From: an uncultured bacterium
Lineage (GTDB): Bacteria; Omnitrophota; Omnitrophia; Omnitrophales; Aquincolibacteriaceae
Direction of reading: 5' to 3'
DNA length: 64,000 nucleotides
NCBI GenBank assembly: GCA_964562525.1
Contig: CAZLTL010000001.1
Location: 32,950-96,949 of the forward strand
Shown here: one piece after another, positions 1 to 64,000 of the stretch
How positions within the stretch are numbered: position 1 is the first letter of the stretch
How the letters are laid out: each line of letters opens with the position of its first letter
Made by a program: the position numbers and the translations under genes
The notes under the pieces: generated by a model
The model's database searches: none
What the model was told of the DNA's origin: nothing
Seen by the model: only the letters and a program-made list of their open reading frames with translations

Positions 1-3000
1 TTTTGCGGCAATTGCCTGAGGCAAAAGGGATAGAGGCTTCGCAAGAATTACATTTTCCTCCCCGTGCACGGAAATTGCCGCCGACCGCTCCGCTGCGCTG
101 CCGACCGGAACTATAAAGACAGGCACACGATTTTGTTTTGCATCCTCGATGAAACCCATGACTTCCGACTTTTGATCGTCAGACACCTGTTCATCTGTCA
201 CCGCGAACAACATACGGATAGCTTTTGGAGAAGTGTAATTCGGCTCATCATCTTTTTTTGTTTTTTCGATAAAAGCCCCAAGCGCATCGGAGAAACTGGT
301 GCCGCCACCGGCCTCAAGTTTTTTGATCAAATCATAAACAATTTTCTTGGAAGATCTTTTTAAAGGATCCGTGTTTTGGGTTGTTTCATGCGAAACCAAA
401 AGTGTCGGGTCATTTTCAAATAAGCCCAACTCAAAACGTAAAGGCTGGTCGCGATACCCCCTCGTTTCTCGCTCTTCGTTATGCTCAAAAAGCGCTTCAA
501 GTAAAACAAACCCGATAAGCTTCGCTAATTTGATCGGCTCACTACCTGGTGTTCCCCATCCCATACTTCCACTGCGATCAAAAATAATACTGATCGACAT
601 GAGCACCGGCAACTTCTTGACCTCATCCACCATCGCAGGCTGCCCCATTGCCGCTTCCACCAAATGATCGTCTCCCAGCGCTTCACCTTCCGTGAAAGGT
701 CCTACCTCGTTTGTCTTACGGACAGGCAATAAAAGCGCATCCAAAAATTCTTTTGTTTCGTCGATCAAACGCTTCACTTCCACTTTTCTTCCGCGTGCAA
801 CCGTCACCTTTTCTTTTTTCCAACTTAAATACTCCTGCCACTCTTTTACTGTAAATCCCCATTTTTTCGCGTCCGCTTCTTCGTCCATGTCAATTGTCAC
901 GCCGGAAGGTTTAAACGGCTGCAGCTTTGATTTCGTCGGCTTACTCGCGGCATCCTCCACGGATCCAATCCCCGTTAAACCGGTTAAGCCGGAAGCCTGT
1001 AAAGGCAAATCAAACCGCGCGCCGTTTCCACCTTCGGAGCTTTCTGCTGGAGATGAAGGCTCGGAACTTTGTCCCGCCGGCTGTCCTGCGCTGCTTGCAC
1101 CCTTTGGTTCTTGTCCGGGCTGATCGGATGATTTCCCTTGTCCTGGTTGTAGTGCGCCTTCGCCCTGCTTCCCTTCAAGGTTTTTCATGGCTTGCTGTAA
1201 GCCTTGCACCGAAGATTGCAAACCTTCCAAAGTCGAGTCCATGTTCTGCGCCGAACCCTGCATTTTTGCGGCTTGATTTTTGAATTCTTGAATGTTCTTT
1301 TGAACCGCTGCCGCTTGCGCCGAAAGAGTCGACACGTCGGGAGAACCTTCAGCCTCAAGATCTTTTGTGATTTGAGCGATTTGCTGTTTAATTTTTGCGG
1401 CCATCTCTTTTAGTTTTGCAGCTTGGTTTTTGAGCTGCTGAGCGTCTTGAGTTGCTTGCTCAGATTGATTTTGGGCTTGAAGCGCGTCCGGAGACCATGG
1501 CTGTTGCGCCGCCGCCTGCTTCGCCTGTTCTTTTGCCGACTGAGCGCCCTGCAAAACACTCCCGGCATCTTGCTGTAAACTTTGTGTGCCTTGGTCCAAG
1601 CTTGAAGCACCCGATTGAAGCGCTTCCGATAAACCGGATTGAGGCTGCTGAGCAGCGGAATCGCCAGCTTGCGAACCCAAACCCGAAGCTTGATTTTGCA
1701 TCTCACTCAAATTTTGACCCATTTGCCCAAGTTGACTTTGAAGCCCTTGAACTTGACTCGACAAACTATTTAATTGTTGCTCCAACCCGGTTAACATTTG
1801 CTGCATTCCTTTTGAGTCAGCGCCGGCTTGCTGCGTCGCGGCATCGCCTCCCATAGATAAAGGATTCTCAGATTGCTGCGGTGAAGGTGCTGATGGATTT
1901 TGGAATGGCTTGAACGGATTTTTATCGCCGGCCTGAGGTTGCTCGGGGTCAGTCTGCCCGGGTTGTCCGGAACCTGAACCGCTTTCCGTACTCGGCTGAG
2001 AGCTCCCTTGTAAAGCTTGCATCATGCCCTCAACGCCGCCTTGACCTCCGGGTTGACCCGCTTCTCCACCTGATTGCCCGGGTTGTCCTGATTGTCCCGG
2101 AGCATTCCCTTGTCCCGCAGAATCCTGCGCGGTTTGCCCTGATTGCATTTGCCCCTGAAATTGATTTTGCGATTGTTGAAGAGAGTTTTCAGCCATCTGT
2201 TGATGCTGTTTATTCATTTCATCTTTCGCGTCTTCTTTAACTTTGTTGGACGCTTCCAATTTCTGCATTTCTTGTTCAAGAGCAAGGTTATAAAGCCGCT
2301 CATAAGCCGGCCAGACTCTCGCGCCAAAAATATTTGTAAATTTTTCTAAGTCCAACTTTCCGCTATCCAGCAATATTTTGCCGGCGCCCCAGCCGCTTTC
2401 TGTTGCGGTTTGAAAATCCCCGAAAGATTTTTGAATTTCTTCAAGCACCGCCCTGTTTTCAAGGCGCGGGTCCTCCGCCACAAAGACCTCTTGTCCGTTC
2501 CGGCTTTCTTTTTTCACATTCACAAACATATATGTCAGCGAATCCAGATACTGGAGATGTAAGGGCATGGATGCCAACTTCGCTTTTGAAAATGAAATCG
2601 GAATTTGCGGTGAGTAGCGATCTTGAAAAACACGATGAATCCAAAGCACGGCACCCTTTTTAAAGGTATCGCTTAAACCTTGCTTAAACCCAAGCTGGGT
2701 TAGCGTCATCTGAATCACATGAGGCAAACTAAAAATATCCCACGCAATTCCGAAAGCCGGATGGTTTAGGATTTTGTCCGCAATGATTCTCTCGGAAGGC
2801 GCGCGCGCGTGATTGGTTCTTCCCAATGCTAAAAGCGCATGACCCAATACTCTTTCGCGCATCGCCGCGACACGATCCTTAAGCTCACCGTCTTCAAAAC
2901 GCGGTCGAAAGTCAGACGGTAAATATTGCAGCTCGCCTGTGCCGCCATCTATACCATTTTGGAAGTGCCAAAAACCACCCGACACAGGGCGCATTTCGAC

Positions 3001-5919
3001 ATGTTCCCCCGCAAGCGAGCTGACATAGCTCTGCAGCTCAGCGAACACTTTTTCCATATGCGGCTTTTCTTCAGGAAGCGGAGCTCCTTGTCGGGAGTCT
3101 AAAGCATCAAAAACAGATTTTAGATAGGCAAGCGTTCCAAATTGCGAATCCGTAATTTGTTTTTCGTAAAGAAATCCGCCCAGCACAATCGCGACCGCTC
3201 GTTGGCCGGCGTAGCGATTTAAAAATGCCGTTGTAGAAAGCCCCGCGGCCTTATAAGCCAAAACAGCTTGGGCATAAAGCCCATCAAAAAAGACTCCGGA
3301 TCCCGCGCCGCCGGCAACGCCTTCCTTTATTTCAAGGCCGGCACCGCCATCGCGGGCAAATTGCCGGCCTTGCTCAAAAAGTGCTTCTAAAGCTTGGTCA
3401 CCAAACTCATCTTTATAATCATCCAACTTTGCCCCTTCAGGCATATGCTCTACGCGTTCAACGACATCAATCGCGTAGGTTAAAAACTCCCATTCCGCAG
3501 GAACCTTCAAAATTCTTCCGCGGCCAGAAATATCATCCGAGAGGTAATGAATAGCTTCATGCTTGATGGTTGAACGTAAAATAAGCTCGCGGTCTTTTTC
3601 AGACTCGGCCCCTTTTACTGTCATTGATTTGGGATTGGGATTCACCTTGATATTCTTAAAAAGAAGGCTGTAGTGCCCCCACGAATTAATGATTTGCGAA
3701 AGGCCTTCAAGCTGATGAAGTGCTTTCTGCTTCCAGCTTTCAATGGGTCCTTCAAAATCATTTGCGGACATTAAATTGCGAATATCGGTGGTTAAAATAT
3801 CTTTGGAAAGCTGGTCCGATAGACGCTCTTGATCCGGTTGGCTGTCAGGGTAAAGCTCTTCTGTAAACTCTTGAATGATGGTTAAACGCAGGGCTTGGTA
3901 ATCTGCATCGCCTTTACCCACACCTAGTGTTTCGATTTCACGCAAAACACTTTGCGCTGATTCATGCCCAACCAGATCAGCCGGCAAGCCATTTGTCGCA
4001 GCATAAGCATCATCGAGCTTCGATTGTCCAATCGTTTTTAATTTGGGTTTATTTAAATCATCCACAATTTGATAAAAATCACCGAGAGCTCCTCGAAACT
4101 CCTCTGCGTCTTCTTGATTGAGAGCATTAAGCATTTCGAGCTTATAAGCATAAAACCGCTCTACGCCTTCTTTAAAATCTTTCGGCACTGCATAAGGAGC
4201 CCTTGCTTCGGAACGTACCAGACCCGACTGAAGCTGATCGCGTGCCGTGCCTGAGCGAGCTGTCCCCCGAACACCCGCCATTGCCGCGCTAATTTCGGAG
4301 CGGCGGTTTTCAGGCGAAGCGAGGCTAGCAACCTCAGGAGCCGTTTGCGAGAGATTGACCATGCGCAAAAATTGCTGCACCTGAGATGATTCAAGCATGG
4401 CGCGACGGTAGGTTTTCTTCGACTCTTTCAAATCAAATCCACCCGCATTCGGCATAATTGACACATATCCGTATCCCGCTGATTTTAATTTCTCTAAAAC
4501 TCCGGCTTGATGAAAACCACCCGCAACCAAAATAGCGTGATTCTGTTTTTTAGCCTGCATTTGCTTTTGCAAGTTTTCAATAAAACCAATTTCCCGTTCT
4601 TCCGCCACTTTGTAAAAATCCAGCGCTTTCAAAAAAGCTTTGTCGAAATTGGCGTCAAAATCAGCACCTTGCAGCTCTTTCCATAGATTGGAAGGTTTAA
4701 TCTCGGAGTTGCGCTGCTTTACTTTTTGCCACTCATCCGATGTCAGCCCCAACAACAAAAGTTTTCTTAGATAAAAAATCTTTCGATAAACACTCAAAAT
4801 AGCTTGCTCTTCCGGCTGAGGTGCCAATTTTGAGACAATTTCCCATGTCAGCTGTTCCATCTCTTTCATCAACGCAGAGGGTTCCACTTCCTGCATCAAA
4901 GCATTCATCCCTGCCCAACGCGTCCACTCAGGGTAATTCTTAAATTCAAAACCCTTGGGCTGCATCTCAAGCACTAACTCTTCCAACACCGCCCGCATCT
5001 GCGACAACTTCGGCGACAATTCACGAATTTGCTTCACTAAACTTTGCGGGGCTTTATTGGACTCAAGCCATTTCACCAAACGCTGCGACTCTATCTCGGC
5101 TAACTCAGGATTAATTTTTCCTTCCATCTCTTTTAGTTTGAAATACCGCACCAGCATCGGATACTCGAATTGGTGCTTGGGGTTAAGCAAATCCATTTGC
5201 AGAGACGCTTGTGCCTGAAGATTGATTTTGTACAAAGTTTCGGGTAAGGCCTGCGCGGCCGTTTCAGCCTGATCCACCGCTTTTAAAAACTGTAAAAGCT
5301 CCGGCTTCAAAACACTTCCCGCTTTTTTCTGAAATAAAACTGATAAGCGATCCATCGCCGCGGCAAGCTCGGTGTCGCGGCTGATCATTTCACGGAAGGT
5401 TGTTAAATTGTCAGCATAGTCCATCGCTGATTCCGCGCCTTGCCCTTCCGCACAATTTTTTTCGCAATTTTGGTCAATCGCCTGATCCAGCAGAAATATT
5501 TCCGCGCCCGTTAACTCGCCTCTTTCGAGCAAGCGCTCACCCACCAATCGGCTGGGCTCAGCCTCTTCGTAGAAGCGGTATAAGTCGGGTTCAAGTTTTT
5601 GAGCTGCGCCTTCAAGCATGAGTAAATTGATTCCATACTCTTGATTTAAAAATGAAATCAAACTGCGAATGTTTTTTTGCACCGGCAAACTTGCGTGGGC
5701 ATCTTGAATTAAAACAACTGACTTGCCATTGATTCCCTCATAACTTGACTGGATGCTGCCGAACTCAGAAGGAATTTGCTGCGGTAAGGTGACGGCATCG
5801 ACCGTGCCTTCCAAGGCTTGCATCACTTGCGACCAAGAAAGGGGTGCATTTTGTGTCATGATAAAAATCACGACCAAAACCAACGCAACTGACTTTTTAA
5901 AACTTGCGATAAACATCAT
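1..5919 (-). CDS. Giant secreted multidomain protein of at least 1973 aa; the C-terminus lies beyond the left edge of the window. It has a signal peptide, a TraB/GumN(Tiki)-like N-terminal region, a HEAIH motif, a Gln/Gly/Ser-rich low-complexity segment with coiled coil, and a VWA domain (MIDAS DRSGSM...GGGT...TDE).
   Basis: I translated the minus strand by hand from the ATG at 5919 (MMFIASFKKSVALVLVVIFIMTQNAPLSWSQ...). The frame stays open to position 1 with no stop. The ORF track omits it because there is no in-window stop codon. The VWA motifs IIFDRSGSMGW, LEAGGGTSF and LFAVTDEQ lie at about 60 to 620. The TraB/GumN-like motifs VVLIQDAHAS and AILVAGGFHQAGVLEKLKSAGYGYV lie at about 4480 to 5740. 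Confidence 0.75.
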   Translation of the reverse strand, partial: MMFIASFKKSVALVLVVIFIMTQNAPLSWSQVMQALEGTVDAVTLPQQIPSEFGSIQSSYEGINGKSVVLIQDAHASLPVQKNIRSLISFLNQEYGINLLMLEGAAQKLEPDLYRFYEEAEPSRLVGERLLERGELTGAEIFLLDQAIDQNCEKNCAEGQGAESAMDYADNLTTFREMISRDTELAAAMDRLSVLFQKKAGSVLKPELLQFLKAVDQAETAAQALPETLYKINLQAQASLQMDLLNPKHQFEYPMLVRYFKLKEMEGKINPELAEIESQRLVKWLESNKAPQSLVKQIRELSPKLSQMRAVLEELVLEMQPKGFEFKNYPEWTRWAGMNALMQEVEPSALMKEMEQLTWEIVSKLAPQPEEQAILSVYRKIFYLRKLLLLGLTSDEWQKVKQRNSEIKPSNLWKELQGADFDANFDKAFLKALDFYKVAEEREIGFIENLQKQMQAKKQNHAILVAGGFHQAGVLEKLKSAGYGYVSIMPNAGGFDLKESKKTYRRAMLESSQVQQFLRMVNLSQTAPEVASLASPENRRSEISAAMAGVRGTARSGTARDQLQSGLVRSEARAPYAVPKDFKEGVERFYAYKLEMLNALNQEDAEEFRGALGDFYQIVDDLNKPKLKTIGQSKLDDAYAATNGLPADLVGHESAQSVLREIETLGVGKGDADYQALRLTIIQEFTEELYPDSQPDQERLSDQLSKDILTTDIRNLMSANDFEGPIESWKQKALHQLEGLSQIINSWGHYSLLFKNIKVNPNPKSMTVKGAESEKDRELILRSTIKHEAIHYLSDDISGRGRILKVPAEWEFLTYAIDVVERVEHMPEGAKLDDYKDEFGDQALEALFEQGRQFARDGGAGLEIKEGVAGGAGSGVFFDGLYAQAVLAYKAAGLSTTAFLNRYAGQRAVAIVLGGFLYEKQITDSQFGTLAYLKSVFDALDSRQGAPLPEEKPHMEKVFAELQSYVSSLAGEHVEMRPVSGGFWHFQNGIDGGTGELQYLPSDFRPRFEDGELKDRVAAMRERVLGHALLALGRTNHARAPSERIIADKILNHPAFGIAWDIFSLPHVIQMTLTQLGFKQGLSDTFKKGAVLWIHRVFQDRYSPQIPISFSKAKLASMPLHLQYLDSLTYMFVNVKKESRNGQEVFVAEDPRLENRAVLEEIQKSFGDFQTATESGWGAGKILLDSGKLDLEKFTNIFGARVWPAYERLYNLALEQEMQKLEASNKVKEDAKDEMNKQHQQMAENSLQQSQNQFQGQMQSGQTAQDSAGQGNAPGQSGQPGQSGGEAGQPGGQGGVEGMMQALQGSSQPSTESGSGSGQPGQTDPEQPQAGDKNPFKPFQNPSAPSPQQSENPLSMGGDAATQQAGADSKGMQQMLTGLEQQLNSLSSQVQGLQSQLGQMGQNLSEMQNQASGLGSQAGDSAAQQPQSGLSEALQSGASSLDQGTQSLQQDAGSVLQGAQSAKEQAKQAAAQQPWSPDALQAQNQSEQATQDAQQLKNQAAKLKEMAAKIKQQIAQITKDLEAEGSPDVSTLSAQAAAVQKNIQEFKNQAAKMQGSAQNMDSTLEGLQSSVQGLQQAMKNLEGKQGEGALQPGQGKSSDQPGQEPKGASSAGQPAGQSSEPSSPAESSEGGNGARFDLPLQASGLTGLTGIGSVEDAASKPTKSKLQPFKPSGVTIDMDEEADAKKWGFTVKEWQEYLSWKKEKVTVARGRKVEVKRLIDETKEFLDALLLPVRKTNEVGPFTEGEALGDDHLVEAAMGQPAMVDEVKKLPVLMSISIIFDRSGSMGWGTPGSEPIKLAKLIGFVLLEALFEHNEERETRGYRDQPLRFELGLFENDPTLLVSHETTQNTDPLKRSSKKIVYDLIKKLEAGGGTSFSDALGAFIEKTKKDDEPNYTSPKAIRMLFAVTDEQVSDDQKSEVMGFIEDAKQNRVPVFIVPVGSAAERSAAISVHGEENVILAKPLSLLPQAIAAK

Positions 5920-6078
5920 GTTTTCTTAAATAGACAGACTCTAAGCTGCATATGTTTAAATTCCTTTAATAAAAGGATGCCCTCTACATCTGCCTATGTC
6001 AAAAAAAACAAGATAACAAATCATAGCAAAAACTATCATTTAAATAATAAATAACGTATTTACTATCAAATAATTAGA

Positions 6079-6102
6079 AAAGGTGAGTTAAAAAACACCT
6101 TC
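6079..6102 (-). terminator. Candidate intrinsic terminator downstream of the yfcH-like gene (stem AAGGTG/CACCTT followed by a T-rich tract on the minus strand).
   Basis: An inverted repeat was seen directly, followed by TTCTAATTATTT on the minus strand. Confidence 0.3.
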
Positions 6103-6132
6103 TTAACTTTGGGAGCTAGGAAGGTTTCTGAG

Positions 6133-7047
6133 CTAGGTTGACAAGGTTGAGAGTAAGGCGGATTCCAAAACAGGATAGCGAAAGTGAAAACCGGCTTTAA
6201 GGATTTTCTTGGGAACGGCACGCTGCCCCCCTAAAAGCATGGATGCCATTTCACCTAAAAGGAGATAGAGCGAAAAAGCAGGCACGGGAGCCCAAGACGG
6301 TCGATCTAAAACTTTGCCGAGCGACGCGCAAAAATCTTTCATCCGAACCGGATTGGGCGCACAAGCATTAAAAGGTCCCGCCACATCCGCTCGCTGAATG
6401 GCAAATAAAATCATTCCGACAAGATCGTGAATGTGAACCCAAGGGAACCATTGCTTGCCGGAACCCAAAGGTCCGCCAATTCCCCACTGAAAAGGCGGAA
6501 TCATTTTTGCCAAAGCGCCCTTTTTTTCTTCCAAAACAATTCCGATGCGCGGCAGAACGACCCGCACACCATGACGCATCGCTTGCAACGCGGCTTCTTC
6601 CCATTCCACGGATAAATCCGCGAGAAAACCATGACCTCGGTGATGCGACTCATCCACTTCACCTTCAGGTACCGATCCGTAAAATCCCACGGCAGACGCA
6701 TTAACAAGCACCTTAGGCTTCAAAGTACACTTTTCAATTGCTTGCACAATGACGCGTGTCGAATCAAGACGGCTCGAGCGCAGTTTTTCCTTTTGCGCAC
6801 GAGTCCATCGTTTATCAGCAATCCCTTCACCGCACAAATTAATGACCGCATCCGCGCCTTCCAAACATGAAGCCCAACTATTTACAGAGCGACCATCCCA
6901 AACAACCGTCTCAACCTGAGAATTGGGCGCCAAATTATTTTTTTTAAATCCGCGCGAAAGTAAAAAAACCTGGTGTCGGCTTTGAACCAAAGCTTGGACT
7001 AAATAAGTCCCCACCAAACCCGTGCCGCCGGCAATAACAACTTTCAT
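6133..7047 (-). CDS. TIGR01777/YfcH-like NAD-dependent epimerase/dehydratase family protein (SDR with a DUF1731-type C-terminus).
   Basis: N-terminus MKVVIAGGTGLVGTYL with a Rossmann GxxGxxG motif. Length 304 aa. Overlaps the upstream SRPBCC gene by 4 nt. Confidence 0.75.
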   Translation of the reverse strand: MKVVIAGGTGLVGTYLVQALVQSRHQVFLLSRGFKKNNLAPNSQVETVVWDGRSVNSWASCLEGADAVINLCGEGIADKRWTRAQKEKLRSSRLDSTRVIVQAIEKCTLKPKVLVNASAVGFYGSVPEGEVDESHHRGHGFLADLSVEWEEAALQAMRHGVRVVLPRIGIVLEEKKGALAKMIPPFQWGIGGPLGSGKQWFPWVHIHDLVGMILFAIQRADVAGPFNACAPNPVRMKDFCASLGKVLDRPSWAPVPAFSLYLLLGEMASMLLGGQRAVPKKILKAGFHFRYPVLESALLSTLST

Positions 7048-7508
7048 GCTGTTCCCTTCTCAAAAAAATCAGCGATCACTGTTTTCCGGTAATTGAAAAT
7101 TTTCTCCACTTCATTTTTTACGAACAACGCTCTCACAATATCTCCTAAGGGTCCCAGCGGAACTTCATATTTCACTTCATCTACCATGAGCGTTCCACCG
7201 TCTTTCGGGATAAAGCGATGCGTGTGAATCCATGTCTTGTAAGGGCCTTTTACCTGAGTATCCGTAAAAAAATGCGGCGGGTCATAATCGGTGATGACAG
7301 TTTGCCATTTCATGGGAATACCATAGAGGCGAATCGTGTAATCAATGACGGTCCCTTTCGCCATGGGAATCGGACTTGGAGTTAAGATTTTAAAACCTAA
7401 ATTAGGGGGCGTGACATGATCCAGGTTTTCAGGCTTTTTAAAAAAATCAAAAACACGATCAACAGAATAAGGTAAAAACTGCTCGCACGCTAACACGTGA
7501 AGGCTCAT
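7044..7508 (-). CDS. SRPBCC (polyketide cyclase/START-like) domain protein.
   Basis: 154 aa with the composition and length typical of Polyketide_cyc2. Translationally coupled to the YfcH-like gene; the two are fused in some genomes. Confidence 0.6.
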   Translation of the reverse strand: MSLHVLACEQFLPYSVDRVFDFFKKPENLDHVTPPNLGFKILTPSPIPMAKGTVIDYTIRLYGIPMKWQTVITDYDPPHFFTDTQVKGPYKTWIHTHRFIPKDGGTLMVDEVKYEVPLGPLGDIVRALFVKNEVEKIFNYRKTVIADFFEKGTA

Positions 7509-8245
7509 GATGCAGTCTTGAGCTTTTCGGCAAGCGTTTGCTGAAGTTGAGCCTGAAAAACTTGCGCTTTTTGCTTAAGCTGCTCAAGGATCACCCCCAC
7601 TTGCGTCTGAACACTTTCAACTACCTGTTCTTTGGAAGGAATGAAAGACTGCCAGCCGGCACTGCGTAAAGCCAAAAGCACAGCATAAACCGCGACATGA
7701 TCCGGAGTTGTGAGCTCCGTTAAATCTGTCTGAGGCGCCTCCACTTTTCGATTTTCGGTCACACGGTCATTACCAAGCTGAGTTTCAAAAACAACACGGT
7801 CCATTTGAAAGCGCACTTTTTCAATTACAAAAGAAACTGAGGGGGCTTTAATGACACCCTCGGAACCGGTCCCCATAACCCGTTTCAAAGGCCTAAGCTC
7901 AAGCACATTTGTTTCCGAAATTGATTTTTTACTCAGATACACTTCATCCACAAAAACTTCGAGACGCTTAATTTTAAAAATCCCTTTGGTTAGGCCGCTC
8001 GCGTCATACTCCGCCGTCACCTTAGAAATTTGAGCAAGCTTATGATCGCCATACCCTTCAAAATTCGAAAGGCGAACATTATGAATCGTCATTTTCTGAG
8101 ACGCGAATCCCCAACGCACCGACCCCACGGATGTCTTCACGCCCAGCCAACGCTCAAACGTGCTCGCGATTAAATAATTACTTCCGAAATAAATTCCCGC
8201 AAAAACCACTACCGCGGCAACAATTAAGCTTCGAATAAATTTCAT
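7505..8245 (-). CDS. Hypothetical membrane-anchored protein (N-terminal TM helix).
   Basis: ORF overlaps its neighbours by 4 nt, indicating operon membership. Hydrophobic N-terminus IVAAVVVFAGIYFG. Confidence 0.55.
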   Translation of the reverse strand: MKFIRSLIVAAVVVFAGIYFGSNYLIASTFERWLGVKTSVGSVRWGFASQKMTIHNVRLSNFEGYGDHKLAQISKVTAEYDASGLTKGIFKIKRLEVFVDEVYLSKKSISETNVLELRPLKRVMGTGSEGVIKAPSVSFVIEKVRFQMDRVVFETQLGNDRVTENRKVEAPQTDLTELTTPDHVAVYAVLLALRSAGWQSFIPSKEQVVESVQTQVGVILEQLKQKAQVFQAQLQQTLAEKLKTAS

Positions 8246-8253
8246 AAACCGTC

Positions 8254-10629
8254 CTATTGAGAATTCGCCGTATTCGAATCGGATTGATTCGAGTTGGATA
8301 AAAAGGCGTTAATCAACCCCGCCGCGATATCCGTTTTACTCGGACTGGCTGACCCGTTTGCGCCGCTCGAAGTTGAAGCTTGAGTACCGGTTAATGCATC
8401 CAACAAACTTGCCGGTTTTTGCTGTGATGGATAAATTTTCACGGGAACAGCACTGTCATCCGTAGGTACCGCCATACCGCCCGCTGCGGAAGCATCCGGG
8501 CTTGAAGCTCCCGTTGTCGTTCCCAAAAGCTGACTTAACCGGTCTACCCGTTGGCTTCCATCCGTCTTTCTTGTAAATTGATCCGCTAAAAGCTGGCCCG
8601 CTTTATTTCTCACAATTTCTGCGAGTAAGTATTGAATATCCGGCAAAATGCTCATCCTTGCCAAAGTGCCAGTCACCGTAAGCGGAATTTGCATTTGGCC
8701 TTGAGAGTTTAAAGTATAAGCAAGTTCATGCACCCGCCCGGCAAGCTCCGCCATAATTTCTTCATGAATCCAAATCGTTGGACGAGCATTGATGCTCCCG
8801 TCTACTCCCACATTCACGGCCCCGCTTACTTTTACGTCAGGAGAGACCACATCAAATTGATTAAACCGAATCGCGCCGCGTTCGATCGAAAAATCCTCAT
8901 CCATCGTCTCAAAAGGAGTGTCGCGACGAGCGCGGCGTTCTTTTAAAGAATCCGACATACGCTGATCCAAAGCGGAACTTAATCCGGGAATGGCGGCAAG
9001 CTTGGATAAAATTTCTTCCAACACATTCATATTCCTTAAAACCGGATCATCCACTCGAAAATGACCCGATCCGGAAAGTGAAGGCAAAATAACTTCCGGA
9101 ACTTTCCCGTTCCCGCCCGCATTAATCTCAAAAGAAAGCGTCCCTTCCATTGCCGGCGCGTCAGGCGAAGCCGGTGGCGGCGCAAGGTCTTTTAAGTTGA
9201 GATTTCGCGCACGCGCTTCCAAACGAAAAACCGGTGCGGTAAAAAGATTTTGGACATTCAGTCGCCCTTCAGCCGGACTGCTGCCCAAACTCATATTCCA
9301 AGCATCCAAACTCAGCTGGTCACCGCGCAGATTGCCGGTGAGTTGAATCTGGTTCAAATCCGAGGGAAGATTTTTCAGACGAATACGCCCTTGATCATAA
9401 CGAAAATCAATATCCCCCAAGGGGGTTTGTCCGGGCTCGAAGCTCAGCCGGCGTATATCAGCATGAACGCGCCCTTGTGGCGCATCAGATAAACCGCTGG
9501 AATAAATCGCGGGAATCTTTGCCGTCATTTCAGCCCAATTAAGTGAGTTGAGATCTAAATCCACCTGCGCCGGCCCTACAATGACACGACCTAAGTTAGA
9601 AGCCTCAGCCTTACCTTGAAAACTCAAATTAGTTGTACTTGAAAAAACAGCCGCCTTGACTTGAACGTCAAAAGGCGCGGAAAGACTCACATTGCTGGCC
9701 TTAACATCCAACTTTTGTACCAATCGGCCTGCATCCAAAGTTTCGACAAAACCATCTTTGAGCAATAAATCCGCGTTAACGGAATCCGGTTTACCATTCC
9801 GTATTTTAAGCTGAGAAATATCCGCCTCCAGCTTTCCACCCCAATCCGTCAGCGGAACATTTTGCATAATTTGGGGCAAACTGCGCACCAACTCATCGCG
9901 CTCAATCAAATCTAAATCTGCTTCCAATCTCAAATCATCCACGCGAATATCCGCGCCCTGATTTTCTAATTTAACCACCCCTCTCAAATTAACGTTTTTC
10001 TTATTTCCAAAAAAAGCACCTGACACGTTAAATTCCATGGGCTTAAAAAGTGAAACATTCTTTACCGTCAGCGCTAGATTTTTTAAATCCAGCTGAAGCG
10101 GCGCAAGCGCAGAGTCATCCTCATAATGGATATCAATATTCTTCAAATCGACTTGCGCAATAAGAAATGAGGAAAGTGCCGGCGCCAATCCATTTGCGGC
10201 GGTGTTCTTTTGCTCACCTGAACTTTGCGTTTCAGATTCAACGCTGACTTGCGGAGGATTAATTCCAAGAACCCTGACAACGCCATCCTCGCCCTTCACC
10301 GCGCGGATTTTGGCGCCATCAATAAAAACCGATCCAACTTGAACACTACGCCGCAAAAGGGGCGCTAATTGCAGTACGGCACCGGCATTCTGAACTTGAA
10401 GCACAGGCTCATCATTGCTTAGAACTTGAACGCCATCCACTTCCAAAGCAAGACCACCGCGCCAAACAAGCGCAATATTGCCGATTTTAACCGCGTGTCC
10501 CAAAGCCTTTGCTGCTTCTTTTTCTATCGTATCGCGGTAACGATTGGCATCAAAAGTAACCGCGAATAAAACAATTCCCGCGGTGATCAAAAAAATCAAA
10601 ACGGTGAGAATAATAATTATTTTTTTCAT
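8254..10629 (-). CDS. AsmA-family protein (outer-membrane biogenesis/lipid transport family).
   Basis: MKKIIIILTVLIFLITAGIVLFAVTFDANRYRDTIEKE is a typical AsmA N-terminal anchor plus domain start. Length 791 aa. Confidence 0.7.
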   Translation of the reverse strand: MKKIIIILTVLIFLITAGIVLFAVTFDANRYRDTIEKEAAKALGHAVKIGNIALVWRGGLALEVDGVQVLSNDEPVLQVQNAGAVLQLAPLLRRSVQVGSVFIDGAKIRAVKGEDGVVRVLGINPPQVSVESETQSSGEQKNTAANGLAPALSSFLIAQVDLKNIDIHYEDDSALAPLQLDLKNLALTVKNVSLFKPMEFNVSGAFFGNKKNVNLRGVVKLENQGADIRVDDLRLEADLDLIERDELVRSLPQIMQNVPLTDWGGKLEADISQLKIRNGKPDSVNADLLLKDGFVETLDAGRLVQKLDVKASNVSLSAPFDVQVKAAVFSSTTNLSFQGKAEASNLGRVIVGPAQVDLDLNSLNWAEMTAKIPAIYSSGLSDAPQGRVHADIRRLSFEPGQTPLGDIDFRYDQGRIRLKNLPSDLNQIQLTGNLRGDQLSLDAWNMSLGSSPAEGRLNVQNLFTAPVFRLEARARNLNLKDLAPPPASPDAPAMEGTLSFEINAGGNGKVPEVILPSLSGSGHFRVDDPVLRNMNVLEEILSKLAAIPGLSSALDQRMSDSLKERRARRDTPFETMDEDFSIERGAIRFNQFDVVSPDVKVSGAVNVGVDGSINARPTIWIHEEIMAELAGRVHELAYTLNSQGQMQIPLTVTGTLARMSILPDIQYLLAEIVRNKAGQLLADQFTRKTDGSQRVDRLSQLLGTTTGASSPDASAAGGMAVPTDDSAVPVKIYPSQQKPASLLDALTGTQASTSSGANGSASPSKTDIAAGLINAFLSNSNQSDSNTANSQ

Positions 10630-10715
10630 AAAACCAACGTAGTTAAAAACGTGACAAGAGCGTGCTCTATTCTAAAGCTTCTGACGCGAGAATCAAGAAG
10701 GGTATTCAGCACTAT

Positions 10716-10750
10716 AAAAATAAAAAAGCCCCCCTCAAATTGAGGAGGGC
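10716..10750 (-). terminator. Rho-independent terminator (GCCCTCCTCAATTTGAGGGGGGC followed by a T-tract on the minus strand) after the small PLDc_N gene.
   Basis: GC-rich hairpin at 10728-10750 with AAAAATAAAAAA at 10716-10727 on the plus strand. Confidence 0.5.
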
Positions 10751-10770
10751 TTTCAAATCAAAGCTGAAAC

Positions 10771-10935
10771 TTATTTTCTTCCGAGAAGCCAATAAAGGAT
10801 CAAACCGATAACAGGAAGAAGAAGAATCAACACAATCCAAAGAACCTTCTTACCCGTAGGCAAACTGCTCTTAAAAACATTGATAATCGCGAGAACGTCC
10901 AAAACCAATACCACTAAACCGAGTAAACCGCTCAT
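10771..10935 (-). CDS. Small (54 aa) membrane protein of the PLDc_N (phospholipase-D N-terminal-like) family. Not in the ORF track.
   Basis: Hand translation gives MSGLLGLVVLVLDVLAIINVFKSSLPTGKKVLWIVLILLLPVIGLILYWLLGRK. The LWIVLILLLPVIG..LYWLLGR signature is typical of the family. Confidence 0.55.
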   Translation of the reverse strand: MSGLLGLVVLVLDVLAIINVFKSSLPTGKKVLWIVLILLLPVIGLILYWLLGRK

Positions 10936-10991
10936 GCAACCTCCTTGATTGAACTGAAAGATTTTCTATTTTAAACGTGAAAATGAAGCCT

Positions 10992-11033
10992 GAAAACAAA
11001 AAAGGCGTGCGGATTACTCCGCACGCCTTTTTC
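10992..11033 (-). terminator. Strong bidirectional Rho-independent terminator (GGCGTGCGGA-ttac-TCCGCACGCC flanked by A/T tracts) at the 3' end of the PKD-repeat gene.
   Basis: Perfect 10-bp GC-rich stem at 11004-11027 with T-tracts on both strands. Confidence 0.65.
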
Positions 11034-11043
11034 TCGGCAAAGA

Positions 11044-13509
11044 TTACTTAGCGTATTTCTTTGCTTTAACTTTAATCAACGGAACCGGACCCGCATTCAC
11101 ATCCGCAACAAACCCGGAGGTTGCTGTCGAACAATGCGTTCCTTTGCCGTCATCAACGGTCAACGAAACATTGTACTGGCCGAACTTGCTGTACGCATGC
11201 TGCGCAGCAGCGCCTTCGCCTGTATTGCCGTCACCGAAGTTCCAAAGATAGCTGAGCTTATCGCCATCCGGATCGGAAGACTGAGCGCCATTGAACTGGC
11301 TCTGTTCTTCCGTGCAGCATACAAGGTTCGGACCTGCGTTCGCAATCGGAGGCGTATTCACGCTTACCGTTGTGTTCGCAGAACCCATACTGCAAGCTGA
11401 ACCCGCGCCGTCATTGGCTGTCACAGTTACAGTATAGTTGCCACCCTGTTTATAAGCGTAGGAAACATTGGATCCGCCTTCGATAGTCGTGCCATCGCCG
11501 AAGTTCCAAGTATACTTAAGCTTATCGCCATCAGGATCATTTGAAGCCGATGCGTCAAGCGATACGGTTTCACCCGTACAAGCATTGCGCGCCTGGTTCA
11601 AGCTCACCATCGGAGCGGAGTTGATGCGTACATTCAAGGCATCCATCGCTGTGGAGCAAGGTGTTCCCTTACCATCATCAACGGTTACGGACGCTGTATA
11701 GCTTCCACCCTTAGCATAAGTATGGCTGACCGACTTACCTTCTTTAACGGTACCGTCGCCCAAGTTCCAAGTGTACTTAGCGCCTTCAGGACCGTTTGCA
11801 TTCAAGGTCACCGCGCCGCCGGAGCAAGAGAAAACATTCTCGCCCGCGTCAACAACCGGAGACTTATTCAAACGCACGGAAACCGTGTCGGTTGAAACAT
11901 TGCAGCCTGCGCCGGAGTTATCCGTTACAGTCAAGCGCGCGGTATATTCACCGGCCTGGCTGTAAACGTGAGTCACTTTTGCGCCTTCAGCTGTTTGGCC
12001 ATCGCCGAAATCCCATGAGTACGCCAAACCATCGTTTTCAGCGTCATAAGATTTGCTGCCGTTAAAAGTGACCGCGTATTCGGCCGCTTGGCTTGTCAAG
12101 CAAAGAGCAACGTCATCGCCTGCAACCGCAACCGGTGCGCTGTTCACTTTAATTTGAGAGCTGCAACCCGCGAGAGAACATTCTGTGTTCTGACCATCAT
12201 TCACCGTAAGAGAAACATTATATGTTCCGCCCTGGGAGAAAGTCTTCGAAACAGAAGCACCTTCCGCTGTCGTACCATCGCCAAAGTTCCAGAGATATCC
12301 AAGTTCTTTGGATTCACCATCGCTCGAACCGACGCCGCTGATTGAAACAGCCTGACCGACGCAAGCAGATTGAGGAACGCTCAAGCCGCAAACCGGAGGT
12401 GTATTCACCAAAACGGATTGGGTAGTTGTTTTCTTTTCGCAATGAAGACCGGAGTTGTCGCTAACAGTCAAGGCCACATTATAACTTCCGCCTTTTCCAT
12501 AAACGTGAGTCACAACCGGTTCTGTGCTGGTAACGCCATCACCAAAGTCCCAAAGATAAGTAATCTTATCTTTGTTGGTGTCATAGGAGTCACGCGCGTC
12601 AAATTCAAATACGTTACATGCGCTTGGTTCCGGAGCCGGAGCAACCGGAGCTTCAAAGCCGCCGCGTTTGAAATAAATCGGAAGAGCATTACCTTTATCA
12701 TCGGTAAACTGAACGCCCGCGTTACCGCGAGTTTGGTTCGTTGTAGTTACCGTGTAAGCCAAACGACGCGCATCATCATTACCGAGAGTCACAGGCGTTT
12801 CAGCCCATTGACCGCTCACGGAATCCGCAACGTCATAAGATTTGCCGGTTGCGCCGTCCTGAAAACGTCCAACGCCGCCGTCTTTATCAAGGTCGAAATT
12901 GCGCGCAACGATATTGGTTACGCCATTCGGAATCGCAGGATAAAAATTGATTTGATCTCCCTTGCGAGGAAGCAAGCGGAAATAAAATTTTTCGCTGAAT
13001 GTTTCAGCGTAGTCCGGAGTGATCTTGAACTTAAACAAGTTCTGGTCATCGCCTTTGGTCGTTTGAACCAAAACGCGAAAACGATAAAAATCACCCACGT
13101 CTTTACCGGTATCAGGCTTAAAGCTGCCAAGCTGTGTCCAAGAACCATCACCCTTGGATGAACCCGCGCCAAAAGTTTCAGAAGCAAGAACTTCTTTACC
13201 TTCAACTGAGAAAACGGTTTCAGTATCAGCAACGGCTTTGCCGAACCCGCCGATAGCGTCAACTTTGCCGGATGCATCCGCGTCATAAACGCTAATGCTT
13301 ACCGCTTCAGTAGAAGCCTTCGGTACGTCAACAAAAAGAGCCATCTGCGTGTCATCTTTGCCACGAAGCGGATCCCCTTCCGGACCGAAAAGGTAAAAAT
13401 ATTCAGCCTTCGAGTTTTCTTTCGGCACTTCATAAGCAAAAGTGCTTACCGGAAAAGCAAGAGACAGAACAAGTAACGGAGCAATAAAGCCCGCAAGTTT
13501 CTTGATCAT
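11044..13509 (-). CDS. Secreted surface protein with multiple PKD repeats.
   Basis: Recurring YxWDFGDG/WNFGDGT signatures occur at least six times, followed by ...SVSDNxG/TVxDGxG. Signal peptide MIKKLAGFIAPLLVLSLAFPVSTFA. The start is set at the internal ATG rather than the track start at 13560. Confidence 0.8.
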   Translation of the reverse strand: MIKKLAGFIAPLLVLSLAFPVSTFAYEVPKENSKAEYFYLFGPEGDPLRGKDDTQMALFVDVPKASTEAVSISVYDADASGKVDAIGGFGKAVADTETVFSVEGKEVLASETFGAGSSKGDGSWTQLGSFKPDTGKDVGDFYRFRVLVQTTKGDDQNLFKFKITPDYAETFSEKFYFRLLPRKGDQINFYPAIPNGVTNIVARNFDLDKDGGVGRFQDGATGKSYDVADSVSGQWAETPVTLGNDDARRLAYTVTTTNQTRGNAGVQFTDDKGNALPIYFKRGGFEAPVAPAPEPSACNVFEFDARDSYDTNKDKITYLWDFGDGVTSTEPVVTHVYGKGGSYNVALTVSDNSGLHCEKKTTTQSVLVNTPPVCGLSVPQSACVGQAVSISGVGSSDGESKELGYLWNFGDGTTAEGASVSKTFSQGGTYNVSLTVNDGQNTECSLAGCSSQIKVNSAPVAVAGDDVALCLTSQAAEYAVTFNGSKSYDAENDGLAYSWDFGDGQTAEGAKVTHVYSQAGEYTARLTVTDNSGAGCNVSTDTVSVRLNKSPVVDAGENVFSCSGGAVTLNANGPEGAKYTWNLGDGTVKEGKSVSHTYAKGGSYTASVTVDDGKGTPCSTAMDALNVRINSAPMVSLNQARNACTGETVSLDASASNDPDGDKLKYTWNFGDGTTIEGGSNVSYAYKQGGNYTVTVTANDGAGSACSMGSANTTVSVNTPPIANAGPNLVCCTEEQSQFNGAQSSDPDGDKLSYLWNFGDGNTGEGAAAQHAYSKFGQYNVSLTVDDGKGTHCSTATSGFVADVNAGPVPLIKVKAKKYAK

Positions 13510-13735
13510 GGAGTAACTCCTGGTTTGGTTATTGGTTTTAGTTCTGATAATTAAGGACAAAATAGTTTTCTGCCCTAAAACTGCTTCTCAGACGCATTTT
13601 TGAAATAAATATTCACTCAAACTTCTAAAAATGAATCTTAAGAGAGGGCATATTGTAGACCAAAAAGAGAAACGGACAAGCAAAATCTAGCTTTGTAGTG
13701 GGGGTAAAATTATTTTTATAGGACGCGGTCAGACT

Positions 13736-14923
13736 CTAAGCGACTTTTTCAGCCTCGGTCATTTTACGCTCAATAATTTCTTTGAGCTTCTCAATCGGCT
13801 TGGCACCAACAAATAGCTCCCCATTAATTAAAAGCGATGGGGTTGATCCCACGCTTTTAGAAAACCCCATCAAAACATCATTTTCAACGATCTTCTTTGT
13901 GGCTTCGTTTTCATAACAAGCATCAAACAGCGGTTGATCCAAACCAAGCTCCCCTGTCATTCTCTTAAAATCTTCCGTTGTCCGTGCTTTTGACGGGTTG
14001 GCAAAAACTAAATTGTGAAATTCCCAAAACTTTCCCTGCGCATGCGCGCATTCCGAAGCAACATGCGCATACGGCGCTTGAGGATGAATCGGCAAAGGAA
14101 AATGACGCCATACCCGTCGAATTTTTCCGGGATAGTCTTGCATCACCTGGTCTAAAGAAGGATTCAGTTTCTGACAGAAAAAACAATGAAAGTCGCTGAA
14201 CTCCACAATCGTCACAGGCGCTTGTTCCGGACCTTGTGCCGGACGCCCCGCCTCAGTAAAGTTAATCCGGCTTTCCAACTCTTCCTTTCTGGCTTTCCGC
14301 TCCGCCGCAAGTTTCGCGGAAAGTTCAGGATCCAGCTTTTCAGCAAAGTAATTGAATGGGCGCATACCCGTAATTTTTTCGCCGTTCATAAAAAAGGTTG
14401 GCGCACCATTCACTCCGCGTGTTTGAGCATCGGCTAAATCTCCAAGCACTTGGCTTCGCCCACGCTCGGTCTGCATACAGGCTTTCAAATCAGCATCGTT
14501 CAGCGCGATAGCTTGAGTCACGGAATCCACCGTCACGCGTTCATTGGCTTGAAAAACATAATCATGAAATTCCCAGAACTTTCCCTGCTCAGCAGCGCAA
14601 ACAGCCGCTTCATGCAAAGGAAATGTTCCCGTGCCCGGTTCGCCCGAAAGCGGAAAATGCCGGAAAGTCATTTGAATTTGATCGGGATATTTTTCGCGCA
14701 ATTCGTTAAAGATAGCCGCCTGCTTTTTGCAATAAGGGCAAAAAAAGTCAGAAAATTGTTCGATCTTCAGCTTGGCTGTTTCAGGCCCCCTTACGAAGGA
14801 AGATACAGAAGCTGGCTCCGTTTTTTCAGATTCCACAGCCGCGGCGGGCTTCGATTCAGCACAACCCGAAAGCAATCCCGCTGCCAAAATTAAAACAGCC
14901 GAGATCGAATTCATTTTCTTCAT
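13736..14923 (-). CDS. Lipoprotein with two tandem DsbA-like thioredoxin domains (thiol:disulfide oxidoreductase).
   Basis: Lipobox LLSGC. Two CxxC motifs (FCPYCKK and FCFFCQK), each in a ~170-aa repeat with FWEFH. Confidence 0.8.
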   Translation of the reverse strand: MKKMNSISAVLILAAGLLSGCAESKPAAAVESEKTEPASVSSFVRGPETAKLKIEQFSDFFCPYCKKQAAIFNELREKYPDQIQMTFRHFPLSGEPGTGTFPLHEAAVCAAEQGKFWEFHDYVFQANERVTVDSVTQAIALNDADLKACMQTERGRSQVLGDLADAQTRGVNGAPTFFMNGEKITGMRPFNYFAEKLDPELSAKLAAERKARKEELESRINFTEAGRPAQGPEQAPVTIVEFSDFHCFFCQKLNPSLDQVMQDYPGKIRRVWRHFPLPIHPQAPYAHVASECAHAQGKFWEFHNLVFANPSKARTTEDFKRMTGELGLDQPLFDACYENEATKKIVENDVLMGFSKSVGSTPSLLINGELFVGAKPIEKLKEIIERKMTEAEKVA

Positions 14924-15033
14924 TTTTCTTCCTTTGAAAATTAAACGGTAATCAGGCAGGCATTATACGGGAAATTGAAGCGAAGTCTATGTGGAGACCG
15001 AAAAACTCAACTCAGAGTCCAACTCGCAAAAAA

Positions 15034-15360
15034 TTAGTTGGCCCGAAAAACCTTAACGGTCACGGACTGCCCATTAGCCCAGGGCCAAATAAAGGAATAA
15101 TAGTAAAGCTCTTCGGAAGCAAGATAATAGAGAGTCTGATCGTCGCGAATGCCGCCGTATTCATTTGCCATTTTCTTATCGTCCGAACTGGGTTTGGCTC
15201 CCGCGGGCTTAACCGGCTTTCCAAAAAAGGTTTCAAGCACTTGATTCACTTTGGGAAGATCAGCAACTTTCACGACAAGCTCAAAATACTCCTCATCATC
15301 GCTACGCAACTCCTGGCAAGGCGCCTTTCGCAATTCTGCCAACAAAAGATCATAACGCAT
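15034..15360 (-). CDS. Hypothetical protein (108 aa).
   Basis: ORF only. Start abuts the end of the upstream gene. Confidence 0.4.
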   Translation of the reverse strand: MRYDLLLAELRKAPCQELRSDDEEYFELVVKVADLPKVNQVLETFFGKPVKPAGAKPSSDDKKMANEYGGIRDDQTLYYLASEELYYYSFIWPWANGQSVTVKVFRAN

Positions 15361-16076
15361 TAGGCTGCCTTTCTCTGTTCAGGCGCGGACAACCGAAGCC
15401 GGTTCTCCTCCTCCTCGATTTTTGAAAAAATACCTTCCAAAGCTCTTTTCGAAACTTCTTCTTCCAAATCAAAGACAGCCTCAGAATTTCTAACGAAAGG
15501 CAGTGACGCGTAAAGAGTCTTGAACTCAATGTACCCCTGCAAAGCCGTCTGACTACTGACGGATCGCTCAATTTCGCGACGAAAGTCTTGTTGCAAACGT
15601 GTCTCCATTTTGCGGCGGAAATACTGTGTTAGCGACCCCTCTTCTATGAGGATTTGCTCGGGCTTTTTTTCAAATTTTAAATCTTCAAGCGCATCTTTCA
15701 TTAAAACCCCGGCCTTCGGCGCGGCAGTTTCCGCCGCACGGTTAAGCCCCATTTGAAAATCATGCCAAAACAAATCAGCATTCAACTTCTTTGAGATTTT
15801 TTCAATTCCTTTGACCGTGTTAGGAACATCAATTCGAAGCTCAGGCTGATGATAAAAGCCGTTTACCTGACTGACTTCAAGCACGGTATTGTCGATCGCC
15901 TGACGCAGCAAATCTTTCATCGTTCGTTCATTCGCGGAATTTCCTTCTCCGCGTCCCTGAAAAAAGAAAATACGGCTGATAAAACCATCCGCCATAAGCA
16001 CAGGCGCAAAAGAAAAAAGAGAGAAACTTAAAAGAACTGCAGCGACGACTTGTCGTCCCATATTTTTAATTTTCAT
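15360..16076 (-). CDS. Secreted protein, possibly DUF4197 family.
   Basis: Signal peptide present. The NRAAETAAPKAGVLMKDALEDL and EGSLTQYF segments are reminiscent of DUF4197. This assignment comes from memory. Confidence 0.45.
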   Translation of the reverse strand: MKIKNMGRQVVAAVLLSFSLFSFAPVLMADGFISRIFFFQGRGEGNSANERTMKDLLRQAIDNTVLEVSQVNGFYHQPELRIDVPNTVKGIEKISKKLNADLFWHDFQMGLNRAAETAAPKAGVLMKDALEDLKFEKKPEQILIEEGSLTQYFRRKMETRLQQDFRREIERSVSSQTALQGYIEFKTLYASLPFVRNSEAVFDLEEEVSKRALEGIFSKIEEEENRLRLSAPEQRKAA

Positions 16077-16246
16077 AACTCACCCGACCTAATTCCCATT
16101 ATAAAAATGTCCGGGAAAAGTATCGGCATCTTTCTCTGAGTTCTGAAGACAGGTAAATAAACACCTCCGCAGCAAATAAGAATAAAAAAGCCTAACCTTT
16201 TTAAAAAGCTTTGAATGTAACGCACAAGCAAGTATTTAAGATTTCT

Positions 16247-16351
16247 CAAAAAGGTTCAGTCGCAAGGCGCAAACGAACGCCCGCGGAGCCGTAGTGAAAC
16301 CCCTACGGCGCACAAGGAAGTGATGTTTGCAAGGCAGCGAATAACCTTTTT
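16247..16351. repeat. Copy A of a ~100-nt conserved structured intergenic element (second copy at 54216-54335).
   Basis: Both copies share a terminal inverted repeat (AAAAAGGTT...AACCTTTTT) and a core (CAAGGCG..GCGGAG..GTAG...TACG.CGCACAAGGAAG.GA..TT.GCAA...AGC). The internal hairpin reads CCGTAG/CTACGG in A and GCGCAG/CTACGC in B, a compensatory change at the closing pair. Confidence 0.6.
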
Positions 16352-16361
16352 CAGGAATCTT

Positions 16362-17216
16362 TTAGCAGGATTTGCGGATGATGAGTTCGGGGGAAACCAC
16401 ACGAGTTACAGGCTCAAGCGATTTTTTTTCAATTTGTTCCATTAAAATCTTAACTGCTTCGCGTCCCATCAGCTCAAGCGGTTGACCGATGGTTGTCAGC
16501 GAGGGTTCAGTGTATTTCCCCTTCCGAATTCCGTCATAACCAATCACCGCGACTTGATCCGGAACCCGAATCCAGTTTTCTTTCAACGCGCGAATCGCGC
16601 CGATGGCAATATCGTCATTCACGCAAATAATCGCACGCGGCAGTTTTTCACATTGATGGATCATATCCAGCATTTTTAAATAGCCGTCTTCTTCAAAAAA
16701 ATAATCGCATTTGCGGTAATGCTCGGGATCAAAAGTCAGCTGATATTGCCCTAAAAGTTCGCGCAACAAATCGTAGCGCTGGCGCGCGTCAAGTGAAGCA
16801 TCATCGGGAGCATGCAACATGCCGATTTTTCTGTATCCGCGGCTGAGCAAATGCCGCATCGCGAGATGAACGCCTTCTTTATTGTCGCAATAAACAATGC
16901 TTGAACGTAGTCCCGGAGTCGGATCATTGATCACAATGACGGGAATCTTTTTTTCATCCAAGGCTTCCGCGATATAACGGTCATGAATGCGCCAGGTAAT
17001 TAAAATTAATGCGTCAATTTGATGCCGGTCTAAAATTTTAAAATCCGGATCGCGATACTCTTCTTCTTTAACCAAAATCAGGCGAAAATCATGCGGTGTC
17101 CCGACAAGCGCGTTGGTCGCTCCGATCAAAAGCTGCGTGAAATAGTCCCCTTTGAAAAGCTCCGGGGTAAAAGCCCCTATCAAGCCGATCGTTAACCGTT
17201 TCTTTGTCTCACTCAT
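16362..17216 (-). CDS. LacI-type periplasmic-binding-fold (Peripla_BP) domain protein lacking the N-terminal HTH.
   Basis: 284 aa that aligns to the ligand-binding core of LacI/GalR regulators (IGLIG...; VIGYDG...TTI). The sequence starts directly in the sugar-binding domain with no HTH and no signal peptide. Confidence 0.6.
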   Translation of the reverse strand: MSETKKRLTIGLIGAFTPELFKGDYFTQLLIGATNALVGTPHDFRLILVKEEEYRDPDFKILDRHQIDALILITWRIHDRYIAEALDEKKIPVIVINDPTPGLRSSIVYCDNKEGVHLAMRHLLSRGYRKIGMLHAPDDASLDARQRYDLLRELLGQYQLTFDPEHYRKCDYFFEEDGYLKMLDMIHQCEKLPRAIICVNDDIAIGAIRALKENWIRVPDQVAVIGYDGIRKGKYTEPSLTTIGQPLELMGREAVKILMEQIEKKSLEPVTRVVSPELIIRKSC

Positions 17217-17280
17217 AGCGTCACTTTCTTCAGACCAGTTTATGAATTCAAAACTGTTTCTTAAGGTTACTCAATGAAAT

Positions 17281-18003
17281 TCAAATACGCAAGCACCGTT
17301 TAGAAAAAGGATGCCAAAAAAAAGCCGGCACTCCGCCTTCAATACTGCCATTTGGACGAACTAAATTGCGAAACAATTCAAAACCGGAAGCATCTTGAAT
17401 AATTGAATTTCGGCTCTCATCGCGAAAAATAAAACAACGATTCGTAGATGTTTCTTTAGATAAAAATTTTTTCATACGCCGCGCCAAAGCTGCGGAATCA
17501 AGTTTATAAAAATCAGTTTTGAGCTTGGACTCCACTCTTCCGAAATCAGCCTCGGTGTGTTTCTCTAATATCCCCCAAAGCGAACCAAACTGGATCAAAC
17601 GCCTTTCGCAAACAGCTTGCTTTGCCGCGTGCCGCGCGAGCAAGCCCGCAAACTCGCTCCAAGTCCGTGGCGCATCTCCTACAAAAAACTGCAGAACTTC
17701 AAACGAGTAATACCCACGCACAACTTCTGACAATTGACGCATCGCACCGGCATAAAAATCTTGAAACGCGCGAAAAATAATTTTCTCATCATCCGTAATC
17801 AAAGAAAAAACACTCAAATTTACCGGCGCGCCGTCAGCGCTCTGCGCCTGATAAAGCACAGCGTCCCCATCGCGCCCCAGCCAACAAAGCGATCCGGGAA
17901 CCAAATTGAGTTCAGGTGGAATAAAAAAAGACTGCTGCTCAAAGAGAGTGAGCGGCTCAATAGGCTTAAGAGCCGGTGATTCATTTTGATCCGGCATATT
18001 CAA
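17281..18003 (-). CDS. Hypothetical protein (240 aa), last gene of a four-gene operon.
   Basis: ORF overlaps the upstream gene by 4 nt. Confidence 0.5.
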   Translation of the reverse strand: MNMPDQNESPALKPIEPLTLFEQQSFFIPPELNLVPGSLCWLGRDGDAVLYQAQSADGAPVNLSVFSLITDDEKIIFRAFQDFYAGAMRQLSEVVRGYYSFEVLQFFVGDAPRTWSEFAGLLARHAAKQAVCERRLIQFGSLWGILEKHTEADFGRVESKLKTDFYKLDSAALARRMKKFLSKETSTNRCFIFRDESRNSIIQDASGFELFRNLVRPNGSIEGGVPAFFWHPFSKRCLRI

Positions 18004-19118
18004 GGCAAAACGACTTGGCGGCTCGGTAATGCTGCCGTTTTTTTTGCCGCCGCCGCCTTAACGGCCTTCTTCTTGCGGATAACTCGAGGATCTTTAAAAA
18101 TCATTTTTTCAACTTGATCTTCGGTCATTTTTTTCTCGGCATAATCAATCCCCAGCGCATTATGGTGGCGGTCTTTCTCGCTTTCCTGCGCGGTATTACC
18201 CGTATCGCCAATTTCGTGCGCGTCGGTCGTTCGACGCGCAAACTCAGCGCCATAGGCTTTTGTAAGCCAATAACTCCAAAAAATATGCCGGATGACGTCA
18301 TACAAAATTTCAGGGTCACGCTTTTGAAGCTTCACGGCGCGCATCTCCGCCTCGCGGCGAAAATGAAGCAGCTTCGGCATTCTTATTAAATTTTGAGAAG
18401 CCAACATCAGATCTGATTCCGTAAATTTAGGCTCAATCATTTCAGCGATAATTCTTAAGTCTTCCGGGTTACCTTCTAAATGAACTTCTCCTTTTTCATT
18501 TTGAACCGAGTGGAACCGGACAGAAATAGGCCAATCGTCGACTAAAAAAACAGCCTTTCCGCTCATGGACAAATTTTTAATCGGCTTATCCTGAAAGATC
18601 CAGTCTTTATAAACACGCGCGCGTTTCAAAACTTGCGCCTTCCAAGAACGAGGATTGCCGTTCAAAAGCAGCCGGGTTTGAAAATCCATTTTAGAGACGG
18701 ATTCAACGCGCTCTTGATCATCACGATCTTCATGCAAAAGCCGCCCACCGCGCGCATTCAATCCGGAAATTTGAACTTGCACCTCGATCCCCTTAAGACT
18801 GATTTGCTTCAAACCTAAGTGAACTTGACTGACAGTTAATTCAAATTCACGCGGATCGAGATAAGGATGTTCAAAGCGGCTAACACCGCGGGCGCGGATA
18901 TTCTTCAGCGCTATGCCCGTTCTTGATAATTTAAACTTTCCATAATCAAAGAAGTTAATTTCAAAACTAGTCCCTTCTGTTTTCTTGACCCACGCTTGCA
19001 ATTGATGATCAAGCCGCGGCTTCAAAATAAGCGCCGCCGTAACAAGCGTCACCACAAAGAGGATGGCTGCGATAATTAAAAGCTGAAAAAATTTGATCAT
19101 ATTGAAGATAGCAATCAA
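18000..19118 (-). CDS. Membrane-anchored protein of unknown function; tandem paralog of the gene at 19122-20276.
   Basis: N-terminal TM helix. The C-terminus has a shared invariant block FWSYWLT..YG.EFARRTTDAHEIGDTGNTAQESEKDRHHNALGIDYA. Confidence 0.65.
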   Translation of the reverse strand: MIAIFNMIKFFQLLIIAAILFVVTLVTAALILKPRLDHQLQAWVKKTEGTSFEINFFDYGKFKLSRTGIALKNIRARGVSRFEHPYLDPREFELTVSQVHLGLKQISLKGIEVQVQISGLNARGGRLLHEDRDDQERVESVSKMDFQTRLLLNGNPRSWKAQVLKRARVYKDWIFQDKPIKNLSMSGKAVFLVDDWPISVRFHSVQNEKGEVHLEGNPEDLRIIAEMIEPKFTESDLMLASQNLIRMPKLLHFRREAEMRAVKLQKRDPEILYDVIRHIFWSYWLTKAYGAEFARRTTDAHEIGDTGNTAQESEKDRHHNALGIDYAEKKMTEDQVEKMIFKDPRVIRKKKAVKAAAAKKTAALPSRQVVLP

Positions 19119-19121
19119 CCC

Positions 19122-20276
19122 TTAAGCAATTTGATTTTGCAAGATACGCGGGTCGGTTAAAATAATTTTCGCGACATCTTGCTCGGAAAGTTTTCGCTGG
19201 GCATATTCAATTCCAAGCGCGTTATTGCGGCGGTCTTTTTCACTTTCCCGCGCGGTATTGGACGCATCCCCGATTTCATGAGCATCCGTCACTCTGCGCG
19301 CAAAATCCGTCCCAAAGGTCTGCGTCAAATAATAACTCCAAAAAACATGTCTGAAAGTGTCATAACTAATTTCCGAACCAAACTGATAGAGCGCTTCCGC
19401 TTTCGCTTCCGCGAGGGTCCGAACATGCAGCAACCGCGGCGTTTTTAAGAAATTCTTGGAAGCAATCCGCACGTCTTCCTCGGTAAATTTAGGTTCAATG
19501 GCGTGGGCGATTTTACGCAAGTCATTTATATCGCCTTCAAGATAAGTCGCCCGATTACGCTCCTTACTCGACGCAAAGTAAACCCGGGTCGTCACGCCAT
19601 CCGTGGCAAATGTCGCGTTCCCGCTCATGTGCACATCCGTCATATGTGCTCCGTTAAAAACCCAACTCTTAAATTGACGCACCCAAACGATAGCCTGCTT
19701 CTTCCATTTCCAAGGTGCCCTGCCAATCGGAATCCAAGCTTGAAAATTCAGTTCTGAAAGGGAATCTAATCTGCGAGGGCTATCCTCCGCTCCGGGGAGA
19801 ACAGCCCCTCCCTGCACATCCAAGCCATGAATATGAAGACCCACGCCCAAGCCCTCACGGAAGTTGCTCTTGAAATAAATCTGTAAAATCGGGATATCCA
19901 TTTCAAATTGGCGGGGCTGAAAATAGGGGTAATCATATCTTATGATCCCGCGCGCGCGCACCTGCTTAAAAACAATTCCTTGGTGGGAAAAACGAAAACC
20001 CCCATATTCAAAAAAGTTAACTTCGAAGTTTCGCCCCTTGGATCGATCCACCCAGCTTTCAATCTTCTGTTTCACGAAAGGTTCAATACCGGAAAAAACA
20101 AAAAAAAGAATACTCGCAACAACAAAAACAAAGCCTAAGCCCGCTCCGATGAAATAAATCTTTTTGCTTAACTTAAAGTCCGGCTTTAATTTAGATTTTT
20201 TATAATGCTTCAGCTCAAACTCATCGTCTTTGCGGGTTTTTCTGTCGATCTCATTCTTTAACTGCGAGTACTTCAC
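19122..20276 (-). CDS. Membrane-anchored protein of unknown function; tandem paralog of the gene at 18000-19118.
   Basis: Same architecture. C-terminal block FWSYYLTQTFGTDFARRVTDAHEIGDASNTARESEKDRRNNALGIEYA. Confidence 0.65.
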   Translation of the reverse strand: MKYSQLKNEIDRKTRKDDEFELKHYKKSKLKPDFKLSKKIYFIGAGLGFVFVVASILFFVFSGIEPFVKQKIESWVDRSKGRNFEVNFFEYGGFRFSHQGIVFKQVRARGIIRYDYPYFQPRQFEMDIPILQIYFKSNFREGLGVGLHIHGLDVQGGAVLPGAEDSPRRLDSLSELNFQAWIPIGRAPWKWKKQAIVWVRQFKSWVFNGAHMTDVHMSGNATFATDGVTTRVYFASSKERNRATYLEGDINDLRKIAHAIEPKFTEEDVRIASKNFLKTPRLLHVRTLAEAKAEALYQFGSEISYDTFRHVFWSYYLTQTFGTDFARRVTDAHEIGDASNTARESEKDRRNNALGIEYAQRKLSEQDVAKIILTDPRILQNQIA

Positions 20277-20326
20277 GCTTAGGCTTCCACAATTATTTTC
20301 ATGTCAAAAAATCCGAATGAACATTT

Positions 20327-20935
20327 TTAGTCATTAAGCTGATCTTCCAATTTAACGGTCAATTCAAAGATTTGCTCAAGCAGATAATTCGGAATCAATT
20401 TGCTGTCGGAACACTCTTTGCGAACCGCGCTGAGGGCTGAAATCGCCCGGCGCAAAACACCATTCCGTTTGGTTTTCTTAAACTCCGTGCTTTCCGTATC
20501 TTGAGTTTCCTCAACGATTTTTTTTACTTTTGCGCGAATTTCTTCCTGTCCTACGCCTCGCTCTAAAACCGATTCCTTCATTTCAGCGAAATCTTCGGCT
20601 GGAATATTCTTATTATTTTTGGCAAGCCGCAAAGTGTTCAGCGCCTCCAAATCCGGAACAGGACGCGCGGTTTCTTTTTCAAAAAACTCGGGCTTGGTTA
20701 GCTTCGGCTCTTCGGTTTCAAGGAAAGCAAAAGATTTGATAATTTTAGAAGCCATCGCTTCTTTCATGCCCAATTCTTTTTTGCAGTAAGTTTCAAAAGC
20801 CAAAAAACCCCAGCTCTTATACATTTTATCTTTATAGATAGTCTGCAAATAACGCCCTAATTCGATCCAAGAAGCTTTATAGCTTTTGGCCGTTTGAAGC
20901 GTTTTGCCGCGGATTTCTTCTTCAATGACTGACAT
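20327..20935 (-). CDS. Hypothetical cytoplasmic protein (202 aa), possibly DNA-binding; first gene of the operon.
   Basis: The KSWGFLAFETYCKKELGMKEAMASKIIKSF segment resembles HTH-like segments of plasmid/phage DNA-binding proteins. This is a weak call. Confidence 0.5.
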   Translation of the reverse strand: MSVIEEEIRGKTLQTAKSYKASWIELGRYLQTIYKDKMYKSWGFLAFETYCKKELGMKEAMASKIIKSFAFLETEEPKLTKPEFFEKETARPVPDLEALNTLRLAKNNKNIPAEDFAEMKESVLERGVGQEEIRAKVKKIVEETQDTESTEFKKTKRNGVLRRAISALSAVRKECSDSKLIPNYLLEQIFELTVKLEDQLND

Positions 20936-20970
20936 GGTTATCTCCTCTAAATTACTTAATACTTAAAACT

Positions 20971-21345
20971 TCATTTTGCTTTTAAATCACCCACCGGAAA
21001 CTGCTCTGTATCCCATGAACAGATGCGCGGAATTCCGGAAGCCATCGTATATTCCAAAAAATAAACTGAAAGCCATTCTTTTCCCGACTTTTTATCACTT
21101 AGAATAAATAGCCCCGGAGCCAATTCAGATTTTTTTTCAAACTCTTTATCGGGGCCTACGTGTTCATGACGAATCGCAATGCTGCCGCCCAGCTTGGTGC
21201 ATGAACTGGATGCCACATAGAAAGAATTCGCCGTCTGATAAAACCCATAAGCAGGGTGGTCTTCCCGAAGCGGAACCTTAACGGAAACAGGCCCGCATCC
21301 CACTAAAGTCAAAATCAAACATAGCCATAGCACTGCTTTTTTCAT
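20971..21345 (-). CDS. Small lipoprotein (124 aa).
   Basis: Lipobox LTLVGCG after a signal peptide. Confidence 0.55.
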   Translation of the reverse strand: MKKAVLWLCLILTLVGCGPVSVKVPLREDHPAYGFYQTANSFYVASSSCTKLGGSIAIRHEHVGPDKEFEKKSELAPGLFILSDKKSGKEWLSVYFLEYTMASGIPRICSWDTEQFPVGDLKAK

Positions 21346-21364
21346 AAAATTGGTTCGGCATTAT

Positions 21365-21403
21365 AGACAGACTGAAGACTGTTGACTACAGACAATAGAC
21401 AAC
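21365..21403. promoter_or_regulatory. Array of five consecutive 7-bp repeats (AGACTGA AGACTGT TGACTAC AGACAAT AGACAAC) in the divergent intergenic region.
   Basis: Seen directly. Extra AGAC half-sites occur at 21365 and 21414. The array sits between the lipoprotein start (minus strand) and the osmC-like start (plus strand). Confidence 0.4.
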
Positions 21404-21440
21404 CCTCGGCTTCAGACGCATAAATTTAAGGAGCATTCCC

Positions 21441-21848
21441 ATGGTTGAAATTGATATTGAGTTTACCGGTAATTTGAGCACAAAACTGACTCACGGGCCT
21501 TCGGGTACTGTTTTGACCACCGATGCCCCAAAAGACAATCAAGGCGAAGGTAAATCCTTTTCTCCGACCGACTTAACCGCCAGCTCGCTGATTGCCTGCA
21601 TGTTGACCATTATGGCGATTTATGCCAAGCGCACGGGGATTGATTTGATGGGTGTAAAAGGCAAAGTGGCTAAGGAAATGACCTCCGCTCCGCCGCGCCG
21701 GATCGCAAAGTTAAGCGTAAACTTTGAAATGCCCAAGCGGCTTTCAGAGGCGGAAAGAAAAGCTCTTGAAACTGCGGCTCTCACCTGCCCTGTGCACAAA
21801 AGCCTGCATCCGGAAATCGATGTTCCGGTTAAGTTCAACTATGTGTGA
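21441..21848 (+). CDS. OsmC/Ohr family peroxiredoxin-like protein.
   Basis: 135 aa with an OsmC-like fold signature and the conserved Cys pair context (SLIACML...LTCPV). Shine-Dalgarno AAGGAG upstream. Confidence 0.75.
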   Translation: MVEIDIEFTGNLSTKLTHGPSGTVLTTDAPKDNQGEGKSFSPTDLTASSLIACMLTIMAIYAKRTGIDLMGVKGKVAKEMTSAPPRRIAKLSVNFEMPKRLSEAERKALETAALTCPVHKSLHPEIDVPVKFNYV

Positions 21849-22561
21849 GAAACAGTTTTCGGTTTGCGTAATTTGAGATTAAGCATTTCAACCATAACCG
21901 AGAAAGCCATCGCGAAATAGATATAACCTTTCGGAATATGATGGTGCAAACCTTCTGCCACCAACGAAACGCCGATTAAGATCAAAAAGCTGAGCGCCAG
22001 CATTTTGATCGTGGGATGACGCTCCACAAATTCACTGATTGCTTTTGAAAAGAAAAGCATAAACACAACCGCGATCATCACCGCAATAATCATCACCGGA
22101 ATATGGTCTGCCATCCCGATCGCGGTAATCACGGAATCAAGCGAGAAAACAATATCAAGCACCGCGATCTGCAAAATGACCGACACAAACTGAGATGAAG
22201 CTTTCGCTTTAATTTCTTCAGCTTCATGCGTTTCAAGTGTGTCATGAATTTCATGCGTGCTTTTCCCAAGAAGAAACAGGCCTCCCAACAAAAGCACCAA
22301 GTCGCGCCCCGTCACATCATGATTTAGCACATTAAAAAGCGGCTGCGTAAGCTTCATCACCCAAACAATCGAGCATAAAAGCCCGATACGCGTCACCATC
22401 GCGAGAGCAAGACCCCAAACCCGGGCTTTTTGCCTTTCTTCAGGGGGAAGCTTCCCCGCCATGATTGAGATAAAAATAATGTTATCAATGCCCAAAACAA
22501 TTTCGAGTACCGTCAAGGTGACCAGTGCGATTAAATTTTCAACGCTCAGCAATTCCAGCAT
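21839..22561 (-). CDS. TerC-family integral membrane protein.
   Basis: The LEIVLGIDNIIFISIMAGKLP segment is the TerC hallmark. Multiple TM segments. Confidence 0.8.
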   Translation of the reverse strand: MLELLSVENLIALVTLTVLEIVLGIDNIIFISIMAGKLPPEERQKARVWGLALAMVTRIGLLCSIVWVMKLTQPLFNVLNHDVTGRDLVLLLGGLFLLGKSTHEIHDTLETHEAEEIKAKASSQFVSVILQIAVLDIVFSLDSVITAIGMADHIPVMIIAVMIAVVFMLFFSKAISEFVERHPTIKMLALSFLILIGVSLVAEGLHHHIPKGYIYFAMAFSVMVEMLNLKLRKPKTVSHT

Positions 22562-24367
22562 TTATTTCCCCTCTAGCTTGCTTTGTAACTTTTCCAACTC
22601 ACCGCTCAGCTTGATCCATTCTTCTTCGGATTCTTTAATCTGCGATTCTAAAGCTTTGATCTTGTTCATTTTTTCCTGCGAAAAATTGAACGAGTCTTCT
22701 TCCAACTTCTTCTTATCTTTCTGCAGCCTTTCAATCCGGCTTTCCGCCTTATTCGCCTGAATTTTGGTCGAAGTCATTTTCTTGCGAATCTCCTGCTTTT
22801 TATCATCTTCGGCATTCTGCACAGGCTCGATTTTCTTTTCGACCGGAGCTTCCTGCGGAGCGGACGAGAACGAAGCATCGCCGTCATGTTTGGTTTCAAG
22901 CGAATAAACATAATCTTCGTAAGTGCCGGGATATTTTTTTACCGCGCCGTCTTTGACTTCAATAATTTGATCCGCGATCATATTCACGAAAGTGCGGTCA
23001 TGCGAAATAAAGAAAATGGTGCCGTTAAACTTTTTGAGCGCGCGCCCCAAAGCTTCAACGGTTTCAAAGTCTAAATGGTTAGTCGGTTCGTCCAAAAGCA
23101 AAACGTCATTTTTATCCAAAAGTAATCCGGCCAAAATCACTCGGGCACGCTCGCCCCCTGAAAGAAGCGGGATTTTTTTCTGAACATCATCGCCTTTAAA
23201 AAGAAAGCAACCCGCCAAATCTAAAATATCCTGCATCGAAACGCCTTGAGCGGCATGGCGCGATAAATGCGAAATCACGGTATCTTCCTTGTGCAAGGTT
23301 TGAAAAACATGCTGCGCGTAACAAGCCACTTTCAGCTGATAACCCCATTTAAAAGCGCCGGCCTTAGGCGGTAAATCCGCTGTGATCGTTCTTAAAAAAG
23401 TCGTCTTTCCCTGACCGTTGTCTCCCAAAATCGCCACTTTTGAGCCACGCTCCACATCAAAATTAATTTTGGAAGCAATCAATTTATCCGGATAACCGAT
23501 TGAAAGATCTTGGCAATCCAGCGCCACCCCGCCTTTAAGCTCAACCTGCGGAATACGAATATTCATCGCGCCGGCCATTTGCGCAACCTCAATCGTGCTC
23601 AACTTATTTAATGCCTTGAGCCTGGACTGCGCTCGAGCAGCGGTCGATGCCTTCGCTTTAAAACGATCCACGAAAGCCTGCATCTCGGCTTTTTTCTTTT
23701 CAATGCCTTTGTTATAAGCCTCAACTTGGCGGATATTTTCTGATTTAAATTGAAAATACTCTTCGACATCTCCCGGATAAAGCGTGGCTTTGCCATAATC
23801 AATTTCTAAAGTGTGGTCACAAGTTTTTTTCAAAAATTCACGATCATGCGAAACAATCAAATAACCGCCGCGGAACTCCTGCAAAAAATGCTCAAGCAAA
23901 ATCAAGGTAGAAAGATCGAGGTAATTGGTCGGTTCATCCAGAATCAAATAGTTGGGATTCTTAAGCAGCATCGATGCCAATTTAACGCGCGTGCGAAACC
24001 CACCTGAAAGCTCGCCAATTGGCATATGAAACTTGTCATAATCAATTTCAAAGCGGTGGCATATTTCACCGCATTCCCATTCTTCGCGCTGGGTATAACG
24101 CACCAAAAACTCTGCGACGGTTTCTTCTACCTTATAAGGATCATGCTGCTCTAAATAAGCCAAGCGCAAATCAGAGTTGCGAATGATTTGGCCCGAATCT
24201 TTTTCTTCAGTGCCCATAATAATTTTACAAAGCGTGGATTTACCGGCGCCATTACGCCCAATCACGCCAATTTTCTGGTCGCTTCCGAAAGAAGCCGTGC
24301 AGTCGTCCAAAAGAACGCGCGCACCGTAAGTCTTCCTCAAATTTTGAACCTGCAACATGACCGGCAT
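22562..24367 (-). CDS. ABC-F family ATPase (two ABC cassettes plus a C-terminal coiled-coil/charged tail).
   Basis: Two Walker A motifs (GRNGAGKST and GDNGQGKTT) and two LSGG signatures. The start is set at the ATG with an AGGTGA Shine-Dalgarno rather than the GTG of the track. Confidence 0.85.
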   Translation of the reverse strand: MPVMLQVQNLRKTYGARVLLDDCTASFGSDQKIGVIGRNGAGKSTLCKIIMGTEEKDSGQIIRNSDLRLAYLEQHDPYKVEETVAEFLVRYTQREEWECGEICHRFEIDYDKFHMPIGELSGGFRTRVKLASMLLKNPNYLILDEPTNYLDLSTLILLEHFLQEFRGGYLIVSHDREFLKKTCDHTLEIDYGKATLYPGDVEEYFQFKSENIRQVEAYNKGIEKKKAEMQAFVDRFKAKASTAARAQSRLKALNKLSTIEVAQMAGAMNIRIPQVELKGGVALDCQDLSIGYPDKLIASKINFDVERGSKVAILGDNGQGKTTFLRTITADLPPKAGAFKWGYQLKVACYAQHVFQTLHKEDTVISHLSRHAAQGVSMQDILDLAGCFLFKGDDVQKKIPLLSGGERARVILAGLLLDKNDVLLLDEPTNHLDFETVEALGRALKKFNGTIFFISHDRTFVNMIADQIIEVKDGAVKKYPGTYEDYVYSLETKHDGDASFSSAPQEAPVEKKIEPVQNAEDDKKQEIRKKMTSTKIQANKAESRIERLQKDKKKLEEDSFNFSQEKMNKIKALESQIKESEEEWIKLSGELEKLQSKLEGK

Positions 24368-24465
24368 TTCTTCACCTTTCACTCTGGGCTAATGCCCAAC
24401 CGCGGAACCTTAAAATTTTATGAAACAAAACTCAATCTCATGCGTCTTACTTAAAAGAGAAAGCG

Positions 24466-24471
24466 TATAAT
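24466..24471 (+). promoter_or_regulatory. TATAAT -10-like box 9 nt upstream of the ydbH-like start codon, with no Shine-Dalgarno; candidate near-leaderless promoter.
   Basis: gcgTATAATagtgaacttATG seen directly. Confidence 0.25.
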
Positions 24472-24480
24472 AGTGAACTT

Positions 24481-25332
24481 ATGAAGATTTTGAAAGTTTT
24501 GCTTTTGGGAGTTCTGGTTGGGTTGCTTTCAGCCGCAGCCGGAGGTGTGTATTTATGGTCAAAAAGAATTCCTCTATTGGAGAAAACCGTTAATCAGGCA
24601 GCCCATGAATTATTCGAAGGGACCTTGCGTCTTAAGAGCGTGGATATCAAGAGCGGCAAATTACTCATTCAAGGGCTTGAAGGCATCATGACCATGGACA
24701 CACGCAAAGTTCCGATTCAAATCGAAAAGCTGGAAACCGAAACACCGCTATGGGAGTCTCTTTTGACCAGTCGCAGTGAAATTCGCTTTCACGGCTTCCG
24801 CCCCCAAAACGCCGAACAAAGCACGCCGCTCTCTGGCATTCTACGCCTTCGCGGAGGAAAGACTCAATCTGTGAGCCTGCGCACCCAGCTCAACCGGGTT
24901 TGGATCGAAGACTATGCTTGGATTGACCCTGCCAGCTTTGACGGCTTACGCGGTTTTGTTTCCGGAAACATCCGCTTAAAAATTGACTCCTCTGAAAAAG
25001 CAATGTTTGAAATTGACCTCAAGTCCGAACCCGAAGGCGGCGAAGTCCCAGCGCGGTTCCTTGAATTCGCTCTACCCTATTTACCCAAAGCACAAAACAC
25101 CAAAGAACTGCGAAACCGAATTCAAAAAGTGGAAGGGGTTAAATTTGTCAACAGCATCATTTCCGCGAAAACAACCGAACCCGGAAAAATTCAGGCCGAA
25201 ATGAAAATGCTTTTCCCCGAAATCAACATCAACCTTAACCTGAATCTGACGATACTGGTGGATGAAGAACACGCATTTTTGCGCGCCTTCAAACTATTCG
25301 GCCTATTTAAAATTCAAGCAGGTGCTAAATGA
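24481..25332 (+). CDS. Membrane-anchored protein, possibly a short YdbH-like (DctA-YdbH domain) protein.
   Basis: N-terminal TM helix. Sits immediately upstream of ynbE-like and ydbL-like genes, mirroring the E. coli ydbH-ynbE-ydbL arrangement. The call rests mainly on this context. Confidence 0.4.
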   Translation: MKILKVLLLGVLVGLLSAAAGGVYLWSKRIPLLEKTVNQAAHELFEGTLRLKSVDIKSGKLLIQGLEGIMTMDTRKVPIQIEKLETETPLWESLLTSRSEIRFHGFRPQNAEQSTPLSGILRLRGGKTQSVSLRTQLNRVWIEDYAWIDPASFDGLRGFVSGNIRLKIDSSEKAMFEIDLKSEPEGGEVPARFLEFALPYLPKAQNTKELRNRIQKVEGVKFVNSIISAKTTEPGKIQAEMKMLFPEININLNLNLTILVDEEHAFLRAFKLFGLFKIQAGAK

Positions 25333-25508
25333 AAAAGCTGTTCTTATTATTCGGGGTAATGCTCGCGCTAAGCGGGTGCACCATCAAAGCTGTCGGTGAT
25401 CCAAACCGGCCGATTACGATTAACGCCAATGTCGTCGTGGATATCCGCGGACTCAAACAAACCGCCAACAACATCGAAGATATGGTTGCCCAAGGAGGCC
25501 AAAAATGA
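25329..25508 (+). CDS. YnbE-like small lipoprotein (59 aa). Not in the ORF track.
   Basis: Hand translation gives MKKLFLLFGVMLALSGCTIKAVGDPNRPITINANVVVDIRGLKQTANNIEDMVAQGGQK. Lipobox LSGC and a PItIN motif. ATGA overlaps with both neighbours. Confidence 0.55.
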   Translation: MKKLFLLFGVMLALSGCTIKAVGDPNRPITINANVVVDIRGLKQTANNIEDMVAQGGQK

Positions 25509-25843
25509 AAAAGATATTGTCATTCATCGCTATCGCTTCGCTTGTTTCTCAAATCGGTTTCGCCGCGAATTATGACATTCGCGAAATGACGCCTGAAGTT
25601 AAAAACGCACTCTCAGGAAGACAAGCGCGCTATGCGGAACTTCAGAGCGCGAAACGCGCGGGAGCAATACAGGAAAACAATGAAGGCTTGGTGAGCGGAA
25701 ACTCTCCGCTTGTGAATCCAGAAAACCGCGACCGTCTTGTTATCTACCGTGCCATCGCCGATCAAAATGGTTTAGGCGCGGGTGGGCTAGATCAAATTAA
25801 ACGCGCTTTTGCTGAAACGATCCGCGAACGCGAGAACCGCTAA
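25505..25843 (+). CDS. YdbL-like (DUF1318) periplasmic protein.
   Basis: Signal peptide, 112 aa. Has the ...RAGAIQENNEGLV...NRDRLVIYRAIA motif pattern of DUF1318. Third gene of the trio. Confidence 0.5.
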   Translation: MKKILSFIAIASLVSQIGFAANYDIREMTPEVKNALSGRQARYAELQSAKRAGAIQENNEGLVSGNSPLVNPENRDRLVIYRAIADQNGLGAGGLDQIKRAFAETIRERENR

Positions 25844-25887
25844 TTTAAAACCTTCCTAATTCCGGAAGTTAGGAAGATAGGGGCATT

Positions 25888-26685
25888 CTAGATTTTAAGA
25901 TCGGCCGGAAGCTCAGCGATATACGAACGGATTTCCCCCGTCATCGGGTGCGGGAAAGAAACGCTGGCAGAATGCAGCGCGGGTCTCGGAAAAGTTTTAT
26001 CCTCCGGCAAACCATACTTTGCGTCACCCGCCAGAGGAAAGCCTTTCGCCGCGCATTGAACACGGATTTGATGCGACCGCCCCGTCTCCAGCTCAACTTC
26101 CACCAAAGTCAATTTTTTTCCGTTCTTTTCCGCATAACGCAGCGGCTTCAAACTTAAAATCGCTTCTTTCGCGCCATGGGTCCGGGGCGAAACAACTTTG
26201 ACGGTATTTTTCGCTTCATCTTTTAAAAGCCAATGCACCCACTTTTGCGGATCTCGAATCGCGCCATGCAGCCACGCCAAATAAGTACGGCGAATTTCAT
26301 TTTCGCGCAAAGCTTCGGATAAACGGCTCGCGGATTTAGTGCGCTTCGCGAAAATCATAATCCCGGAAGTATTGCGGTCAAGCCGGTGAATCGTTCCGAC
26401 ATAATGCCGGCCAAAATGAACGCGCAGCCACTCCACCATGGTCGGAGATCCGGAAGCATCCTCCTGAGATAAAAGCCCCGCGGGCTTATCGACAACGATT
26501 AAATGCGAATCTTCAAAAATAATTTTGGGTTTCGTAACAGGGTCCGGAGCATGCAGTTTTTTCTGATAAGGCGAGTTCGCTACGGCTTTGGCAGCGTTGT
26601 TAATCTTATGCTGCTCCCGTTGAAACTCAGCATGCGCGACAACGCGGCGCTGCTGTTTCATTTTTCGGCTGACGCGCTGTTTCAA
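25888..26685 (-). CDS. RluA-family pseudouridine synthase.
   Basis: Catalytic motif HRLDRNTSGIMIFAK. Confidence 0.8.
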   Translation of the reverse strand: MKQRVSRKMKQQRRVVAHAEFQREQHKINNAAKAVANSPYQKKLHAPDPVTKPKIIFEDSHLIVVDKPAGLLSQEDASGSPTMVEWLRVHFGRHYVGTIHRLDRNTSGIMIFAKRTKSASRLSEALRENEIRRTYLAWLHGAIRDPQKWVHWLLKDEAKNTVKVVSPRTHGAKEAILSLKPLRYAEKNGKKLTLVEVELETGRSHQIRVQCAAKGFPLAGDAKYGLPEDKTFPRPALHSASVSFPHPMTGEIRSYIAELPADLKI

Positions 26686-28007
26686 AGGTTTTTAAGCAGA
26701 ATGTTAGACGGAGAACTTGCCACCGCACGACGGATTTCGGCAACAGAAGATTTCAATTTCAAAAGCAAAGCGGGCTCTTCAACGCCAAGGTCAGCGGCGC
26801 CCTCATCATCCCACGCCGTCAAAACAAAAAGCACGGTTAAATCCGCGACATCGCGCGCGGGCTGATAAAGTTCGGTATTTTTATTTTGGTCTTCAACCGG
26901 CGACAACACGCCCGCCTTTTCCAATTTCTCAGCGACAGTCCGCACAAGGCGGATAGGAACTTCAAACTTCTCCGCAAACGCATGAATTTCGAGCGGCTTT
27001 TCTCCGTCACAAAACCGTTTCACCGCGGCTTGCGTTAAAAGCAAAGCGATCGATTTTTGAAGCGAAAGACTTGCCTTGCGGCTCTCTTCTTCAAATTCAT
27101 ACGTTTCTTCATTTTGATGCGCGAAAGCCAACTCAGCTCCATAAAGCACAATTTGCCAAGACAATTGGAGCCACACCAAGAAAAGCGGCAGGGCTGCGAA
27201 GCTTCCGTAAATCGCACCGAAATTCGACGCCACCATTTGTGATTTGATGTAGAGAACCTGCACGAGCTGATAAATCGTTCCGGCAACAATGCCGCCCACC
27301 AAAGCCGAGCGCTTCTTAACACGCGTATTCGGCATCACAACATAAAGAAAAGTGAGCAAAAGCCAAAAAATAGCGTAGGGTAAAAAACTTAAACATTTGA
27401 TTGCCCATGGCCCAATAATTTGTCCGGCTTGCCCGATATGCGCCATGATATTGGTCACTTGTGTTGAAATAAAAACCGTCAAACTTCCGGATAAAATAAC
27501 AAGCACCGGACAAATCAGCATAATGGCGAGATAGTCGGCTAGTTTGCGCGCCATCGTACGTTCTTTTTGAACCGCAAAAATATGATTAAATGACTTCTCA
27601 ATATTTTGCAAAACCTGAATCACTGTCCAAAACAAGATCAAAATACCGATTCCGGCAATAACACCGCCCTTGGTGTTTTGCAGCATCGACTCGGAAAATT
27701 GCACTACTTTTTGAATCACCTCTTGCTGTCCATCCATTTCCATCAGGCGGTCATGCAACATTTTTTCGAAGCCAAATCCCTTGGCAATACCGAAAGCCAT
27801 CGCGAATACAGGCACAATCGAAAGCATGCTGAAAAAAGTCAGGGCGGAAGCGTGCAAAGTACATTTGTCCTTATCAAATTCTTTAAAAGACAAGATCGAA
27901 ATTCGAAGCGCCCTCAGCAAAAAGGACTTCGGCTTGGAAAGTTTGCGCGCCCGAACGCGCCACATATCACGGGAAAGAAATTGAATGATTTTCGCCATAA
28001 GTGGCAA
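26682..28007 (-). CDS. YihY/BrkB (virulence factor BrkB/RNase BN-like) family membrane protein with a C-terminal extension.
   Basis: The LHASALTFFSMLSIVPVFAMAFGI segment is typical of the YihY family. Multiple TM helices. 441 aa. Confidence 0.7.
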   Translation of the reverse strand: MPLMAKIIQFLSRDMWRVRARKLSKPKSFLLRALRISILSFKEFDKDKCTLHASALTFFSMLSIVPVFAMAFGIAKGFGFEKMLHDRLMEMDGQQEVIQKVVQFSESMLQNTKGGVIAGIGILILFWTVIQVLQNIEKSFNHIFAVQKERTMARKLADYLAIMLICPVLVILSGSLTVFISTQVTNIMAHIGQAGQIIGPWAIKCLSFLPYAIFWLLLTFLYVVMPNTRVKKRSALVGGIVAGTIYQLVQVLYIKSQMVASNFGAIYGSFAALPLFLVWLQLSWQIVLYGAELAFAHQNEETYEFEEESRKASLSLQKSIALLLTQAAVKRFCDGEKPLEIHAFAEKFEVPIRLVRTVAEKLEKAGVLSPVEDQNKNTELYQPARDVADLTVLFVLTAWDDEGAADLGVEEPALLLKLKSSVAEIRRAVASSPSNILLKNL

Positions 28008-28161
28008 TCTACCACAAAAAGCTCTGAACTCAAAAATCAGAAATCAAAACCAGAGATTAATACCCAGCGCTTACAAACTTCCCGGAAGCAAGCCGGCATC
28101 GGCCTTCCGCTTTGGTTTTGAGTTTTGATCTTTGAACTCTAATCTGCTATCATTCCGCCCT

Positions 28162-29802
28162 ATGTTAACAGCCAATGGCGTCACAATTCAGTTTGGTCAG
28201 CGGGTTCTTTTCGATAATGTGAACCTCGCTTTTTCACCCGGCAACTGCTATGCCATAATCGGCGCGAACGGTTCCGGCAAGTCGACCTTCATGAAGGTGC
28301 TTGCGGGTGATCTCGAGCCCACAGCGGGTTCCGTTTCACTCGGCCCCAATGAGCGTCTTTCGATGCTGCGTCAAGATCAGTTCGCTTTTGACGAGCACAC
28401 TCCCGTCAACACCGTCATCATGGGACATAAAAAACTTTATTCCGTGATCCAAGAAAAAGATGCCATTTACGCCAAACCTGATTTTAGCGATGCGGACGGC
28501 GCACGCGCGGCGGAACTTGAAAGTTTATTTGCCGAAATGGATGGTTGGAACGCGGAAGCCGAAGCTGAAAAATTACTTAGTGAGCTTGGCATCGCAGAAA
28601 AATTTCACCGCGTTCAGATGAAAAATCTCGAAAGCGATCAAAAAGTGCGTGTGCTTTTAGCGCAAGCTCTTTTCGGCAATCCCGATGTTTTGCTCTTGGA
28701 CGAACCGACCAACCATCTTGACGTTGAAACTGCCATGTGGCTTGAAAATTTTTTAGCTGAATTTAAAAACACCGCCATCGTGGTTTCGCATGATCGCCAT
28801 TTTCTCGATCAAGTCAGCACGCATACTTGCGACATTGATTTCGGGAAAATCACTTTTTTCTCGGGTAACTATTCTTTCTGGAAAGAGTCGAGCGAACTGG
28901 CTTTACGGCAAAAATCCGATAAGAATAAAAAAATGGAAGATAAACGCGCTGAACTCCAATCTTTTATCGCCCGCTTCAGCGCGAATGCTTCCAAAGCAAG
29001 ACAAGCCACTTCACGTAAAAAGATGCTCGAAAAACTGACGCTTGAAGATATCAAGCCCTCAAGCCGCAAATATCCGTTCATTGGTTTCAATTGCGAGCGC
29101 GAAGCCGGCAATGATTTACTCGCCATTGATAAACTCAGCAAATCCATTGACGGAAAATTGATGTTCAAAAACCTCAATTTTGAAATTCACAAGGGCGACA
29201 AGATCGCTTTTTTCGGAAGAAATGACTTGGCGCGCACCACTCTCTTTCAAGTTTTAGCGGAAGAAATCCCCGCGGATTCCGGGACTTTTAAATGGGGCGC
29301 TTCCACAACCCGCTCTTACTTTCCGAAAGACAATAAAAAATATTTCGATGTCGATCTCTCCCTGATTGATTGGTTGAGACAATTCTCAAAAGAAACCCAC
29401 GAACAGTTTATCCGCGGATTTTTGGGACGCATGCTTTTCACGGGTGAAGAATCATTGAAAAAAGTAAATGTCCTTTCGGGCGGCGAACGCGTGCGCATGA
29501 TGCTTTCCAAAATGATGCTTGTGAACGCCAACGTGCTGATCATGGACGAACCAACCAACCATTTGGATTTGGAATCGATCAGCGCTTTAAACGACGGGCT
29601 TCAGAAATTTAAAGGTACTTTGCTTTTCTCGACGCAAGACCATCAATTCATTCAAACCGTCGCTAACCGCATCATCGAGATTACCCCACTTGGATATATA
29701 GACAAGAGCGGCGTTACATTGGATGACTATTTGGCTGATCCTGAAATTCAAGCCAAACGCACCGCCCTCTACGCCGATTCCTCTGTCCAAGCTCAAGCTT
29801 GA
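28162..29802 (+). CDS. ABC-F family ATPase (second paralog).
   Basis: Walker A motifs GANGSGKST and GRNDLARTT, and two LSGGE signatures. The start is set at the ATG (MLTANGVTIQF). Confidence 0.85.
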   Translation: MLTANGVTIQFGQRVLFDNVNLAFSPGNCYAIIGANGSGKSTFMKVLAGDLEPTAGSVSLGPNERLSMLRQDQFAFDEHTPVNTVIMGHKKLYSVIQEKDAIYAKPDFSDADGARAAELESLFAEMDGWNAEAEAEKLLSELGIAEKFHRVQMKNLESDQKVRVLLAQALFGNPDVLLLDEPTNHLDVETAMWLENFLAEFKNTAIVVSHDRHFLDQVSTHTCDIDFGKITFFSGNYSFWKESSELALRQKSDKNKKMEDKRAELQSFIARFSANASKARQATSRKKMLEKLTLEDIKPSSRKYPFIGFNCEREAGNDLLAIDKLSKSIDGKLMFKNLNFEIHKGDKIAFFGRNDLARTTLFQVLAEEIPADSGTFKWGASTTRSYFPKDNKKYFDVDLSLIDWLRQFSKETHEQFIRGFLGRMLFTGEESLKKVNVLSGGERVRMMLSKMMLVNANVLIMDEPTNHLDLESISALNDGLQKFKGTLLFSTQDHQFIQTVANRIIEITPLGYIDKSGVTLDDYLADPEIQAKRTALYADSSVQAQA

Positions 29803-29834
29803 GATCTGCGTGTTTTGGGTCGATATTTAGACCT

Positions 29835-31556
29835 ATGATCAAAACAAAATTTATTTTGGTTGTTTTAGGTCTTTGTTTAGCCATCGCCACCCCCGCCCGG
29901 TCGGCAGAGGATGCAGACTTCGCCTCAGCCGATACAAACATTGCTTCGCAAATAGAAATCCTCAAAAACCAAAATAAAAAAACCATCGCCTTGCCCCCCC
30001 CCGTTTCAATCGAAGAAAAAACATCTCAAGAACCTGACTCAAAACCCTCAGAAGGAAAACTTCTTGTCAAAAAAATCGTCTTTGAGGGCAATCAAATTTT
30101 GTCAGCCACCGATCTCTCCGCTGTAACTCGCGAAGCAGAAGGACAATCACTCACCTTTGATGAACTTAAAGCTGTCGCAGCAAAAGTTACGGCGCTTTAC
30201 CGCTCCCGCGGTTATTTGATTTCAAGGGCTTTTTTACCGCCGCAGAAAATTCAAAGCGGTATTGTTATCATTCAAATTCTCGAGGGCAAAGCCGGCAAAA
30301 TTAAGGTGGAAGATAACCGCTGGTTTAAAGATAAGATTTACGAGCGCTTCTTTAAAAATCTGAATACCGACAATCCTTTTCAGTACAGTGACTTGGAGTC
30401 CTCCCTTTACTTTTTAAACGAAAAGGAAGACCGTCGCGCCAAAGCTTATCTTGAGCCGGGACAAGAACCCGGCACTACGGATATCACGCTTAAAGCTCAA
30501 GAGAAATTTCCGCTCCATTTGAGTTACGAGTTTAATAATCGCGGCTCACGGTTCACGCATCGTGCCCGGCAAATGGCTCATTTAAGACACACCAATTTAT
30601 TTGGATTTGATGACGTCCTGAACGCGGGATTTTCTTTAGCTGAACAGTCTGCCTTTCAGGCGGCATGGACTCAGTATGTTTTGCCAATTCAGCAAACCGG
30701 AACGGAATTGGGTCTCAATTGGAGCTACGCTCGCACACACCTCGCAAAGCACTTGCGGAACTTTAATATCGAAGGACGTTATTTTGAGATCACACCGAAT
30801 ATCACTCAATCCATTATCCGTCGCCGCACTTTTTCTTTTGACTGGTCAGCCGCGTTTGAGATCAAAGATTCTAAATCAACCGTAGCTAACCTCAAGACGA
30901 GCTTTGACCGCATGCGCGTCATTAAAACAGGTCCACGCTTAACCCATCAAGACCGTTGGGGCAAAACCATTTTTTCAGCGGACACGCATGTCGGACTTGG
31001 AAATTTTATGGGGTCACTTGAAAGCGATGATCCCAACGCCAGCCGCAATGGCGCAGGCGGAAGTTTTGTTTATTATTCCGGCTCTTTAGCGCGGTTCAAC
31101 CGCCTCCCTCTCAACTCTTTCCTCATTTTGAGAGCAGAGGCGCAATGGTCACCTGTCACGCTCACATCACTTGAACAATTTCGTGCGGGAGGAATGTATT
31201 CGGTACGCGGCTATCCCGAATCCGACAGCGCCGGAGACCGAGGCTATGTCACATCGGCGGAAATTAACTTCCCTGTACCGCTTATTCCCAAAGATTTAAA
31301 AATGCCGGGTATCCGCAAAAAATACAGCGAGGTTTTTCGTTTGGCGGGATTTTATGATTTAGGCGCAACCGAAAACAGGTCCAGACAAACACCGGCGGAA
31401 GTAAAAAACCATTTCCTAATGGGGGCGGGCTTCGGTGTTCGCGTCAATCTCGATCAATACCTCAGTATGGTGATTGATTTTGGTTATCCTGTCGGAGATG
31501 AGTCAACCGACAAAGACCAGCCTCAAATTCATTTCTCAGTCAAAGCCGGCTTTTAA
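29835..31556 (+). CDS. TpsB (ShlB/FhaC/HecB family) two-partner-secretion outer-membrane transporter.
   Basis: Signal peptide, a POTRA region and a C-terminal beta-barrel ending in ...FSVKAGF. Family-typical size. Confidence 0.75.
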   Translation: MIKTKFILVVLGLCLAIATPARSAEDADFASADTNIASQIEILKNQNKKTIALPPPVSIEEKTSQEPDSKPSEGKLLVKKIVFEGNQILSATDLSAVTREAEGQSLTFDELKAVAAKVTALYRSRGYLISRAFLPPQKIQSGIVIIQILEGKAGKIKVEDNRWFKDKIYERFFKNLNTDNPFQYSDLESSLYFLNEKEDRRAKAYLEPGQEPGTTDITLKAQEKFPLHLSYEFNNRGSRFTHRARQMAHLRHTNLFGFDDVLNAGFSLAEQSAFQAAWTQYVLPIQQTGTELGLNWSYARTHLAKHLRNFNIEGRYFEITPNITQSIIRRRTFSFDWSAAFEIKDSKSTVANLKTSFDRMRVIKTGPRLTHQDRWGKTIFSADTHVGLGNFMGSLESDDPNASRNGAGGSFVYYSGSLARFNRLPLNSFLILRAEAQWSPVTLTSLEQFRAGGMYSVRGYPESDSAGDRGYVTSAEINFPVPLIPKDLKMPGIRKKYSEVFRLAGFYDLGATENRSRQTPAEVKNHFLMGAGFGVRVNLDQYLSMVIDFGYPVGDESTDKDQPQIHFSVKAGF

Positions 31557-34500
31557 ACAAGTTCGGCTTCATCGCCGTTAACCTGCATGCCATTGGCTTC
31601 CTGCAAATTACCTTGCTTCACTTCAAACAGGTTATTGGAAAGAATGATCGGAGCATTGGGGTTGATTGACTCAGAAAAACCGCCACTTTCCTCGTTCGTG
31701 TTTTCATTATCTGAATTTTCTGTATCTTGCGGCTCTGGCTGGTCATTGCTGAATTGTGTATTTGAAAAATCACTTCCCGAAAAACTATTGGTGTCTGTTC
31801 CGCCGCTCGTTACAAACGGTGCCAATGACCGCTGAATTTCATTTTCACGGTTTGCTGTTTCCGCCGGTGTCACTTCGGTATTCGAAGGCGGAGGAGGAGT
31901 AAACCAACCCGTCGTTCCTCCTAAGTTAATTGAATTGGCTGGATCAAGCGGTAAAGTGAGGCCACTGGAATTATCCGTAATTGTGCCGTCTTGAATACTC
32001 AAATAATTACCCGTAAAAGTCGCGGCGTTCGTGAGATCAAATGTTCCGGCGCCGTTCAACACAAGGCGGTCGTCCTCATCAAGCCCGTCTAATGTCAGTG
32101 AATTCGTCACAGTTTGAGTGTTTCCCGAGGCAAGCGACAAAGTCCGTGAAGCCTCATCATTCGTCGCATCAGCTTTGGTGAGATTATAAAAAGTCGTGTT
32201 TCCTGAAATCGCTTGGTCACTTCCATCCAAAGTTACTGTTCCGGTTCCCGCGGTAAATGTTCCGCCTGTGCGGCCAAAATCTCCCGCAACATTCATACTA
32301 GCGGGCGCGACAAAAGTCCCGGCCGATTGCGTGAATGAATTATTCAAATCCAAGTCCGATGCCGCGGTAAAGGTTCCCGAACCGCTGATCACTAAATTAA
32401 AATAATCATTAGCTCCAAAATCTTTCAGCGTACGGCTGCCGCTGCCCGTGTAATTCCATGTTCCGGAATCAGTATCATTGTTGGTCAGCCCTGTAATGGT
32501 TTCCGATCCGATAAGCTGAACTGTTCCATCATTCGAAAATGTTGCACCGGTCATCCACCAACTAAACCCGTTTAAATTGAATGTTCCGGCAGAGTTTGTA
32601 AAACTGCTACCAACATTCATCGCATCGAGCAGACGCAAAGTACCGGTACCGGAATGGGCAATACCACTAAAAACTTGTCCGCCGGATGTAATATTTTGCG
32701 TTCCGGCGCCATTTAAAACGATTGTTCCTGTATTCGTAACTCCACCGGCGGATCCTCCCGCGCCACCCGAATTTCCACCTTGTGCACCTGTGGTTCCGCC
32801 AGACAAAGTAATATTGCCGCTGACTTGGACTTTTTCATTTCCGGCATCTAACGTCGCAGCGCCGCCATTTCCGCCTGCACCACCAAGCCCTCCGCCATAA
32901 TCATTTCCCATATAATTCACACTATTTCCAGTTGTGCCGCCGCTCCCTCCATTGCCTGCGACAACATTTAAGTTGCCTGTAACTGATGTTATTCCGCTTC
33001 CGGCAATATAAGTAGCACTAGCTCCATTCACCCCTGCGGAACCATCTGATCCGCTGTTACAGATGTTGATATCACAAACCGCATCGGTTCCGGATGTCCC
33101 ATCGGTGCCATTTCCGGCCATAATTGTTAAACCGCCATTCAAATTCTGATTACCGCTGCGGGCAGTATAATTCCCACCGCTTACGGTCGTTAAACCGCCT
33201 ACCGTTGTTTGCAATCCATTCGCATCATAATTTCCGGCTGAGTTTGTAAACGCTCCGGTAACAGTAAGATTATTGCCGGTTAGCTGTAAAGTTCCGGCAC
33301 CGCTATGCTGCAGCGCAGCAAAACTTTTTCCACCACTATCCAACGTCTGAGTTCCCGAAGCTTTATCAAAAATAGCAGTTCCTGAGTTAGACATCGTAAT
33401 TCCGGAACCCAAACTAACGTTGCCTCCATAATTTTGAACTCGTGAATTTACATTAAACGCCCCGCTTGTTACGCTAAAATCACCGTCCAGATCCAAATTA
33501 TCAACAAGCCGCAATGTTCCCGAACCGGAGTATTTGAGACTGCCAAGATTTTCACTATTTGAAGTAATATTTTGCGTTCCCGAACCATTCATCAATAAAG
33601 TACCGGTATAAGTATTAACCCCCTGAGCTCCCCCTGCCCCACCTGCGCCACCAGCGTTATTGTCGAAGCTACTTCCGTCGCTGCCCTGACTGCCATTCGT
33701 TGACGCCACCAAAGTAATGTTCCCTGTCACCCTTACTTTTTCATCTCCTGCATTCAACGTCGCATTTCCTCCCGTGCCGCCCGCACCCCCAGCACCTCCG
33801 CTACCCCCATTAGAATTTCCGCCGGTTCCACCATTTCCACCGGATCCCGATTGAATAATCAAATTTGTCGTTGTCGTAATACCCGAACCGGCTGTATATG
33901 TTGCGCTTACACCGGATGTTCCATCAGAACCTGCCGCGCCACCATCTTGCGCATGCTGGCCATCCGTCCCGCTGTTTCCGCTACTTGCAAGAATACTTAA
34001 CCCGCCATTCAAATTTTGGTTCCCAGTACCAGCTGTATAAGTTCCTCCGCTAACAGTCGTTAACCCACTCACTGTTGTCTGCAAACCATTTGCATTATAT
34101 GTTCCGGATGAATTAGTAAATGCACCTGTCACAGTAAGGTTATTTCCGGTCAATTGTAAAGTTCCCGCGCCAGCATGCTGAACCTCAGCAAAAATTTTTC
34201 CGCCGCTATTTAATGTCTGAGTTCCGGAAGCCTTATCAAAAATAGCATTGCCCGCGTTGGAAAGCGTAATTCCCGAACCCAAACTTACATTGCCGCCATA
34301 GTTTTGTGTCTGCGAGTTCGCATTAAATGTTCCGCTTGTCACACTCAAGTTACCATTCATATCCAAATCGTCCGTAAGCCGTAAAGTTCCTGCGCCCGAA
34401 TACGTTAAATTCGCACTAACGCTCGCTGAATTACCTGTAGTTAAATTTTGGATTCCTGATCCGTTTAAAGTGATCTCTCCCGTCGTCACTGCGGAACCAC

Positions 34501-36358
34501 CCGCACCACCGGCTTGATAGTTATAGCCATCTGAATAGTCACTTCCGGCAGATCCCGAATTAAGAGTCAAATTACCGGTAATCGTCGTGTTTGCTGAGGC
34601 GTTAAATCCAGCTGAGCCCCCGGTTCCCCCAGTATAATTAAGGCCAGAGCTACCGCCACTGCCTCCTTGCGCAGATAGGCTGCCCGAGATTGTCAGCGTT
34701 CCTTCATTGCCGATCAAAGCATTTCCTCCGTCAGTACCACCACTAGCCACAACATTTAAACCTGCGCCGGCATTTAAAACAGCATCCCCGCTAAATGCGG
34801 CGGTTGCGCCAGAACTTATACTTAACGAGGCATTTCCGCCGTTGAAAGTACCTGCACCATCTCCGTTATACTTCCCTTCCGAAGCGCTTAAGAGCAAACT
34901 TGTCGCACTTAAACTTGCTCCGCTTGCAATAGTCAAGCTCGCTCCACCTGCGCTCTGATCACGGCTTGACGCATAAATTCCAAGTGCCCCGGTTGTTAAA
35001 TCTCCCGAGTTAAGAGTCAGCGTCGTCCCTGTAGCAGAATAGTATGAATCACCATTTAAAATGTAGCTCCCACTTCTGATGCTGAGTGAATTGCTAGTGA
35101 TATCATTGTGCCCCACAAACTCTGTGCTTGAATAGGAGGCATAAAGTGTGAGGTCGACGACACCTGAAATCGTCCGCAAAGTCGGCCCGCTTCCGGCGAG
35201 ATCGGGGTTTTGACTTGAATAAATGGTTAGGTTATATCCTTGTCCTAGAATTGATGTTCCTTCTTGCATATAGAAAACACCATTACCATCGCACGCGCTG
35301 CCACCTTCCGAACAATCTCCATCACTATCAAGATCGGCCCCTAATATAATCGCATTACCAAGATAAATATCCGAAGTCACAATCAAATCACCGGTATCAT
35401 AAATGTTCGAGCCAATGCTTCCGCCAATTTCAGCGGCGCCGTCTAAATTGTCAAAATGAGCATTTCCACCCAGCAGGGCTCCTGAGGTTCTGAATGTGTA
35501 AGCTTTTTCACTAAATTTATTGGTATTGATCGTTCCGCTATTTTCGACTGCCCCGTTCGAAACAAATTCGACAACGCCGTCTCTCTCAACCATACGCGTC
35601 GCCTCAATAATGCCGGTATTGTTCACAAGTGTATCAAGCGTGACATTGATGTCTTTCGCGGTCAGCATTACCTTTCCGCCATTCGCTCGCAGAGTTCCGC
35701 TATTTTCAATCAAAGAATTTGCCGTACCTTCATCGACAACCAAATTGATTGATCCGTTGTTATCAAAAGAAATTGTTTGCTTCGATCCCGAACCCAGGAC
35801 AACTCGCCCAAGATTCGCTTCCAAGACGCCTTTGTTTTGAATTTGTTCAGCAAGAAAAACAATGTTCGTCGCGCTAATATTCGCCTCATTCAAAATCTTT
35901 CCAATTTCACTTCCCAATACTTTTTGAAATTCATAGTTACCGGATTGAAAGTTTTCTTTTGAAATATCAAGCGTAGAAGCAATTAATGAAGCGATATCGA
36001 TTTGTGCATTCGCGTGAAAGTTAATTCCGTTTGTGTTCACAAGAAAAACAATTCCATTTGAATAAAGCGCGCCCCAAATATCGGTAGCACTTCCACCTAA
36101 GACACGGTTTAATATGCTGCTTGTTTCGTTCGGCAAGATAAACCGCACTGATTGATCCGCACCGATTGAAAAACTATCCCAATCAATTGTGGCGTGATCA
36201 GGGGCATTGATAACAAGAATATTCGGATCCGTTGTATCCACCGTGACACCTTCACTCGCAGTCATACCGCTGGGCAATTGCTGCGCCATCACAGGCTGAA
36301 TAGCCATAAAAAAGACAAGCACCAAACTGAGTAATGATCTTATTCTTTTCAAAAACAA
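31553..36358 (-). CDS. TpsA-type exoprotein of 1601 aa: an N-terminal TPS (haemagglutination-activity) secretion domain followed by a Gly/Ser/Thr-rich beta-helical repeat region and an acidic low-complexity C-terminal tail.
   Basis: TPS-domain motifs SILNRVLGGSATDIWGALYSNGIVFLVNTNGINF. Signal peptide MFLKRIRSLLSLVLVFFMAIQPVMA, assuming a TTG start. Three tandem ~290-aa units. Confidence 0.85.
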   Translation of the reverse strand: MFLKRIRSLLSLVLVFFMAIQPVMAQQLPSGMTASEGVTVDTTDPNILVINAPDHATIDWDSFSIGADQSVRFILPNETSSILNRVLGGSATDIWGALYSNGIVFLVNTNGINFHANAQIDIASLIASTLDISKENFQSGNYEFQKVLGSEIGKILNEANISATNIVFLAEQIQNKGVLEANLGRVVLGSGSKQTISFDNNGSINLVVDEGTANSLIENSGTLRANGGKVMLTAKDINVTLDTLVNNTGIIEATRMVERDGVVEFVSNGAVENSGTINTNKFSEKAYTFRTSGALLGGNAHFDNLDGAAEIGGSIGSNIYDTGDLIVTSDIYLGNAIILGADLDSDGDCSEGGSACDGNGVFYMQEGTSILGQGYNLTIYSSQNPDLAGSGPTLRTISGVVDLTLYASYSSTEFVGHNDITSNSLSIRSGSYILNGDSYYSATGTTLTLNSGDLTTGALGIYASSRDQSAGGASLTIASGASLSATSLLLSASEGKYNGDGAGTFNGGNASLSISSGATAAFSGDAVLNAGAGLNVVASGGTDGGNALIGNEGTLTISGSLSAQGGSGGSSGLNYTGGTGGSAGFNASANTTITGNLTLNSGSAGSDYSDGYNYQAGGAGGSAVTTGEITLNGSGIQNLTTGNSASVSANLTYSGAGTLRLTDDLDMNGNLSVTSGTFNANSQTQNYGGNVSLGSGITLSNAGNAIFDKASGTQTLNSGGKIFAEVQHAGAGTLQLTGNNLTVTGAFTNSSGTYNANGLQTTVSGLTTVSGGTYTAGTGNQNLNGGLSILASSGNSGTDGQHAQDGGAAGSDGTSGVSATYTAGSGITTTTNLIIQSGSGGNGGTGGNSNGGSGGAGGAGGTGGNATLNAGDEKVRVTGNITLVASTNGSQGSDGSSFDNNAGGAGGAGGAQGVNTYTGTLLMNGSGTQNITSNSENLGSLKYSGSGTLRLVDNLDLDGDFSVTSGAFNVNSRVQNYGGNVSLGSGITMSNSGTAIFDKASGTQTLDSGGKSFAALQHSGAGTLQLTGNNLTVTGAFTNSAGNYDANGLQTTVGGLTTVSGGNYTARSGNQNLNGGLTIMAGNGTDGTSGTDAVCDINICNSGSDGSAGVNGASATYIAGSGITSVTGNLNVVAGNGGSGGTTGNSVNYMGNDYGGGLGGAGGNGGAATLDAGNEKVQVSGNITLSGGTTGAQGGNSGGAGGSAGGVTNTGTIVLNGAGTQNITSGGQVFSGIAHSGTGTLRLLDAMNVGSSFTNSAGTFNLNGFSWWMTGATFSNDGTVQLIGSETITGLTNNDTDSGTWNYTGSGSRTLKDFGANDYFNLVISGSGTFTAASDLDLNNSFTQSAGTFVAPASMNVAGDFGRTGGTFTAGTGTVTLDGSDQAISGNTTFYNLTKADATNDEASRTLSLASGNTQTVTNSLTLDGLDEDDRLVLNGAGTFDLTNAATFTGNYLSIQDGTITDNSSGLTLPLDPANSINLGGTTGWFTPPPPSNTEVTPAETANRENEIQRSLAPFVTSGGTDTNSFSGSDFSNTQFSNDQPEPQDTENSDNENTNEESGGFSESINPNAPIILSNNLFEVKQGNLQEANGMQVNGDEAELV
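32609..34390. repeat. Intragenic tandem repeat: about 2.05 copies of a ~870-bp unit (~80% nt identity) inside tpsA.
   Basis: Protein units begin GTLRLTDDLD (aa 657), GTLRLVDNLD (aa 947) and GTLRLLDAMN (aa 1239). The DNA similarity has an offset of about 860-870 nt (for example 33190 aligns with 34050). Confidence 0.8.
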
Positions 36359-36564
36359 ACGAATGCTCCCCTTTAAACTAGTTATTTAGTAAGTGTCCGG
36401 GCACAATACAAAAGTAACATCAATGCATATAAAAACAATACTTCTTATAACTTTTAATAACATTGATTAAGTCTAATTATTCCAATATGTTAGGTTAATT
36501 GACGAAAAATGACCTAAGAAGCTGTTACTGACATCTTCACCCCAGATACGGGATCTGGGATGGG

Positions 36565-37365
36565 TTAGGTTTCGAAAAAGCGCTTAAGCTCGGCGGGTAG
36601 CGGAGAGCGAAAGGAAATTTTTTCTTTCGTTACGGGATGCGTAAATTCAAGCAAACAAGCGTGCAAAGCAAGGCGGCGCAATCCAACCGTTTCAGCCATC
36701 CAGTCCTGCCAGCCATGATGAACATAATGGTCATAAATTTTCAAATCGATGTACATTTTATCGCCTGCAATCGGGCAACCGATGGATTTCAAGTGCACAC
36801 GCAATTGATGCGTTTTTCCGGTATGAGCCACAAGCCTCAAAAGACTGTATTTGCCGCGCGTTTCCAATAATTCATATTCCGTTTCAGCGCTTTTACCTTC
36901 GGGATGTGGTTCATAGATGTGGCACAATAAATCTCTGCGCCCCTTAATAGGTTCGCGAATGAATCCATGCTTTTCAGCCGGAACACCCAAAACAATCGCC
37001 TGATATTCTTTGCGGACTTTTTTATCTTGTAGCGCGGAGCCGAGTTTCCCTGCCATTTCTTCATTGCGCGCGACCATGATCAAACCGCTAGTTTCGGAAT
37101 CAAGCCTATTGGCGAGATGCATTTTCTGACCGTAATCGCGCTCAAGAAAAGAAAGTAAATTGCGCGTTTGAAAACGGCTCACGGCATGTACGGGAAAAGG
37201 CGAACCTTTGACAACGATGAGCAAATCGGCGTCTTCAAAAATGACGTCGTATTTCTCGTCCATGTAAAGATCTTCGTCTTTACGAAGCGGCGGCAAGCCC
37301 GGACGGCCTTCAGCTCTCACCCGAATCTCTTTGTTCATTTCATCCATAGAAAAAAATTGTACCAT
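36565..37365 (-). CDS. RluA-family pseudouridine synthase (second paralog).
   Basis: Catalytic motif HRLDSETSGLIMVARN. Confidence 0.8.
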   Translation of the reverse strand: MVQFFSMDEMNKEIRVRAEGRPGLPPLRKDEDLYMDEKYDVIFEDADLLIVVKGSPFPVHAVSRFQTRNLLSFLERDYGQKMHLANRLDSETSGLIMVARNEEMAGKLGSALQDKKVRKEYQAIVLGVPAEKHGFIREPIKGRRDLLCHIYEPHPEGKSAETEYELLETRGKYSLLRLVAHTGKTHQLRVHLKSIGCPIAGDKMYIDLKIYDHYVHHGWQDWMAETVGLRRLALHACLLEFTHPVTKEKISFRSPLPAELKRFFET

Positions 37366-37412
37366 GACGAACCACTAGTTTATAATTCCCGCGCAAAGCC
37401 GATAAAGGAATC

Positions 37413-37610
37413 ATGCCTGCTTTAAAAAATCATAACTCGGTCCTTTTCAACGTCTTCATGACGGCATTTTTATTTTTGATCATTTATTTAACTTTGATAT
37501 TTCCGAGTCCGATTCAAAAATCCATTTTAAACAATCTTGAAACAACAGAGCTGACTCAAATTCAAAACGGAGGCCCGCGAACAACTCCTCTTTTAAGGAA
37601 TTTACGCTAA
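37413..37610 (+). CDS. Possible small membrane protein (65 aa) overlapping the pilZ-domain gene start.
   Basis: Hydrophobic segment FNVFMTAFLFLIIYLTLIF. ATG overlaps the downstream gene. No other support. Confidence 0.2.
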   Translation: MPALKNHNSVLFNVFMTAFLFLIIYLTLIFPSPIQKSILNNLETTELTQIQNGGPRTTPLLRNLR

Positions 37611-38422
37611 TGCCCCCTCTCAAAACACAACGCGCCTGCATCCGCCTCCCTTGTGAAATCCAGGCAGAAATCAAATTTTCCGGCGGCAACTCTTTTGTAA
37701 CGAAAAAAGCAATCATCAGCAATGTCAGCACTACCGGCATTCAAATTCTCTCCCCCTCATTTGTTGCGACAGGGCAAAAACTAACCGCTTGCTTCAAGAT
37801 TCCCGGACAATCAAAGGAAACATACAACGCTGAAATCATGCGAATTGAGAGCCTTCAGGGACGCATGATCGGCCATTATCCCTACGCGCTGGGCGCGCGA
37901 TTCATCGATTTTAAACCCAAACAAGAAAAGAAAATTACAAGCTATATTACCGGAAAAATCTCATGCCGCTCTTGGAGGAACACCCTAACTTGGCTTTTCT
38001 TGTTTTTGGCAGGCTCAGAATTAGGTCGAGTTGTTGTTCACACCTATTTAAATCAAAAAGCACTCCAACCTTCAGCGTGGGAGCTGGCAGCGCCTTTTGT
38101 CTGCGCATTATTTGGGGCGGGATTCTTGCTTACCGCGGCATCGGCATTTCTAAACAGAAAAAGCTTTACGGCCTTGGGGCTTATTTTTACAAGCGCAGGA
38201 ATAATCTTGGCAACCGCGCGCGTGGCGCTCAAAGCACCGCTTCTATTTGCAAGTGAAACAGGCGCTTTTATCTGGAGCTACGAGGTTATTATCTTTGCGG
38301 TTCAGGTCATGCTGATCGTGACGCTAATTAAACTTAAAAACTACTTCAAAAAAATGGAAATGGTTCTAGCAAACGAAAAAATATCTCCCGCTTCCGGCCG
38401 CCCCACCTTTACGATTCTCTGA
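37610..38422 (+). CDS. PilZ-domain (c-di-GMP-binding) protein with a C-terminal polytopic membrane region.
   Basis: RxxxR motif (QRACIRL) followed by (D/N)xSxxG (NVSTTG). Four predicted TM helices in the C-terminal half. Confidence 0.6.
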   Translation: MPPLKTQRACIRLPCEIQAEIKFSGGNSFVTKKAIISNVSTTGIQILSPSFVATGQKLTACFKIPGQSKETYNAEIMRIESLQGRMIGHYPYALGARFIDFKPKQEKKITSYITGKISCRSWRNTLTWLFLFLAGSELGRVVVHTYLNQKALQPSAWELAAPFVCALFGAGFLLTAASAFLNRKSFTALGLIFTSAGIILATARVALKAPLLFASETGAFIWSYEVIIFAVQVMLIVTLIKLKNYFKKMEMVLANEKISPASGRPTFTIL

Positions 38423-38506
38423 TATACAGCAGATTACAAATAGCAGTTGGGCTGTTTGCCGGTTGCGTTTTACGCAGAGGCTCAAAAAGCAGCTCTGAGC
38501 AAAAAA

Positions 38507-38773
38507 TCACCGCTGGGCGGACCATTCTTCGGGAGTATGCGTACGCATGGAGAAAGCATGAACCGCTTCTTTCACCGGAGCAATCGCTTGATAAACAAGC
38601 TGATGCCGCTGCACCAATCCTAAGCCATTAAACTTAGGCGCAACGATCAGCGCCATAAAATGACCGCCATCCGCGCCATGTCCGGCGTGTCCCGCACTCT
38701 GATCAACGATTTCTACAATTTCAGCATCCGTTGCTTCGCGAATCATTTTTTGCATTTGCTCAACGATATTCAT
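38507..38773 (-). CDS. BolA-family protein.
   Basis: 88 aa with the BolA-like pattern (...MIREA....VEIVDQSAGHAGHG...). Confidence 0.65.
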   Translation of the reverse strand: MNIVEQMQKMIREATDAEIVEIVDQSAGHAGHGADGGHFMALIVAPKFNGLGLVQRHQLVYQAIAPVKEAVHAFSMRTHTPEEWSAQR

Positions 38774-38790
38774 AAAACTCCTTCTCCGGT

Positions 38791-39027
38791 CTAAAGTCCT
38801 TTATGTGTTCCATCACAAAAAGGCGCCTTCGCGCTCTTTTTGCAGTTGCACCAAGCGACCCGTTTTTTTTCGGTAACAGTTTCAATGATGGGTTTCAGCC
38901 CCGAACCGGCATGCGATCCATCACAATAGGGTTGTTTCTTGGATTGCCCACAAGCACACCAAGCATACTTTCCCGGCTCCACTTCCATCACACAAGGCTT
39001 ACGGTCATAAATAACAGGTTCTGTCAT
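38791..39027 (-). CDS. CDGSH iron-sulfur domain protein (two CDGSH motifs).
   Basis: CACGQSKKQPYCDGSH and CNCKKSAKAPFCDGTH. Confidence 0.8.
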   Translation of the reverse strand: MTEPVIYDRKPCVMEVEPGKYAWCACGQSKKQPYCDGSHAGSGLKPIIETVTEKKRVAWCNCKKSAKAPFCDGTHKGL

Positions 39028-39028
39028 T

Positions 39029-39526
39029 TTACTTTTCCTCCTTTACCGGAACAAATTTAAGCGCGGCAGAATTCATACAATATCTTTCATAAGTCGGCGG
39101 TGGTCCGTCATTAAAAACATGCCCCAAATGACTTTCACAGCGAGGGCACAAAACCTCTGTCCGCTCCATTCCGTGGCTCTTGTCTGTTTTGGTTTCAACG
39201 CGGTCTTTTCCCACGGGACAAAAAAAGCTGGGCCAACCTGTGCCTGAATCAAATTTATGCTCAGAAGAAAAAATTTCCATTCCACACGCCGCGCACACAT
39301 AACTGCCATCGCGGTGATTATTCCAGTGCTCTCCGGTAAACGCGCGCTCTGTTCCCTTTTCGCGCAAAATACGGTATTGCTCCGGCGTTAACTCCTTCTT
39401 CCATTCCGCGTCCGACTTATTCATTTTTTCAGCCATAGCCACTCCGCCAAATTGGATCACTAATAAAATAAAAAATAACCCAAAAGCCAATTTCTCGGCT
39501 TTAAAACCAAATTGATGTTTCATCAA
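39029..39526 (-). CDS. msrB: Peptide-methionine (R)-S-oxide reductase MsrB with an N-terminal signal/anchor (periplasmic-type).
   Basis: Zn-binding CxxC pairs (CAACG and CPRC) and the active-site region GWPSF...[10 protein letters not shown]. Hydrophobic leader [20 protein letters not shown]. Confidence 0.85.
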
Positions 39527-40995
39527 ACCTCCGCCACTTCTCGCAAAGCCTGGTTAGGCTGAGGAGCTTGAAGCGATCGCAGAAGCTTATCATGCCTTTT
39601 CTGCAAAGATGAATCATAGCGGTATTTTGGTAAATAAGTCTGATAATTGCAAAAGATAAAAAATAAAACAAAAAAGCAAAAGGAGCGCCTTAAACTCTGA
39701 AACTTTCCGCCCTGCCAATCCTGAACAAAACGATCCACAGCGCAAGACGCAAAGATAATCCAGATGGGATGAAGAGGTAAACGATAATCGGCCGTTACAA
39801 AGGTTAACATTAAGGCCAAAATATAAAAAACCGCGAGCCCTTTAAGCAAGGACACCGCCGGACGAGTATCTCTGCTTAAATACAACCAGCCCAAAAGCGC
39901 CAGAGGAGCAAGCCAGCCATAAGAAACAAGAGGTAAGCCTAAAACAAAGGAATAACGCCGCCAATATTCATAATTTTGATTATTCGCAACTTCATAAGTA
40001 TTCCATATCAGGAAAAATTTCTTCATTTCAAGCTGGATCCAACGCCAAGGGTTTTCAAAAATAGTGTCGGCTGTTTTTTTAAGCCAAAACAAATTCAGAT
40101 CTCGTATGCTCAAGGTCCGTCCAAGATCTTTCTCAGCAATTTGACGAGCATCCACGGTATGCCCCACCGCAGAAGCTCGAATCCCCTCCGCTTTTCGATA
40201 AGTTCCATTGGCTTGAGGATGATTCCCCATATAAAAATGAATTCCGGTTTCCGGAGCGGAGATTTCATGCGGCGAAACAATTCCATGAGTCCGAATCCCT
40301 GCGGACTTAAACCATTGGCTCGAAATAAAAATGACCGCGCCCGATGACATCACAAAAATAAAAACCGCAACAATCAACTTTCTTCCGCCTGACAAAGACT
40401 GATTTTTTATCAAGGTCACAATCATCCATGGCCATACCAGCAAAAGCTGCATTCGCAGCAAACACGCCGCAGCATATCCCGCGCCCGCAACAAACCAATT
40501 CAACAGCGAAGCGCCGCGCAAGCCCTGAGTCAAAGCCCAAAGAGCAAAAATCCAAAGCGAGTTAGTTAAAGAAGCTTTGATTAATATCGCATCAAAATAA
40601 ATAAACACGCCGCACAAAGCCGCCATAACGCCGGCAAACCAGCCCGCACGATTTCCAAAAAGATTCCGGCTAATTTGCTGCAACAAGCCGCAAGACAAAG
40701 CTCCCAAAAGAATCTGCGCGATTCGGGGCAATATCAGCTCATAGCCCGCCGCGAAATGAAAAAGCGACAAAAACCAAACATAAATCGGCAAAAGCCCAAC
40801 AATCGGAACTTTTCCTTCATAGACTCCCGTAGCAAATGCTCGCGCCAAAGTATCAAAATAAATTCCATCGTTTAATTGGTGTTCATAGCTGAGCAAAGGG
40901 AGCAGACAAGCGAGATGAAGCATACGAATGGCCAACGCTAGGCCCAAAACACTCCAAAACGCCGATATTTTTTTAAGACTAATAAAAAGCGACAT
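39523..40995 (-). CDS. Polytopic membrane protein, probably a GT39/GT83-like (ArnT/PMT-type) glycosyltransferase.
   Basis: 490 aa with many TM helices. The N-terminal region ([10 protein letters not shown]...[12 protein letters not shown]) resembles PMT_2-family proteins. Call made from memory. Confidence 0.45.
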
Positions 40996-41156
40996 AAACT
41001 CCTTATCGAATAGGGGTAATATACTGAATCTCTTCTTTTTGAGGTCTAAAATGTCATTTTTTCACTAATATCTTTGACCTAGCAGATTAAAACCACTTTC
41101 GTTATACTTTCCGCTCACAACCTATTAAAGAGCCTTATGTTAGATCTTAAAAAAAG

Positions 41157-41184
41157 TGTGAATAACCCCCTTGCTTCCGGCGTC
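41157..41184 (+). promoter_or_regulatory. Candidate ECF-sigma-type promoter (GAATAAC -35-like AAC element and a CGTC -10 element) upstream of the ECF sigma gene; possibly autoregulatory.
   Basis: tgtGAATAACccccttgcttccggCGTCat lies 26 nt upstream of the ATG. Confidence 0.3.
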
Positions 41185-41209
41185 ATAAACGTGCGGATGG
41201 ATTGTCTTT

Positions 41210-41770
41210 ATGCGTGAAGATCCCGACTTTAGCCTTGTTCAGCAAGCTCAGGCGGGTAATCAAGCTGCGTTTAGCACCTTATTCCGCAAGTATTACAACA
41301 TGGTTTATGCCGTTGCGTATGGTGTTCTGAACCGCCGTGAAGAGTCGCAAGATGTGACTCAGGACGTTTTAATCAAGGTTCACCGCGATATTCAAAAGTT
41401 TAAAGGCGACTCCAAGTTTAAAACTTGGCTTTACCGGGTTACGGTGAATGCGGCGATTGATTCGGTGCGTCGGCGCAAAGAGGCTGAACCGATTGAAAAT
41501 GTAGGCGATTTTTTGGCTTCAAATACGCTTGACCCAAGACGCGCCGCCTCGCAAGCCGAACTCAAAGTAAGGATGCAAGAAGCTTTGCAGAAGATTTCGG
41601 CCGAACACCGCGCCGTGCTTGTTTTGAGAGAATGGGAAAACTTGAGCTATGAAGAGATTGCTGAGACGTTGCAACTCGAGGCCGGGACTGTGATGTCACG
41701 CATTTTTTACGCTCGCAAAGCCTTGGCCAAAGTCTTAGGGATTGAGTATCAGGAAGCAGAAATAAAGTAG
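41210..41770 (+). CDS. ECF (sigma-70 family, group 4) RNA polymerase sigma factor.
   Basis: Sigma region 2 (FSTLFRKYYNMVYAVAYGVL...DVTQDVLIKVHR) and region 4 (LSYEEIAETLQLEAGTVMSRIFYARKAL). Confidence 0.85.
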   Translation: MREDPDFSLVQQAQAGNQAAFSTLFRKYYNMVYAVAYGVLNRREESQDVTQDVLIKVHRDIQKFKGDSKFKTWLYRVTVNAAIDSVRRRKEAEPIENVGDFLASNTLDPRRAASQAELKVRMQEALQKISAEHRAVLVLREWENLSYEEIAETLQLEAGTVMSRIFYARKALAKVLGIEYQEAEIK

Positions 41771-41773
41771 TTT

Positions 41774-42220
41774 ATGGATCAATTTAAAAATGTTTACAAA
41801 AATTGGATGCGTGAGGAAGTTGAAAGTGCAGAGGTGCAATCCGCGAAGGATGCCTTTTTAGCGAAGCACTTCCCTCCTAAACCGGTCACAGCGGCAGGTG
41901 CTTACTGGGGCGCGCCGGCATTCCGCCTTGCTTTAGTCGGTTGTATGGCACTTTTATTAGTGCTAAAAATTAACCCTCTTGATCACGCCACAGTTTCGAA
42001 TCCGGAAGTCGCTCAGATTTTGTCGGTTGAGTCTCAGCCGGCGGCGGTTCAAGAAGCACCTCAAGCAGCTTCTTCGATTGTTGAAGAAAGCACCGAGCCC
42101 TACCCGATACAAACCCAAATTAAAAAATTAGGCAGCCAAATGGGCGCTACCGTGGCTTATCAAAAAAGTTTTCCTGATGCTCAAATTACCGTCGTGTGGG
42201 TCTTTCCCAAGGGAGTTTAA
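41774..42220 (+). CDS. Probable cognate anti-sigma factor (single TM helix).
   Basis: Lies immediately downstream (4-nt gap) of the ECF sigma gene. Central TM helix AFRLALVGCMALLLVL. Confidence 0.45.
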   Translation: MDQFKNVYKNWMREEVESAEVQSAKDAFLAKHFPPKPVTAAGAYWGAPAFRLALVGCMALLLVLKINPLDHATVSNPEVAQILSVESQPAAVQEAPQAASSIVEESTEPYPIQTQIKKLGSQMGATVAYQKSFPDAQITVVWVFPKGV

Positions 42221-42225
42221 AAAAC

Positions 42226-42669
42226 ATGATTAAAAAACTGACTGCAACCTTTTGCCTTTTAGCCTTCCTGCTGCAGCCTTCTATTTTGCAGGCCCAAAAC
42301 AGCAACCGTATGATTGTCACTATGGTTGTTGCTTCCAATGAAGGAAGCGACTTCAACTTAGATAATGATGCTTACCGCGATAAGCTCTTGAAGCTTTTCT
42401 CTTACAGTTCCTACACTCAAAAGGACCTCAAAAAGCTGGATATGACCTTGGGTGAAACCCAAAGCTTGGATCTTCTGGAAGGATACGCGCTCCAGCTTAC
42501 TCTGAAAGAGGACAAAGGCTCCTCGATTGTGGCAAGAGCTGTCATTACGAAAAATAACAAAAGTTATATCGATACCGAGCTTTCCATAGCAAAACCTGGC
42601 GTTTTTTTTATGGGAGGCCCGACTCTGTCGACCGGGGACCTGATTCTAATTCTAGAAAATGGCTATTAA
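42226..42669 (+). CDS. Secreted protein of unknown function, third gene of the ECF cluster.
   Basis: Signal peptide MIKKLTATFCLLAFLLQPSILQA. Start set at the internal ATG. Confidence 0.5.
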   Translation: MIKKLTATFCLLAFLLQPSILQAQNSNRMIVTMVVASNEGSDFNLDNDAYRDKLLKLFSYSSYTQKDLKKLDMTLGETQSLDLLEGYALQLTLKEDKGSSIVARAVITKNNKSYIDTELSIAKPGVFFMGGPTLSTGDLILILENGY

Positions 42670-42776
42670 GCAGCAGTATTAAAAAAAATTCAAAAATTTC
42701 CTTCTAAAAACTTTTGAATACATTTAAAATGCCGCTCGTCTTAAAGACAGATAATTCCAAAATGGAGGACAATTGA

Positions 42777-43376
42777 ATGAAGAATTTTAAGAATTTGATG
42801 TTTCTTGCTTTCGCACTTGCCTTGATCGCAGGGGCTTTCTCTCCTGTTGCTCTTGCTGCCAACGAGTTGGTTGTAGCCGATTTTGATTCCGGTGATAAGC
42901 CGAACAATTTGGGTGGAGACTTTGGATCTTGGAATAAGGATCCTAACGATGACACTCAGACTGCAAGCATGTCTTTTGAAGCTGATGACGCACTCGGCAA
43001 TGCTGCCGGTTACGCTCTTAAGCTTGATTATGACGTTGATTCTCCGAATCCGGCCTATAACGGTCTTTGGATGAAGTTTAATGGTCAGAACGCAACTGAA
43101 TACAATACTTTGAACTTCTATGTTCGCGGTGAAGGTCTCAACAACTACACCAAGCGCATTAAGCTCGAAGTGAAGGACATGAACAACCGTCCTTCTCCGT
43201 ATATCGTTAGCGGTATCACGGAAACATGGCAGAAGATTTCGATTCCTTTCGAAAAATTCCGCCGTATCCAGGACTGGTCCGCTTTGAATGAATTCGTTAT
43301 CGTTTTCGACGATATCAATTCAAACCCGAAGCAGGGCACGATTTTGATCGACCAGATCACTCTTTCAAAAGAATAA
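42777..43376 (+). CDS. Secreted beta-rich domain protein of unknown function; paralog of the C-terminal domain of the gene at 56216-56986.
   Basis: Signal peptide and a GGAGGA Shine-Dalgarno. About 65% identity over ~165 aa with the other copy (ADFDSGDKPNNLGGDFGSWNKDP...YVRGEGLNNYTKRIK...VIVFDDINSNPKQGTILIDQIT). Confidence 0.7.
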   Translation: MKNFKNLMFLAFALALIAGAFSPVALAANELVVADFDSGDKPNNLGGDFGSWNKDPNDDTQTASMSFEADDALGNAAGYALKLDYDVDSPNPAYNGLWMKFNGQNATEYNTLNFYVRGEGLNNYTKRIKLEVKDMNNRPSPYIVSGITETWQKISIPFEKFRRIQDWSALNEFVIVFDDINSNPKQGTILIDQITLSKE

Positions 43377-43391
43377 TCTTCTTTTAAGATA

Positions 43392-43427
43392 GAAAAAACC
43401 CCGTACGAAAGTACGGGGTTTTTTTAT
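43392..43427 (+). terminator. Rho-independent terminator (CCCCGTAC-gaaa-GTACGGGG followed by T7).
   Basis: Perfect 8-bp GC-rich stem with a tetraloop and a T-tract, directly after the stop at 43376. Confidence 0.75.
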
Positions 43428-43522
43428 GTCTAAAACCTTTGCTTAAGATCAGAACTTAAAAATCAAAATTCAAGGTCATAACTCAAAAGCATTCAGACTT
43501 CTGACAACCTCTAGCTTCTGAT

Positions 43523-44152
43523 TTATGTCTCTGCTTTCTGATCCTTGCTCTTTGAACTGACTTCCTTCTTCTTCCCCGCCAGCATCTGAAAGAACTTCTT
43601 AATAAACCGAAAAATCTTGGGTATGAGCCAAATAATCAAAGCCGCAAAAACAAAAACCGCAGCTAAAGCAATCATCGGGTGATTAAAAACAAGCCACAGC
43701 ATTCCCAAAACAATGCCGTCCTCGGCAACGCTGGCCGCGGAATTCGAAAATGGCTCAGGCGAGGTGTTTATGACGACGCGGGTTCCAGCTTTACCCAAGT
43801 GGGCATTGAGGCTGGCCGCGCCCGCGATTGCGGCTACCGTATATTGCAAACTTTCGGGCGATCCGGAAAAAGCCATGGAAGCCAAGGCGGCTCCGCCCGC
43901 CGGACGAATCAATGTATGAACCGAATCCCAAGCGGAATCGAGAAAAGGAATCTTATCAATTACAAACTCAACAAGGTAAAGCAGGACAGCAAAAAAGATG
44001 ACAATCGGGTTGCCTAATATATCCATTTGTCCCGGCAAAACAACCCAATGGAGGCGATGCGCAATACCCAATGCAGCCGCAGTTAAATAGAGGTTTAACC
44101 CCGTTGCCCAGCCTCCTCCAATTGCCAAAGCCATTGCCTGTAAAGATTCCAT
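43523..44152 (-). CDS. DUF4126-family integral membrane protein.
   Basis: The MESLQAMALAIGGGWATGLNLYLTAAALG and ...EFVIDKIPFLDSAWD segments are typical of DUF4126. Start set at the internal ATG. Confidence 0.55.
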   Translation of the reverse strand: MESLQAMALAIGGGWATGLNLYLTAAALGIAHRLHWVVLPGQMDILGNPIVIFFAVLLYLVEFVIDKIPFLDSAWDSVHTLIRPAGGAALASMAFSGSPESLQYTVAAIAGAASLNAHLGKAGTRVVINTSPEPFSNSAASVAEDGIVLGMLWLVFNHPMIALAAVFVFAALIIWLIPKIFRFIKKFFQMLAGKKKEVSSKSKDQKAET

Positions 44153-44315
44153 GGGTATGCTTCCTCCTGTTTTACTGCACCATGATAGATCAGCGCCCAA
44201 GAAAGTAAAAGCGGATGAATGAATTTTAATTTCCCAGCTTAAAACTTTATAAATCTTAGTTGGGTCTCGCTTTTAATTCAGGTAGAATAATCACTCATTT
44301 TTAGGAGTTTTAGCC

Positions 44316-47300
44316 ATGTCTGAAGTTAACTTAGAAAAAGCACTTGGGTTGGTCAACGGTCATAACTCAAGCAAATCTCAAGACAAAAAAACATACCAGC
44401 TCATTAACCAAAAGTTGGCGGCTTTGGGCTGCCCGGTTTTCCGTGATGAGCTCGGCACAGTAAAACTCCGCGAGAAAAGCACTCATGGTTCAGCTCCCGC
44501 CGATCTTTGTCCGGCGGATAAGCGCGTCCAAAATTTTTTACATGACTATCTTAAAGATGTTTGCGGAAGCCAAACTCCGAAACTGCCGCACCGAACACTC
44601 ATCTTAGACCGGCACGGCATCGCGCGCGCACTTTCATTGCCGCCCGATCAGGATTCTTTTACCTCAGATGTCATTCGCTCTTACCGCATTCAACAGGGTG
44701 TCTTGCACAATCCGGCCAATGACCGCCGCACAACACAAGGTGTCTTTCACGTCACGGAAGGCGGGTTGCCGATTCCGGATGATAAAAAAGCGGTTCCTAA
44801 AAAAGTTTTTGCGGCATTACTGAATGCAGCGCTCTGCGCGCCTAAAAACCTACTCCAGCTCCCATTTACTTCTTCGCAAAAAGATCAGGCCGAAGCATTC
44901 GTGTCCTTGCTGCTGCGTCCGATTATCTGCCCGGAAGTGCCGGGATATATTCCTGAAAAGTCGATGGAAATTCGCTTTGTCGCGCCTGGCAATCTGGTCA
45001 GCAATCTCGACTTTGTCGAATCGATCTTCGGCAATGCAGGCGATCCTTATCTTCCCGAAAATAATTCCGCGCTGGATGTCGAACACTGGAGCGGGCATAC
45101 AGGCTATGTTCTTTTAGCGCCGCATCTCACAAAATTAACCAAAAAAGAGCTCGGACTTCCTCACTTTGACAATGCGACTGAACGTCAAAAACACGACGGC
45201 ATGTGCTGGAAAAAACCGGAAGAGCTTTACAATGACGGTTCCGCTTTCAAAGTGACCTGCCGTGATGAGCGCGGAGTCATCGTAACCATCATTGCGGACA
45301 ATTATTACGGTTATTGCAAAAAGGAAGTTAAAACTCAAATCAGTTATGCGGCTAATTTATTCGGCATCGCTGAAGAAGAGCATGCTGGCGGAGCGCTTGC
45401 TTTCGCAGGTTATGACTTGGGAGATCAATTCGACCTGAGCCCTGCCTTGGTTCGAAACCCAACCACGTTTGATGAAATGAGCCGCATTTTCGCATCCATT
45501 ATGGATTTGCAGCCTGAGGGTTACGGAATTGATAAGAAAAACAAAGACATTCTCTATGTTCCTGAAAATGCGCGCTTCAATATGCACCTTCAAACCGTAA
45601 GCTGGGAAAGAAACGAAAAAATCCAGACGATTCATCTCAAGGCATACCATCATTACATTTTGCCTTCGGGTTATAAGATCACACTGCGCAAGCGCATTGA
45701 CGGAAAAACATGGTATCTCGTCGGAATTGCGCCTGAAGGCACTCTCTGTCATAAACCCTGCACGGTTTCAGGCGGCGGAAAATCTGAAATTTCTAAATCG
45801 ATTATGGATGCCGTCGTGCCGAGCTCTTTCTATGTCAACAATCTGACCAAAGATTTAGACATGGTCGAAGAGATTATGCGCCATGACTTTACAAAACGTT
45901 ATCGCGACACTTCAAAAAACAAACCCAAAAGCCGGCCCATCCTTAGCCCGGACCGCTCGCTCGGCTCCGTCATTAAGCTGTTTTCAGCCTCCCCCGAATA
46001 TACGGATGAATACAACGCGTGGATCAACTCACTCATCCCCTCAATCAAAGATTTGATTTACCTTATCAAATGCTATTACAGAAATGAATGGGGACAGAAT
46101 TGGCGCGAACATTTCACCGTGGATATCATGAATGGTTATTTGGGCCATGAACTTAAGCTCGATGGCCGCAAAGTGGTTTCAAGTTATTTACGCGTCGGCT
46201 ATGAACCGGATGGCACACGCCGTGTTTTCCGTGTTAGACAAGATTTTACGGCAGCTCAAAAGCTCCAAGTGGAAGATGATATCACTGCCTCAGCGCTTGT
46301 TCCGGCATCCAGCATTAAACATTTGAATCCGGAATATAAAAATCCCAGCGTCAAAGTTGTCCAAAATTGTGAATACCGTCTTTTTCAACGCCCCGATGAC
46401 GCGATTCACCGCGGTTACGATAAACAGGCTGAGCTCGATCTTTCCAGCCCTAACACTTTTCTTTCGAATTATGAGCCGCTTACCCAAAAAGCCGTGCATG
46501 AAATTATCGAAGATGCAATCGGGTTTGATAGTTATACCGATGCCGTCAAAAATATGCTGACCGACTTTATGAAAAACGAGACCTCGGAATTTGCCGCGAC
46601 ACCTTCCCATCCGCGAATTGTGGATGGCAAGCCGTCCAAAAATCCGCGCTACTTGCAAACGCGCATGGATGTTACCAATCCGAAGCTAAAGTACCTTTGT
46701 GAAATTGGAACAAGAATTTCGCGCAAAGTTCCGCCTTCGGAACCGCTGACTTTTACGGTCAATGCCATTTTGGCGGGGCGGCGCAACAATCCTCCAGAGC
46801 CCAAACACGGCATTAAACCGCTCGCGGTTTACAATCCTATTCATTATCAGGAATTGCCGGAGCTCTTCATGGATTTTGTTTCGAGTGTCACGGGTAAATC
46901 CCCATCGACAACCGGGTTTGGTTCGGAGGGAGCCCTCACAAAAGGTCCTTTCAACGCACTGTTCCCTTCGGCGGATTTAAACAATGCTTTTCTTTCTTTT
47001 ATTTTGGGAGATTACGCCGGCTTCTCATCAGCCGCGGGCTATGTCGGGCCTCAATACCGCGTTGAGCATGACATTAGCTTGCTGGTCCCGGAGATCTGGT
47101 GCCGCCTTACGGCCGCGGAGCGCGACCCTAACTATCTCATCCGTGAAGGTCATCTCGAACCGGTAAAAGATTTTGAGCACAAGGGAGTCAAAGTTCCGGC
47201 CAGCATCTTGGGCTATCGAATTACCTATAAATTCGTGAATTACTTTTTAGGTCGAATTTTCAACAACCCCAACTTTGTTTTCCCTGAAGCAATGCTTCGT

Positions 47301-47813
47301 CCGGAAACGCAAAGCATGGATACATTCATTGAAGGTATCGATAACCTCATGCAAACCCACGAGCAAGTCGCACGGCATTATTTGAATGACGGCAGCGTCG
47401 AGACACTTGTTCCGCCGCTTAAAGCACTGATTCACATTATGGCGCACGGCAACTACAATGGCATGGATCGACACAGCCCTGAATTTAGAAAAATGTTCAG
47501 CCGCGATGCTGTTGTCAAATCCGACTGGTATCAAGCCCGCCTCAAAAAGAAACAAAATTGGGATTTATGGCTTTGGCAGCGGCATGAAGAAACGCTGCTT
47601 AAATATTCCGCGGAGTGTGAAGATCCGCAGCTTGTAAAAAAACTAAAAATTGAAGCCAAACTCAAGCAGGCGCGAGCTGAAATCAAACGTATCAGTTCGG
47701 AGAGCTATCTCGCTGAATTGACAGGAACGATTGGGTCGGATGTGATGTTTCAGGTTCCGGGCGCAAAACATCCGCATTTATCTCATCAGGAAAAACTCGC
47801 TGCCGCGCGGTAA
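44316..47813 (+). CDS. Very large (1165 aa) cytoplasmic enzyme; candidate PPi-dependent phosphoenolpyruvate carboxykinase (PPi-PEPCK).
   Basis: Size matches the ~130-kDa PPi-PEPCK family. The segment YLVGIAPEGTLCHKPCTVSGGGKSEI aligns with the GTP-PEPCK P-loop region (lGItnPeG...AFPSACGKTN). Confidence 0.45.
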   Translation: MSEVNLEKALGLVNGHNSSKSQDKKTYQLINQKLAALGCPVFRDELGTVKLREKSTHGSAPADLCPADKRVQNFLHDYLKDVCGSQTPKLPHRTLILDRHGIARALSLPPDQDSFTSDVIRSYRIQQGVLHNPANDRRTTQGVFHVTEGGLPIPDDKKAVPKKVFAALLNAALCAPKNLLQLPFTSSQKDQAEAFVSLLLRPIICPEVPGYIPEKSMEIRFVAPGNLVSNLDFVESIFGNAGDPYLPENNSALDVEHWSGHTGYVLLAPHLTKLTKKELGLPHFDNATERQKHDGMCWKKPEELYNDGSAFKVTCRDERGVIVTIIADNYYGYCKKEVKTQISYAANLFGIAEEEHAGGALAFAGYDLGDQFDLSPALVRNPTTFDEMSRIFASIMDLQPEGYGIDKKNKDILYVPENARFNMHLQTVSWERNEKIQTIHLKAYHHYILPSGYKITLRKRIDGKTWYLVGIAPEGTLCHKPCTVSGGGKSEISKSIMDAVVPSSFYVNNLTKDLDMVEEIMRHDFTKRYRDTSKNKPKSRPILSPDRSLGSVIKLFSASPEYTDEYNAWINSLIPSIKDLIYLIKCYYRNEWGQNWREHFTVDIMNGYLGHELKLDGRKVVSSYLRVGYEPDGTRRVFRVRQDFTAAQKLQVEDDITASALVPASSIKHLNPEYKNPSVKVVQNCEYRLFQRPDDAIHRGYDKQAELDLSSPNTFLSNYEPLTQKAVHEIIEDAIGFDSYTDAVKNMLTDFMKNETSEFAATPSHPRIVDGKPSKNPRYLQTRMDVTNPKLKYLCEIGTRISRKVPPSEPLTFTVNAILAGRRNNPPEPKHGIKPLAVYNPIHYQELPELFMDFVSSVTGKSPSTTGFGSEGALTKGPFNALFPSADLNNAFLSFILGDYAGFSSAAGYVGPQYRVEHDISLLVPEIWCRLTAAERDPNYLIREGHLEPVKDFEHKGVKVPASILGYRITYKFVNYFLGRIFNNPNFVFPEAMLRPETQSMDTFIEGIDNLMQTHEQVARHYLNDGSVETLVPPLKALIHIMAHGNYNGMDRHSPEFRKMFSRDAVVKSDWYQARLKKKQNWDLWLWQRHEETLLKYSAECEDPQLVKKLKIEAKLKQARAEIKRISSESYLAELTGTIGSDVMFQVPGAKHPHLSHQEKLAAAR

Positions 47814-48743
47814 ATGGCAAAGCATAAACCCTATCGCATTGTTGTTTATGCTCTCGCGCGTGGCGTTGCGGCTTTTTTTTACCTATTCCCGCGCGCTTTC
47901 CTTCTCGCATTTGCGCGCTTCTTGGGTTCGTTTGTTTTTTGGGCCGTTCCAAAACACCGCCGCGAAGTCCTACGCAATCTGACGACGGCTTTTGGAAACA
48001 GAAAGACACCTCAGGAAATTCGCCGCTTATCTCAAAGCGTTTTTCAACATCTCGCTCAAACCGCTTTTGAAGTTTTACAATTTCCAAAATGGAAGCACTA
48101 TCCCCTGGAAGAAATTATTGAATTCGGCGACGCGCCGGATCGATATCGCGCGCTTTTAAGCGAAGGCAAAGGGCTGATCACCATCACATCCCATATCGGC
48201 AACTGGGAGCTTCTGGGCGGCATCCCCTCCATGAAAGGTTTTAAAAGCAAAGCCATCGCACGGCGTCTTCGCTACCCCCGTTTTCAAAACTGGGTTGAAA
48301 GCTTAAGAAACTCTATCGGCGTTGAACTGATTTACCGCGATGATTCACCCAAAAAAATTTTTCAATGTCTCAAAAGCGGCGAAGCACTCGGCCTCTTGCC
48401 CGATCAAGATATTGCAGGGCTTAAAGGCGTATTCGTTGATTTCTTCGGCAAACCAGCGCATACCAGCATCGCCCCCGTAAAACTTTCTTTAGCGACAGGC
48501 GCTCCGATCGCATGCGTGTTTTTGATACGCTTGCCGCATGACCGTTATAAGATTTTTTTCAGCGATGTCCTTCGTCCCAAGATTGAAACAACTGAAGCCG
48601 AGGCGCTGCAAAAATACACCGCGCTATGGATGAAAGATGTAGAAGAAATTATTCGGCAATATCCGGATCAGTGGGGATGGATGCATAACCGCTGGAAAAC
48701 CCAACCCAGGCTCACTGAAAATGTCTCGTCTGCTGCGTTATAA
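47814..48743 (+). CDS. LpxL/LpxM/LpxP-family lipid A biosynthesis (lauroyl/myristoyl) acyltransferase.
   Basis: The HIGNWELLG segment matches the HX4D/E-type acyltransferase motif of the family. N-terminal membrane anchor. 309 aa. Confidence 0.7.
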   Translation: MAKHKPYRIVVYALARGVAAFFYLFPRAFLLAFARFLGSFVFWAVPKHRREVLRNLTTAFGNRKTPQEIRRLSQSVFQHLAQTAFEVLQFPKWKHYPLEEIIEFGDAPDRYRALLSEGKGLITITSHIGNWELLGGIPSMKGFKSKAIARRLRYPRFQNWVESLRNSIGVELIYRDDSPKKIFQCLKSGEALGLLPDQDIAGLKGVFVDFFGKPAHTSIAPVKLSLATGAPIACVFLIRLPHDRYKIFFSDVLRPKIETTEAEALQKYTALWMKDVEEIIRQYPDQWGWMHNRWKTQPRLTENVSSAAL

Positions 48744-48847
48744 ACTCGCTTCTTTGTGCGACATACTTTTAACAGTATGTCTCCGCAGGCGCTCGTTTAT
48801 GCCTGGCATCCAAAACATTTTGATTGAGCCCAATCACAGAAAATATT

Positions 48848-49951
48848 ATGCAAGTTAACGGAAAGCCGCAACGCACAATTTGGCAGCACCCGGAAAAGAA
48901 AAACTGTGTATGCATTATTGACCAGCGTTTTCTACCGCATGAATTTAAAACAGTCGAACTTTTCACGGTTGAAGGTGTTTTTAAGGCCATCGCGGATATG
49001 CAGGTTCGCGGCGCACCACTGATTGGCGTTACCGCTGCTTTCGGAGTTTATCTTGCAACCGCGACCGCTCCGCAAAACGGCTATGACGATTTTATTGAAC
49101 AAGCTGCAAAAAAATTAGTCTCCGCCCGCCCCACGGCGGTTAATTTAGCTTGGGCAGTCAACAAGCAAATGCGCCTTTTAAGCCAGCAGCCGTCCTTAGC
49201 GGAAAAACAAAAAACAGCTCTTGCAAATGCGCTGCGAATGGCAGAAGAGGATGTTGAAATTTGTCGGCAAATCGGCGTGCATGGACTCAAGCTGATTCAA
49301 GATATTTATGTTCAAAAAAAACAAACTGTCCATATTTTGACACATTGCAACGCGGGCTGGCTAGCCTGTGTTGATTGGGGCACCGCGACTTCACCGATTT
49401 ACCAGGCATTTCAAGCCGGAATCCCTATTCATGTATGGGTAGATGAAACCCGTCCCCGTAATCAAGGAGCATCGCTAACGGCCTGGGAACTCGGGCAGCA
49501 GAACGTTCCGCACACTTTAATCGCCGACAACACCGGCGGACACTTAATGCAGCACGGCAAAGTAGACTTGGTCATCGTCGGCACCGATCGCACCACCCGC
49601 ACCGGCGATGTCGCAAATAAAATTGGGACTTATCTCAAAGCCCTTGCCGCAAAAGATAATGATGTGCCCTTTTATGTCGCCGCGCCGTCTTCAAGCATTG
49701 ATTGGAGCTTGCGCGACGGAATCAAAGAAATTGAAATTGAAGAGCGCGGCTCGGAAGAAGTCCGAAAAATAACAGGCTTAACGGAAAACGGAAAAACAAC
49801 CGAGGTGTTGATCTGCCCGCCTTCAACACCCGCAATCAATTATGGGTTTGATGTTACACCGGCAAGACTCATCAGCGGCATCATCACCGAACGAGGAACC
49901 GCCGCGGCTTCCGAAGCGTCCTTGGTCAAACTTTTCCCTGAGCAAGCCTGA
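48848..49951 (+). CDS. mtnA: S-methyl-5-thioribose-1-phosphate isomerase (MtnA; eIF-2B alpha/beta/delta family).
   Basis: The RGAPLIGVTAAFGVYLA, ...GTDR... and ...NKIGTY... segments fit the family. Start set at ATG MQVNGK. Confidence 0.75.
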   Translation: MQVNGKPQRTIWQHPEKKNCVCIIDQRFLPHEFKTVELFTVEGVFKAIADMQVRGAPLIGVTAAFGVYLATATAPQNGYDDFIEQAAKKLVSARPTAVNLAWAVNKQMRLLSQQPSLAEKQKTALANALRMAEEDVEICRQIGVHGLKLIQDIYVQKKQTVHILTHCNAGWLACVDWGTATSPIYQAFQAGIPIHVWVDETRPRNQGASLTAWELGQQNVPHTLIADNTGGHLMQHGKVDLVIVGTDRTTRTGDVANKIGTYLKALAAKDNDVPFYVAAPSSSIDWSLRDGIKEIEIEERGSEEVRKITGLTENGKTTEVLICPPSTPAINYGFDVTPARLISGIITERGTAAASEASLVKLFPEQA

Positions 49952-50544
49952 TGCGCGACGAAGGTGTTATTAAATTCAGCTGCAATTGGAAAAAAACAGA
50001 AGCTTTGCCTGAAATTCGCACCCAAGAACTGATTCAAATGCGGCAAAAACTTTTCACCCAAAGATGGATAGGTGTTTATCCCGACGGAATTGGCTATGGA
50101 AATTTAAGCCTTCTGCTGGAACCTGAAAAACAATTTGTCATCAGCGGTTCACAAACAGGACATCTTAGCGAAGTAACCCCGCAGCATTTTTCACTCGTAA
50201 CATCTTATTCCGTTGCCAGAAACCAAATCAGCTGCCGCGGCCCCATCCAAGCGTCTTCTGAATCGCTAACGCATGCCATGATTTATGAAACTTTCATCGG
50301 GGTGAAAGCGGTGATTCATATTCATTCTCCGATTCTGTGGAAGCAACTACTAAACAAAGTCCCCACCACCGGCGCGGAAGTCCCCTACGGCACACCTCAA
50401 ATGGCAAGTGAAATTAGGCGCCTTGCCAAAGAATCAGACTTGAAACAATCCCGAATTCTTGTCATGGCAGGACACGAAGACGGCATCATTGCGTTCGACA
50501 CAACCCTTGAAGCCACATTCAATCGGCTGATCAAGCTTGTTTAA
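49951..50544 (+). CDS. Class II aldolase/adducin-family protein, probably methylthioribulose-1-phosphate dehydratase (MtnB).
   Basis: Motifs GYGNLS, ASSESLTHAMIYE (the PSSE..H..IY pattern) and VIHIHSP (the Zn-binding HxH). TGATG overlap with mtnA. Confidence 0.55.
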   Translation: MRDEGVIKFSCNWKKTEALPEIRTQELIQMRQKLFTQRWIGVYPDGIGYGNLSLLLEPEKQFVISGSQTGHLSEVTPQHFSLVTSYSVARNQISCRGPIQASSESLTHAMIYETFIGVKAVIHIHSPILWKQLLNKVPTTGAEVPYGTPQMASEIRRLAKESDLKQSRILVMAGHEDGIIAFDTTLEATFNRLIKLV

Positions 50545-50573
50545 CTCGTCCCCCACGCTCAATCAAATGCAGT

Positions 50574-50597
50574 CCAAAAATCTCCATATTGGAGATC
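50574..50597 (-). terminator. Candidate terminator for clpB (ATCTCCA-tat-TGGAGAT followed by T5 on the minus strand).
   Basis: 7-bp stem followed by TTTTT on the minus strand, 15 nt after the clpB stop. Confidence 0.45.
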
Positions 50598-50610
50598 GAA
50601 CAACACCCGG

Positions 50611-53190
50611 TCACTTCAGAACAAGCTCTCCTTTTGCTGCATCGACCGTAACCTTGGAATGATCCGTCACTTTCCCTTTCATGATGGCGCGCGCTAATTT
50701 GGTTTCAAGCTCACGCTGCAACAAACGCTTGAGGGGGCGCGCACCGAATGCGGGATCATACCCATGCGCCAAAAAATATTCTTTCGCCGCAGGCGTGACT
50801 TCAATTTTAATTTGCCGTTCTTCCAGCCTTTTGGACAAGCTTGCCACCAGTAAATCGATCATCGAGAAGATTTGATCTTTATCCAGAGGCTTGAAAAGCA
50901 CGGTTTCATCCACGCGATTTAAGAACTCCGGGCGAAAGGCTTTGCGCAATTCATCCATCACTTTTTTGCGAGCTCCTTCATCAATTTCACCTTTGTCCGA
51001 AATCGCTTCGAGCAAATACCCTGACCCTAAATTACTGGTCATAATGACTACCGTGTTTTTAAAATCAACGGTCCTTCCTTGAGAATCCGTTAATCTGCCG
51101 TCATCTAAAAGCTGAAGGAGCAAATCAAATACTTCGGGATGGGCTTTTTCAATTTCATCGAAAAGAATGACCGAGTAAGGTTTACGCCGTACCGCTTCGG
51201 TTAATTGCCCGCCTTCGTCATAGCCCACATACCCCGGAGGTGCGCCGATCAATTTGGAAACGGAATGTTTTTCCATGAACTCACTCATATCAATCCGCAC
51301 TAAATTTTCTTCGCTATCAAAAAGAGACTCCGCCAAAGCTTTCGCCAACTCGGTTTTTCCTACACCTGTGGGCCCTAGAAAGATAAAGGAACCCAAAGGG
51401 CGCTTGGGGTCTTTAATCCCTGCGCGAGCGCGCAAAACAGCATCCGCGACGGCCTGAACGGCTTCTTCTTGCCCAATCACACGCTGATGTAAAATGGACG
51501 GCAATTTTAAAATGCGTTCTTTTTCGCTTTCCATCAGCTTGGCAACGGGAATACCGGTCCACTTCGCAACAATTTCCGAAATTTCATCTTCGGTCACTTC
51601 CTCGCGCAGCAAACGATTTTCACCTTTTTTAAGCCGCAATTCTTCGTCTTTCAGTTTTTTCTCTAAAGACGGAAGCTTGCCGTGCTTCAGTTCAGCGACT
51701 TTTTCAAGCTGATAATTTCGTTCTGCCGACTCCATTTCAACGCGCATTTTTTCAATTTCATTTTTCAATGCACGCGTTGACTCAATTTCTTTCTTCTCCT
51801 GATTCCAGCGCAGCTCCATCGCCTTCTTTTTTTCAGAATAATCCGCTAGCTCTTTTTCTAAAGCTTTTAGGCGAGCCAAGCTCGCGTCATCTTTTTCTTT
51901 TTTTAGCGCCGCCTTTTCAATTTCAAGCTGCATTACTTTACGCGAAACTTCATCCAGCTCTGTCGGCATGGACTCCATTTCCGTTTTAATCAACGAGCAA
52001 GCTTCATCGACCAAATCAATCGCCTTATCGGGCAGAAAACGGTCGGAAATATACCGGTTGGAAAGCACTGCGCTTGCAACCAAAGCCTGATCTTGAATGC
52101 GCACACCGTGAAACAACTCAAAGCGCTCTTTAATTCCGCGCAAAATCGAAATCGTATCTTCAACCGTTGGCGCATCCACGGTCACGGGCTGAAACCGGCG
52201 CTCCAAAGCCGCGTCTTTTTCGATGTATTTGCGGTATTCATCCAAAGTCGTCGCGCCGATGCAATGCAATTCTCCGCGCGCCAGCATGGGCTTGAGCATA
52301 TTCCCCGCATCCATCGCGCCTTCGGTTTTTCCCGCTCCCACAATGGTATGGAGCTCATCAATAAAAAGAATGATTTTACCTTCGCTTTTTTTAACTTCAT
52401 TCAAAACAGCCTTCAATCTTTCTTCAAATTCTCCGCGGTATTTGGCTCCGGCAACGAGCGCGCCTAAATCCAAAGAGAAAACAAGCTTATCTTGCAAACC
52501 CTCAGGAACATCGCGGCGCACAATGCGCTGCGCTAATCCTTCCACGATGGCGGTTTTTCCAACCCCAGGCTCACCGATGAGCACCGGGTTGTTTTTGGTT
52601 TTACGCGACAAAATACGAATAGCCCGACGGATTTCATCGTCCCGACCAATCACCGGATCCAGCTTACCTTTGCGGGCCTCTCCGACAAGCTCACGTCCAT
52701 ATTTTTCCAAAACGTTATAGGTGCTTTCGGGGTCCTGGGTCGTAACACGCTGATTTCCACGAATCGAAGCAAGCGCCTGCATACACTTAGCTTTACTTAC
52801 ACCGTGACGAACCAAAACAGCTCCGGCCGGGGACTTGACGGAAGGTTCTAATGCGGCAAGTAGCAAATGCTCCGCGGAAACATACTCATCCTTGAAGTTC
52901 GTCGCTTCTTTTTCAGCTTGAACCAATGTTTGATTCAGTTCATCCGATAAATAAACTTTTCCACCCGAAACGCGCGGCAACTTTTGAACTTCACGCTCAA
53001 AGTCTTCACTCAAAACAGCCGTCCCCACGCCTAGCTTCTTGATAACGGCAGGCACAATTCCCTCCGCATTCTGCAAAAGGGCAGAGAAAAGATGCACACC
53101 CTCGATTTGAGCATTGCCCGAATCGGTGGCCTTGCGCTGGGCGGCTGAAAGAGCTTCTTGAACCTGTACAGTATAACGATTTAAATCCAT
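50611..53190 (-). CDS. clpB: ClpB disaggregase chaperone (AAA+, two NBDs with an M-domain coiled coil).
   Basis: N-terminus [18 protein letters not shown]. Walker A motifs [15 protein letters not shown] and [15 protein letters not shown]. Long coiled coil between the NBDs. The track start at 53244 is probably a spurious upstream extension. Confidence 0.9.
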
Positions 53191-53406
53191 AAAATAGTCC
53201 TGCTTTCCGGAATCCTGAAATGGAATCCAATATAATAGGAACACATTTCATACCACTTGCGCTAAGGGAGAAATGCTCGTTCGCGCATGAATATGTGCCA
53301 AATCGGATCACTCCCGTGACGGATTGAACCGCTTTAATTTTGGTTGATTTATGCTCGAGAATGAATAGGATGATCTCAACGTTTTAATTTTCATTGGGGG
53401 CCTTCT

Positions 53407-53748
53407 ATGAAACGAATCATTTCTTGTGCTTTGATCTTCAGCATCGTTTTTGCTCCGGTTGCTTTCGCCGAATCCTTCACCTCGGTAAAACCAAGTTCCT
53501 GGGCCAAGCAAGAAAGCTATGGTGATAAAACCGTCCACAAGCTCGGTTTTGGGCTTCTCAATATCACGGTGGGTTGGGTTGCCATCCCTTTCCAAATTAG
53601 TAAGCATATGGACACCAACCCTTATACCGGATTAGCCAAAGGGCTTTGGCTCACTGCAACCAACACCGTCGGAGGAGTTTTGCATACCGCCACTTTTCCG
53701 ATTCCTTTAGATATTCCCCTTCCGGCCGGCGGCGTTCAGTTTGAGTAA
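53407..53748 (+). CDS. Small secreted protein (113 aa); tandem paralog of the next gene; possibly TIGR04073 (exosortase-system-associated) family.
   Basis: Signal peptide. Shared motifs with its neighbour: E(S/T)YG(D/E)KT, ...G..N.(T/L)(V/L)GW(V/T)AI and T(A/G)..(V/I)..(A/V)TFPIP(L/V)D. The family name comes from memory only. Confidence 0.55.
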   Translation: MKRIISCALIFSIVFAPVAFAESFTSVKPSSWAKQESYGDKTVHKLGFGLLNITVGWVAIPFQISKHMDTNPYTGLAKGLWLTATNTVGGVLHTATFPIPLDIPLPAGGVQFE

Positions 53749-54187
53749 TTTTATGAAAAAAACATTTTTTTTCTTATTTGTAGCGATTGTTCTAATCAGC
53801 CAAAACAGCTGGTCTTCCCCCTGGGCGGAAAAAGAAACTTATGGCGAAAAAACAGGCGGCAAAGCCGTGTTCGGTGTCAAAAATACGCTGTTAGGTTGGA
53901 CAGCTATTTTTACTGAAACCGTTAAATACCAGTATTACCTTGAGAAAAAAGAAGGTTGGGAAGGTTTTTGCTATGGAATTTCAAAGTCCGTTCTTTATAC
54001 GGCAACCGGCGCAATTCAATTAGTCACCTTCCCGATTCCGGTTGATTTTCCTAATATGGGCGAAGGAGTTTTACATTCATCGGTAAAAGAACAAGCTGAA
54101 CGCGAACAGGGCAAAAAAGCAACCCCGGATGAATTAGCGCAGCAAGCTGAAGAAGCTATTGCGACGGAACAAGCAACGCCCGCTTAG
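53741..54187 (+). CDS. Small secreted protein (148 aa); tandem paralog of the previous gene, with a Glu/Ala-rich C-terminal tail.
   Basis: As above. Overlaps the previous gene by 8 nt. Confidence 0.55.
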   Translation: MSNFMKKTFFFLFVAIVLISQNSWSSPWAEKETYGEKTGGKAVFGVKNTLLGWTAIFTETVKYQYYLEKKEGWEGFCYGISKSVLYTATGAIQLVTFPIPVDFPNMGEGVLHSSVKEQAEREQGKKATPDELAQQAEEAIATEQATPA

Positions 54188-54215
54188 AGACCGCTTCGAC
54201 TCCCTCTGCTAATCC

Positions 54216-54335
54216 AAAAAGGTTTAGTTGTAGTTGCGACCATAAACAAGGCGTGAATGAGCGCATGCGGAGGCGCAGTAAAAGCTACGCCGCACAAGGA
54301 AGCGAAATTCGCAACGAAGCAGATACCCCTTTTTC
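54216..54335. repeat. Copy B of the ~100-nt conserved structured intergenic element (copy A at 16247-16351), with an 18-nt insertion near its 5' end.
   Basis: See copy A. Lies between two convergent gene ends. Confidence 0.6.
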
Positions 54336-55362
54336 AATGAGGATGGTTTTTCTCAAATAGGTAATGGCAAACATACCATTCATTACCCTGGTTATACCGA
54401 AAAAGCTCTGAACAAGCTAAGAAGAATACACGCCAATAATGGAACCACTTCAGGGATTGACCTTCCCCATAGGTTTTCTCAAAAAGCTCAAGGATTGACT
54501 TTTTCCGCTGATCCGCCCGTTTGAGCCAAGCTTCGCAGGTCCGGTGGTAATGCATTCCGGACACTTTCCAAGTTTTTATCACTTTCAAGTGGCGGTCAAA
54601 ATGACGGAATAAATTTTCGGACGGCATAATTCCACCGCTAAAAAAATAAGTCGCCATCCATGACGAAGGATCAGGATCAAAAGGGTAGGAATACTCCCGA
54701 TGGCAGAAAATATGCACAAACATTTTACCGTCCGGCGCCAGCCAACTCGCGATTTTTTCAAAAAGCAATTCGTAATTCCGCAAATGTTCAAACATTTCAA
54801 CGGAAACAACGCGGTCAAACTGGGCTCCGGATTCAAAATGATTAATATCCGCGGTGATTACTTCTAAATTAGTCAATCCTTCCGCCTGAGCCGCTTGATC
54901 AATCCAAGCCTTCTGTGTTTTGGAGTTGGAAACCGCCGTGATCTTTGCCCTAGGAAATTGTCGCGCCATTTCTAAGCTAAGCGAACCCCAGCCGCAGCCT
55001 AACTCAAGCACGCGCTGCCCATCCGCGATTTCAGCCCTTTGGATCGTCAAACGCAGCATGGCTGATTCCGAATCATCCAAATCCGCTTCCGCAACAGCCC
55101 AATTGCCGCTGCTATACTTCATGTAACGGCCCAAAACTTGGCAGAAAAAATCAGACGGAACTTCATAATGCTGCTGATTCGCCGAATCCGTCATCACCGC
55201 GATGGGGCTTTGTTTGAGTTTTTCAACCCACTGCGCCTGAAACCCCTTCGCTGCCGACGTCTCCAGTTTTTGCAGACGGTCTTTCAGCTGACGGCGAATT
55301 CCCGCGCGCAGCACACAATCCGGCAATATTCCTTTTGCGATTGCTTGATCCAGCCAACTCAT
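54334..55362 (-). CDS. cfa: Cyclopropane-fatty-acyl-phospholipid synthase family SAM-dependent methyltransferase.
   Basis: SAM motif VLELGCGWGSLSLEMAR plus the characteristic CFA-synthase C-terminal region. Confidence 0.8.
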   Translation of the reverse strand: MSWLDQAIAKGILPDCVLRAGIRRQLKDRLQKLETSAAKGFQAQWVEKLKQSPIAVMTDSANQQHYEVPSDFFCQVLGRYMKYSSGNWAVAEADLDDSESAMLRLTIQRAEIADGQRVLELGCGWGSLSLEMARQFPRAKITAVSNSKTQKAWIDQAAQAEGLTNLEVITADINHFESGAQFDRVVSVEMFEHLRNYELLFEKIASWLAPDGKMFVHIFCHREYSYPFDPDPSSWMATYFFSGGIMPSENLFRHFDRHLKVIKTWKVSGMHYHRTCEAWLKRADQRKKSILELFEKTYGEGQSLKWFHYWRVFFLACSELFRYNQGNEWYVCHYLFEKNHPH

Positions 55363-55375
55363 ATCATTGCCTCTT

Positions 55376-56155
55376 CTATTGCTTGGGAAACCATGGAAAA
55401 AAAACGGGCGTCACACGTTGATACTCAGTGTACTCTGCAGACCGCGTTTTCACTGCCTGTTGCTCCGAAAGTGGCACGCCGCTCACTTTGTTTAAAAAAT
55501 AATACATTAAAATCGGGCACATTAGAGCAATCCATCCGCCCGCATGCGGTAAAGCTAAAAAAGCATAGGCCACCCAATTCAGCCATTCAAAAAAGTAATT
55601 AGGGTGCCGCGAGTAATTCCAAAAACCGACACGACAAACACGTCCCTGATTCAATTTATCCTTCTTAAATTGATAAAGCTGATAATCTGACAGCGCCTCA
55701 CCTATAAAAGCACAAAGCCATATCAAAAATCCCGCGGTCTGCCAAACACCCCAAACATGCCGCGAACTTGAAAACAAGATTAAGAACGGAAAAGAAAATA
55801 CCCAAGCCGCGACTCCCTGCTGAAAATAAAAAATAAGCATTTTCTTTTTTTCCACGGCACCCCATTTCAACCTTAAGGCACGATACCGAGGGTCTTCTCC
55901 ATGCCCACGTGCGCGACTCCCTATATGCGCGGCCAATCGAAAAGCCCACAAACCAACCAAAGCTAAATAGGCATAATTCGCTGTGTAAAATTGTCCAAAA
56001 AAAATAAAGTAGAAAAGTGCCGCAGCAAAAATAAAGAGGCTCCAAAAAATATCAACTATGGATGTTTTCTGAAAGCGGTACGCGGCAATCCAGGTGAGAA
56101 AAGCGAGCCACTGAATTAAGAGCAGCCCATATGCGGCTAAAATAAAAGAAGTCAT
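55376..56155 (-). CDS. DUF1295-family membrane protein (commonly linked to cfa).
   Basis: Polytopic. The ...NYSRHPNYFFEWLNW... segment is typical of DUF1295 and the ICMT-like fold. Confidence 0.65.
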   Translation of the reverse strand: MTSFILAAYGLLLIQWLAFLTWIAAYRFQKTSIVDIFWSLFIFAAALFYFIFFGQFYTANYAYLALVGLWAFRLAAHIGSRARGHGEDPRYRALRLKWGAVEKKKMLIFYFQQGVAAWVFSFPFLILFSSSRHVWGVWQTAGFLIWLCAFIGEALSDYQLYQFKKDKLNQGRVCRVGFWNYSRHPNYFFEWLNWVAYAFLALPHAGGWIALMCPILMYYFLNKVSGVPLSEQQAVKTRSAEYTEYQRVTPVFFPWFPKQ

Positions 56156-56215
56156 TGCACCTTATAAAAAAAGGCGGAAGGAATTACCCTCCCGCCGAAG
56201 AATCAATTCGCCTGA

Positions 56216-56986
56216 TTATTTTTTTTCAAATGTAATTTGATCAACCAAAATAGTCCCCTGCTTGGGGTCTGAATTCATGTCGTCAAACACAATCACAAAT
56301 TCACCCATGGAAGACCAGTTTTGAATTTTGCGGAAACGCTCAAAAGGAACCTGCACCTTTTGCCATGATTCTGTAATCCCGCTGATAATATAGGGCGATG
56401 CTAAATTAGACGAGTCTTTCAGCTCCACTTTGATACGTTTCGTAAAGTTATTTAATCCTTCGCCACGAACATAAAAAGAAAGGGTGTTGTACGCGGACGC
56501 GTTAACCTCATCCAATTTCATCCAAAATCCGTTATAAGCAGGGCTATCAGATTCAACGTCATAATCAAGCTTGAGAGAGTATCCGTCTGAATCACCCAGC
56601 GCATCGTCCGTTTCAAATGAAATCGTGCATCCTTGAGTCGTATCCTCAGGATCTTTGTTCCAAGCCCCAAAATCTCCGCCTATATTGCTGGGTTTATCGC
56701 CGGTGTCAAAATCAGCGATCACGAGCTGATTCTCGGAAGAAACCGGAACAACTGCCGCCGCGGGCACGGGCGAGACTTGGTCTATAAGAACAGCATCCGA
56801 GCTCGTATTAAAAGCGCTCACGCTGGGTTTTAAAACTTCTTCAGCACCGCCTGAGTTTGCGGCGGACGAGGCTTGTTCCGGCGTCGTGTTTTGCGATGAA
56901 GACTTTAAGCGCGGATAAATAGCTATAGCTAGAAAAATAACGCAAATAACAAAAAAAGAGACAAGTCCAACAATTTGCTTCTTCAT
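56216..56986 (-). CDS. Membrane-anchored/secreted protein; its C-terminal ~165 aa is a paralog of the gene at 42777-43376.
   Basis: Signal anchor and a Ser/Ala-rich linker, then the conserved domain (ADFDTGDKPSNIGGDFGAWNKDP...YVRGEGLNNFTKRIK...VIVFDDMNSDPKQGTILVDQIT). Confidence 0.7.
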   Translation of the reverse strand: MKKQIVGLVSFFVICVIFLAIAIYPRLKSSSQNTTPEQASSAANSGGAEEVLKPSVSAFNTSSDAVLIDQVSPVPAAAVVPVSSENQLVIADFDTGDKPSNIGGDFGAWNKDPEDTTQGCTISFETDDALGDSDGYSLKLDYDVESDSPAYNGFWMKLDEVNASAYNTLSFYVRGEGLNNFTKRIKVELKDSSNLASPYIISGITESWQKVQVPFERFRKIQNWSSMGEFVIVFDDMNSDPKQGTILVDQITFEKK

Positions 56987-57113
56987 AATGACTCCTTTTT
57001 CTAAACAACTTAAAAGATACTATACCCCTGAAGCACGAGAGGAACAAGCCACAACTCTTCATTATAAAGGATGAGAAATCGCCCCCGATTATGATATACT
57101 TTCGCTTCTTCAA

Positions 57114-57187
57114 CGGGACGTGGCTCAGCCTGGTAGAGCACACGCTTGGGGTGCGTGGGGTCGTGGGTTCGAATCCCGCCGTCCCGA
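57114..57187 (+). tRNA. tRNA-Pro (anticodon GGG).
   Basis: Hand-folded cloverleaf: acceptor CGGGACG/CGTCCCG (the C1-G72 pair typical of bacterial tRNA-Pro); D stem GCTC/GAGC; anticodon stem CACGC/GCGTG with loop TTGGGGT; T arm GTGGG-TTCGAAT-CCCGC; discriminator A. Confidence 0.85.
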
Positions 57188-57198
57188 AAAATACTCCG

Positions 57199-57281
57199 CT
57201 TACCCAACCTATTCCTATTAAAAAATTCAAACAGTCGATGCTTCGCTCGAAACTCATTTTTTAATGGGATAGGTTGGCAAC
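57199..57281. other. Long imperfect inverted repeat (CCAACCTATTCCTATTAAAAAA ... TTTTTTAATGGGATAGGTTGG) with a ~35-nt loop immediately 3' of the tRNA.
   Basis: Seen directly. About 19 of 21 positions are complementary. Confidence 0.4.
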
Positions 57282-57405
57282 GCTCCGTTAGGGCTTTGCT
57301 CTGCGACCAAAGGGCGCCTCGCACGTTGGAATTTTGCTAGTCGTAAAATGTGGCAAGGGATTCGAAGTGAGCGACGACAAAATTATCCCTCTAAAACTCA
57401 CCCTC

Positions 57406-57434
57406 TTGCGTACTTCTTATCCACAGCGTAGCAT
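57406..57434 (+). promoter_or_regulatory. Candidate sigma-70 promoter TTGCGT-17 nt-TAGCAT ending 8 nt before the start codon of the LMF-like gene; candidate leaderless transcript.
   Basis: Seen directly. No Shine-Dalgarno between the -10 element and the ATG at 57443. Confidence 0.25.
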
Positions 57435-57442
57435 AATGACTC

Positions 57443-58900
57443 ATGGAAACTTACTTCGGCAGTTTTCAAATCGCCCGCATCCTGATCTGGCGGGTTTTAG
57501 CGGGGGTTTATTTCGTCGCCTTCATTTCCGCTTTGAATCAATTCCCAACTCTTTTGGGCTCGAGCGGCTTTTTGCCGGCCCCTGAATTTATCCGCCATGT
57601 TCCGTTTAAAAATGCTCCCGGCCTTTTTTATCTGCATTATTCCGACACGTTTCTTGCGGCAATATGCTGGATCGGAATTTTAATTTCATCATTAACCTTG
57701 ATAGGAATTACTGAAAAAGGCCCTTGGTGGCTAATCACCATCGCCTGGCTAACGCTTTGGGTTTTGTATCTTTCAATTGTGAATGTGGGACAAACTTTTT
57801 ACGGTTTCGGCTGGGAGTCCATGATTCTGGAAGCCGGGTTTTTCGCATCCTTTTTAGGTTCACCGCGTCTAGCCTCATCTGTGGTTCCCATTTTAATTTT
57901 GCGCTGGATGCTTTTCCGAACCGAGTTGGGCGCAGGACTTATTAAATTACGCGGTGACACCTGCTGGCGCGATCTCACTTGCTTGCAATATCACTACGAA
58001 ACTCAACCCATGCCCAATACCTTAAGCTGGTTTTTCCATCAATTGCCGGGTTGGTTTCAAAAGTGGAGCGTGGTCTTCAGCCACTTCGTGCAATTGATTG
58101 TTCCTTTCGGCCTTTTCGCGCCGCAAGGCATCGCCGCCGTTTCGGGTCTTTTGATTATTCTTCATCAGCTGATTTTGATTATCAGCGGTAATTACTCGTG
58201 GCTGAACTGGCTCACTGTCGTCCTGGGGCTTTCCGCTTTCAGCGACTCATTCTTTAATTTGTTCTCTGTCAAAACCTGGAACGCAACCATGCGATCACTG
58301 CCTTACAATTGCATAATTGGCGCATTGGCATTACTCACAATCGCATTAAGCATACAGCCCACATTGAATTTATTTTCAAAGCGGCAGCTGATGAATTTCC
58401 GTTATAACCCTTTGCATTTAATCGGAAGCTATGGTGCTTTTGGCAGTGTGACTAAAGAGCGTTATGAAATTGTCCTCGAGGGCACTCAGGATGCTGCTCT
58501 TACAGCTTCTACAATTTGGCAAGAGTATGAATTCAAAGCTAAGCCCGGTGATGTTAAAAGAAGCCCCCCTCAATTTGCACCCTATCACCTGCGGCTGGAC
58601 TGGCTCATGTGGTTTCTACCTTTCTCCGTTCAAGTAACACCACAAGGCTTAAATGTCCCCGGCTATGAAAGATGGTATTTGAGGTTTGTTTACAAACTAT
58701 TACAAGCGGAGCCGCGAACACTGAAACTAATAAAAAATTCACCCTTTAAAAAGGACAAGCCCCAATTCATCCGTGCCCGCTATTACCGGTACCACTTTAC
58801 GACTCCGCAAGAGCGAACAGCTACAGGAGCCTGGTGGAAACGCACTTTGATCGGAGAATACATGCCGCCAGTAAAGGCGGAAAATTTACAAAAACTCTAG
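57443..58900 (+). CDS. Polytopic membrane protein, lipase-maturation-factor (LMF/DUF1222)-like.
   Basis: The N-terminal region FQIARILIWRVLAGVYFVAFISALNQFPTLLGSSGFLP resembles the LMF family. Many TM helices. 485 aa. Call made from memory. Confidence 0.45.
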   Translation: METYFGSFQIARILIWRVLAGVYFVAFISALNQFPTLLGSSGFLPAPEFIRHVPFKNAPGLFYLHYSDTFLAAICWIGILISSLTLIGITEKGPWWLITIAWLTLWVLYLSIVNVGQTFYGFGWESMILEAGFFASFLGSPRLASSVVPILILRWMLFRTELGAGLIKLRGDTCWRDLTCLQYHYETQPMPNTLSWFFHQLPGWFQKWSVVFSHFVQLIVPFGLFAPQGIAAVSGLLIILHQLILIISGNYSWLNWLTVVLGLSAFSDSFFNLFSVKTWNATMRSLPYNCIIGALALLTIALSIQPTLNLFSKRQLMNFRYNPLHLIGSYGAFGSVTKERYEIVLEGTQDAALTASTIWQEYEFKAKPGDVKRSPPQFAPYHLRLDWLMWFLPFSVQVTPQGLNVPGYERWYLRFVYKLLQAEPRTLKLIKNSPFKKDKPQFIRARYYRYHFTTPQERTATGAWWKRTLIGEYMPPVKAENLQKL

Positions 58901-59003
58901 GACGCAACCTCAGTTCTCTGAGTTAGTATTTCCCTGCTTTAGAAACGCTTTCAACTAAAGCTTACAACCCAGATTGACGAAGGTTTTTGAGATTAGCCTA
59001 AAG

Positions 59004-60818
59004 TTAACGCACTGCTGTTGGAGCTATTGAAATGAAGCTGTATTTTATTTTTTTCTGCGCTAAGACATAGGCTATCGATTTAGGATCAGTACTCGTGCGC
59101 CAATTCTGCTGCCAATAAATAACTCCATCTATGCCGTCAAATGTGGGGTTAACGCCGATATTCATTTGATGCTTCTCACCCAAAACTGACAAAGTAACTA
59201 CAACACTCTCGCTCACGCCAACTTTGACTCGGTCAACACTGTGAATCGGAGATGTTATCAGCGCCACGAGTGCCTCTCTCGTTTTCCGGCCGTCCACATT
59301 ATTAATCAATTTACTAATCCCCATATAAATTGAATAGGTCATATCAGGCTCGGTAGTAGAGGTTGGTAAGGGAGGTATATTACTCTCTGATAGGCTAGCT
59401 ATTCCAGACTCTAAAAATTCAGGGTATGGATTTTCAACCGCGCCTGTTATAGCGCGCCGCATATGCATAGCGTTAGGAATGACCATAATTCCGACATTAT
59501 ATTCGTCAGTGGCACGGAAAGTAATTACATCTTCATATGAAAGTCCGTCAGAGCTTAATTTTTTAACGTCAAAAAAAAGCACGGGGCCGTCTTGATGCTC
59601 AAACTGATAATGCACTTTATATCCCGCGCCGAGCTCCTGCTCTAAAAGAGCCTGGAATGCTTTAGCTCTGCGATCAGTTAACCCTCCCAATGGCGATGGC
59701 ATACCCGGAATTAAAATCGATCTTGGCACTTTAAACTGGTCCGATAACCTTCTGTTATACTCCTCTAATAATTTCTTTTTTAACTCCTCATCCTTCACGT
59801 GTTTTTCTAAGCTGCTTTTGTACCCTTCTAGATTTGTAAGCACGGGCGTATTCAGCCCCATTTTGCGAGAGTTTGCAATTAATGCATTCTCAATCACTCT
59901 CACACCCGCCTTGGCCGCTTCATGCGGTGTCATTGTTTCAATTTTCTTGGCTGTGGCATCAATTCTCAGCTGTGTTTTAGCCGCTAAGTTTGCCGTGGTG
60001 ATTGCCAGCGCCGCCTTCGCGTCTCTTTCTATGTCGAGATAAATTTTGGCATCTCTTGTCTTTTGTATTGCGCTGTTTTTTAGAGCAAGTTTTTTCTCTA
60101 AGGTTCCCTCTAAACGCTCGATTGATTTTTCCTTGGCAAGATAATCTGACTTCAAACTACGATAGAGTTTTTGTGAGGCAGCGCTCAGCTGATCAAATGC
60201 GATCACGGCTCCGGTTCTCCTGTTTATAAAAAGTGCCGCCATCTGATCTTCTAAAGACTTTAATTCTGCTTTTGATTTATTTACGGCATCAAGAGCTTTT
60301 TGCCAAACCTCTGTCGCTTTGGTTTCAGCAGCTTCAGCCTTCGCAACAGCTTCTACCACTGCAGGCGATGTCGCTGTAGAAGTTGCTGAACTAGTCAGAT
60401 TCGAAGCTTGTCTGTTTGCATCGCGAGCAATGGCCTCTTCTTGGACAGCTAGTCTCTCTATTTCTGCCGCAGTTTTGACAGCCGCATCCGCAATTCGTTC
60501 GATCGCTCTTGCTTTTTCAAGCTCAGAAAAAAGAGCTCCCAATTCCTCGTCAGATAACATATCTTGTGCCGCGGCTGTTACCACAGAAGCCGCTGCCGAA
60601 CTTAATGCACCCCCTGAAAAACTAAGTTCGTTTTGGCTTTCTGAAGCTCCCACAACAAGATCAGAGTTTGTTTTATTCGGCTGATCAATTGAAACAGCTT
60701 GCTGATTACTAGTCGAATCTGTCGGCGCCAGAAAATCAGCCGCACATAAGGGCGCTTGAAGAAACGTCACATTCACACAGAGAATGATGGCAATTACTTT
60801 TAAGATACATTTCTTCAT
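59004..60818 (-). CDS. Secreted protein (604 aa) with an Ala-rich coiled-coil N-terminal half and a globular C-terminal domain of unknown function.
   Basis: Signal peptide MKKCILKVIAIILCVNVTFLQAPLCAA. Heptad-like Ala/Glu/Lys-rich region. Confidence 0.6.
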   Translation of the reverse strand: MKKCILKVIAIILCVNVTFLQAPLCAADFLAPTDSTSNQQAVSIDQPNKTNSDLVVGASESQNELSFSGGALSSAAASVVTAAAQDMLSDEELGALFSELEKARAIERIADAAVKTAAEIERLAVQEEAIARDANRQASNLTSSATSTATSPAVVEAVAKAEAAETKATEVWQKALDAVNKSKAELKSLEDQMAALFINRRTGAVIAFDQLSAASQKLYRSLKSDYLAKEKSIERLEGTLEKKLALKNSAIQKTRDAKIYLDIERDAKAALAITTANLAAKTQLRIDATAKKIETMTPHEAAKAGVRVIENALIANSRKMGLNTPVLTNLEGYKSSLEKHVKDEELKKKLLEEYNRRLSDQFKVPRSILIPGMPSPLGGLTDRRAKAFQALLEQELGAGYKVHYQFEHQDGPVLFFDVKKLSSDGLSYEDVITFRATDEYNVGIMVIPNAMHMRRAITGAVENPYPEFLESGIASLSESNIPPLPTSTTEPDMTYSIYMGISKLINNVDGRKTREALVALITSPIHSVDRVKVGVSESVVVTLSVLGEKHQMNIGVNPTFDGIDGVIYWQQNWRTSTDPKSIAYVLAQKKIKYSFISIAPTAVR

Positions 60819-61019
60819 TTGATTCTCCCCTTATTGTTTCCCATAATCTTTATTTGCTTATTTAGAAAGTACAATCAAGAGTAGCTAATATCAATGCGCT
60901 AAGAGTAAATGATCGAAGGAACTAGTTTGTTAATGGAAATTAATTCAGAAGCGCTCAATACCGCTGGCTTTTATATGAGCGCTAAATGTTTTCTATGAAT
61001 CGACCCCAAGAGCAGACTT

Positions 61020-61478
61020 TCAATGCCCGGAGTGATAAGGATGGTTTTTGAGGATGGAAATAGCGCGGTAGATTTGTTCCACTGCCACAACCGAAGCAAG
61101 CTCATGCGGTAAAGTCATGGGGCCGAAAGACCAAATCAATTGAGGCTGAATTTGATTCATTTGCTCCGGAGTGAGGCCGTTAGGGCCGCCGATCCAAATC
61201 GTCAAACTTTTCGCACCAGAATCACACACCTTCTGAAAGCGTGCAGCCAAATCTTCACTTGAAAGCATTTTGCTTTTTTTCTCACGCTCACAAATCCAGA
61301 TTGCTCCGGACTGCTTTAACAAAACGTTAAAGGGCATCGGCAGAGCTTCAAAGGCATAGTCATGACCTATTCTGTCCGCATACTTGGCAAACAATTCCCC
61401 CGCGGAAGATTCCTTAAAAACCTTCGCTGAATTTTTTAACCTTGTTTCAGCCCAGCCTAATCCAATGATAATTTTCAT
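61020..61478 (-). CDS. rlmH: 23S rRNA (pseudouridine1915-N3)-methyltransferase RlmH (SPOUT family).
   Basis: 152 aa beginning MKIIIGLGWAETRLK..., with a SPOUT C-terminus. Confidence 0.8.
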   Translation of the reverse strand: MKIIIGLGWAETRLKNSAKVFKESSAGELFAKYADRIGHDYAFEALPMPFNVLLKQSGAIWICEREKKSKMLSSEDLAARFQKVCDSGAKSLTIWIGGPNGLTPEQMNQIQPQLIWSFGPMTLPHELASVVAVEQIYRAISILKNHPYHSGH

Positions 61479-61579
61479 AATTTAAATATATGCAGTTACG
61501 CTCAACACAGAGCTTCAAATTATAAAGTGTGGGGTATCGCTAGCAGTTACGGTTGCGTGAAACGCAGAGTACACATATA

Positions 61580-61620
61580 AAGAAAAAGGCCGCGCACGGT
61601 TTCCCGCGCGCGGCTTTTTA
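61580..61620 (-). terminator. Bidirectional Rho-independent terminator (GCCGCGCACGG-ttt-CCCGCGCGCGGC flanked by T/A tracts) after the HU gene.
   Basis: GC-rich stem at 61588-61614 with T-tracts on both strands. Confidence 0.7.
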
Positions 61621-61631
61621 ACTAAGAAATC

Positions 61632-61904
61632 TTAGTTAACAGCTTTTTTAAGAGCTTTTCCTGCTGTGAAAGCGGGAACTTTGCATGCTTTGATCTTGAT
61701 GGACGCGCCCGTCTGAGGGTTGCGGCCTGTGCGCGCCTTGCGGCTGCGAACTTTGAAAGTACCAAAACCGATAAGAGCAACATTCTTGCCCTTTTTCAAA
61801 GAAGCCTGGATGCTGTCAAATGCAGCATTGAGGGCTTCAGCAGCTTTTGCTTTTGAAAGCTGGGTTTTCTTTGCGATTGCTTCTGTGAGTTCTGCTTTAT
61901 TCAC
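61632..61904 (-). CDS. hup: HU-family nucleoid DNA-binding protein.
   Basis: MNKAELTEAIAKKTQLSKAKAAEALNAAFDSI...GFGTFKVRSRKARTGRNPQTG is the classic HU sequence. Confidence 0.9.
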   Translation of the reverse strand: MNKAELTEAIAKKTQLSKAKAAEALNAAFDSIQASLKKGKNVALIGFGTFKVRSRKARTGRNPQTGASIKIKACKVPAFTAGKALKKAVN

Positions 61905-61971
61905 TTTATTCTCTCCTGTTAATCCGCAAACCGCTTAAGTGCGGTCTGTGGCTTGATTGTTGATCAAATCT

Positions 61972-62982
61972 TTAGTACTGCTTCCACTCTTCTTGAGCGT
62001 CGCGATTGAGAAGATCCGAAACAGCCTGCTTGGGATCTTTGTCTTTACACAAAATGTTGTAAACCTCTTCCATAATCGGAATCAAAATACCTTCACGCTG
62101 GCACAGCTCATGCACCGCTTCGGCGGAATCCACGCCTTCGGCGACCATTTCCATATCCTTCAAAATATCTTTTATTTTGCGGCCCTTACCGAGCTCACGG
62201 CCCACGCGCAAGTTGCGACCATGCTGAGAAAAACAAGTGGTCATTAAATCGCCTGCACCGGAAAGACCAAAGAAAGTCGTCGGGTTGGCTCCCAGCTTCA
62301 CGCCCAAACGGCTCATTTCAAAAAGCCCGCGAGTCAATAATCCGGACTTCGTGTTATCGCCAAAACCCAAACCATCGCAAACACCCGCCGCAACGGCGAT
62401 CACATTTTTAAGCGCTCCGCCTAATTCAACGCCCACCGCATCATTTTGAACATAAATTCTGAAAAACTTATCGCGGAACACACTCTGAACCTTAATTGCG
62501 TATTCAGGCTGCTTCGAAGCGGCAACCACCAAAGTCGGAATACCGCGGGAAACCTCTTCTGCGTGGGAAGGACCGCTTAAAATGACAAGGGGCACGTCGC
62601 CCAACTCGGCATAAACCACCTGGGAGGGACGCATACATGTTCCCTTTTCAATCCCTTTCGCGACGCTGACAAAAATCTTTTTACCGCGCAAAAGCGGACG
62701 AACCTTTTTCAGCACTCCCCGGACAAATTGGGTGGGAACGGCAATCACGATTAAATCAGAAAAAGAAAGAGCTTCATTCAGATCAGCGGAAAGACGAACA
62801 TTTTGAGGAAGCGGAACCCCCGGTAAAAACTTAAAGTTTTCCCGGCGCTCTTTCATTTGGGCGGCGTAATCAGCAAATGCAGACCAAAGGAGAACTTCAT
62901 TGCCACGACGCGCGTTCACAAGCGCGAGCGCTGTTCCCCATCCGCCATCCCCTAAAACAGTAACTCGTTCTGCTGCGGACAT
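61972..62982 (-). CDS. gpsA: NAD(P)H-dependent glycerol-3-phosphate dehydrogenase GpsA.
   Basis: N-terminus MSAAERVTVLGDGGWGTALA, a Rossmann motif, at the internal ATG. The track start at 63087 is probably an upstream extension. Confidence 0.85.
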   Translation of the reverse strand: MSAAERVTVLGDGGWGTALALVNARRGNEVLLWSAFADYAAQMKERRENFKFLPGVPLPQNVRLSADLNEALSFSDLIVIAVPTQFVRGVLKKVRPLLRGKKIFVSVAKGIEKGTCMRPSQVVYAELGDVPLVILSGPSHAEEVSRGIPTLVVAASKQPEYAIKVQSVFRDKFFRIYVQNDAVGVELGGALKNVIAVAAGVCDGLGFGDNTKSGLLTRGLFEMSRLGVKLGANPTTFFGLSGAGDLMTTCFSQHGRNLRVGRELGKGRKIKDILKDMEMVAEGVDSAEAVHELCQREGILIPIMEEVYNILCKDKDPKQAVSDLLNRDAQEEWKQY

Positions 62983-63136
62983 CTCTTCCTTTTGGATTAC
63001 GGTTGAGCGACAGCTCAGAGCCGAAACAAGAACACCCCACGGAAACGCCCATGGGACAAGGATTTCAAGGCGGTGGTACTTTAACACTCCTCAATGAAGG
63101 CGTCAAAATTTTTTTACGAATTTTTTTTAAAAATTT

Positions 63137-63559
63137 TTATTTGGAAGAATCAAGCAATCCAAAAACAGTCACTTTGGATTCAACTTCATCGGGAACGCGG
63201 CAAGGTTTCATTTCGCGATCAACAAAAACATGCACCGTGTAACCTTGCGTGAGTATTTTTTGGTTCGCGGAATTTAAAATCACATATTCAAAACGGATGG
63301 TGCTCGGTGTGAACTTACTCACGCTGGTGCGCACAATCAATTCATCGTCATAGGTGGAAGCGGCAATATATTTCGCGTGCGCTTCAATCACCGGAAGAAA
63401 AATGCCTTTTTTTTCGCATTCCGTATAGGGAAGACCCAGCGCGCGAAAATATTCGGTCCGCGCCGCTTCAAACCAAACAAAGTAATTCGCATAATAGCTA
63501 ACGCCCATGCGGTCCGTATCACGGTAAATCACGCGCGTTCGGTAATCAAAATACTGCAT
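63137..63559 (-). CDS. Acyl-CoA thioesterase of the 4HBT/YbgC-like hotdog family.
   Basis: 140 aa with a hotdog-fold pattern (...RDTDRMGVSYYANYFVWFEAARTEYF...). Confidence 0.65.
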   Translation of the reverse strand: MQYFDYRTRVIYRDTDRMGVSYYANYFVWFEAARTEYFRALGLPYTECEKKGIFLPVIEAHAKYIAASTYDDELIVRTSVSKFTPSTIRFEYVILNSANQKILTQGYTVHVFVDREMKPCRVPDEVESKVTVFGLLDSSK

Positions 63560-64000
63560 CAGCTGAACAAGCCCTTTTTATGCTTTGCTTTTTCTCCGCG
63601 CTCCTTAGCGAACTCTTCCAACAGCTCTTTTTCGCGCTTTGAAAGTTTGGTAGGCACTTCAATTTGAACATGAACATAAAGATCGCCACGTCTGTCAGGC
63701 GAGCGAACAAAAGGAATACCGGCATTTTCTATTTTCAAAGCACGTCCGGGAACCGTTCCGGCGGGAACATGCAGCTCCCGTTCTTTTTCCAATGTTGGCA
63801 CCGGAATCACTCCTCCTAAAACAGCGACGGTATAAGGAATGCTCCACTCAAAGTGCACATCTTCATGATTGCGTTCAAATAAGTCATGCTTCTTAAGCAA
63901 AACCTGAACATACAAATCACCGCGCGGACCGCCATTGACGCCGGCTTCACCTTCCCCTGAGATTTTTAATCTGGAGCCATGATCCATACCTGCCGGTATT
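63559..64000 (-). CDS. dnaJ: Molecular chaperone DnaJ, C-terminal part only (the N-terminus lies beyond the right edge).
   Basis: IPAGMDHGSRLKISGEGEAGVNGGPRGDLYVQV...VPTLEKERELHVPAGTVPGRALKIENAGIP matches DnaJ C-terminal domains CTD I/II. Confidence 0.8.
   Translation of the reverse strand, partial: IPAGMDHGSRLKISGEGEAGVNGGPRGDLYVQVLLKKHDLFERNHEDVHFEWSIPYTVAVLGGVIPVPTLEKERELHVPAGTVPGRALKIENAGIPFVRSPDRRGDLYVHVQIEVPTKLSKREKELLEEFAKERGEKAKHKKGLFS

Follow-up and report, generated by a model that had tools for sequence, protein, structure and literature searches.

VWA proteins and MoxR-type AAA+ ATPases are normally separate proteins, as in the NorD/NorQ, CbbO/CbbQ and CobT/CobS pairs. In MARTX toxins, processing of a single chain is carried out by a cysteine protease domain, which is switched on by inositol hexakisphosphate and cleaves behind Leu. 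RRSP, itself a MARTX module, belongs to the TIKI superfamily together with Tiki, TraB/PrgY, GumN, EreA-C, Bcr135/136, ChaN, HopBA1 and PMT. Within this superfamily, endopeptidases (RRSP and Tiki) stand beside esterases (the Ere enzymes), a haem binder (ChaN) and an inactive member (PMT). All members have a core of parallel β-strands with flanking helices (PMC6254334).

The giant proteins of Omnitrophota form another point of comparison. Catalogues of these proteins start at 10 kaa (2026 complete-genome preprint) or 30 kaa (2023 preprint), and their N-terminal regions, as published, have no identifiable domains. West-Roberts et al. (2023 preprint) left open whether the giants undergo cleavage or function as one chain, and named as the obstacle to their analysis that no cleavage points are known. 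The 2026 preprint defines a 'multi-enzyme metabolic cluster' class and does not mention cleavage.

The protein described here has 3,312 residues and is therefore below both cut-offs. It shares with the giants a phylum-level distribution, an N-terminal signal or transmembrane segment, a mostly sequence-unique cargo and embedded domains of the PGM/PMM, NUDIX, HEAT, SecA-DEAD and AAA_5 types, but it starts with a conserved head predicted to have the TIKI fold, and recurrent motifs separate its blocks. Like MARTX toxins and viral polyproteins, it joins unrelated modules through short linkers in one chain that also carries a protease domain, here a candidate one. In contrast with MARTX, this candidate has the TIKI fold, the candidate sites are RSExR, xSLG or RPExR, the cargo consists of housekeeping-type enzymes rather than known toxins, and processing is what we infer. 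Finally, an AAA_5 ATPase, closest to NorQ/CbbQ, and a VWA domain with a MIDAS are shared with the NorQ/NorD, CbbQ/CbbO, CobS/CobT and RavA/ViaA systems. However, both are found here in one ORF, VWA first and ATPase second with RSEVR in between, and a zincin-like module and a 470-aa Q-rich coiled coil stand ahead of them.

The open reading frame and its N-terminal module

The window is a stretch of 64,000 nucleotides of Omnitrophota DNA. Its positions 1..5919 (minus strand) hold the N-terminal 1,973 codons (60%) of a 3,312-codon gene, as established by stop-free translation and by identity to an NCBI protein (P0049). The single uninterrupted frame reported in the first-pass annotation was recovered, with 1,973 codons and 0 stops from 5919 to 1, leaving through the left window edge. 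It is indeed absent from the ORF list, because the ORF tool leaves out ORFs running off an end. P0049, retrieved by an exhaustive HMMER search, has 3,312 residues and is encoded on a 214,786-bp NCBI contig; its residues 1-1973 are identical to the window ORF. The C-terminus, expected outside the window, is thus available: the gene measures 9.9 kb and its remaining 3′ part lies beyond the left window edge. At the DNA level, a neighbour-gene lookup towards the left yielded a 4.2-kb contig, and the exact left-end sequence did not occur in the genome and metagenome contig collections. Since this public full-length copy carries no name, the novelty of the protein is not removed. In an independent Logan assembly (L001), gene order is the same and an open frame likewise exits the contig end. 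The GC content of the ORF is 47.7%, that of the window 46.1%. A collinear homologue (P0051) with 30% identity over ~3,200 residues shows purifying selection along the whole length. Upstream, the 213-bp spacer is AT-rich, but no sigma-70 consensus site was found; a clear SD sequence was not seen in this spacer either. The promoter suggested earlier is left unsupported.

The protein begins with a signal-peptide-like N-terminus followed by the TIKI-fold N-module and a disordered linker that contains a first motif, RSEAR-569. Block 1 consists of a gluzincin-like module, a Q-rich coiled coil and the VWA/MIDAS domain, and is followed by RSEVR-1996. Beyond the window, block 2 contains a MoxR-type AAA+ region similar to NorQ/CbbQ, and the tail is made of RSEAR-3150, a 23-aa hydrophobic helix, RSEAR-3178 and a coiled-coil tail. 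This anatomy and the family assignment given below are very probably correct.

Residues 1-30 (5830..5919, minus strand) are the sole hydrophobic segment of the window part, with a KK n-region, a 12-residue hydrophobic core and the sequence SWS-Q. An equivalent segment is located ~68 residues ahead of the candidate catalytic histidine in 90/113 family members. The Sec signal peptide annotated at this place is retained as a signal-peptide-like segment, which may be cleaved or act as an anchor.

The N-module (residues 44-511; 4387..5790, minus strand) was modelled with AF2 at a pLDDT of 86.6 as an α/β core of the TIKI/TraB/Ere type, made of parallel β-strands with flanking helices. His75 (IQDAH, residues 71-75; 5695..5697, minus strand), the candidate catalytic histidine, sits directly behind a core strand. 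It is invariant in an alignment of 24 sequences (A1), and the IQDAH-type motif occurs in 43/48 homologues. The candidate catalytic glutamate, Glu103 in LEG (5611..5613, minus strand), is also invariant in A1. Its distance to His75, 28 residues, equals that of the H85/E113 pair of Bcr135 and of the H3902/E3930 pair of RRSP. A second histidine is provided by G467-G468-F469-H470 (4510..4521, minus strand), in which G467, G468 and H470 are invariant in A1; GG[FY]H is present in 48/48 homologues. Arg442 (4594-4596, minus strand) is invariant in the same alignment. Thus, of the two GxxH-type motifs proposed beforehand, the second stands, whereas the first is QDAH and not strictly GxxH. The Tiki/TraB/GumN call itself is upheld by the predicted fold and by the invariant His and Glu residues, but not by a match to Pfam TraB (PF01963).

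Sequence and structure searches with the N-module returned no superfamily relative. At E≤1, no TraB, ChaN or Ere superfamily model of Pfam or NCBIfam was matched, a profile of 24 N-modules recovered no member by sequence from the PDB, and Foldseek gave no significant match. As compared to described TIKI superfamily members, the N-module is distinguished by the QDAH form of its first motif, by its matching no Pfam or NCBIfam model and by an all-helical domain of ~290 residues (165-456) inserted between the core halves. Moreover, it is always N-terminal, behind a signal or anchor segment and ahead of thousands of residues of variable cargo, and it is essentially confined to Omnitrophota and neighbouring candidate phyla. 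On the strength of the model and of residue conservation and spacing, the N-module is considered a new family of the TIKI/TraB/erythromycin-esterase fold and a predicted His/Glu hydrolase.

Cargo of the window protein and of its relatives

A locus search with the 5 closest sequences gave at least 422 confirmed loci headed by an N-module, almost all in Omnitrophota MAGs and with many paralogues per genome. All close relatives of the window protein come from Omnitrophota MAGs. The N-terminal ~500-575 residues are the only part common to family members. The cargo downstream is unrelated between members; it includes dehydrogenases, PGM, phosphoesterases, HEAT, LRR and DnaJ, and is mostly of the cytoplasmic-enzyme type. 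The combination of domains in the window protein had been called unusual. It is not a one-off, since about 25-40 giant proteins carry a cassette of zincin, coiled coil, VWA and AAA+, and N-modules head hundreds of Omnitrophota genes.

The first element of block 1 is a conserved module of ~630 residues with a gluzincin-like signature (residues 579-1210; 2290..4185, minus strand). Word-indexed searches with the central and C-terminal regions gave no relatives, a false-negative result, as an exhaustive search yielded 41 proteins with E-values down to 2e-88. The module is placed at varying positions, within giants of up to 7,493 residues, and in a small subset of N-module family members only. The HEAIH motif noted in the first reading occurs once, at 787, and HExxH is invariant in 18 homologous modules. 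More precisely, H787-E788-x-x-H791...E811 (3487..3561, minus strand) forms a putative zinc site, its four residues being invariant in 18/18 and 11/11 aligned modules; from this conservation we infer that they would be gluzincin-type zinc ligands. Weak matches to Peptidase_M78 were obtained in 4/11 members (best E 0.033), to DUF6782 in one member (0.01) and to DUF3810 in one. No match was found when the module profile was compared to the PDB.

The Gln/Gly/Ser/Ala/Pro-rich low-complexity spacer that follows (residues ~1215-1680; 880..2277, minus strand) has an entropy of 3.2-3.7 bits, a Gln content of up to 26% and coiled-coil-type matches to SMC/Rad50/CCDC22, in agreement with the Q/G/S-rich, coiled-coil region described initially. 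Though diverged, it can be aligned with that of the 30%-identical homologue.

At residues ~1770-1973 (1..612, minus strand), a VWA domain with an intact MIDAS ends approximately at the window edge. Its MIDAS residues are D1781, S1783 and S1785 of DRSGS at 1781, T1874 of GGGT and D1909 of TD; they are conserved in 25 homologues collected by local phmmer. In a profile of 14 sequences (A4), these five residues and M1786 are the six invariant columns. At E≤1, A4 matched 63 PDB sequences, nearly all of them VWA or I-domains, with a best E-value of 1.4e-4. Taken alone, the window VWA scores 12.3-16.5 bits against a Pfam cut-off of 27, and the AF2 model of this region from a single sequence has a pLDDT of 36. 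VWA_2 was matched over the full model at the equivalent place in two homologues (6e-5 in P0051 and 0.0017 in P0050). Hence, the VWA assignment made at first holds thanks to the profile and to the invariant MIDAS, the single-sequence Pfam match being below threshold.

Outside the window, residues 2612-2727 of P0049 match AAA_5 (E=4.6e-19), and the AAA+ region also matches NorQ (E=4e-5) and CbbQ. The pairing of a VWA domain with a MoxR-type AAA+ region recurs in P0050 and P0051. In the window protein, the two are not separate polypeptides but parts of one ORF with RSEVR-1996 in between. This succession argues for a MoxR-VWA machine rather than for an adhesin.

Recurrent motifs between the blocks

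The first punctuation motif of the window protein, RSEAR (residues 569-573; 4201..4215, minus strand), lies where a linker joins the N-module to the cargo and is a candidate processing site. Copies of RSExR are present in P0049 at residues 569, 1996, 3150 and 3178. Site 569 aligns with RSEMR-576 of the 30%-identical homologue, in which site 1996 is also aligned and an extra Metallophos block has sites on its borders. In other genomes, the motif is replaced by [AG]xSLG or RPExR. These are positioned in the same way and hardly ever occur together with RSExR, and the motif class is uniform within a genome. The cargo of most family members is punctuated by one such genome-specific motif.

The motifs occur ~70-fold over chance, at domain boundaries and never within N-modules. 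Downstream of N-modules, 43 RSExR were observed for 1.0 expected. For [AG]xSLG, 37 were observed and 1.5 expected. Behind N-modules, RSExR reaches 162 sites in 115k residues, or 1.41 per 1,000, as compared to 0.11 per 1,000 across 970 other ORFs of the same loci, a 13-fold lower density, and to 0 in 36.8k residues inside N-modules. The first RSExR is within 250 residues of the N-module end in 37/45 cases. Sequence on either side of the sites is linker-like, and their spacing has a median of 262 residues. No site lies inside a Pfam envelope, and the N-domains of a Glu-dehydrogenase and of a malic enzyme begin 44 and 33 residues behind sites. The codons of RSExR vary synonymously, which shows selection at the peptide level. 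No mention of the RSExR, [AG]xSLG and RPExR motifs was found in the literature.

The punctuation is not universal, since about 20/88 N-module ORFs and most other zincin-VWA giants lack all three motifs as well as any other motif that recurs internally. A motif common to all cassette-bearing giants was sought and none was found.

Start-codon-like residues at the x position and Tat-like sequences behind some sites had prompted the idea of internal starts. An internal Shine-Dalgarno sequence with a start codon, as an explanation of RSE[V/L/M/I]R, was rejected because the CGN/TCN codons form no GGAG and x includes GTC, CTT and ATC.

Processing, tethering and alternative readings

It may be hypothesized that the window protein is a polyprotein-like precursor. 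The motifs would be processing sites within flexible linkers, and the membrane-proximal TIKI-fold head would cleave there, starting in cis with the site next behind it. The products, a zincin-VWA subunit and a MoxR AAA+ subunit, would then act jointly as a MoxR-VWA remodelling machine. A recurrent and defined motif does border functional modules. On these sequence grounds, cleavage at the motifs may be given slightly less than an even chance. That the N-module is the protease cutting at the motifs is a more tentative proposal and is itself doubtful; the N-module could instead be an esterase or a binder. The generalization that Omnitrophota encode cellular polyproteins, dozens of paralogues per genome, cut at genome-specific motifs by a dedicated N-terminal TIKI-fold endopeptidase so that sets of enzymes and machines are set free, has to be viewed with a similar reserve. 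A topology paradox should also be considered: a Sec-type signal predicts export, whereas the cofactors on which AAA+ ATPases and NAD(P) enzymes depend are cytoplasmic.

A first alternative, which appears unlikely, is an uncleaved membrane-tethered scaffold. The motifs would be linkers, modification sites or docking sites to which a partner, a chaperone or the N-module binds, and the fusion would serve co-localisation and stoichiometry. The linker-like sequence around the motifs and the many giants without any motif fit such a scaffold, as does the treatment of giants as single polypeptides with signal-peptide/transmembrane topology in the 2026 preprint. In addition, midasin, among the PDB matches of A4, has AAA+ and MIDAS in one uncut working chain. 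However, three chemically unrelated motif classes obey the same positional grammar and are genome-uniform, which is typical of the co-evolution of a protease with its sites. Furthermore, the sites coincide with natural enzyme N-termini and follow a hydrolase-like head.

Cleavage may also be carried out by a separate genome-encoded enzyme or by a cargo protease, for instance the gluzincin-like module, the TIKI-fold head having another job such as that of an esterase, of a lipid or cell-envelope hydrolase, or of a membrane-proximal anchor. This model seems quite unlikely, though several observations speak for it. One motif variant is used by all paralogues of a genome despite N-modules of ~25-30% identity, which makes one trans-acting factor at least equal to cis-cleavage. 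Motif copies are also found, in small number, in proteins devoid of N-module, such as an FBPase_3 protein in locus L004. Besides, C39 or S8 peptidases were proposed for giant-protein processing by West-Roberts et al., and block 1, with its invariant HExxH...E, offers a putative metalloprotease as an alternative processing enzyme. On the other side, motifs are 13-fold denser behind N-modules than in other ORFs of the same genomes, the zincin module is limited to a small subset of the family, and no conserved neighbouring protease gene was seen at the compared loci. More generally, no conserved gene neighbourhood was found between the window and loci L002 and L004.

The initial suggestion of an adhesin or processing protein that is secreted or sits at the surface, the MIDAS of which would bind an external ligand in functional connection with the AsmA operon, is highly improbable. 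It could rely on the signal-peptide-like N-terminus, on the intact MIDAS, on the adhesive role of many VWA domains (integrins, TRAP and MIC2 are among the PDB matches of A4) and on the idea that Omnitrophota attach to hosts or prey. The MoxR-type AAA+ region behind the VWA domain in the same ORF is, however, an intracellular chaperone-like pairing, and it leaves the adhesin unsupported. Homologous loci keep no AsmA synteny, which leaves the AsmA linkage unsupported too, and the cargo is chiefly of cytoplasmic type. Lastly, an assembly chimera, a pseudogene or genes fused through a wrong genetic code, which a MAG source and a very long gene might evoke, is practically negligible given the lack of any stop in 5,919 nt under table 11, the occurrence of the protein in NCBI and of the locus in an independent assembly, the full-length purifying selection against P0051 and a fitting GC content.

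From its model and its conserved residues, the N-module is a conserved and previously unrecognised head, predicted to be of hydrolase fold, in hundreds of genes. The genome-specific border motifs offer search patterns for proteomes and cutting points for dividing giants in silico before structure prediction, and they supply candidate cut sites for the question of whether Omnitrophota giants are cleaved. In this context, VWA and MoxR AAA+ domains joined through one motif provide a clean test case of partners that are normally separate. If processing were refuted, the motifs would nonetheless amount to a new grammar of linkers in a phylum of which little is understood. If it were true, bacterial genes would have a new mode of organisation and the TIKI fold a new function. 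Polyproteins would then take the place of operons in gene expression, a strategy with precedents so far only in viruses and a few toxins, and this strategy would probably extend to the giants of 10-150 kaa.

Extent and surroundings of the giant gene

On the minus strand of the window, translation from position 5919 to base 1 yields 1,973 stop-free codons, and the frame is still open at base 1. It is absent from the ORF list because the ORF tool skips ORFs running off an end. With residues 574-1210 as query, exhaustive HMMER searching retrieved the full-length protein, P0049 (3,312 aa), an unnamed entry encoded on a 214,786-bp NCBI contig, whose residues 1-1973 are identical to the window ORF. 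The single uninterrupted frame proposed in the first-pass annotation is thus confirmed, and the C-terminus sought there is recovered. The same locus was seen independently in the Logan contig L001, with the frame open up to the contig end. The GC content of the ORF is 47.7%, against 46.1% for the window. Its window part contains a single hydrophobic segment (residues 1-30), one HExxH (787), one DxSxS (1781) and, at residues ~1215-1680, a stretch of low entropy rich in Q, G, S and A.

On the 5′ side, on the same strand, lie mutually overlapping genes for AsmA, an unknown protein, an SRPBCC protein and an epimerase/DUF1731 protein, separated from the giant gene by a 213-bp spacer. The idea of an own promoter finds no support, as this spacer is AT-rich but no sigma-70 consensus site was found when it was scanned; there is no obvious SD in front of the ATG. 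A functional link to the neighbouring AsmA is likewise unsupported. Directly upstream of the gene string, 11044-13560 (-) encodes a protein of 838 aa that contains six PKD domains.

Elsewhere in the window, a 1,601-aa ORF (31553-36358, -) starts with a TPS secretion domain of the two-partner-secretion exoprotein type (E=2e-23) and is adjoined by ORFs of 556 and 585 aa (28132-31556, +). A 1,165-aa ORF (44316-47813, +) has no Pfam match at E<=1e-5, and an ordinary ClpB-type chaperone gene lies at 50611-53244 (-). Apart from one tRNA gene (57114-57187, +), the window holds no rRNA and no Rfam family.

A TIKI-type head followed by a zincin-like/VWA/AAA+ cassette

A word-indexed search retrieved 48 giants, for the most part from MAGs of Omnitrophota and Elusimicrobiota, whose similarity to the query is confined to the first ~500-575 residues. 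In this N-terminal module, the motifs IQDAH and GGFH, separated by ~390-400 aa, are nearly invariant, and a 24-sequence alignment shows Q72, H75, Q81, E103, G104, G138, Y168, F435, R442, G467, G468, H470 and P490 to be invariant. A parallel-sheet core and a His-Glu pair are given as common features of the TIKI superfamily, the pair being H85/E113 in Bcr135 and H3902/E3930 in RRSP (PMC6254334). The spacing of 28 residues in both is also that of H75/E103 in the query. Hence, the earlier Tiki/TraB assignment holds at the level of fold and active site, but not at that of known families, since no TraB, GumN, ChaN or Ere match was obtained against Pfam and NCBIfam. The N-module is a new sequence family with a predicted Tiki/TraB-type fold and a candidate active site. 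When one genome for each GTDB species was scanned, at least 422 loci were confirmed, with several paralogues per genome and almost all listed matches in Omnitrophota MAGs. Many of the ORFs exceed 3,300-3,900 aa yet are still clipped by the 10-kb flanks. N-module genes are found in clusters: two copies lie 17 kb apart on one contig (L018/L027, MHFR01000012.1) and two in locus L051. Locus L016 has a short N-module ORF of 733 aa on the opposite strand.

For two query regions, word-indexed searching gave zero relatives, against 41 by exhaustive HMMER (the central module) and 25 by local phmmer against those 41 hits. The central module, of ~630 aa, differs in position among giants, which reach 7,493 aa. 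In all 18 aligned modules, the HExxH (already noticed as HEAIH) and a Glu 20 residues past its second His are invariant; the putative zinc-site residues of the query are H787, E788, H791 and E811. Judged from sequence, this combination is a gluzincin signature. Peptidase_M78 matches are weak (4 of 11 members, best E 0.033), as is that to DUF6782 (E 0.01), and the module profile found no sequence relative in the PDB.

The VWA domain is common to 25 cassette-bearing giants. Taken alone, the query region stays below the VWA_2 cut-off (12-16 bits), has no match in the PDB or word index and gave no usable single-sequence AF2 model. Its counterparts in the homologues P0051 and P0050 match VWA_2 over the full model (6e-5 and 0.0017, respectively). 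A 14-sequence alignment has six invariant columns, five of which hold the MIDAS residues D1781, S1783, S1785, T1874 and D1909, and the corresponding profile gave 63 PDB matches at E≤1, nearly all VWA/integrin I-domains, including CobT and midasin. Past the window edge, P0049 contains an AAA_5 domain (E=4.6e-19), the nearest solved relatives of which are NorQ and CbbQ, MoxR-class ATPases whose VWA partners are separate proteins. P0050 and P0051 both keep the order zincin, coiled coil, VWA, AAA, AAA_5, and the latter protein is collinear with P0049 over ~3,200 aa at 30% identity. Overall, the domain calls of the first-pass annotation, VWA/MIDAS included, were right; its adhesin reading is unsupported.

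Short peptide motifs punctuating the giants

Downstream of N-modules, the five-residue motif RSExR was observed 43 times, against 1.0 expected. In HMM-classified N-module ORFs, 162 copies occur in 115k downstream residues (1.41 per 1,000 aa), against 0.11 per 1,000 aa in the 970 remaining ORFs of these loci and none in 36.8k residues inside N-modules. In 37 of 45 ORFs, no more than 250 aa separate the first copy from the end of the N-module. Copies have a median spacing of 262 aa, and small residues, Pro, Ser and Thr are abundant in their flanks. An explanation by internal SD sequences or start codons is ruled out, as the codons form neither; they vary synonymously, and selection therefore acts at the peptide level.

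Members without RSExR carry [AG]xSLG (A.SLG: 37 observed, 1.5 expected) or RPExR, placed by the same positional grammar. The classes are near-exclusive (RSExR alone in 45 ORFs, xSLG alone in 18, both in 5); a genome uses one class across its paralogues, and the x residue is also lineage-specific. Two proteins of about 3,500-3,900 aa have no Pfam domain: that of L009 (92-11695, +) has 12 very uniform RPE[S/A]R copies, and in that of L041 (558-11042, +) all nine sites are RSESR. Punctuation is not universal among N-module/cassette giants, nor is it strictly limited to N-module proteins, since RSEVR stands behind the enzyme part of a 950-aa FBPase_3 protein devoid of N-module (L004, 120-2972, +), adjoining the family member P0008; an FBPase_3 domain normally has ~365 aa. 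In the window's long frames, the only other RSExR, possibly a chance one, is RSEIR in a 302-aa open frame without Pfam match (24424-25329, +).

The query has RSEAR-569, RSEVR-1996, RSEAR-3150 and RSEAR-3178, against ~0.06 sites that chance would give. RSEAR-569 and RSEVR-1996 have exactly aligned counterparts in P0051, and homology between the two proteins stops just before the third site; beyond, P0051 has extra site-bounded blocks, one with a Metallophos domain. Behind the last site comes a hydrophobic, TM-like helix (P0049 3150-3182, off-window; P0051 3635-3663); in P0049, identical KRSEAR copies, 28 residues from each other, stand on either side of it. No site was found inside Pfam envelopes. 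In L016, a Glu-dehydrogenase N-domain and a malic-enzyme N-domain begin 44 and 33 aa past a site, which are natural N-terminal offsets. In the family members P0005 and P0021, RSEVR (residues 885 and 695) is directly followed by Tat-signal-like/TM-like sequences (NNGLTSRRKFLGG and VTRRSLFQIGAAALVGLSL, respectively), as if an exported protein had its N-terminus at the site.

A possible polyprotein-like precursor

The anatomy of the query, as read from its sequence, fits a polyprotein-like precursor. Behind a hydrolase-fold head comes a linker carrying the first site, and after it site-bounded blocks that each resemble a once-separate protein; the VWA domain and the MoxR ATPase sit in adjacent blocks. 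Tiki and RRSP, both site-specific endopeptidases, are among the structural relatives of the head, which makes it a plausible candidate for the processing enzyme. Several points count against this reading: punctuation is not universal; paralogues of a genome share one motif variant instead of each having its own, a pattern that fits a trans-acting factor; rare copies occur outside the N-module family; the first block contains a putative metalloprotease itself; and the signal-peptide-like N-terminus predicts export of ATP-/NAD(P)-dependent domains. The same paradox of export and cofactors was pointed out in a 2026 preprint on Omnitrophota giants.

That preprint catalogues proteins ≥10 kaa whose enzyme domains are of the kinds seen here, and nowhere mentions cleavage, linkers, motifs or TraB. 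[quoted passage not shown] The query is a smaller relative of this described phenomenon. In a literature search, the punctuation motifs were not found in any paper; the TIKI-fold head family and these motifs are two features undescribed in the literature compared. The query locus makes the question of giant-protein cleavage directly testable.

Follow-up and report, generated by a model that had tools for sequence, protein, structure and literature searches.

REP, BIME and REPIN sequences of Proteobacteria are multicopy extragenic hairpins that lie in 3' untranslated regions (3'UTRs) and spacers, often near stop codons and without target duplication, and the element described here is like them in these respects. 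The Proteobacterial sequences are co-transcribed, act as 3' stabilisers of mRNA or as attenuators, and are mobilised by RAYT Y1 transposases. ERIC (IRU) sequences of Enterobacteria and Correia (NEMIS) sequences of Neisseria are imperfect palindromes of 100-155 nt which are found in transcribed intergenic DNA only. Once transcribed, they fold and influence the mRNA in a way that depends on their orientation, and compensatory changes maintain their structure. Our element is likewise an intergenic imperfect palindrome of similar size in which compensatory changes preserve the fold.

The nearest published counterpart is a multicopy set of sequences in Geobacter. In G. metallireducens, Gmet_R1001-R1024 were annotated as 'predicted short RNA elements' (Aklujkar et al. 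2009, BMC Microbiol 9:109, PMC2700814, Additional file 4). The same source reports G. sulfurreducens GSU0160.1, located between dapAB and dapL, as the equivalent of Gmet_R1005, i.e. at the same place in two species, and further occurrences in G. uraniireducens and Desulfotalea (PMC2700814). The description consists of a BLAST alignment and the label 'predicted short RNA' only; it gives no structure, covariation, orientation or stop-codon rule and no occurrence beyond Desulfobacterota (PMC2700814). In the later literature that we searched, neither the Gmet_R tags nor the core sequence was mentioned.

Here we analysed copies of this kind in a 64,000-nt stretch of DNA from an uncultured member of the Omnitrophota (called the window throughout, meaning the whole stretch) and in further genomes. 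New are the structure, its covariation, the rule on stop codons and orientation, and the occurrence outside Desulfobacterota.

Copies of the element in the window

The first-pass annotation had described a structured intergenic element at 16247-16351 with a second copy 38 kb away, both at the 3' ends of genes. Sequence and coordinates were as described, and the two copies, A and B, align as one element with 79% mean column identity. A 9-bp outer stem (AAGATTTCT/AGGAATCTT) lies outside of the coordinates originally quoted for A, and the full hairpin is therefore longer (Table 1). The terminal inverted repeat was thought to be identical in both copies, which is not the case, as B combines a 5' AAAAAGGTT with a 3' ACCCCTTTTT. 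A compensatory difference in the closing pair of the internal hairpin (C-G to G-C) is real, but the hairpin of B also contains one C.A mismatch. Regarding gene ends, A abuts the stop codon of the LacI-type gene and B contains that of the methyltransferase gene, where the TGA of a conserved TGAAAAAG (plus-strand TCA, 54334-36) is itself the stop. Copy A folds with -45 kcal/mol on either strand (z about -4). In copy B the lower 5' loop is enlarged by a 16-nt insertion and the outer stem is weak, and the copy does not fold better than shuffled sequence (z -0.69).

The 12-mer CGCACAAGGAAG, allowing up to one mismatch, occurs 5 times in the window compared with 0.35 expected, a count reached in 0 of 100 shuffles. 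Its match at 48749-48760 on the minus strand exposed a third full copy, C, whose motif GCGGAG..CGCACAAAGAAG is on the minus strand with both neighbouring genes on the plus strand. Another match, at 16221-32, is part of a truncated remnant beside A, in which AAAAAGCTTTGAATGTAA (the 5' end of the element) is fused directly to CGCACAAGCAAG (the core, with one mismatch); the covariance model gave a weak match of 10.9 bits near it. E values of the covariance model for A, C and B range from 5e-31 to 7e-19, and scores in the rest of the window are all 16 bits or less.

Table 1. Copies of the element in the window, with their parts and neighbouring genes. The mRNA sense is that of the upstream gene; scores are those of the covariance model.
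Feature	Position	Strand	Remarks
Copy A, full hairpin	16238-16361	motif +, mRNA sense -	125.7 bits, E 4.9e-31
A, outer arms	16238-16246 and 16353-16361		
A, C.C mismatch	16247/16352		
A, A5GG/CCT5 clamp	16248-16256/16343-16351		
A, invariant GCGGAG	16283-16288		followed by hairpin CCGTAG..CTACGG
A, invariant CGCACAAGGAAGTGA	16309-16323		
Gene upstream of A, LacI-type periplasmic-binding domain	16362-17216	-	stop codon 16362-16364 touches the hairpin base
Gene downstream of A, DUF4197	15360-16076	-	start ~160 nt beyond the hairpin
Decayed, internally deleted remnant adjoining A	16203-16232	mRNA sense -	sequence match
Copy B, degenerate	54214-54336	motif +, mRNA sense -	81.2 bits
Gene upstream of B, CMAS-type methyltransferase	54334-55362	-	
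Copy C	48709-48830	motif -, mRNA sense +	107.9 bits
Gene before C, lipid-A acyltransferase-like	47814-48743	+	ORF enters the element
Gene after C, IF-2B-family	48824-49951	+	
Glycerol-3-phosphate dehydrogenase gene (gpsA-type), next to an empty site	61972-63087	-	

The ORF upstream of C runs ~35 nt into the element and ends with a TAA inside the variable inner stem. At 48709-48743 this acyltransferase-like ORF thus draws its last ~10 codons and its stop from copy C. The ortholog of C in the Omnitrophota genome GFS_2494 uses the identical TAA as stop codon with a different encoded tail.

Family size and distribution

We scanned one genome per GTDB species with the pattern GCGGAGN{16,22}CGCACAARGAAGNGA and obtained at least 105 loci. 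After removal of chance matches in coding DNA, 83 genuine copies remained among the matches listed, including the three of the window. The covariance model found 99 copies in 562 kb of scanned loci, with at most 3 per 8 kb, and the strict pattern therefore misses about one fifth of the copies. The search for further copies, proposed as a check after the first pair, was positive, with 83 pattern matches (among those listed) and about 20 more by covariance model. Pairwise identity between copies is 75-86%.

Richest in pattern matches are the Omnitrophota MAGs GFS_12873 (at least 19), UBA2337 (at least 13) and GFS_2494 (at least 9). The window is syntenic with GFS_2494 and GFS_12873 at ~70-74% nucleotide identity, which indicates a related Omnitrophota bacterium as its source. 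Other carriers among the matches listed are an Auribacterota MAG, two unclassified MAGs, a 'Nitrospirae' MAG, about 12 Geobacter genomes, and single records labelled Chlamydiae, Planctomycetia, Bdellovibrionales and Rokubacteria. Searching a plasmid collection by blastn with both element types gave no match, and viral contigs gave a single one, by chance, in coding DNA.

Some copies in UBA2337, GFS_2494 and an unclassified MAG form local clusters of 2-3 within a few hundred nt (scanned loci L031, L058, L091 and L085). At L058, two copies (2383-2530 and 2929-3077) have the same orientation, and at L031 a copy at 4578-4727 (+) is adjoined by one at 4907-5056 (-). These clusters look like local hot spots.

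The family is not represented in Rfam as searched here. At gathering score, only a tRNA matched in the whole window, and at E up to 10 copies A and B, for which such a check had been proposed, and one Geobacter-type copy returned only noise.

Relation to the Geobacter elements

Judged by its sequence, copy A belongs to the Gmet_R1001-R1024 family. The published Gmet alignment is the reverse complement of the Geobacter-type copies that we recovered: its central palindrome is GRCGTAGCGCTGCTACGCC, and our copies carry the reverse complement GGCGTAGCAGCGCTACGYC. In the published orientation the palindrome is flanked by CTTGTGCG on the 5' side and CTCCGCGG on the 3' side, within intergenic, multicopy sequences of ~113 nt, and the copies found here agree in these features. 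The reverse complement of A in the window reads CTTCCTTGTGCG-CCGTAG..CTACGG-CTCCGCGGG. All three hairpins of the window are located at the position of the palindrome with covaried sequence (CCGTAG/CTACGG, GCGCAG/CTACGC and ACATACT/AGTATGT). A single covariance model matches Omnitrophota and Geobacter types alike with E < 1e-15. The window copies are of the Omnitrophota type and differ from the Geobacter type by the A5G/CU5 clamp, the AGATGCAAGGC...AACGCAGCAGATGA lower loop and another hairpin sequence.

Structure and covariation

We call the orientation in which the element was first described F, and its reverse complement, which is the mRNA sense of the upstream gene, R. Since both genes flanking A are on the minus strand, the orientation first written was antisense to them. 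The element is a long hairpin of ~125 nt with five helices and an 8-9 bp outer stem, all of which covary. In F orientation the 5' half of the Omnitrophota-type consensus is ARNYYGHTC-AAAAAG-nnTnAGATGCAAGGC-(6 variable)-GAGCGMCY-GCGGAG-(hairpin), and the 3' half after the hairpin is CGCACAARGAAGYGA-n-(6 complementary)-AACGCAGCAGATGA-nn-CTTTTT-CA-(outer arm). The CU5 tract that follows the inner hairpin pairs with A5G and is enclosed by the covarying outer stem.

Covariation, for which a test had been proposed after the first two copies, is strong. RNAalifold on 76 copies yielded 26 pairs, 21 of them with compensatory changes. Pairing was possible in 91.2% of cells compared with 75.6% in column shuffles, double-change cells numbered 317 where 95 were expected, and the covariation score was 0.47 versus 0.19 in shuffles; not one of 500 shuffles reached the observed pairing, double changes or covariation score. 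When partners were slid against each other, pairing dropped to 31-51%. A lone pair between the Y before GCGGAG and the R in CAARGAAG is C-G in 52 copies, U-A in 18, U-G in 6 and C-A in 0. Within the outer stem, positions 2-9 pair in 77-96% of copies, versus 38-86% when arms are mixed between copies, and position 1 is a conserved C.C mismatch. The outer arms are distinct in 46 of 53 cases. Insertion into an existing terminator hairpin was considered as their origin and rejected, because the inner 6-bp helix varies likewise; it is also countered by arms that look like a diverged ARNYYGHTC consensus and by an empty gpsA-type site without arms.

About 30 unpaired nt (GCGGAG, CGCACAARGAAGNGA) are invariant from Omnitrophota to Geobacter. 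This agrees with the earlier argument that a plain terminator would need no conserved core. GCGGAG, CGCACAA, GAAG and GA were found in 76 of 76 copies, the first three being fixed by the search pattern.

Folding is more stable for the F strand than for the R strand (-54.0 versus -49.1 kcal/mol; 60 copies versus 14), which may just reflect purine-rich loops. Counts of G.U versus A.C favour the F strand in the outer stem (30:14) and are balanced in the inner variable stem (19:17) and the hairpin (15:15).

Position and orientation relative to genes

A close relation to stop codons became apparent across the copies. In R orientation, 57 of 77 copies have the stop of an ORF of at least 80 aa located 0-18 nt before the conserved TGAAAAAG, compared with 2 of 77 in F orientation. 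This distance has its mode at ~9 nt, just the length of an outer arm. The 57 stops comprise 28 TAA, 19 TGA and 10 TAG, and in six copies, B included, the conserved TGA itself is the stop codon. The rule holds for Geobacter-type copies too. Genes that run into the element at random were rejected as its cause, as 6 stop at the TGA and 1 deeper, while about one third would be expected to stop at the TGA.

Viewed in the F frame, neighbouring genes are co-directional with the element in R at 36 copies, convergent at 16, co-directional with the element in F at 12, and divergent at 9. About half of the copies are intercistronic, with the next start codon typically 15-30 nt past the hairpin. Between convergent genes the element still lies against the stop of the gene for which it is R-oriented, despite free spacer on the opposite side, and genome compaction alone therefore does not explain the rule. 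Within the 8-kb loci, neither a recurrent flanking gene family nor a transposase was found beside the copies. Being in the sense of the upstream gene, the R strand would be present in the mRNA of this gene unless transcription ends within a few nt of the stop, and we infer that it is transcribed together with the gene.

Gain, loss and retention of copies

Insertion polymorphism between related genomes, as expected of miniature inverted-repeat elements (MITEs), was found at three loci, each with the element in one genome and without it in a relative that keeps the flanking genes. Copy A is missing from a strain that has the LacI-type protein too (88% nucleotide identity), where the spacer measures 110 nt in place of the 285 nt in the window. 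At the ortholog of the B site, GFS_2494 has ~99 nt rather than 234 and no element. The third case is the reverse: GFS_12873 (L025:4448-4596) and GFS_2494 (L016:1-130) have a copy directly after the stop of the gpsA-type gene, and this site is empty in the window (61921-61972, ~50 nt with a small TTGAT/ATCAA palindrome).

Copy C is orthologous in the window and GFS_2494. Its loops are conserved, and the outer arms are unrelated in sequence between the two, yet complementary within each genome; the Y/R pair is U-A in one and C-G in the other. A search for target-site duplications revealed no direct repeat above expectation for arm lengths of 7-13 and k of 2-4. No transposase was seen beside the copies and no conserved terminal inverted repeats were found, and mobility is proposed from presence/absence and copy number only.

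The empty B site of GFS_2494 (L016:4085-4110, orthologous to ~54190-54340 of the window) contains a 12-bp hairpin, cTTTTTGAGC-ttgtg-GCTCAAAAAg (-16.8 kcal/mol, z -4.2). The two arms are identical to the junction motifs of the element, GCTCAAAAAG and CTTTTTGAGC, but with the T-run first. This hairpin could be a footprint, a proto-site or a coincidence.

Possible nature and function of the element

The explanation that we favour, and to which we give about an even chance of being right, is a REP/ERIC-like, non-autonomous structured repeat that would be co-transcribed as a 3'UTR or intercistronic hairpin. The first-pass annotation had offered a terminator or 3'UTR structure, a small ncRNA or a REP/MITE-like repeat; this choice narrows to a REP/ERIC-like repeat in 3'UTRs and spacers, and an independent sRNA gene is unlikely. 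In the mRNA of the upstream gene the element would form the 3'UTR or the intercistronic spacer, and there it would close up as a rod, at whose base lie the A5G/CU5 clamp and the outer stem. As a 3' hairpin, this rod might shield the upstream message from 3' exonucleases and/or partly terminate read-through. The base of the rod lies right at the stop codon and would therefore be opened by a ribosome that terminates there. Stop-proximal REP sequences reportedly have an effect on translation (Higgins/Newbury work; Liang and Deutscher). Spread as a non-autonomous repeat would depend on a putative trans-acting factor, and the invariant loops are the likely recognition site of such a partner, which would be an RNA-binding protein or an enzyme that mobilises the element. 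A possible reason for the orientation bias is that, the other way round, Shine-Dalgarno-like GGAGG and AAGGAAG loops would be exposed in the mRNA.

The likeness to known repeats has its limits. A REP is a simple palindrome of ~35 nt with a GTAG head and a REPIN consists of two inverted REPs, whereas the element forms a rod of ~125 nt whose invariant internal loops are asymmetric and whose helices are different in almost every copy. We found neither a palindrome of 20-40 nt with a conserved 5' GTAG nor two such sequences in inverted order; GTAG is not conserved, and copy C has ACATAC. No RAYT gene was seen beside the copies in the 8-kb loci. ERIC and Correia sequences have conserved terminal inverted repeats and TA target duplications, while here no duplication and variable termini were found, together with an extreme orientation bias (57 versus 2) and a family that spans phyla. 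The terminal inverted repeats and target-site duplication of a MITE were likewise not found, and the outer arms differ between copies.

Against this repeat reading also stands that the F (antisense) strand folds ~5 kcal/mol better and has purine-rich loops. Purine-rich loops are more typical of functional RNAs. Because DNA-level insertion cannot obviously sense a stop codon, the flush placement points to a function or selection at the level of RNA or translation, for which a purely selfish repeat would have no need. For REP or MITE families, loops that stay invariant between phyla are unusual. Exact stop placement and loop conservation across phyla exceed what known REP/MITE families display, which opens the possibility of a dedicated functional RNA.

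Such an RNA would be a new class of cis-acting element of benefit to the host, whose copies are kept by selection on each gene and not by selfish spread; candidates are a protein-binding element, a processing site, or a self-cleaving or termination-sensing element at ORF 3' ends. We regard this as unlikely; in its favour are the ~30 invariant unpaired nt beside freely covarying helices from Omnitrophota to Geobacter, the exact stop placement in one orientation in both lineages, and orthologous copies maintained via compensatory change. The reported equivalence of Gmet_R1005 and GSU0160.1 in two species (PMC2700814) also fits. However, the genes beside the copies share no common trait, close relatives that retain the flanking genes differ in whether a copy is present, degenerate and fragmentary copies persist, and several copies may occupy one spacer or crowd within a few hundred nt. 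Nor was a match obtained to any kind of Rfam family. Likenesses to SRP RNA domain IV, k-turns, the hairpin ribozyme and CsrA sites were considered and discarded, as no test supports them.

A more specific proposal, which we think rather improbable, is a functional RNA class found across phyla and coupled to translation termination, in which the ribosome would open the rod base at the stop. Such an RNA might govern how 3' ends are formed, how the RNA between cistrons is processed (possibly by self-cleavage) or how the downstream cistron is expressed, the last for example via the anti-Shine-Dalgarno-like CCUCC and CUUCCUU loops. On this view the flush stop of 57 of 77 copies would be required for function and would not stem from a bias of insertion.

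Alternatively, the element might act as DNA, its single-stranded fold being the substrate of an HUH/Y1 enzyme (REPIN/RAYT- or IS200/IS605-like) or of a recombinase as in integron attC sites, with transcription into RNA incidental. Like attC, the element is a hairpin in which structure counts over sequence, with important unpaired bases, directly 3' of an ORF and in fixed orientation right after its stop. The lack of target-site duplications and of conserved terminal inverted repeats is as in REP and IS200/IS605-type elements, and hairpin fold stability shows strand asymmetry. Still, we consider this rather improbable as well. The attC cores R'' (RYYYAAC) and R' (GTTRRRY) are not conserved in the family, which has long invariant internal loops instead, and copies are scattered among housekeeping genes without forming arrays. 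They are not moving cassettes, since the element alone is polymorphic and not a gene together with its element. The arms are not two inverted REPs, since the conserved loops are asymmetric. Furthermore, no transposase or integrase adjoins any copy in the 8-kb loci, and the element is absent from the plasmids and viral contigs searched.

Independent sRNA genes on the F strand, convergent with the neighbouring gene and ending at CU5, for example with GGA loops as a protein sponge, are very improbable. The F strand does fold better, and its loops GGAGG and ACAAGGAAG may resemble CsrA/Rsm-type GGA motifs. However, no promoter-like site was found upstream of A on the F strand, the alignment has no conserved upstream sequence, a promoter would sit inside coding DNA in about half of the copies because the next gene starts 15-30 nt away, and the orientation tracks the stop codon of the upstream gene.

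Equally remote is the idea of ordinary bidirectional intrinsic terminators that are alike by convergence: an A5G...CU5 clamp around a stable hairpin at gene ends does resemble their A-tract, hairpin and U-tract, and by eye, a T-run of some kind follows the outer 3' arm (mRNA sense) in about half of the copies, but the shared ~30-nt invariant loops and the identity between copies rule out convergence, the outer stem would not exist in a terminated transcript because the U-tract is buried inside, under the covarying 8-9 bp stem, about half of the copies are intercistronic with the next gene close, and a terminator scan calls nothing at A.

If the REP/ERIC-like repeat reading is right, the multicopy sequence of Geobacter and hundreds of copies in Omnitrophota, Auribacterota and other MAGs would be one structured family. 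Adding such a family to Rfam, which has none, would then improve the annotation of compact genomes. One orientation and a base touching the stop codon, from Omnitrophota to Geobacter, are hard to explain by DNA-level transposition alone, and the family would be a tractable case for studying the ways in which structured repeats live alongside translation termination and operon expression or make use of them. As Geobacter can be cultured and is open to genetic work, direct testing should be possible.

Other features of the window

A stretch of 4.3 kb (1857-6132), in which no ORF of at least 90 aa is listed, was considered as non-coding DNA. This was rejected, as a giant minus-strand ORF is present there, with 6 in-frame stops across the stretch; the region looks ORF-free because this ORF runs off the left edge of the window. 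Two further minus-strand ORFs contain internal repeats, one of 838 aa (11044-13560) with six direct-repeat units at a period of ~261-264 nt within 11100-12600, and one of 1601 aa (31553-36358) with units ~870-906 nt apart within 32800-34400. Both probably encode surface proteins with repeated domains. The adjacent minus-strand genes at 18000-19118, which has a DUF6973 match, and 19122-20276 share a 227-nt stretch (18085-18311 and 19147-19373) with 71% identity and are probably tandem paralogs.

Follow-up and report, generated by a model that had tools for sequence, protein, structure and literature searches.

Two neighboring genes on the minus strand of the window, i.e., the whole 64,000-nucleotide stretch of DNA analyzed here, code for paralogous proteins, A and B, which are most likely Min-Wnt enzymes or binders that face the periplasm, are catalytically intact and target lipid-linked precursors of the cell envelope. 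Going by profile and sequence comparisons, both belong to the Pfam family DUF6973, which is the "Min-Wnt" family of the SAA-Wnt clade of the Lipocone superfamily, described by Burroughs, Nicastro & Aravind (eLife 2025, PMC12419801) as an envelope-acting bacterial relative of the animal Wnt. The four minus-strand open reading frames from which the original prediction started are all present, and a fifth co-directional gene precedes them. The ORF calls are as follows:

20971-21345, minus strand: 124-aa lipoprotein, the fifth co-directional gene, 35 nt upstream of p202
20327-20935, minus strand: p202, 202 aa, ATG start with a good RBS
19122-20276, minus strand: paralog A, 384 aa, GTG start
18000-19118, minus strand: paralog B, 372 aa from a TTG start, 366 aa from the probable ATG start at 19100
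17281-18003, minus strand: p240, 240 aa, TTG start

The spacing of 50 nt from p202 to A had been correctly called, whereas the overlap claimed for the last three genes holds at one junction only: the stop of B and the start of p240 overlap by 4 nt, and this only with the TTG start of p240, while 3 nt separate the TAA of A (19124-19122) from the TTG of B. Because the ortholog P0014 begins there, the in-frame ATG at 19100 is more likely the true start of B, in which case the spacer between A and B would be 21 nt. Promoter and terminator scans of the locus returned matches at chance level only.

The C-terminal block common to A and B had been considered unassignable to a known family. However, both whole proteins exceed the 27-bit gathering threshold of the DUF6973 HMM (PF22322), A with 43.3 bits (E = 3.3e-11) and B with 32.1 bits (E = 9.3e-8), and the same family is matched by 48 of 48 diverse relatives (best E = 2.7e-22). 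The sequence file published for the family (Min-Wnt.tsv, PMC12419801) holds 23-88 sequences with the family motif strings RHVLWSY, WSYLLT and TDAHE, along with sequences resembling the effector BteO, and the published Min-Wnt proteins NQU95834.1 and OGW75637.1 share 36% and 35% identity, respectively, with the C-terminal domain of A. In the AF2 model of A (pLDDT 83, pTM 0.73), this domain displays the four-helix Lipocone core together with the fifth helix that characterizes the SAA-Wnt clade. Of the 48 members, 10 gave sub-threshold hmmscan matches to Pfam Wnt (best E = 0.009), and an HHpred p-value of 1.5e-6 to Wnt has been reported for another Min-Wnt (PMC12419801). The chemistry predicted for the Lipocone superfamily is an attack on phosphate-linked lipid head groups (PMC12419801); a Min-Wnt enzyme assay was not found in the literature searched. 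The comparison with zinc-dependent phospholipase C and nuclease P1 made at the outset thus came near the predicted chemistry but not the family: neither HMM nor fold signal for these enzymes was found in A or B, and that identity was rejected.

As had been proposed, A and B are by their BLASTP alignment true tandem paralogs, and ancient ones (42% identity over 336 aa, E = 3e-104); their orthologs are collinear over the full length. Membrane anchoring at the N-terminus, also proposed, agrees with the single hydrophobic helix found there in each protein (KD19 maxima 2.6 and 3.1). Such helices recur throughout the DUF6973 family, and in A and B they are either a cleaved signal or a retained anchor. 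There are 14 K+R residues N-terminal of the hydrophobic core of A, which lies at residue 47, and by the positive-inside rule A would adopt an N-in/C-out topology. The features of the two proteins are:

20079-20150, minus strand: TM anchor of A, about aa 43-66 (KD19 > 1.6 over aa 38-69; AF2 helix 39-79)
19533-20027, minus strand: half-β-barrel of A, aa 84-248 (AF2: six strands at 84-185, a helix at 188-208, three strands at 215-248)
19125-19529, minus strand: Min-Wnt/DUF6973 Lipocone domain of A, aa 250-384 (helices 276-296, 305-321, 323-335, 342-360, 365-383)
19212-19361, minus strand: motif of A, aa 306-355 (D306, R309, H310, W313, S314, H333, E334, D337, N340, E344, D348, N352, G355)
18000-19118, minus strand: domains of B, comprising an N-terminal anchor (~aa 8-32), half-β-barrel, Min-Wnt domain and Lys/Ala-rich C-terminal tail
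18150-18299, minus strand: motif of B, aa 274-323 (D274, R277, H278, W281, S282, H301, E302, D305, N308, E312, D316, N320, G323), placed by pairwise alignment with A plus multiple alignments

The modeled A, with its TM helix, β domain containing an inserted helix, and five-helix C-terminal domain, fits an architecture in which an N-terminal helix, a half barrel folded around a helix, and the Min-Wnt domain come one after the other. The supplement of PMC12419801 lists precisely such an arrangement ("Min-Wnt | SP+half-β-barrel(f) | Bacteroidota, PVC group"). Hence, both the family and the combination of export signal, half-β-barrel and Min-Wnt are already published, contrary to the supposition that the architecture was undescribed.

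The motif quoted in the original prediction occurs in both paralogs, and 12 residues (D306, R309, H310, W313, S314, H333, E334, N340, E344, D348, N352 and G355 in A numbering) are invariant in 19 orthologs of both types; H333, E334, D348 and G355 are invariant even in 48 members from many phyla. The published Lipocone template consists of a His in H2, a Glu in H3, a D/E near the end of H3, an Asp in H4, a polar residue further downstream and a capping Gly (PMC12419801). These positions are taken by H310, E334, D337, D348, N352 and G355 in A and by H278, E302, D305, D316, N320 and G323 in B, all invariant or nearly so. We predict from these alignments that the motif is a Lipocone active site or binding groove with every predicted catalytic position intact in A and B, which is in keeping with the earlier notion of an active-site-like motif in an envelope-directed domain.

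The sole characterized Min-Wnt member, BteO, is a T6SS effector of Bacteroides fragilis GA3 that is reported to be non-enzymatic and to bind OmpA-C (He et al., PNAS 2025, PMC12541434; PDB 9UU0). Its toxicity, which is seen only from the periplasm and entails elongation, blebbing, lysis and changed muropeptides, is lost in each of the mutants R143A, H144A, H167A, E168A, D187A and D191A (PMC12541434). The BteO segment scores 46.5 bits on DUF6973, the profile of the A/B family matches 9UU0 across the motif (E = 2.6e-7), and R143/H144, H167/E168, D187 and D191 of BteO align with R309/H310, H333/E334, E344 and D348 of A. This raises the alternative, which we consider unlikely, that A and B are themselves non-enzymatic binders whose groove would engage OmpA-C/Pal/MotB-type domains of prey or self, thereby perturbing or organizing how the outer membrane is tied to the peptidoglycan. 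Consistent with it, A and B retain each of the six residues on which BteO depends for its toxicity and for binding OmpA9; in addition, BteO lacks muramidase or amidase activity in vitro, and OmpA overexpression suppresses its toxicity (PMC12541434). However, the same residues are near-universal polar positions of a superfamily for which PMC12419801 names two proven enzymes, PTDSS1/2 and TelC, and invariance such as theirs, over phyla with differing OmpA-like proteins, is seen more typically in catalytic residues than where two proteins bind each other. Further, the activities excluded for BteO are two hydrolase activities on E. coli peptidoglycan, not those on lipid II or undecaprenyl substrates, and BteO alters the muropeptide composition in vivo (PMC12541434); nor is an OmpA-family gene linked to the wider DUF6973 family among its 107 neighbors.

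The remaining genes of the locus differ in their evolutionary behavior. The soluble protein p202 is highly conserved across the Omnitrophota (82 clusters) and evolves ~7 times slower than A, being 99% identical where A is 83% identical (dN/dS 0.012 vs 0.089); in three more distant genomes (loci L089-L092), the surroundings of its homologs are unrelated to those here and lack a DUF6973 gene. For the suggestion that it might bind DNA, only sub-threshold DUF3102 matches (2 of 29 homologs, best E = 0.023) were found, and profile searches yielded no significant DNA-binding assignment. Judged by this conservation pattern, p202 most likely lies outside the module though adjacent and co-directional, and we regard it and a LacI-like gene as mere neighbors of the pair. 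In contrast, p240 is a clade-restricted soluble α/β protein with the same phyletic range as B and fold matches to XisH or nuclease-like proteins; no export signal was found in it, and it is a possible partner of the pair. The lipoprotein is likewise clade-restricted; it is fast-evolving and periplasmic, always accompanies the block, and contains an LVGC lipobox, two conserved Cys and the invariant motif DHPAYGFYQTAN. Sequence searches with it gave no Pfam, PDB, BamE or OmpA-like signal; it is a candidate partner or self-protection factor. Purifying selection acts on every gene of the block (dN/dS against the closest relative 0.06-0.14 apart from p202); by identity and dN/dS, evolution is fastest in A, B, p240 and the lipoprotein. 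The PADLOC anti-phage defense models gave 0 matches at E <= 1 to any of the five proteins.

These observations leave very little room for the proposal of a novel four-gene envelope system, in which p202 would be a DNA-binding regulator, A and B anchored enzymes resembling zinc-PLC or P1 nuclease and p240 an accessory protein. The genes are indeed co-directional and closely spaced, p240 appears translationally coupled to B, and the block is intact, at a fixed syntenic position, in all close relatives. Thus, its conservation beyond this genome stands, but only among closely syntenic relatives: p202 is conserved separately from the others, and at 76 of 87 loci, i.e., every locus outside the close clade L001-L013, the DUF6973 gene is single-copy, without partner genes or a conserved neighbor.

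The wider DUF6973 family spans 651 clusters over many diderm phyla. It is rare and patchy in its phyletic spread, the exact motif being found in ~100 of 185,579 species genomes. The tandem pair, p240 and the lipoprotein are confined to a small clade of Candidatus Omnitrophota, every member of which keeps both paralogs with all catalytic residues intact. The surroundings of the locus are oriented toward the envelope and lipids, with a double DsbA and DUF4197, AsmA/YhdP-like, START-like and PKD proteins. Beside the AsmA-like gene lies one for a 246-aa protein whose anchor and first strands weakly resemble the N-terminus of the DUF6973 family. No hallmarks of secretion systems, mobile elements or polymorphic toxins were seen near the locus among the syntenic relatives; T6SS-related Pfam families were absent both from the genes called within ~8 kb in the syntenic loci L001-L007 and from those genes of the window that were scanned, at 6133-17216 and 20971-21345. 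A classical polymorphic toxin was also considered and rejected: PAAR, RHS, LXG or similar modules are missing, the orthologs are collinear throughout rather than variable at the C-terminal tip, and an immunity-like neighbor is inconsistent (9 of 75 loci).

Taken together, we advance the following plausible mechanism. The N-terminal helix would tether A and B to the inner membrane so that most of each protein faces the periplasm, while the basic N-terminal extension of A stays in the cytoplasm. A lipid-linked precursor of the envelope, most plausibly an undecaprenyl-(di)phosphate-linked peptidoglycan or polysaccharide intermediate such as lipid II, might then insert its tail into the Min-Wnt cone, and His310, Glu334 and Asp348 might cleave or exchange its phosphate-linked head group, as TelC does on lipid II, with Arg309, His333, Asp337/Glu344 and Asn352 assisting. 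The groove would correspond to the surface by which BteO engages OmpA-type peptidoglycan-binding domains, and such binding may contribute or substitute. We lean toward the view that the anchored pair processes these precursors as envelope-directed effectors against other cells, with the clade-specific, faster-evolving lipoprotein and p240 as candidates for accessory or self-protection functions. The role against other cells is the least certain step, effector use being proposed for this architecture. Such a role would agree with the host-dependent or predatory lifestyle proposed for many Omnitrophota. The patchy spread, the few immunity-like neighbors and the rapid evolution of A, B, p240 and the lipoprotein count as conflict-type features. 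Min-Wnt proteins of this class commonly occur without an immunity-like neighbor (PMC12419801). Three features, however, fit a weapon poorly: the fixed syntenic position devoid of secretion, mobile or polymorphic-toxin hallmarks; the dN/dS of A (0.089) and B (0.063), which falls in the range of DsbA, DUF4197 and other housekeeping proteins of the periplasm; and an uncleaved anchor, which would bare the producer's own periplasm to the domain with no recognizable immunity protein.

It is also possible, if doubtful, that the role is endogenous. A and B, perhaps paired as a heterodimer, would then stay anchored in the inner membrane, with a lipid held by the half-β-barrel and the Min-Wnt domain remodeling or recycling the head groups of the cell's own carrier-lipid or outer-membrane-bound intermediates. 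The stable synteny amid envelope and lipid genes, the retention of both intact paralogs and the neighbor-like purifying selection would all suit such a role, as would the long anchor helix of A that runs on into a stalk helix in the AF2 model, the resemblance seen in the 246-aa protein, the absence of an immunity gene at 66 of 75 diverse loci and the vertical inheritance of the family within the Opitutales. A precedent is ClaspCone-1, which joins a TM segment and a lipid-binding domain to a Lipocone acting on lipids in transit (PMC12419801). On the other hand, Min-Wnt is statistically enriched in conflict contexts and this architecture was placed among toxins (PMC12419801), the periplasmic Min-Wnt domain is toxic in Bacteroides and E. 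coli (PMC12541434), a rare and patchy family is unlike core housekeeping, and the 107 neighbors include no conserved biosynthetic gene pointing to a pathway.

Among known systems, BteO shares with A and B the DUF6973/Min-Wnt domain, the N-terminal TM helix, the six residues essential for toxicity and a site of action that for A and B, too, would be the periplasm. It differs in having no half-β-barrel and in lying in a T6SS variable region next to BtiO, a periplasmic immunity protein that mimics OmpA-C; a BtiO-type neighbor with a signal peptide and OmpA-C-like fold was not found here, matching neither p240 nor, by sequence, the lipoprotein. TelC, the T7SS toxin of Streptococcus intermedius (Whitney et al. 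2017, as cited in PMC12419801), is according to that account a Lipocone protein that acts extracytoplasmically and cuts lipid II between undecaprenol and diphosphate, the chemistry we propose for A and B; it is, however, from the ClaspCone-CapCone-TelC clade, is a polymorphic toxin delivered via LXG/T7SS with the immunity protein TipC, and is not detectably similar to A or B in sequence. The N-terminal domain of metazoan Wnt, unlike A and B, has lost the catalytic residues; the animal proteins bear Cys-rich hairpin insertions and a lipidated Ser and serve as signaling ligands (PMC12419801). ClaspCone-1 resembles A and B in its inner-membrane anchor, putative lipid-holding β-rich domain and soluble periplasmic Lipocone, but its TM + TULIP + Lipocone organization involves another Lipocone family and another middle domain. 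The "SP + half-β-barrel" Min-Wnt, whose function in PMC12419801 is a prediction, agrees with A and B in the C-terminal domain, motif, predicted active site, N-terminal half-β-barrel around a helix, PVC group/Bacteroidota range and usual absence of an immunity gene. In contrast to it, the locus described here has two ancient tandem paralogs, of which A carries a basic cytoplasmic extension of 35-46 residues before the anchor in place of a simple signal peptide and B a basic C-terminal tail, together with p240 and the lipoprotein as clade-specific companions.

The original prediction placed four co-directional ORFs on the minus strand, and all four are found exactly there, together with a lipoprotein gene and a gene for a LacI-like protein:

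20971-21345, minus strand: lipoprotein of 124 aa, a fifth co-directional gene, 35 nt upstream of p202
20327-20935, minus strand: ORF of p202, the 202-aa neighbor of A
19122-20276, minus strand: ORF of A, 384 aa
18000-19118, minus strand: ORF of B, 372 aa
17281-18003, minus strand: ORF of p240, the 240-aa product of the gene after B
16362-17216, minus strand: LacI-like protein of 284 aa, with a LacI-family ligand-binding domain

A and B are indeed paralogs (42% identity over 336 aa, E = 3e-104), and both contain the C-terminal block singled out in them. The 50 nt reported to separate p202 from A are confirmed; as for the overlaps claimed for the last three genes, that between B and p240 (4 nt) holds if p240 uses a TTG start, whereas A and B do not overlap, the DNA having a 3-nt spacer between the stop of A and the TTG of B. 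Since its ortholog P0014 starts there, B probably begins at the in-frame ATG at 19100 (366 aa) and not at the TTG at 19118; for p240, the ATG at 17997 is a possible alternative to the overlapping TTG at 18003. Pattern scans for promoters and terminators gave counts at chance (8 found vs 9.3 expected, and 6 vs 9.9).

The C-terminal block, left without a known family in the original prediction, is the Pfam domain DUF6973, whose cut-off is exceeded by both A and B. A profile of 48 family sequences matches the sequence of PDB 9UU0, the Bacteroides fragilis T6SS effector BteO, precisely over the motif (E = 2.6e-7), and the BteO segment so matched scores 46.5 bits on DUF6973. Further, the Min-Wnt sequence file published with the definition of the Lipocone superfamily by Burroughs, Nicastro and Aravind (PMC12419801) includes near-exact matches to the consensus of the A/B family, as well as close relatives of BteO, and two of its sequences share 35-36% identity with A. 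Taken together, the profile, Pfam and published-sequence matches securely identify DUF6973 as Min-Wnt, BteO as a member of this family, and A and B as proteins of its published half-β-barrel architecture. AlphaFold2 models A (pLDDT 83, pTM 0.73) with a long N-terminal helix (39-79), a β-domain (84-248) formed by six strands, a helix (188-208) and three more strands, and an all-α C-terminal domain with helices at 276-296, 305-321, 323-335, 342-360 and 365-383. The sequence of A by itself matched no PDB sequence, 9UU0 being found only by the 48-sequence profile, and a Foldseek search of the PDB with the whole two-domain model returned no match at E <= 0.001. NCBIfam yielded nothing meaningful for the four proteins or for the 48 family members, PADLOC matched none of the five proteins, PHROGs gave only weak matches to families of unknown function, and the Pfam wnt family was matched below threshold only, in 10/48 family members. 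The zinc-PLC or P1-nuclease identity with which the motif had been compared drew no supporting signal from these searches. The names DUF6973 and PF22322 had no match in the literature searched.

The motif itself brings together two lines of work published in 2025. The predicted Lipocone active site consists of a His (H2), a Glu (H3), a D/E at the H3 end, an Asp (H4), a downstream polar residue and a Gly cap (PMC12419801); the invariant residues of A and B fit this template (in A numbering H310 in H2, E334 in H3, D337, D348 in H4, N352 and G355), bearing out the earlier view of the motif as active-site-like. He et al. described BteO as a GA3 T6SS effector that carries a TM helix at its N-terminus and is toxic in the periplasm only, its effects being elongation, blebbing and lysis, along with altered muropeptides; muramidase and amidase activity were not found (PMC12541434). 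It binds the C-terminal domains of OmpA and is neutralized by BtiO, a periplasmic OmpA-C mimic, and each of the substitutions R143A, H144A, H167A, E168A, D187A and D191A removes both its toxicity and its OmpA binding (PMC12541434). The corresponding segments are:

19212-19361, minus strand: motif of A, aligned to BteO residues 143-191
18150-18299, minus strand: motif of B, aligned to BteO residues 143-191

R309/H310, H333/E334, E344 and D348 of A align with the six essential BteO residues; as both A and B keep every mapped residue, neither is a degenerate copy. On these alignments, the BteO residues read as a protein-binding interface are exactly the predicted Lipocone catalytic residues, which leads us to suggest that BteO and the whole Min-Wnt family may be unrecognized lipid II or carrier-lipid phosphoesterases. 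We found no paper in the literature searched that connects BteO with the Lipocone: the BteO paper mentions neither Lipocone, lipid II nor undecaprenyl (PMC12541434), BteO goes unmentioned in the Lipocone paper (PMC12419801), and neither cites the other.

The unified chemistry proposed for the Lipocone superfamily acts on phosphate-linked lipid head groups, which are cleaved or exchanged, with TelC, acting on lipid II, and PTDSS1/2 as its proven enzymes (PMC12419801). With regard to mechanism, which we infer less securely than family identity, the periplasm-facing Min-Wnt domains would cleave or exchange the head groups of lipid-linked envelope precursors; alternatively, they might bind OmpA-type domains via the same groove. 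We favor catalysis over binding, since (i) the residues concerned are the conserved polar set of the superfamily; (ii) they are invariant across phyla; and (iii) the BteO study ruled out two hydrolase activities only and never tested lipid II (PMC12541434). The coincidence of the essential and the predicted catalytic residues makes it directly testable whether the family is enzymatic, e.g., a TelC-like lipid II phosphoesterase.

Among close relatives, full-length homologs of A are rare (17 clusters in 5.8 billion proteins); all that carry names come from Candidatus Omnitrophota MAGs. Searching 1.84 billion representatives with a profile recovered 651 family clusters at E <= 1e-3 (counted at 50% identity), most of them of about 345 aa and aligned over nearly the whole profile. 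In GTDB species genomes, the family occurs in Omnitrophota, Planctomycetota (including the cultured Bythopirellula polymerisocia), Verrucomicrobiota/Opitutales, Desulfobacterota, KSB1, Calditrichota, Latescibacterota, Acidobacteriota, Cytophagales, Bdellovibrionales and a few Pseudomonadota. Conservation of the block beyond this genome stands for a close clade of loci (L001-L013), where the order lipoprotein-p202-A-B-p240-LacI-like is intact in every case on longer contigs, but not for the wider family: the gene is single-copy in 76/87 family-positive loci, i.e., every locus outside that clade, to which the tandem pair, p240, the lipoprotein, p202 and the LacI-like gene are confined among these loci. 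Even in the close clade, gene order reflects relatedness as much as function, since the surrounding 15 kb (ABC-F, OsmC, DUF4197, double DsbA and PKD protein) is also syntenic. BLAST clustering revealed no conserved neighbor in the wider family, with at most 12 loci sharing one, by Opitutales synteny; a Pfam survey of 107 neighbors found no family in more than three and none that is OmpA, and small exported immunity-like neighbors occur in only 9/75 loci. Some Omnitrophota MAGs have two separate family loci (L020 and L046; L064 and L088), and several loci (L030, L063, L064 and L066) encode longer ORFs (462-753 aa) with the family domains; these ORFs may have arisen by fusion or because the ORF caller placed the start too far upstream.

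The genes of the block, all under purifying selection, differ in their evolutionary tempo. p202 is most likely not a partner of A and B: it forms 82 clusters across Omnitrophota, in three more distant genomes (L089, L091 and L092) its homologs lie in unrelated contexts, and its identity reaches 99% against 83% for A, with a dN/dS of 0.012 vs 0.089. For the proposed regulatory role of p202, the searches gave sub-threshold DUF3102 matches as the only family signal and no PDB profile match; it is probably an uncharacterized lineage-specific housekeeping protein. It is soluble, with invariant W23, W42, Y50-C51 and L102-R-L-A105 motifs. The LacI-like protein, whose gene lies directly downstream of p240 throughout the clade, is even more conserved (93-100% identity where A has 52-83%; dN/dS 0.005) and is devoid of an N-terminal HTH, aligning from about position 63 of RbsR, with an ORF that cannot be extended upstream. 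p240 and the lipoprotein are as narrowly distributed as the A/B pair and evolve fastest among the genes of the block, the lipoprotein being 47% identical where p202 is 82%. The lipoprotein contains the invariant motif D29-HPAYGFYQTAN40 as well as two conserved cysteines (C49 and C109); searched for as a BamE-like or OmpA-like immunity protein, it gave no Pfam or PDB signal and is an orphan. It is a possible candidate for a self-protection partner of the Min-Wnt pair. The dN/dS of A and B falls within the range of other periplasmic proteins, e.g., DsbA and DUF4197.

Several features bear on the site of action and on the divergence of the paralogs:

20151-20276, minus strand: N-terminus of A, a Lys/Arg-rich extension of 35-46 residues conserved among A orthologs
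18003-18074, minus strand: tail of B, Lys/Ala/Pro-rich and C-terminal (…KKKAVKAAAAKKTAALPSRQVVLP), conserved among B orthologs
13736-14923, minus strand: lipoprotein-like protein of 395 aa, a fusion of two DsbA/thioredoxin domains
11044-13560, minus strand: 838-aa protein with six PKD repeats, adjoining the double DsbA gene
8254-10629, minus strand: AsmA/YhdP/DUF748-like protein, directly upstream of the 246-aa gene
7505-8245, minus strand: 246-aa protein with no Pfam match, its N-terminal anchor and first β-strands weakly like the Min-Wnt family N-terminus
7044-7508, minus strand: START-like lipid-binding protein, downstream of the 246-aa gene

The extension of A, which is clade-specific, places 12-14 Lys/Arg ahead of the hydrophobic helix; elsewhere in the family, the N-terminus is short and basic and leads into a helix of about 20 residues. 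We infer an N-in/C-out topology for A and B, with a periplasmic body. The conservation of each appendage among the respective orthologs suggests that A and B subfunctionalized after an old duplication. The double DsbA and PKD genes, whose synteny with the A/B block is conserved, mark a neighborhood rich in envelope biogenesis. The weak match of the 246-aa protein to positions 2-105 of the Min-Wnt family HMM (E = 3e-5, in a search of the window only), along with its AsmA-like and START-like neighbors, hints that the half-β-barrel may be related to lipid-handling β-folds.

Half-β-barrel Min-Wnt proteins have been interpreted as toxins of interspecific conflict, usually without immunity proteins (PMC12419801). 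For A and B, we lean modestly towards an effector role, biochemical reading included, given their patchy distribution, faster evolution and the enrichment of the family in conflict contexts. The fixed synteny, ordinary dN/dS, absence of secretion and immunity hallmarks and a TM-anchored architecture like that of ClaspCone-1 speak for an endogenous envelope function, which we nevertheless consider rather unlikely. A more speculative and still less probable proposal, linked to BteO and the family being phosphoesterases, is that A, B, the lipoprotein and p240 constitute a resident, self-directed envelope module: an inner-membrane-anchored A/B heterodimer would hold undecaprenyl-linked or outer-membrane-bound lipid head groups in the half-β-barrel and edit them. 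If true, this would be the first housekeeping use of a Min-Wnt domain.

Animal Wnt descends from the prokaryotic Min-Wnt family (PMC12419801). The motif is the pocket conserved in these bacterial progenitors, a family defined only in 2020-2025 and with no demonstrated biochemistry in the literature searched. The domain, its Wnt link and the half-β-barrel architecture were already published, as were the structure and phenotype of one relative; new are (i) the tandem duplication with clade-specific companions; (ii) the basic, predicted cytoplasmic extension of A; (iii) the breadth of the single-copy family; and (iv) the hitherto unrecognized identity of the BteO "binding" residues with the Lipocone catalytic set. 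The locus adds evidence that the architecture is widespread across many diderm phyla and that the family, outside the close clade, is single-copy and mostly lacks immunity-like neighbors; in genome annotation, DUF6973 proteins can be labeled as Min-Wnt/BteO-like envelope-targeting domains. BteO is a T6SS effector reported to be a non-enzymatic OmpA binder; A and B provide a clean non-T6SS, membrane-anchored and duplicated Min-Wnt example from Candidatus Omnitrophota, with ClaspCone-1 resembling them in its TM-anchored architecture.
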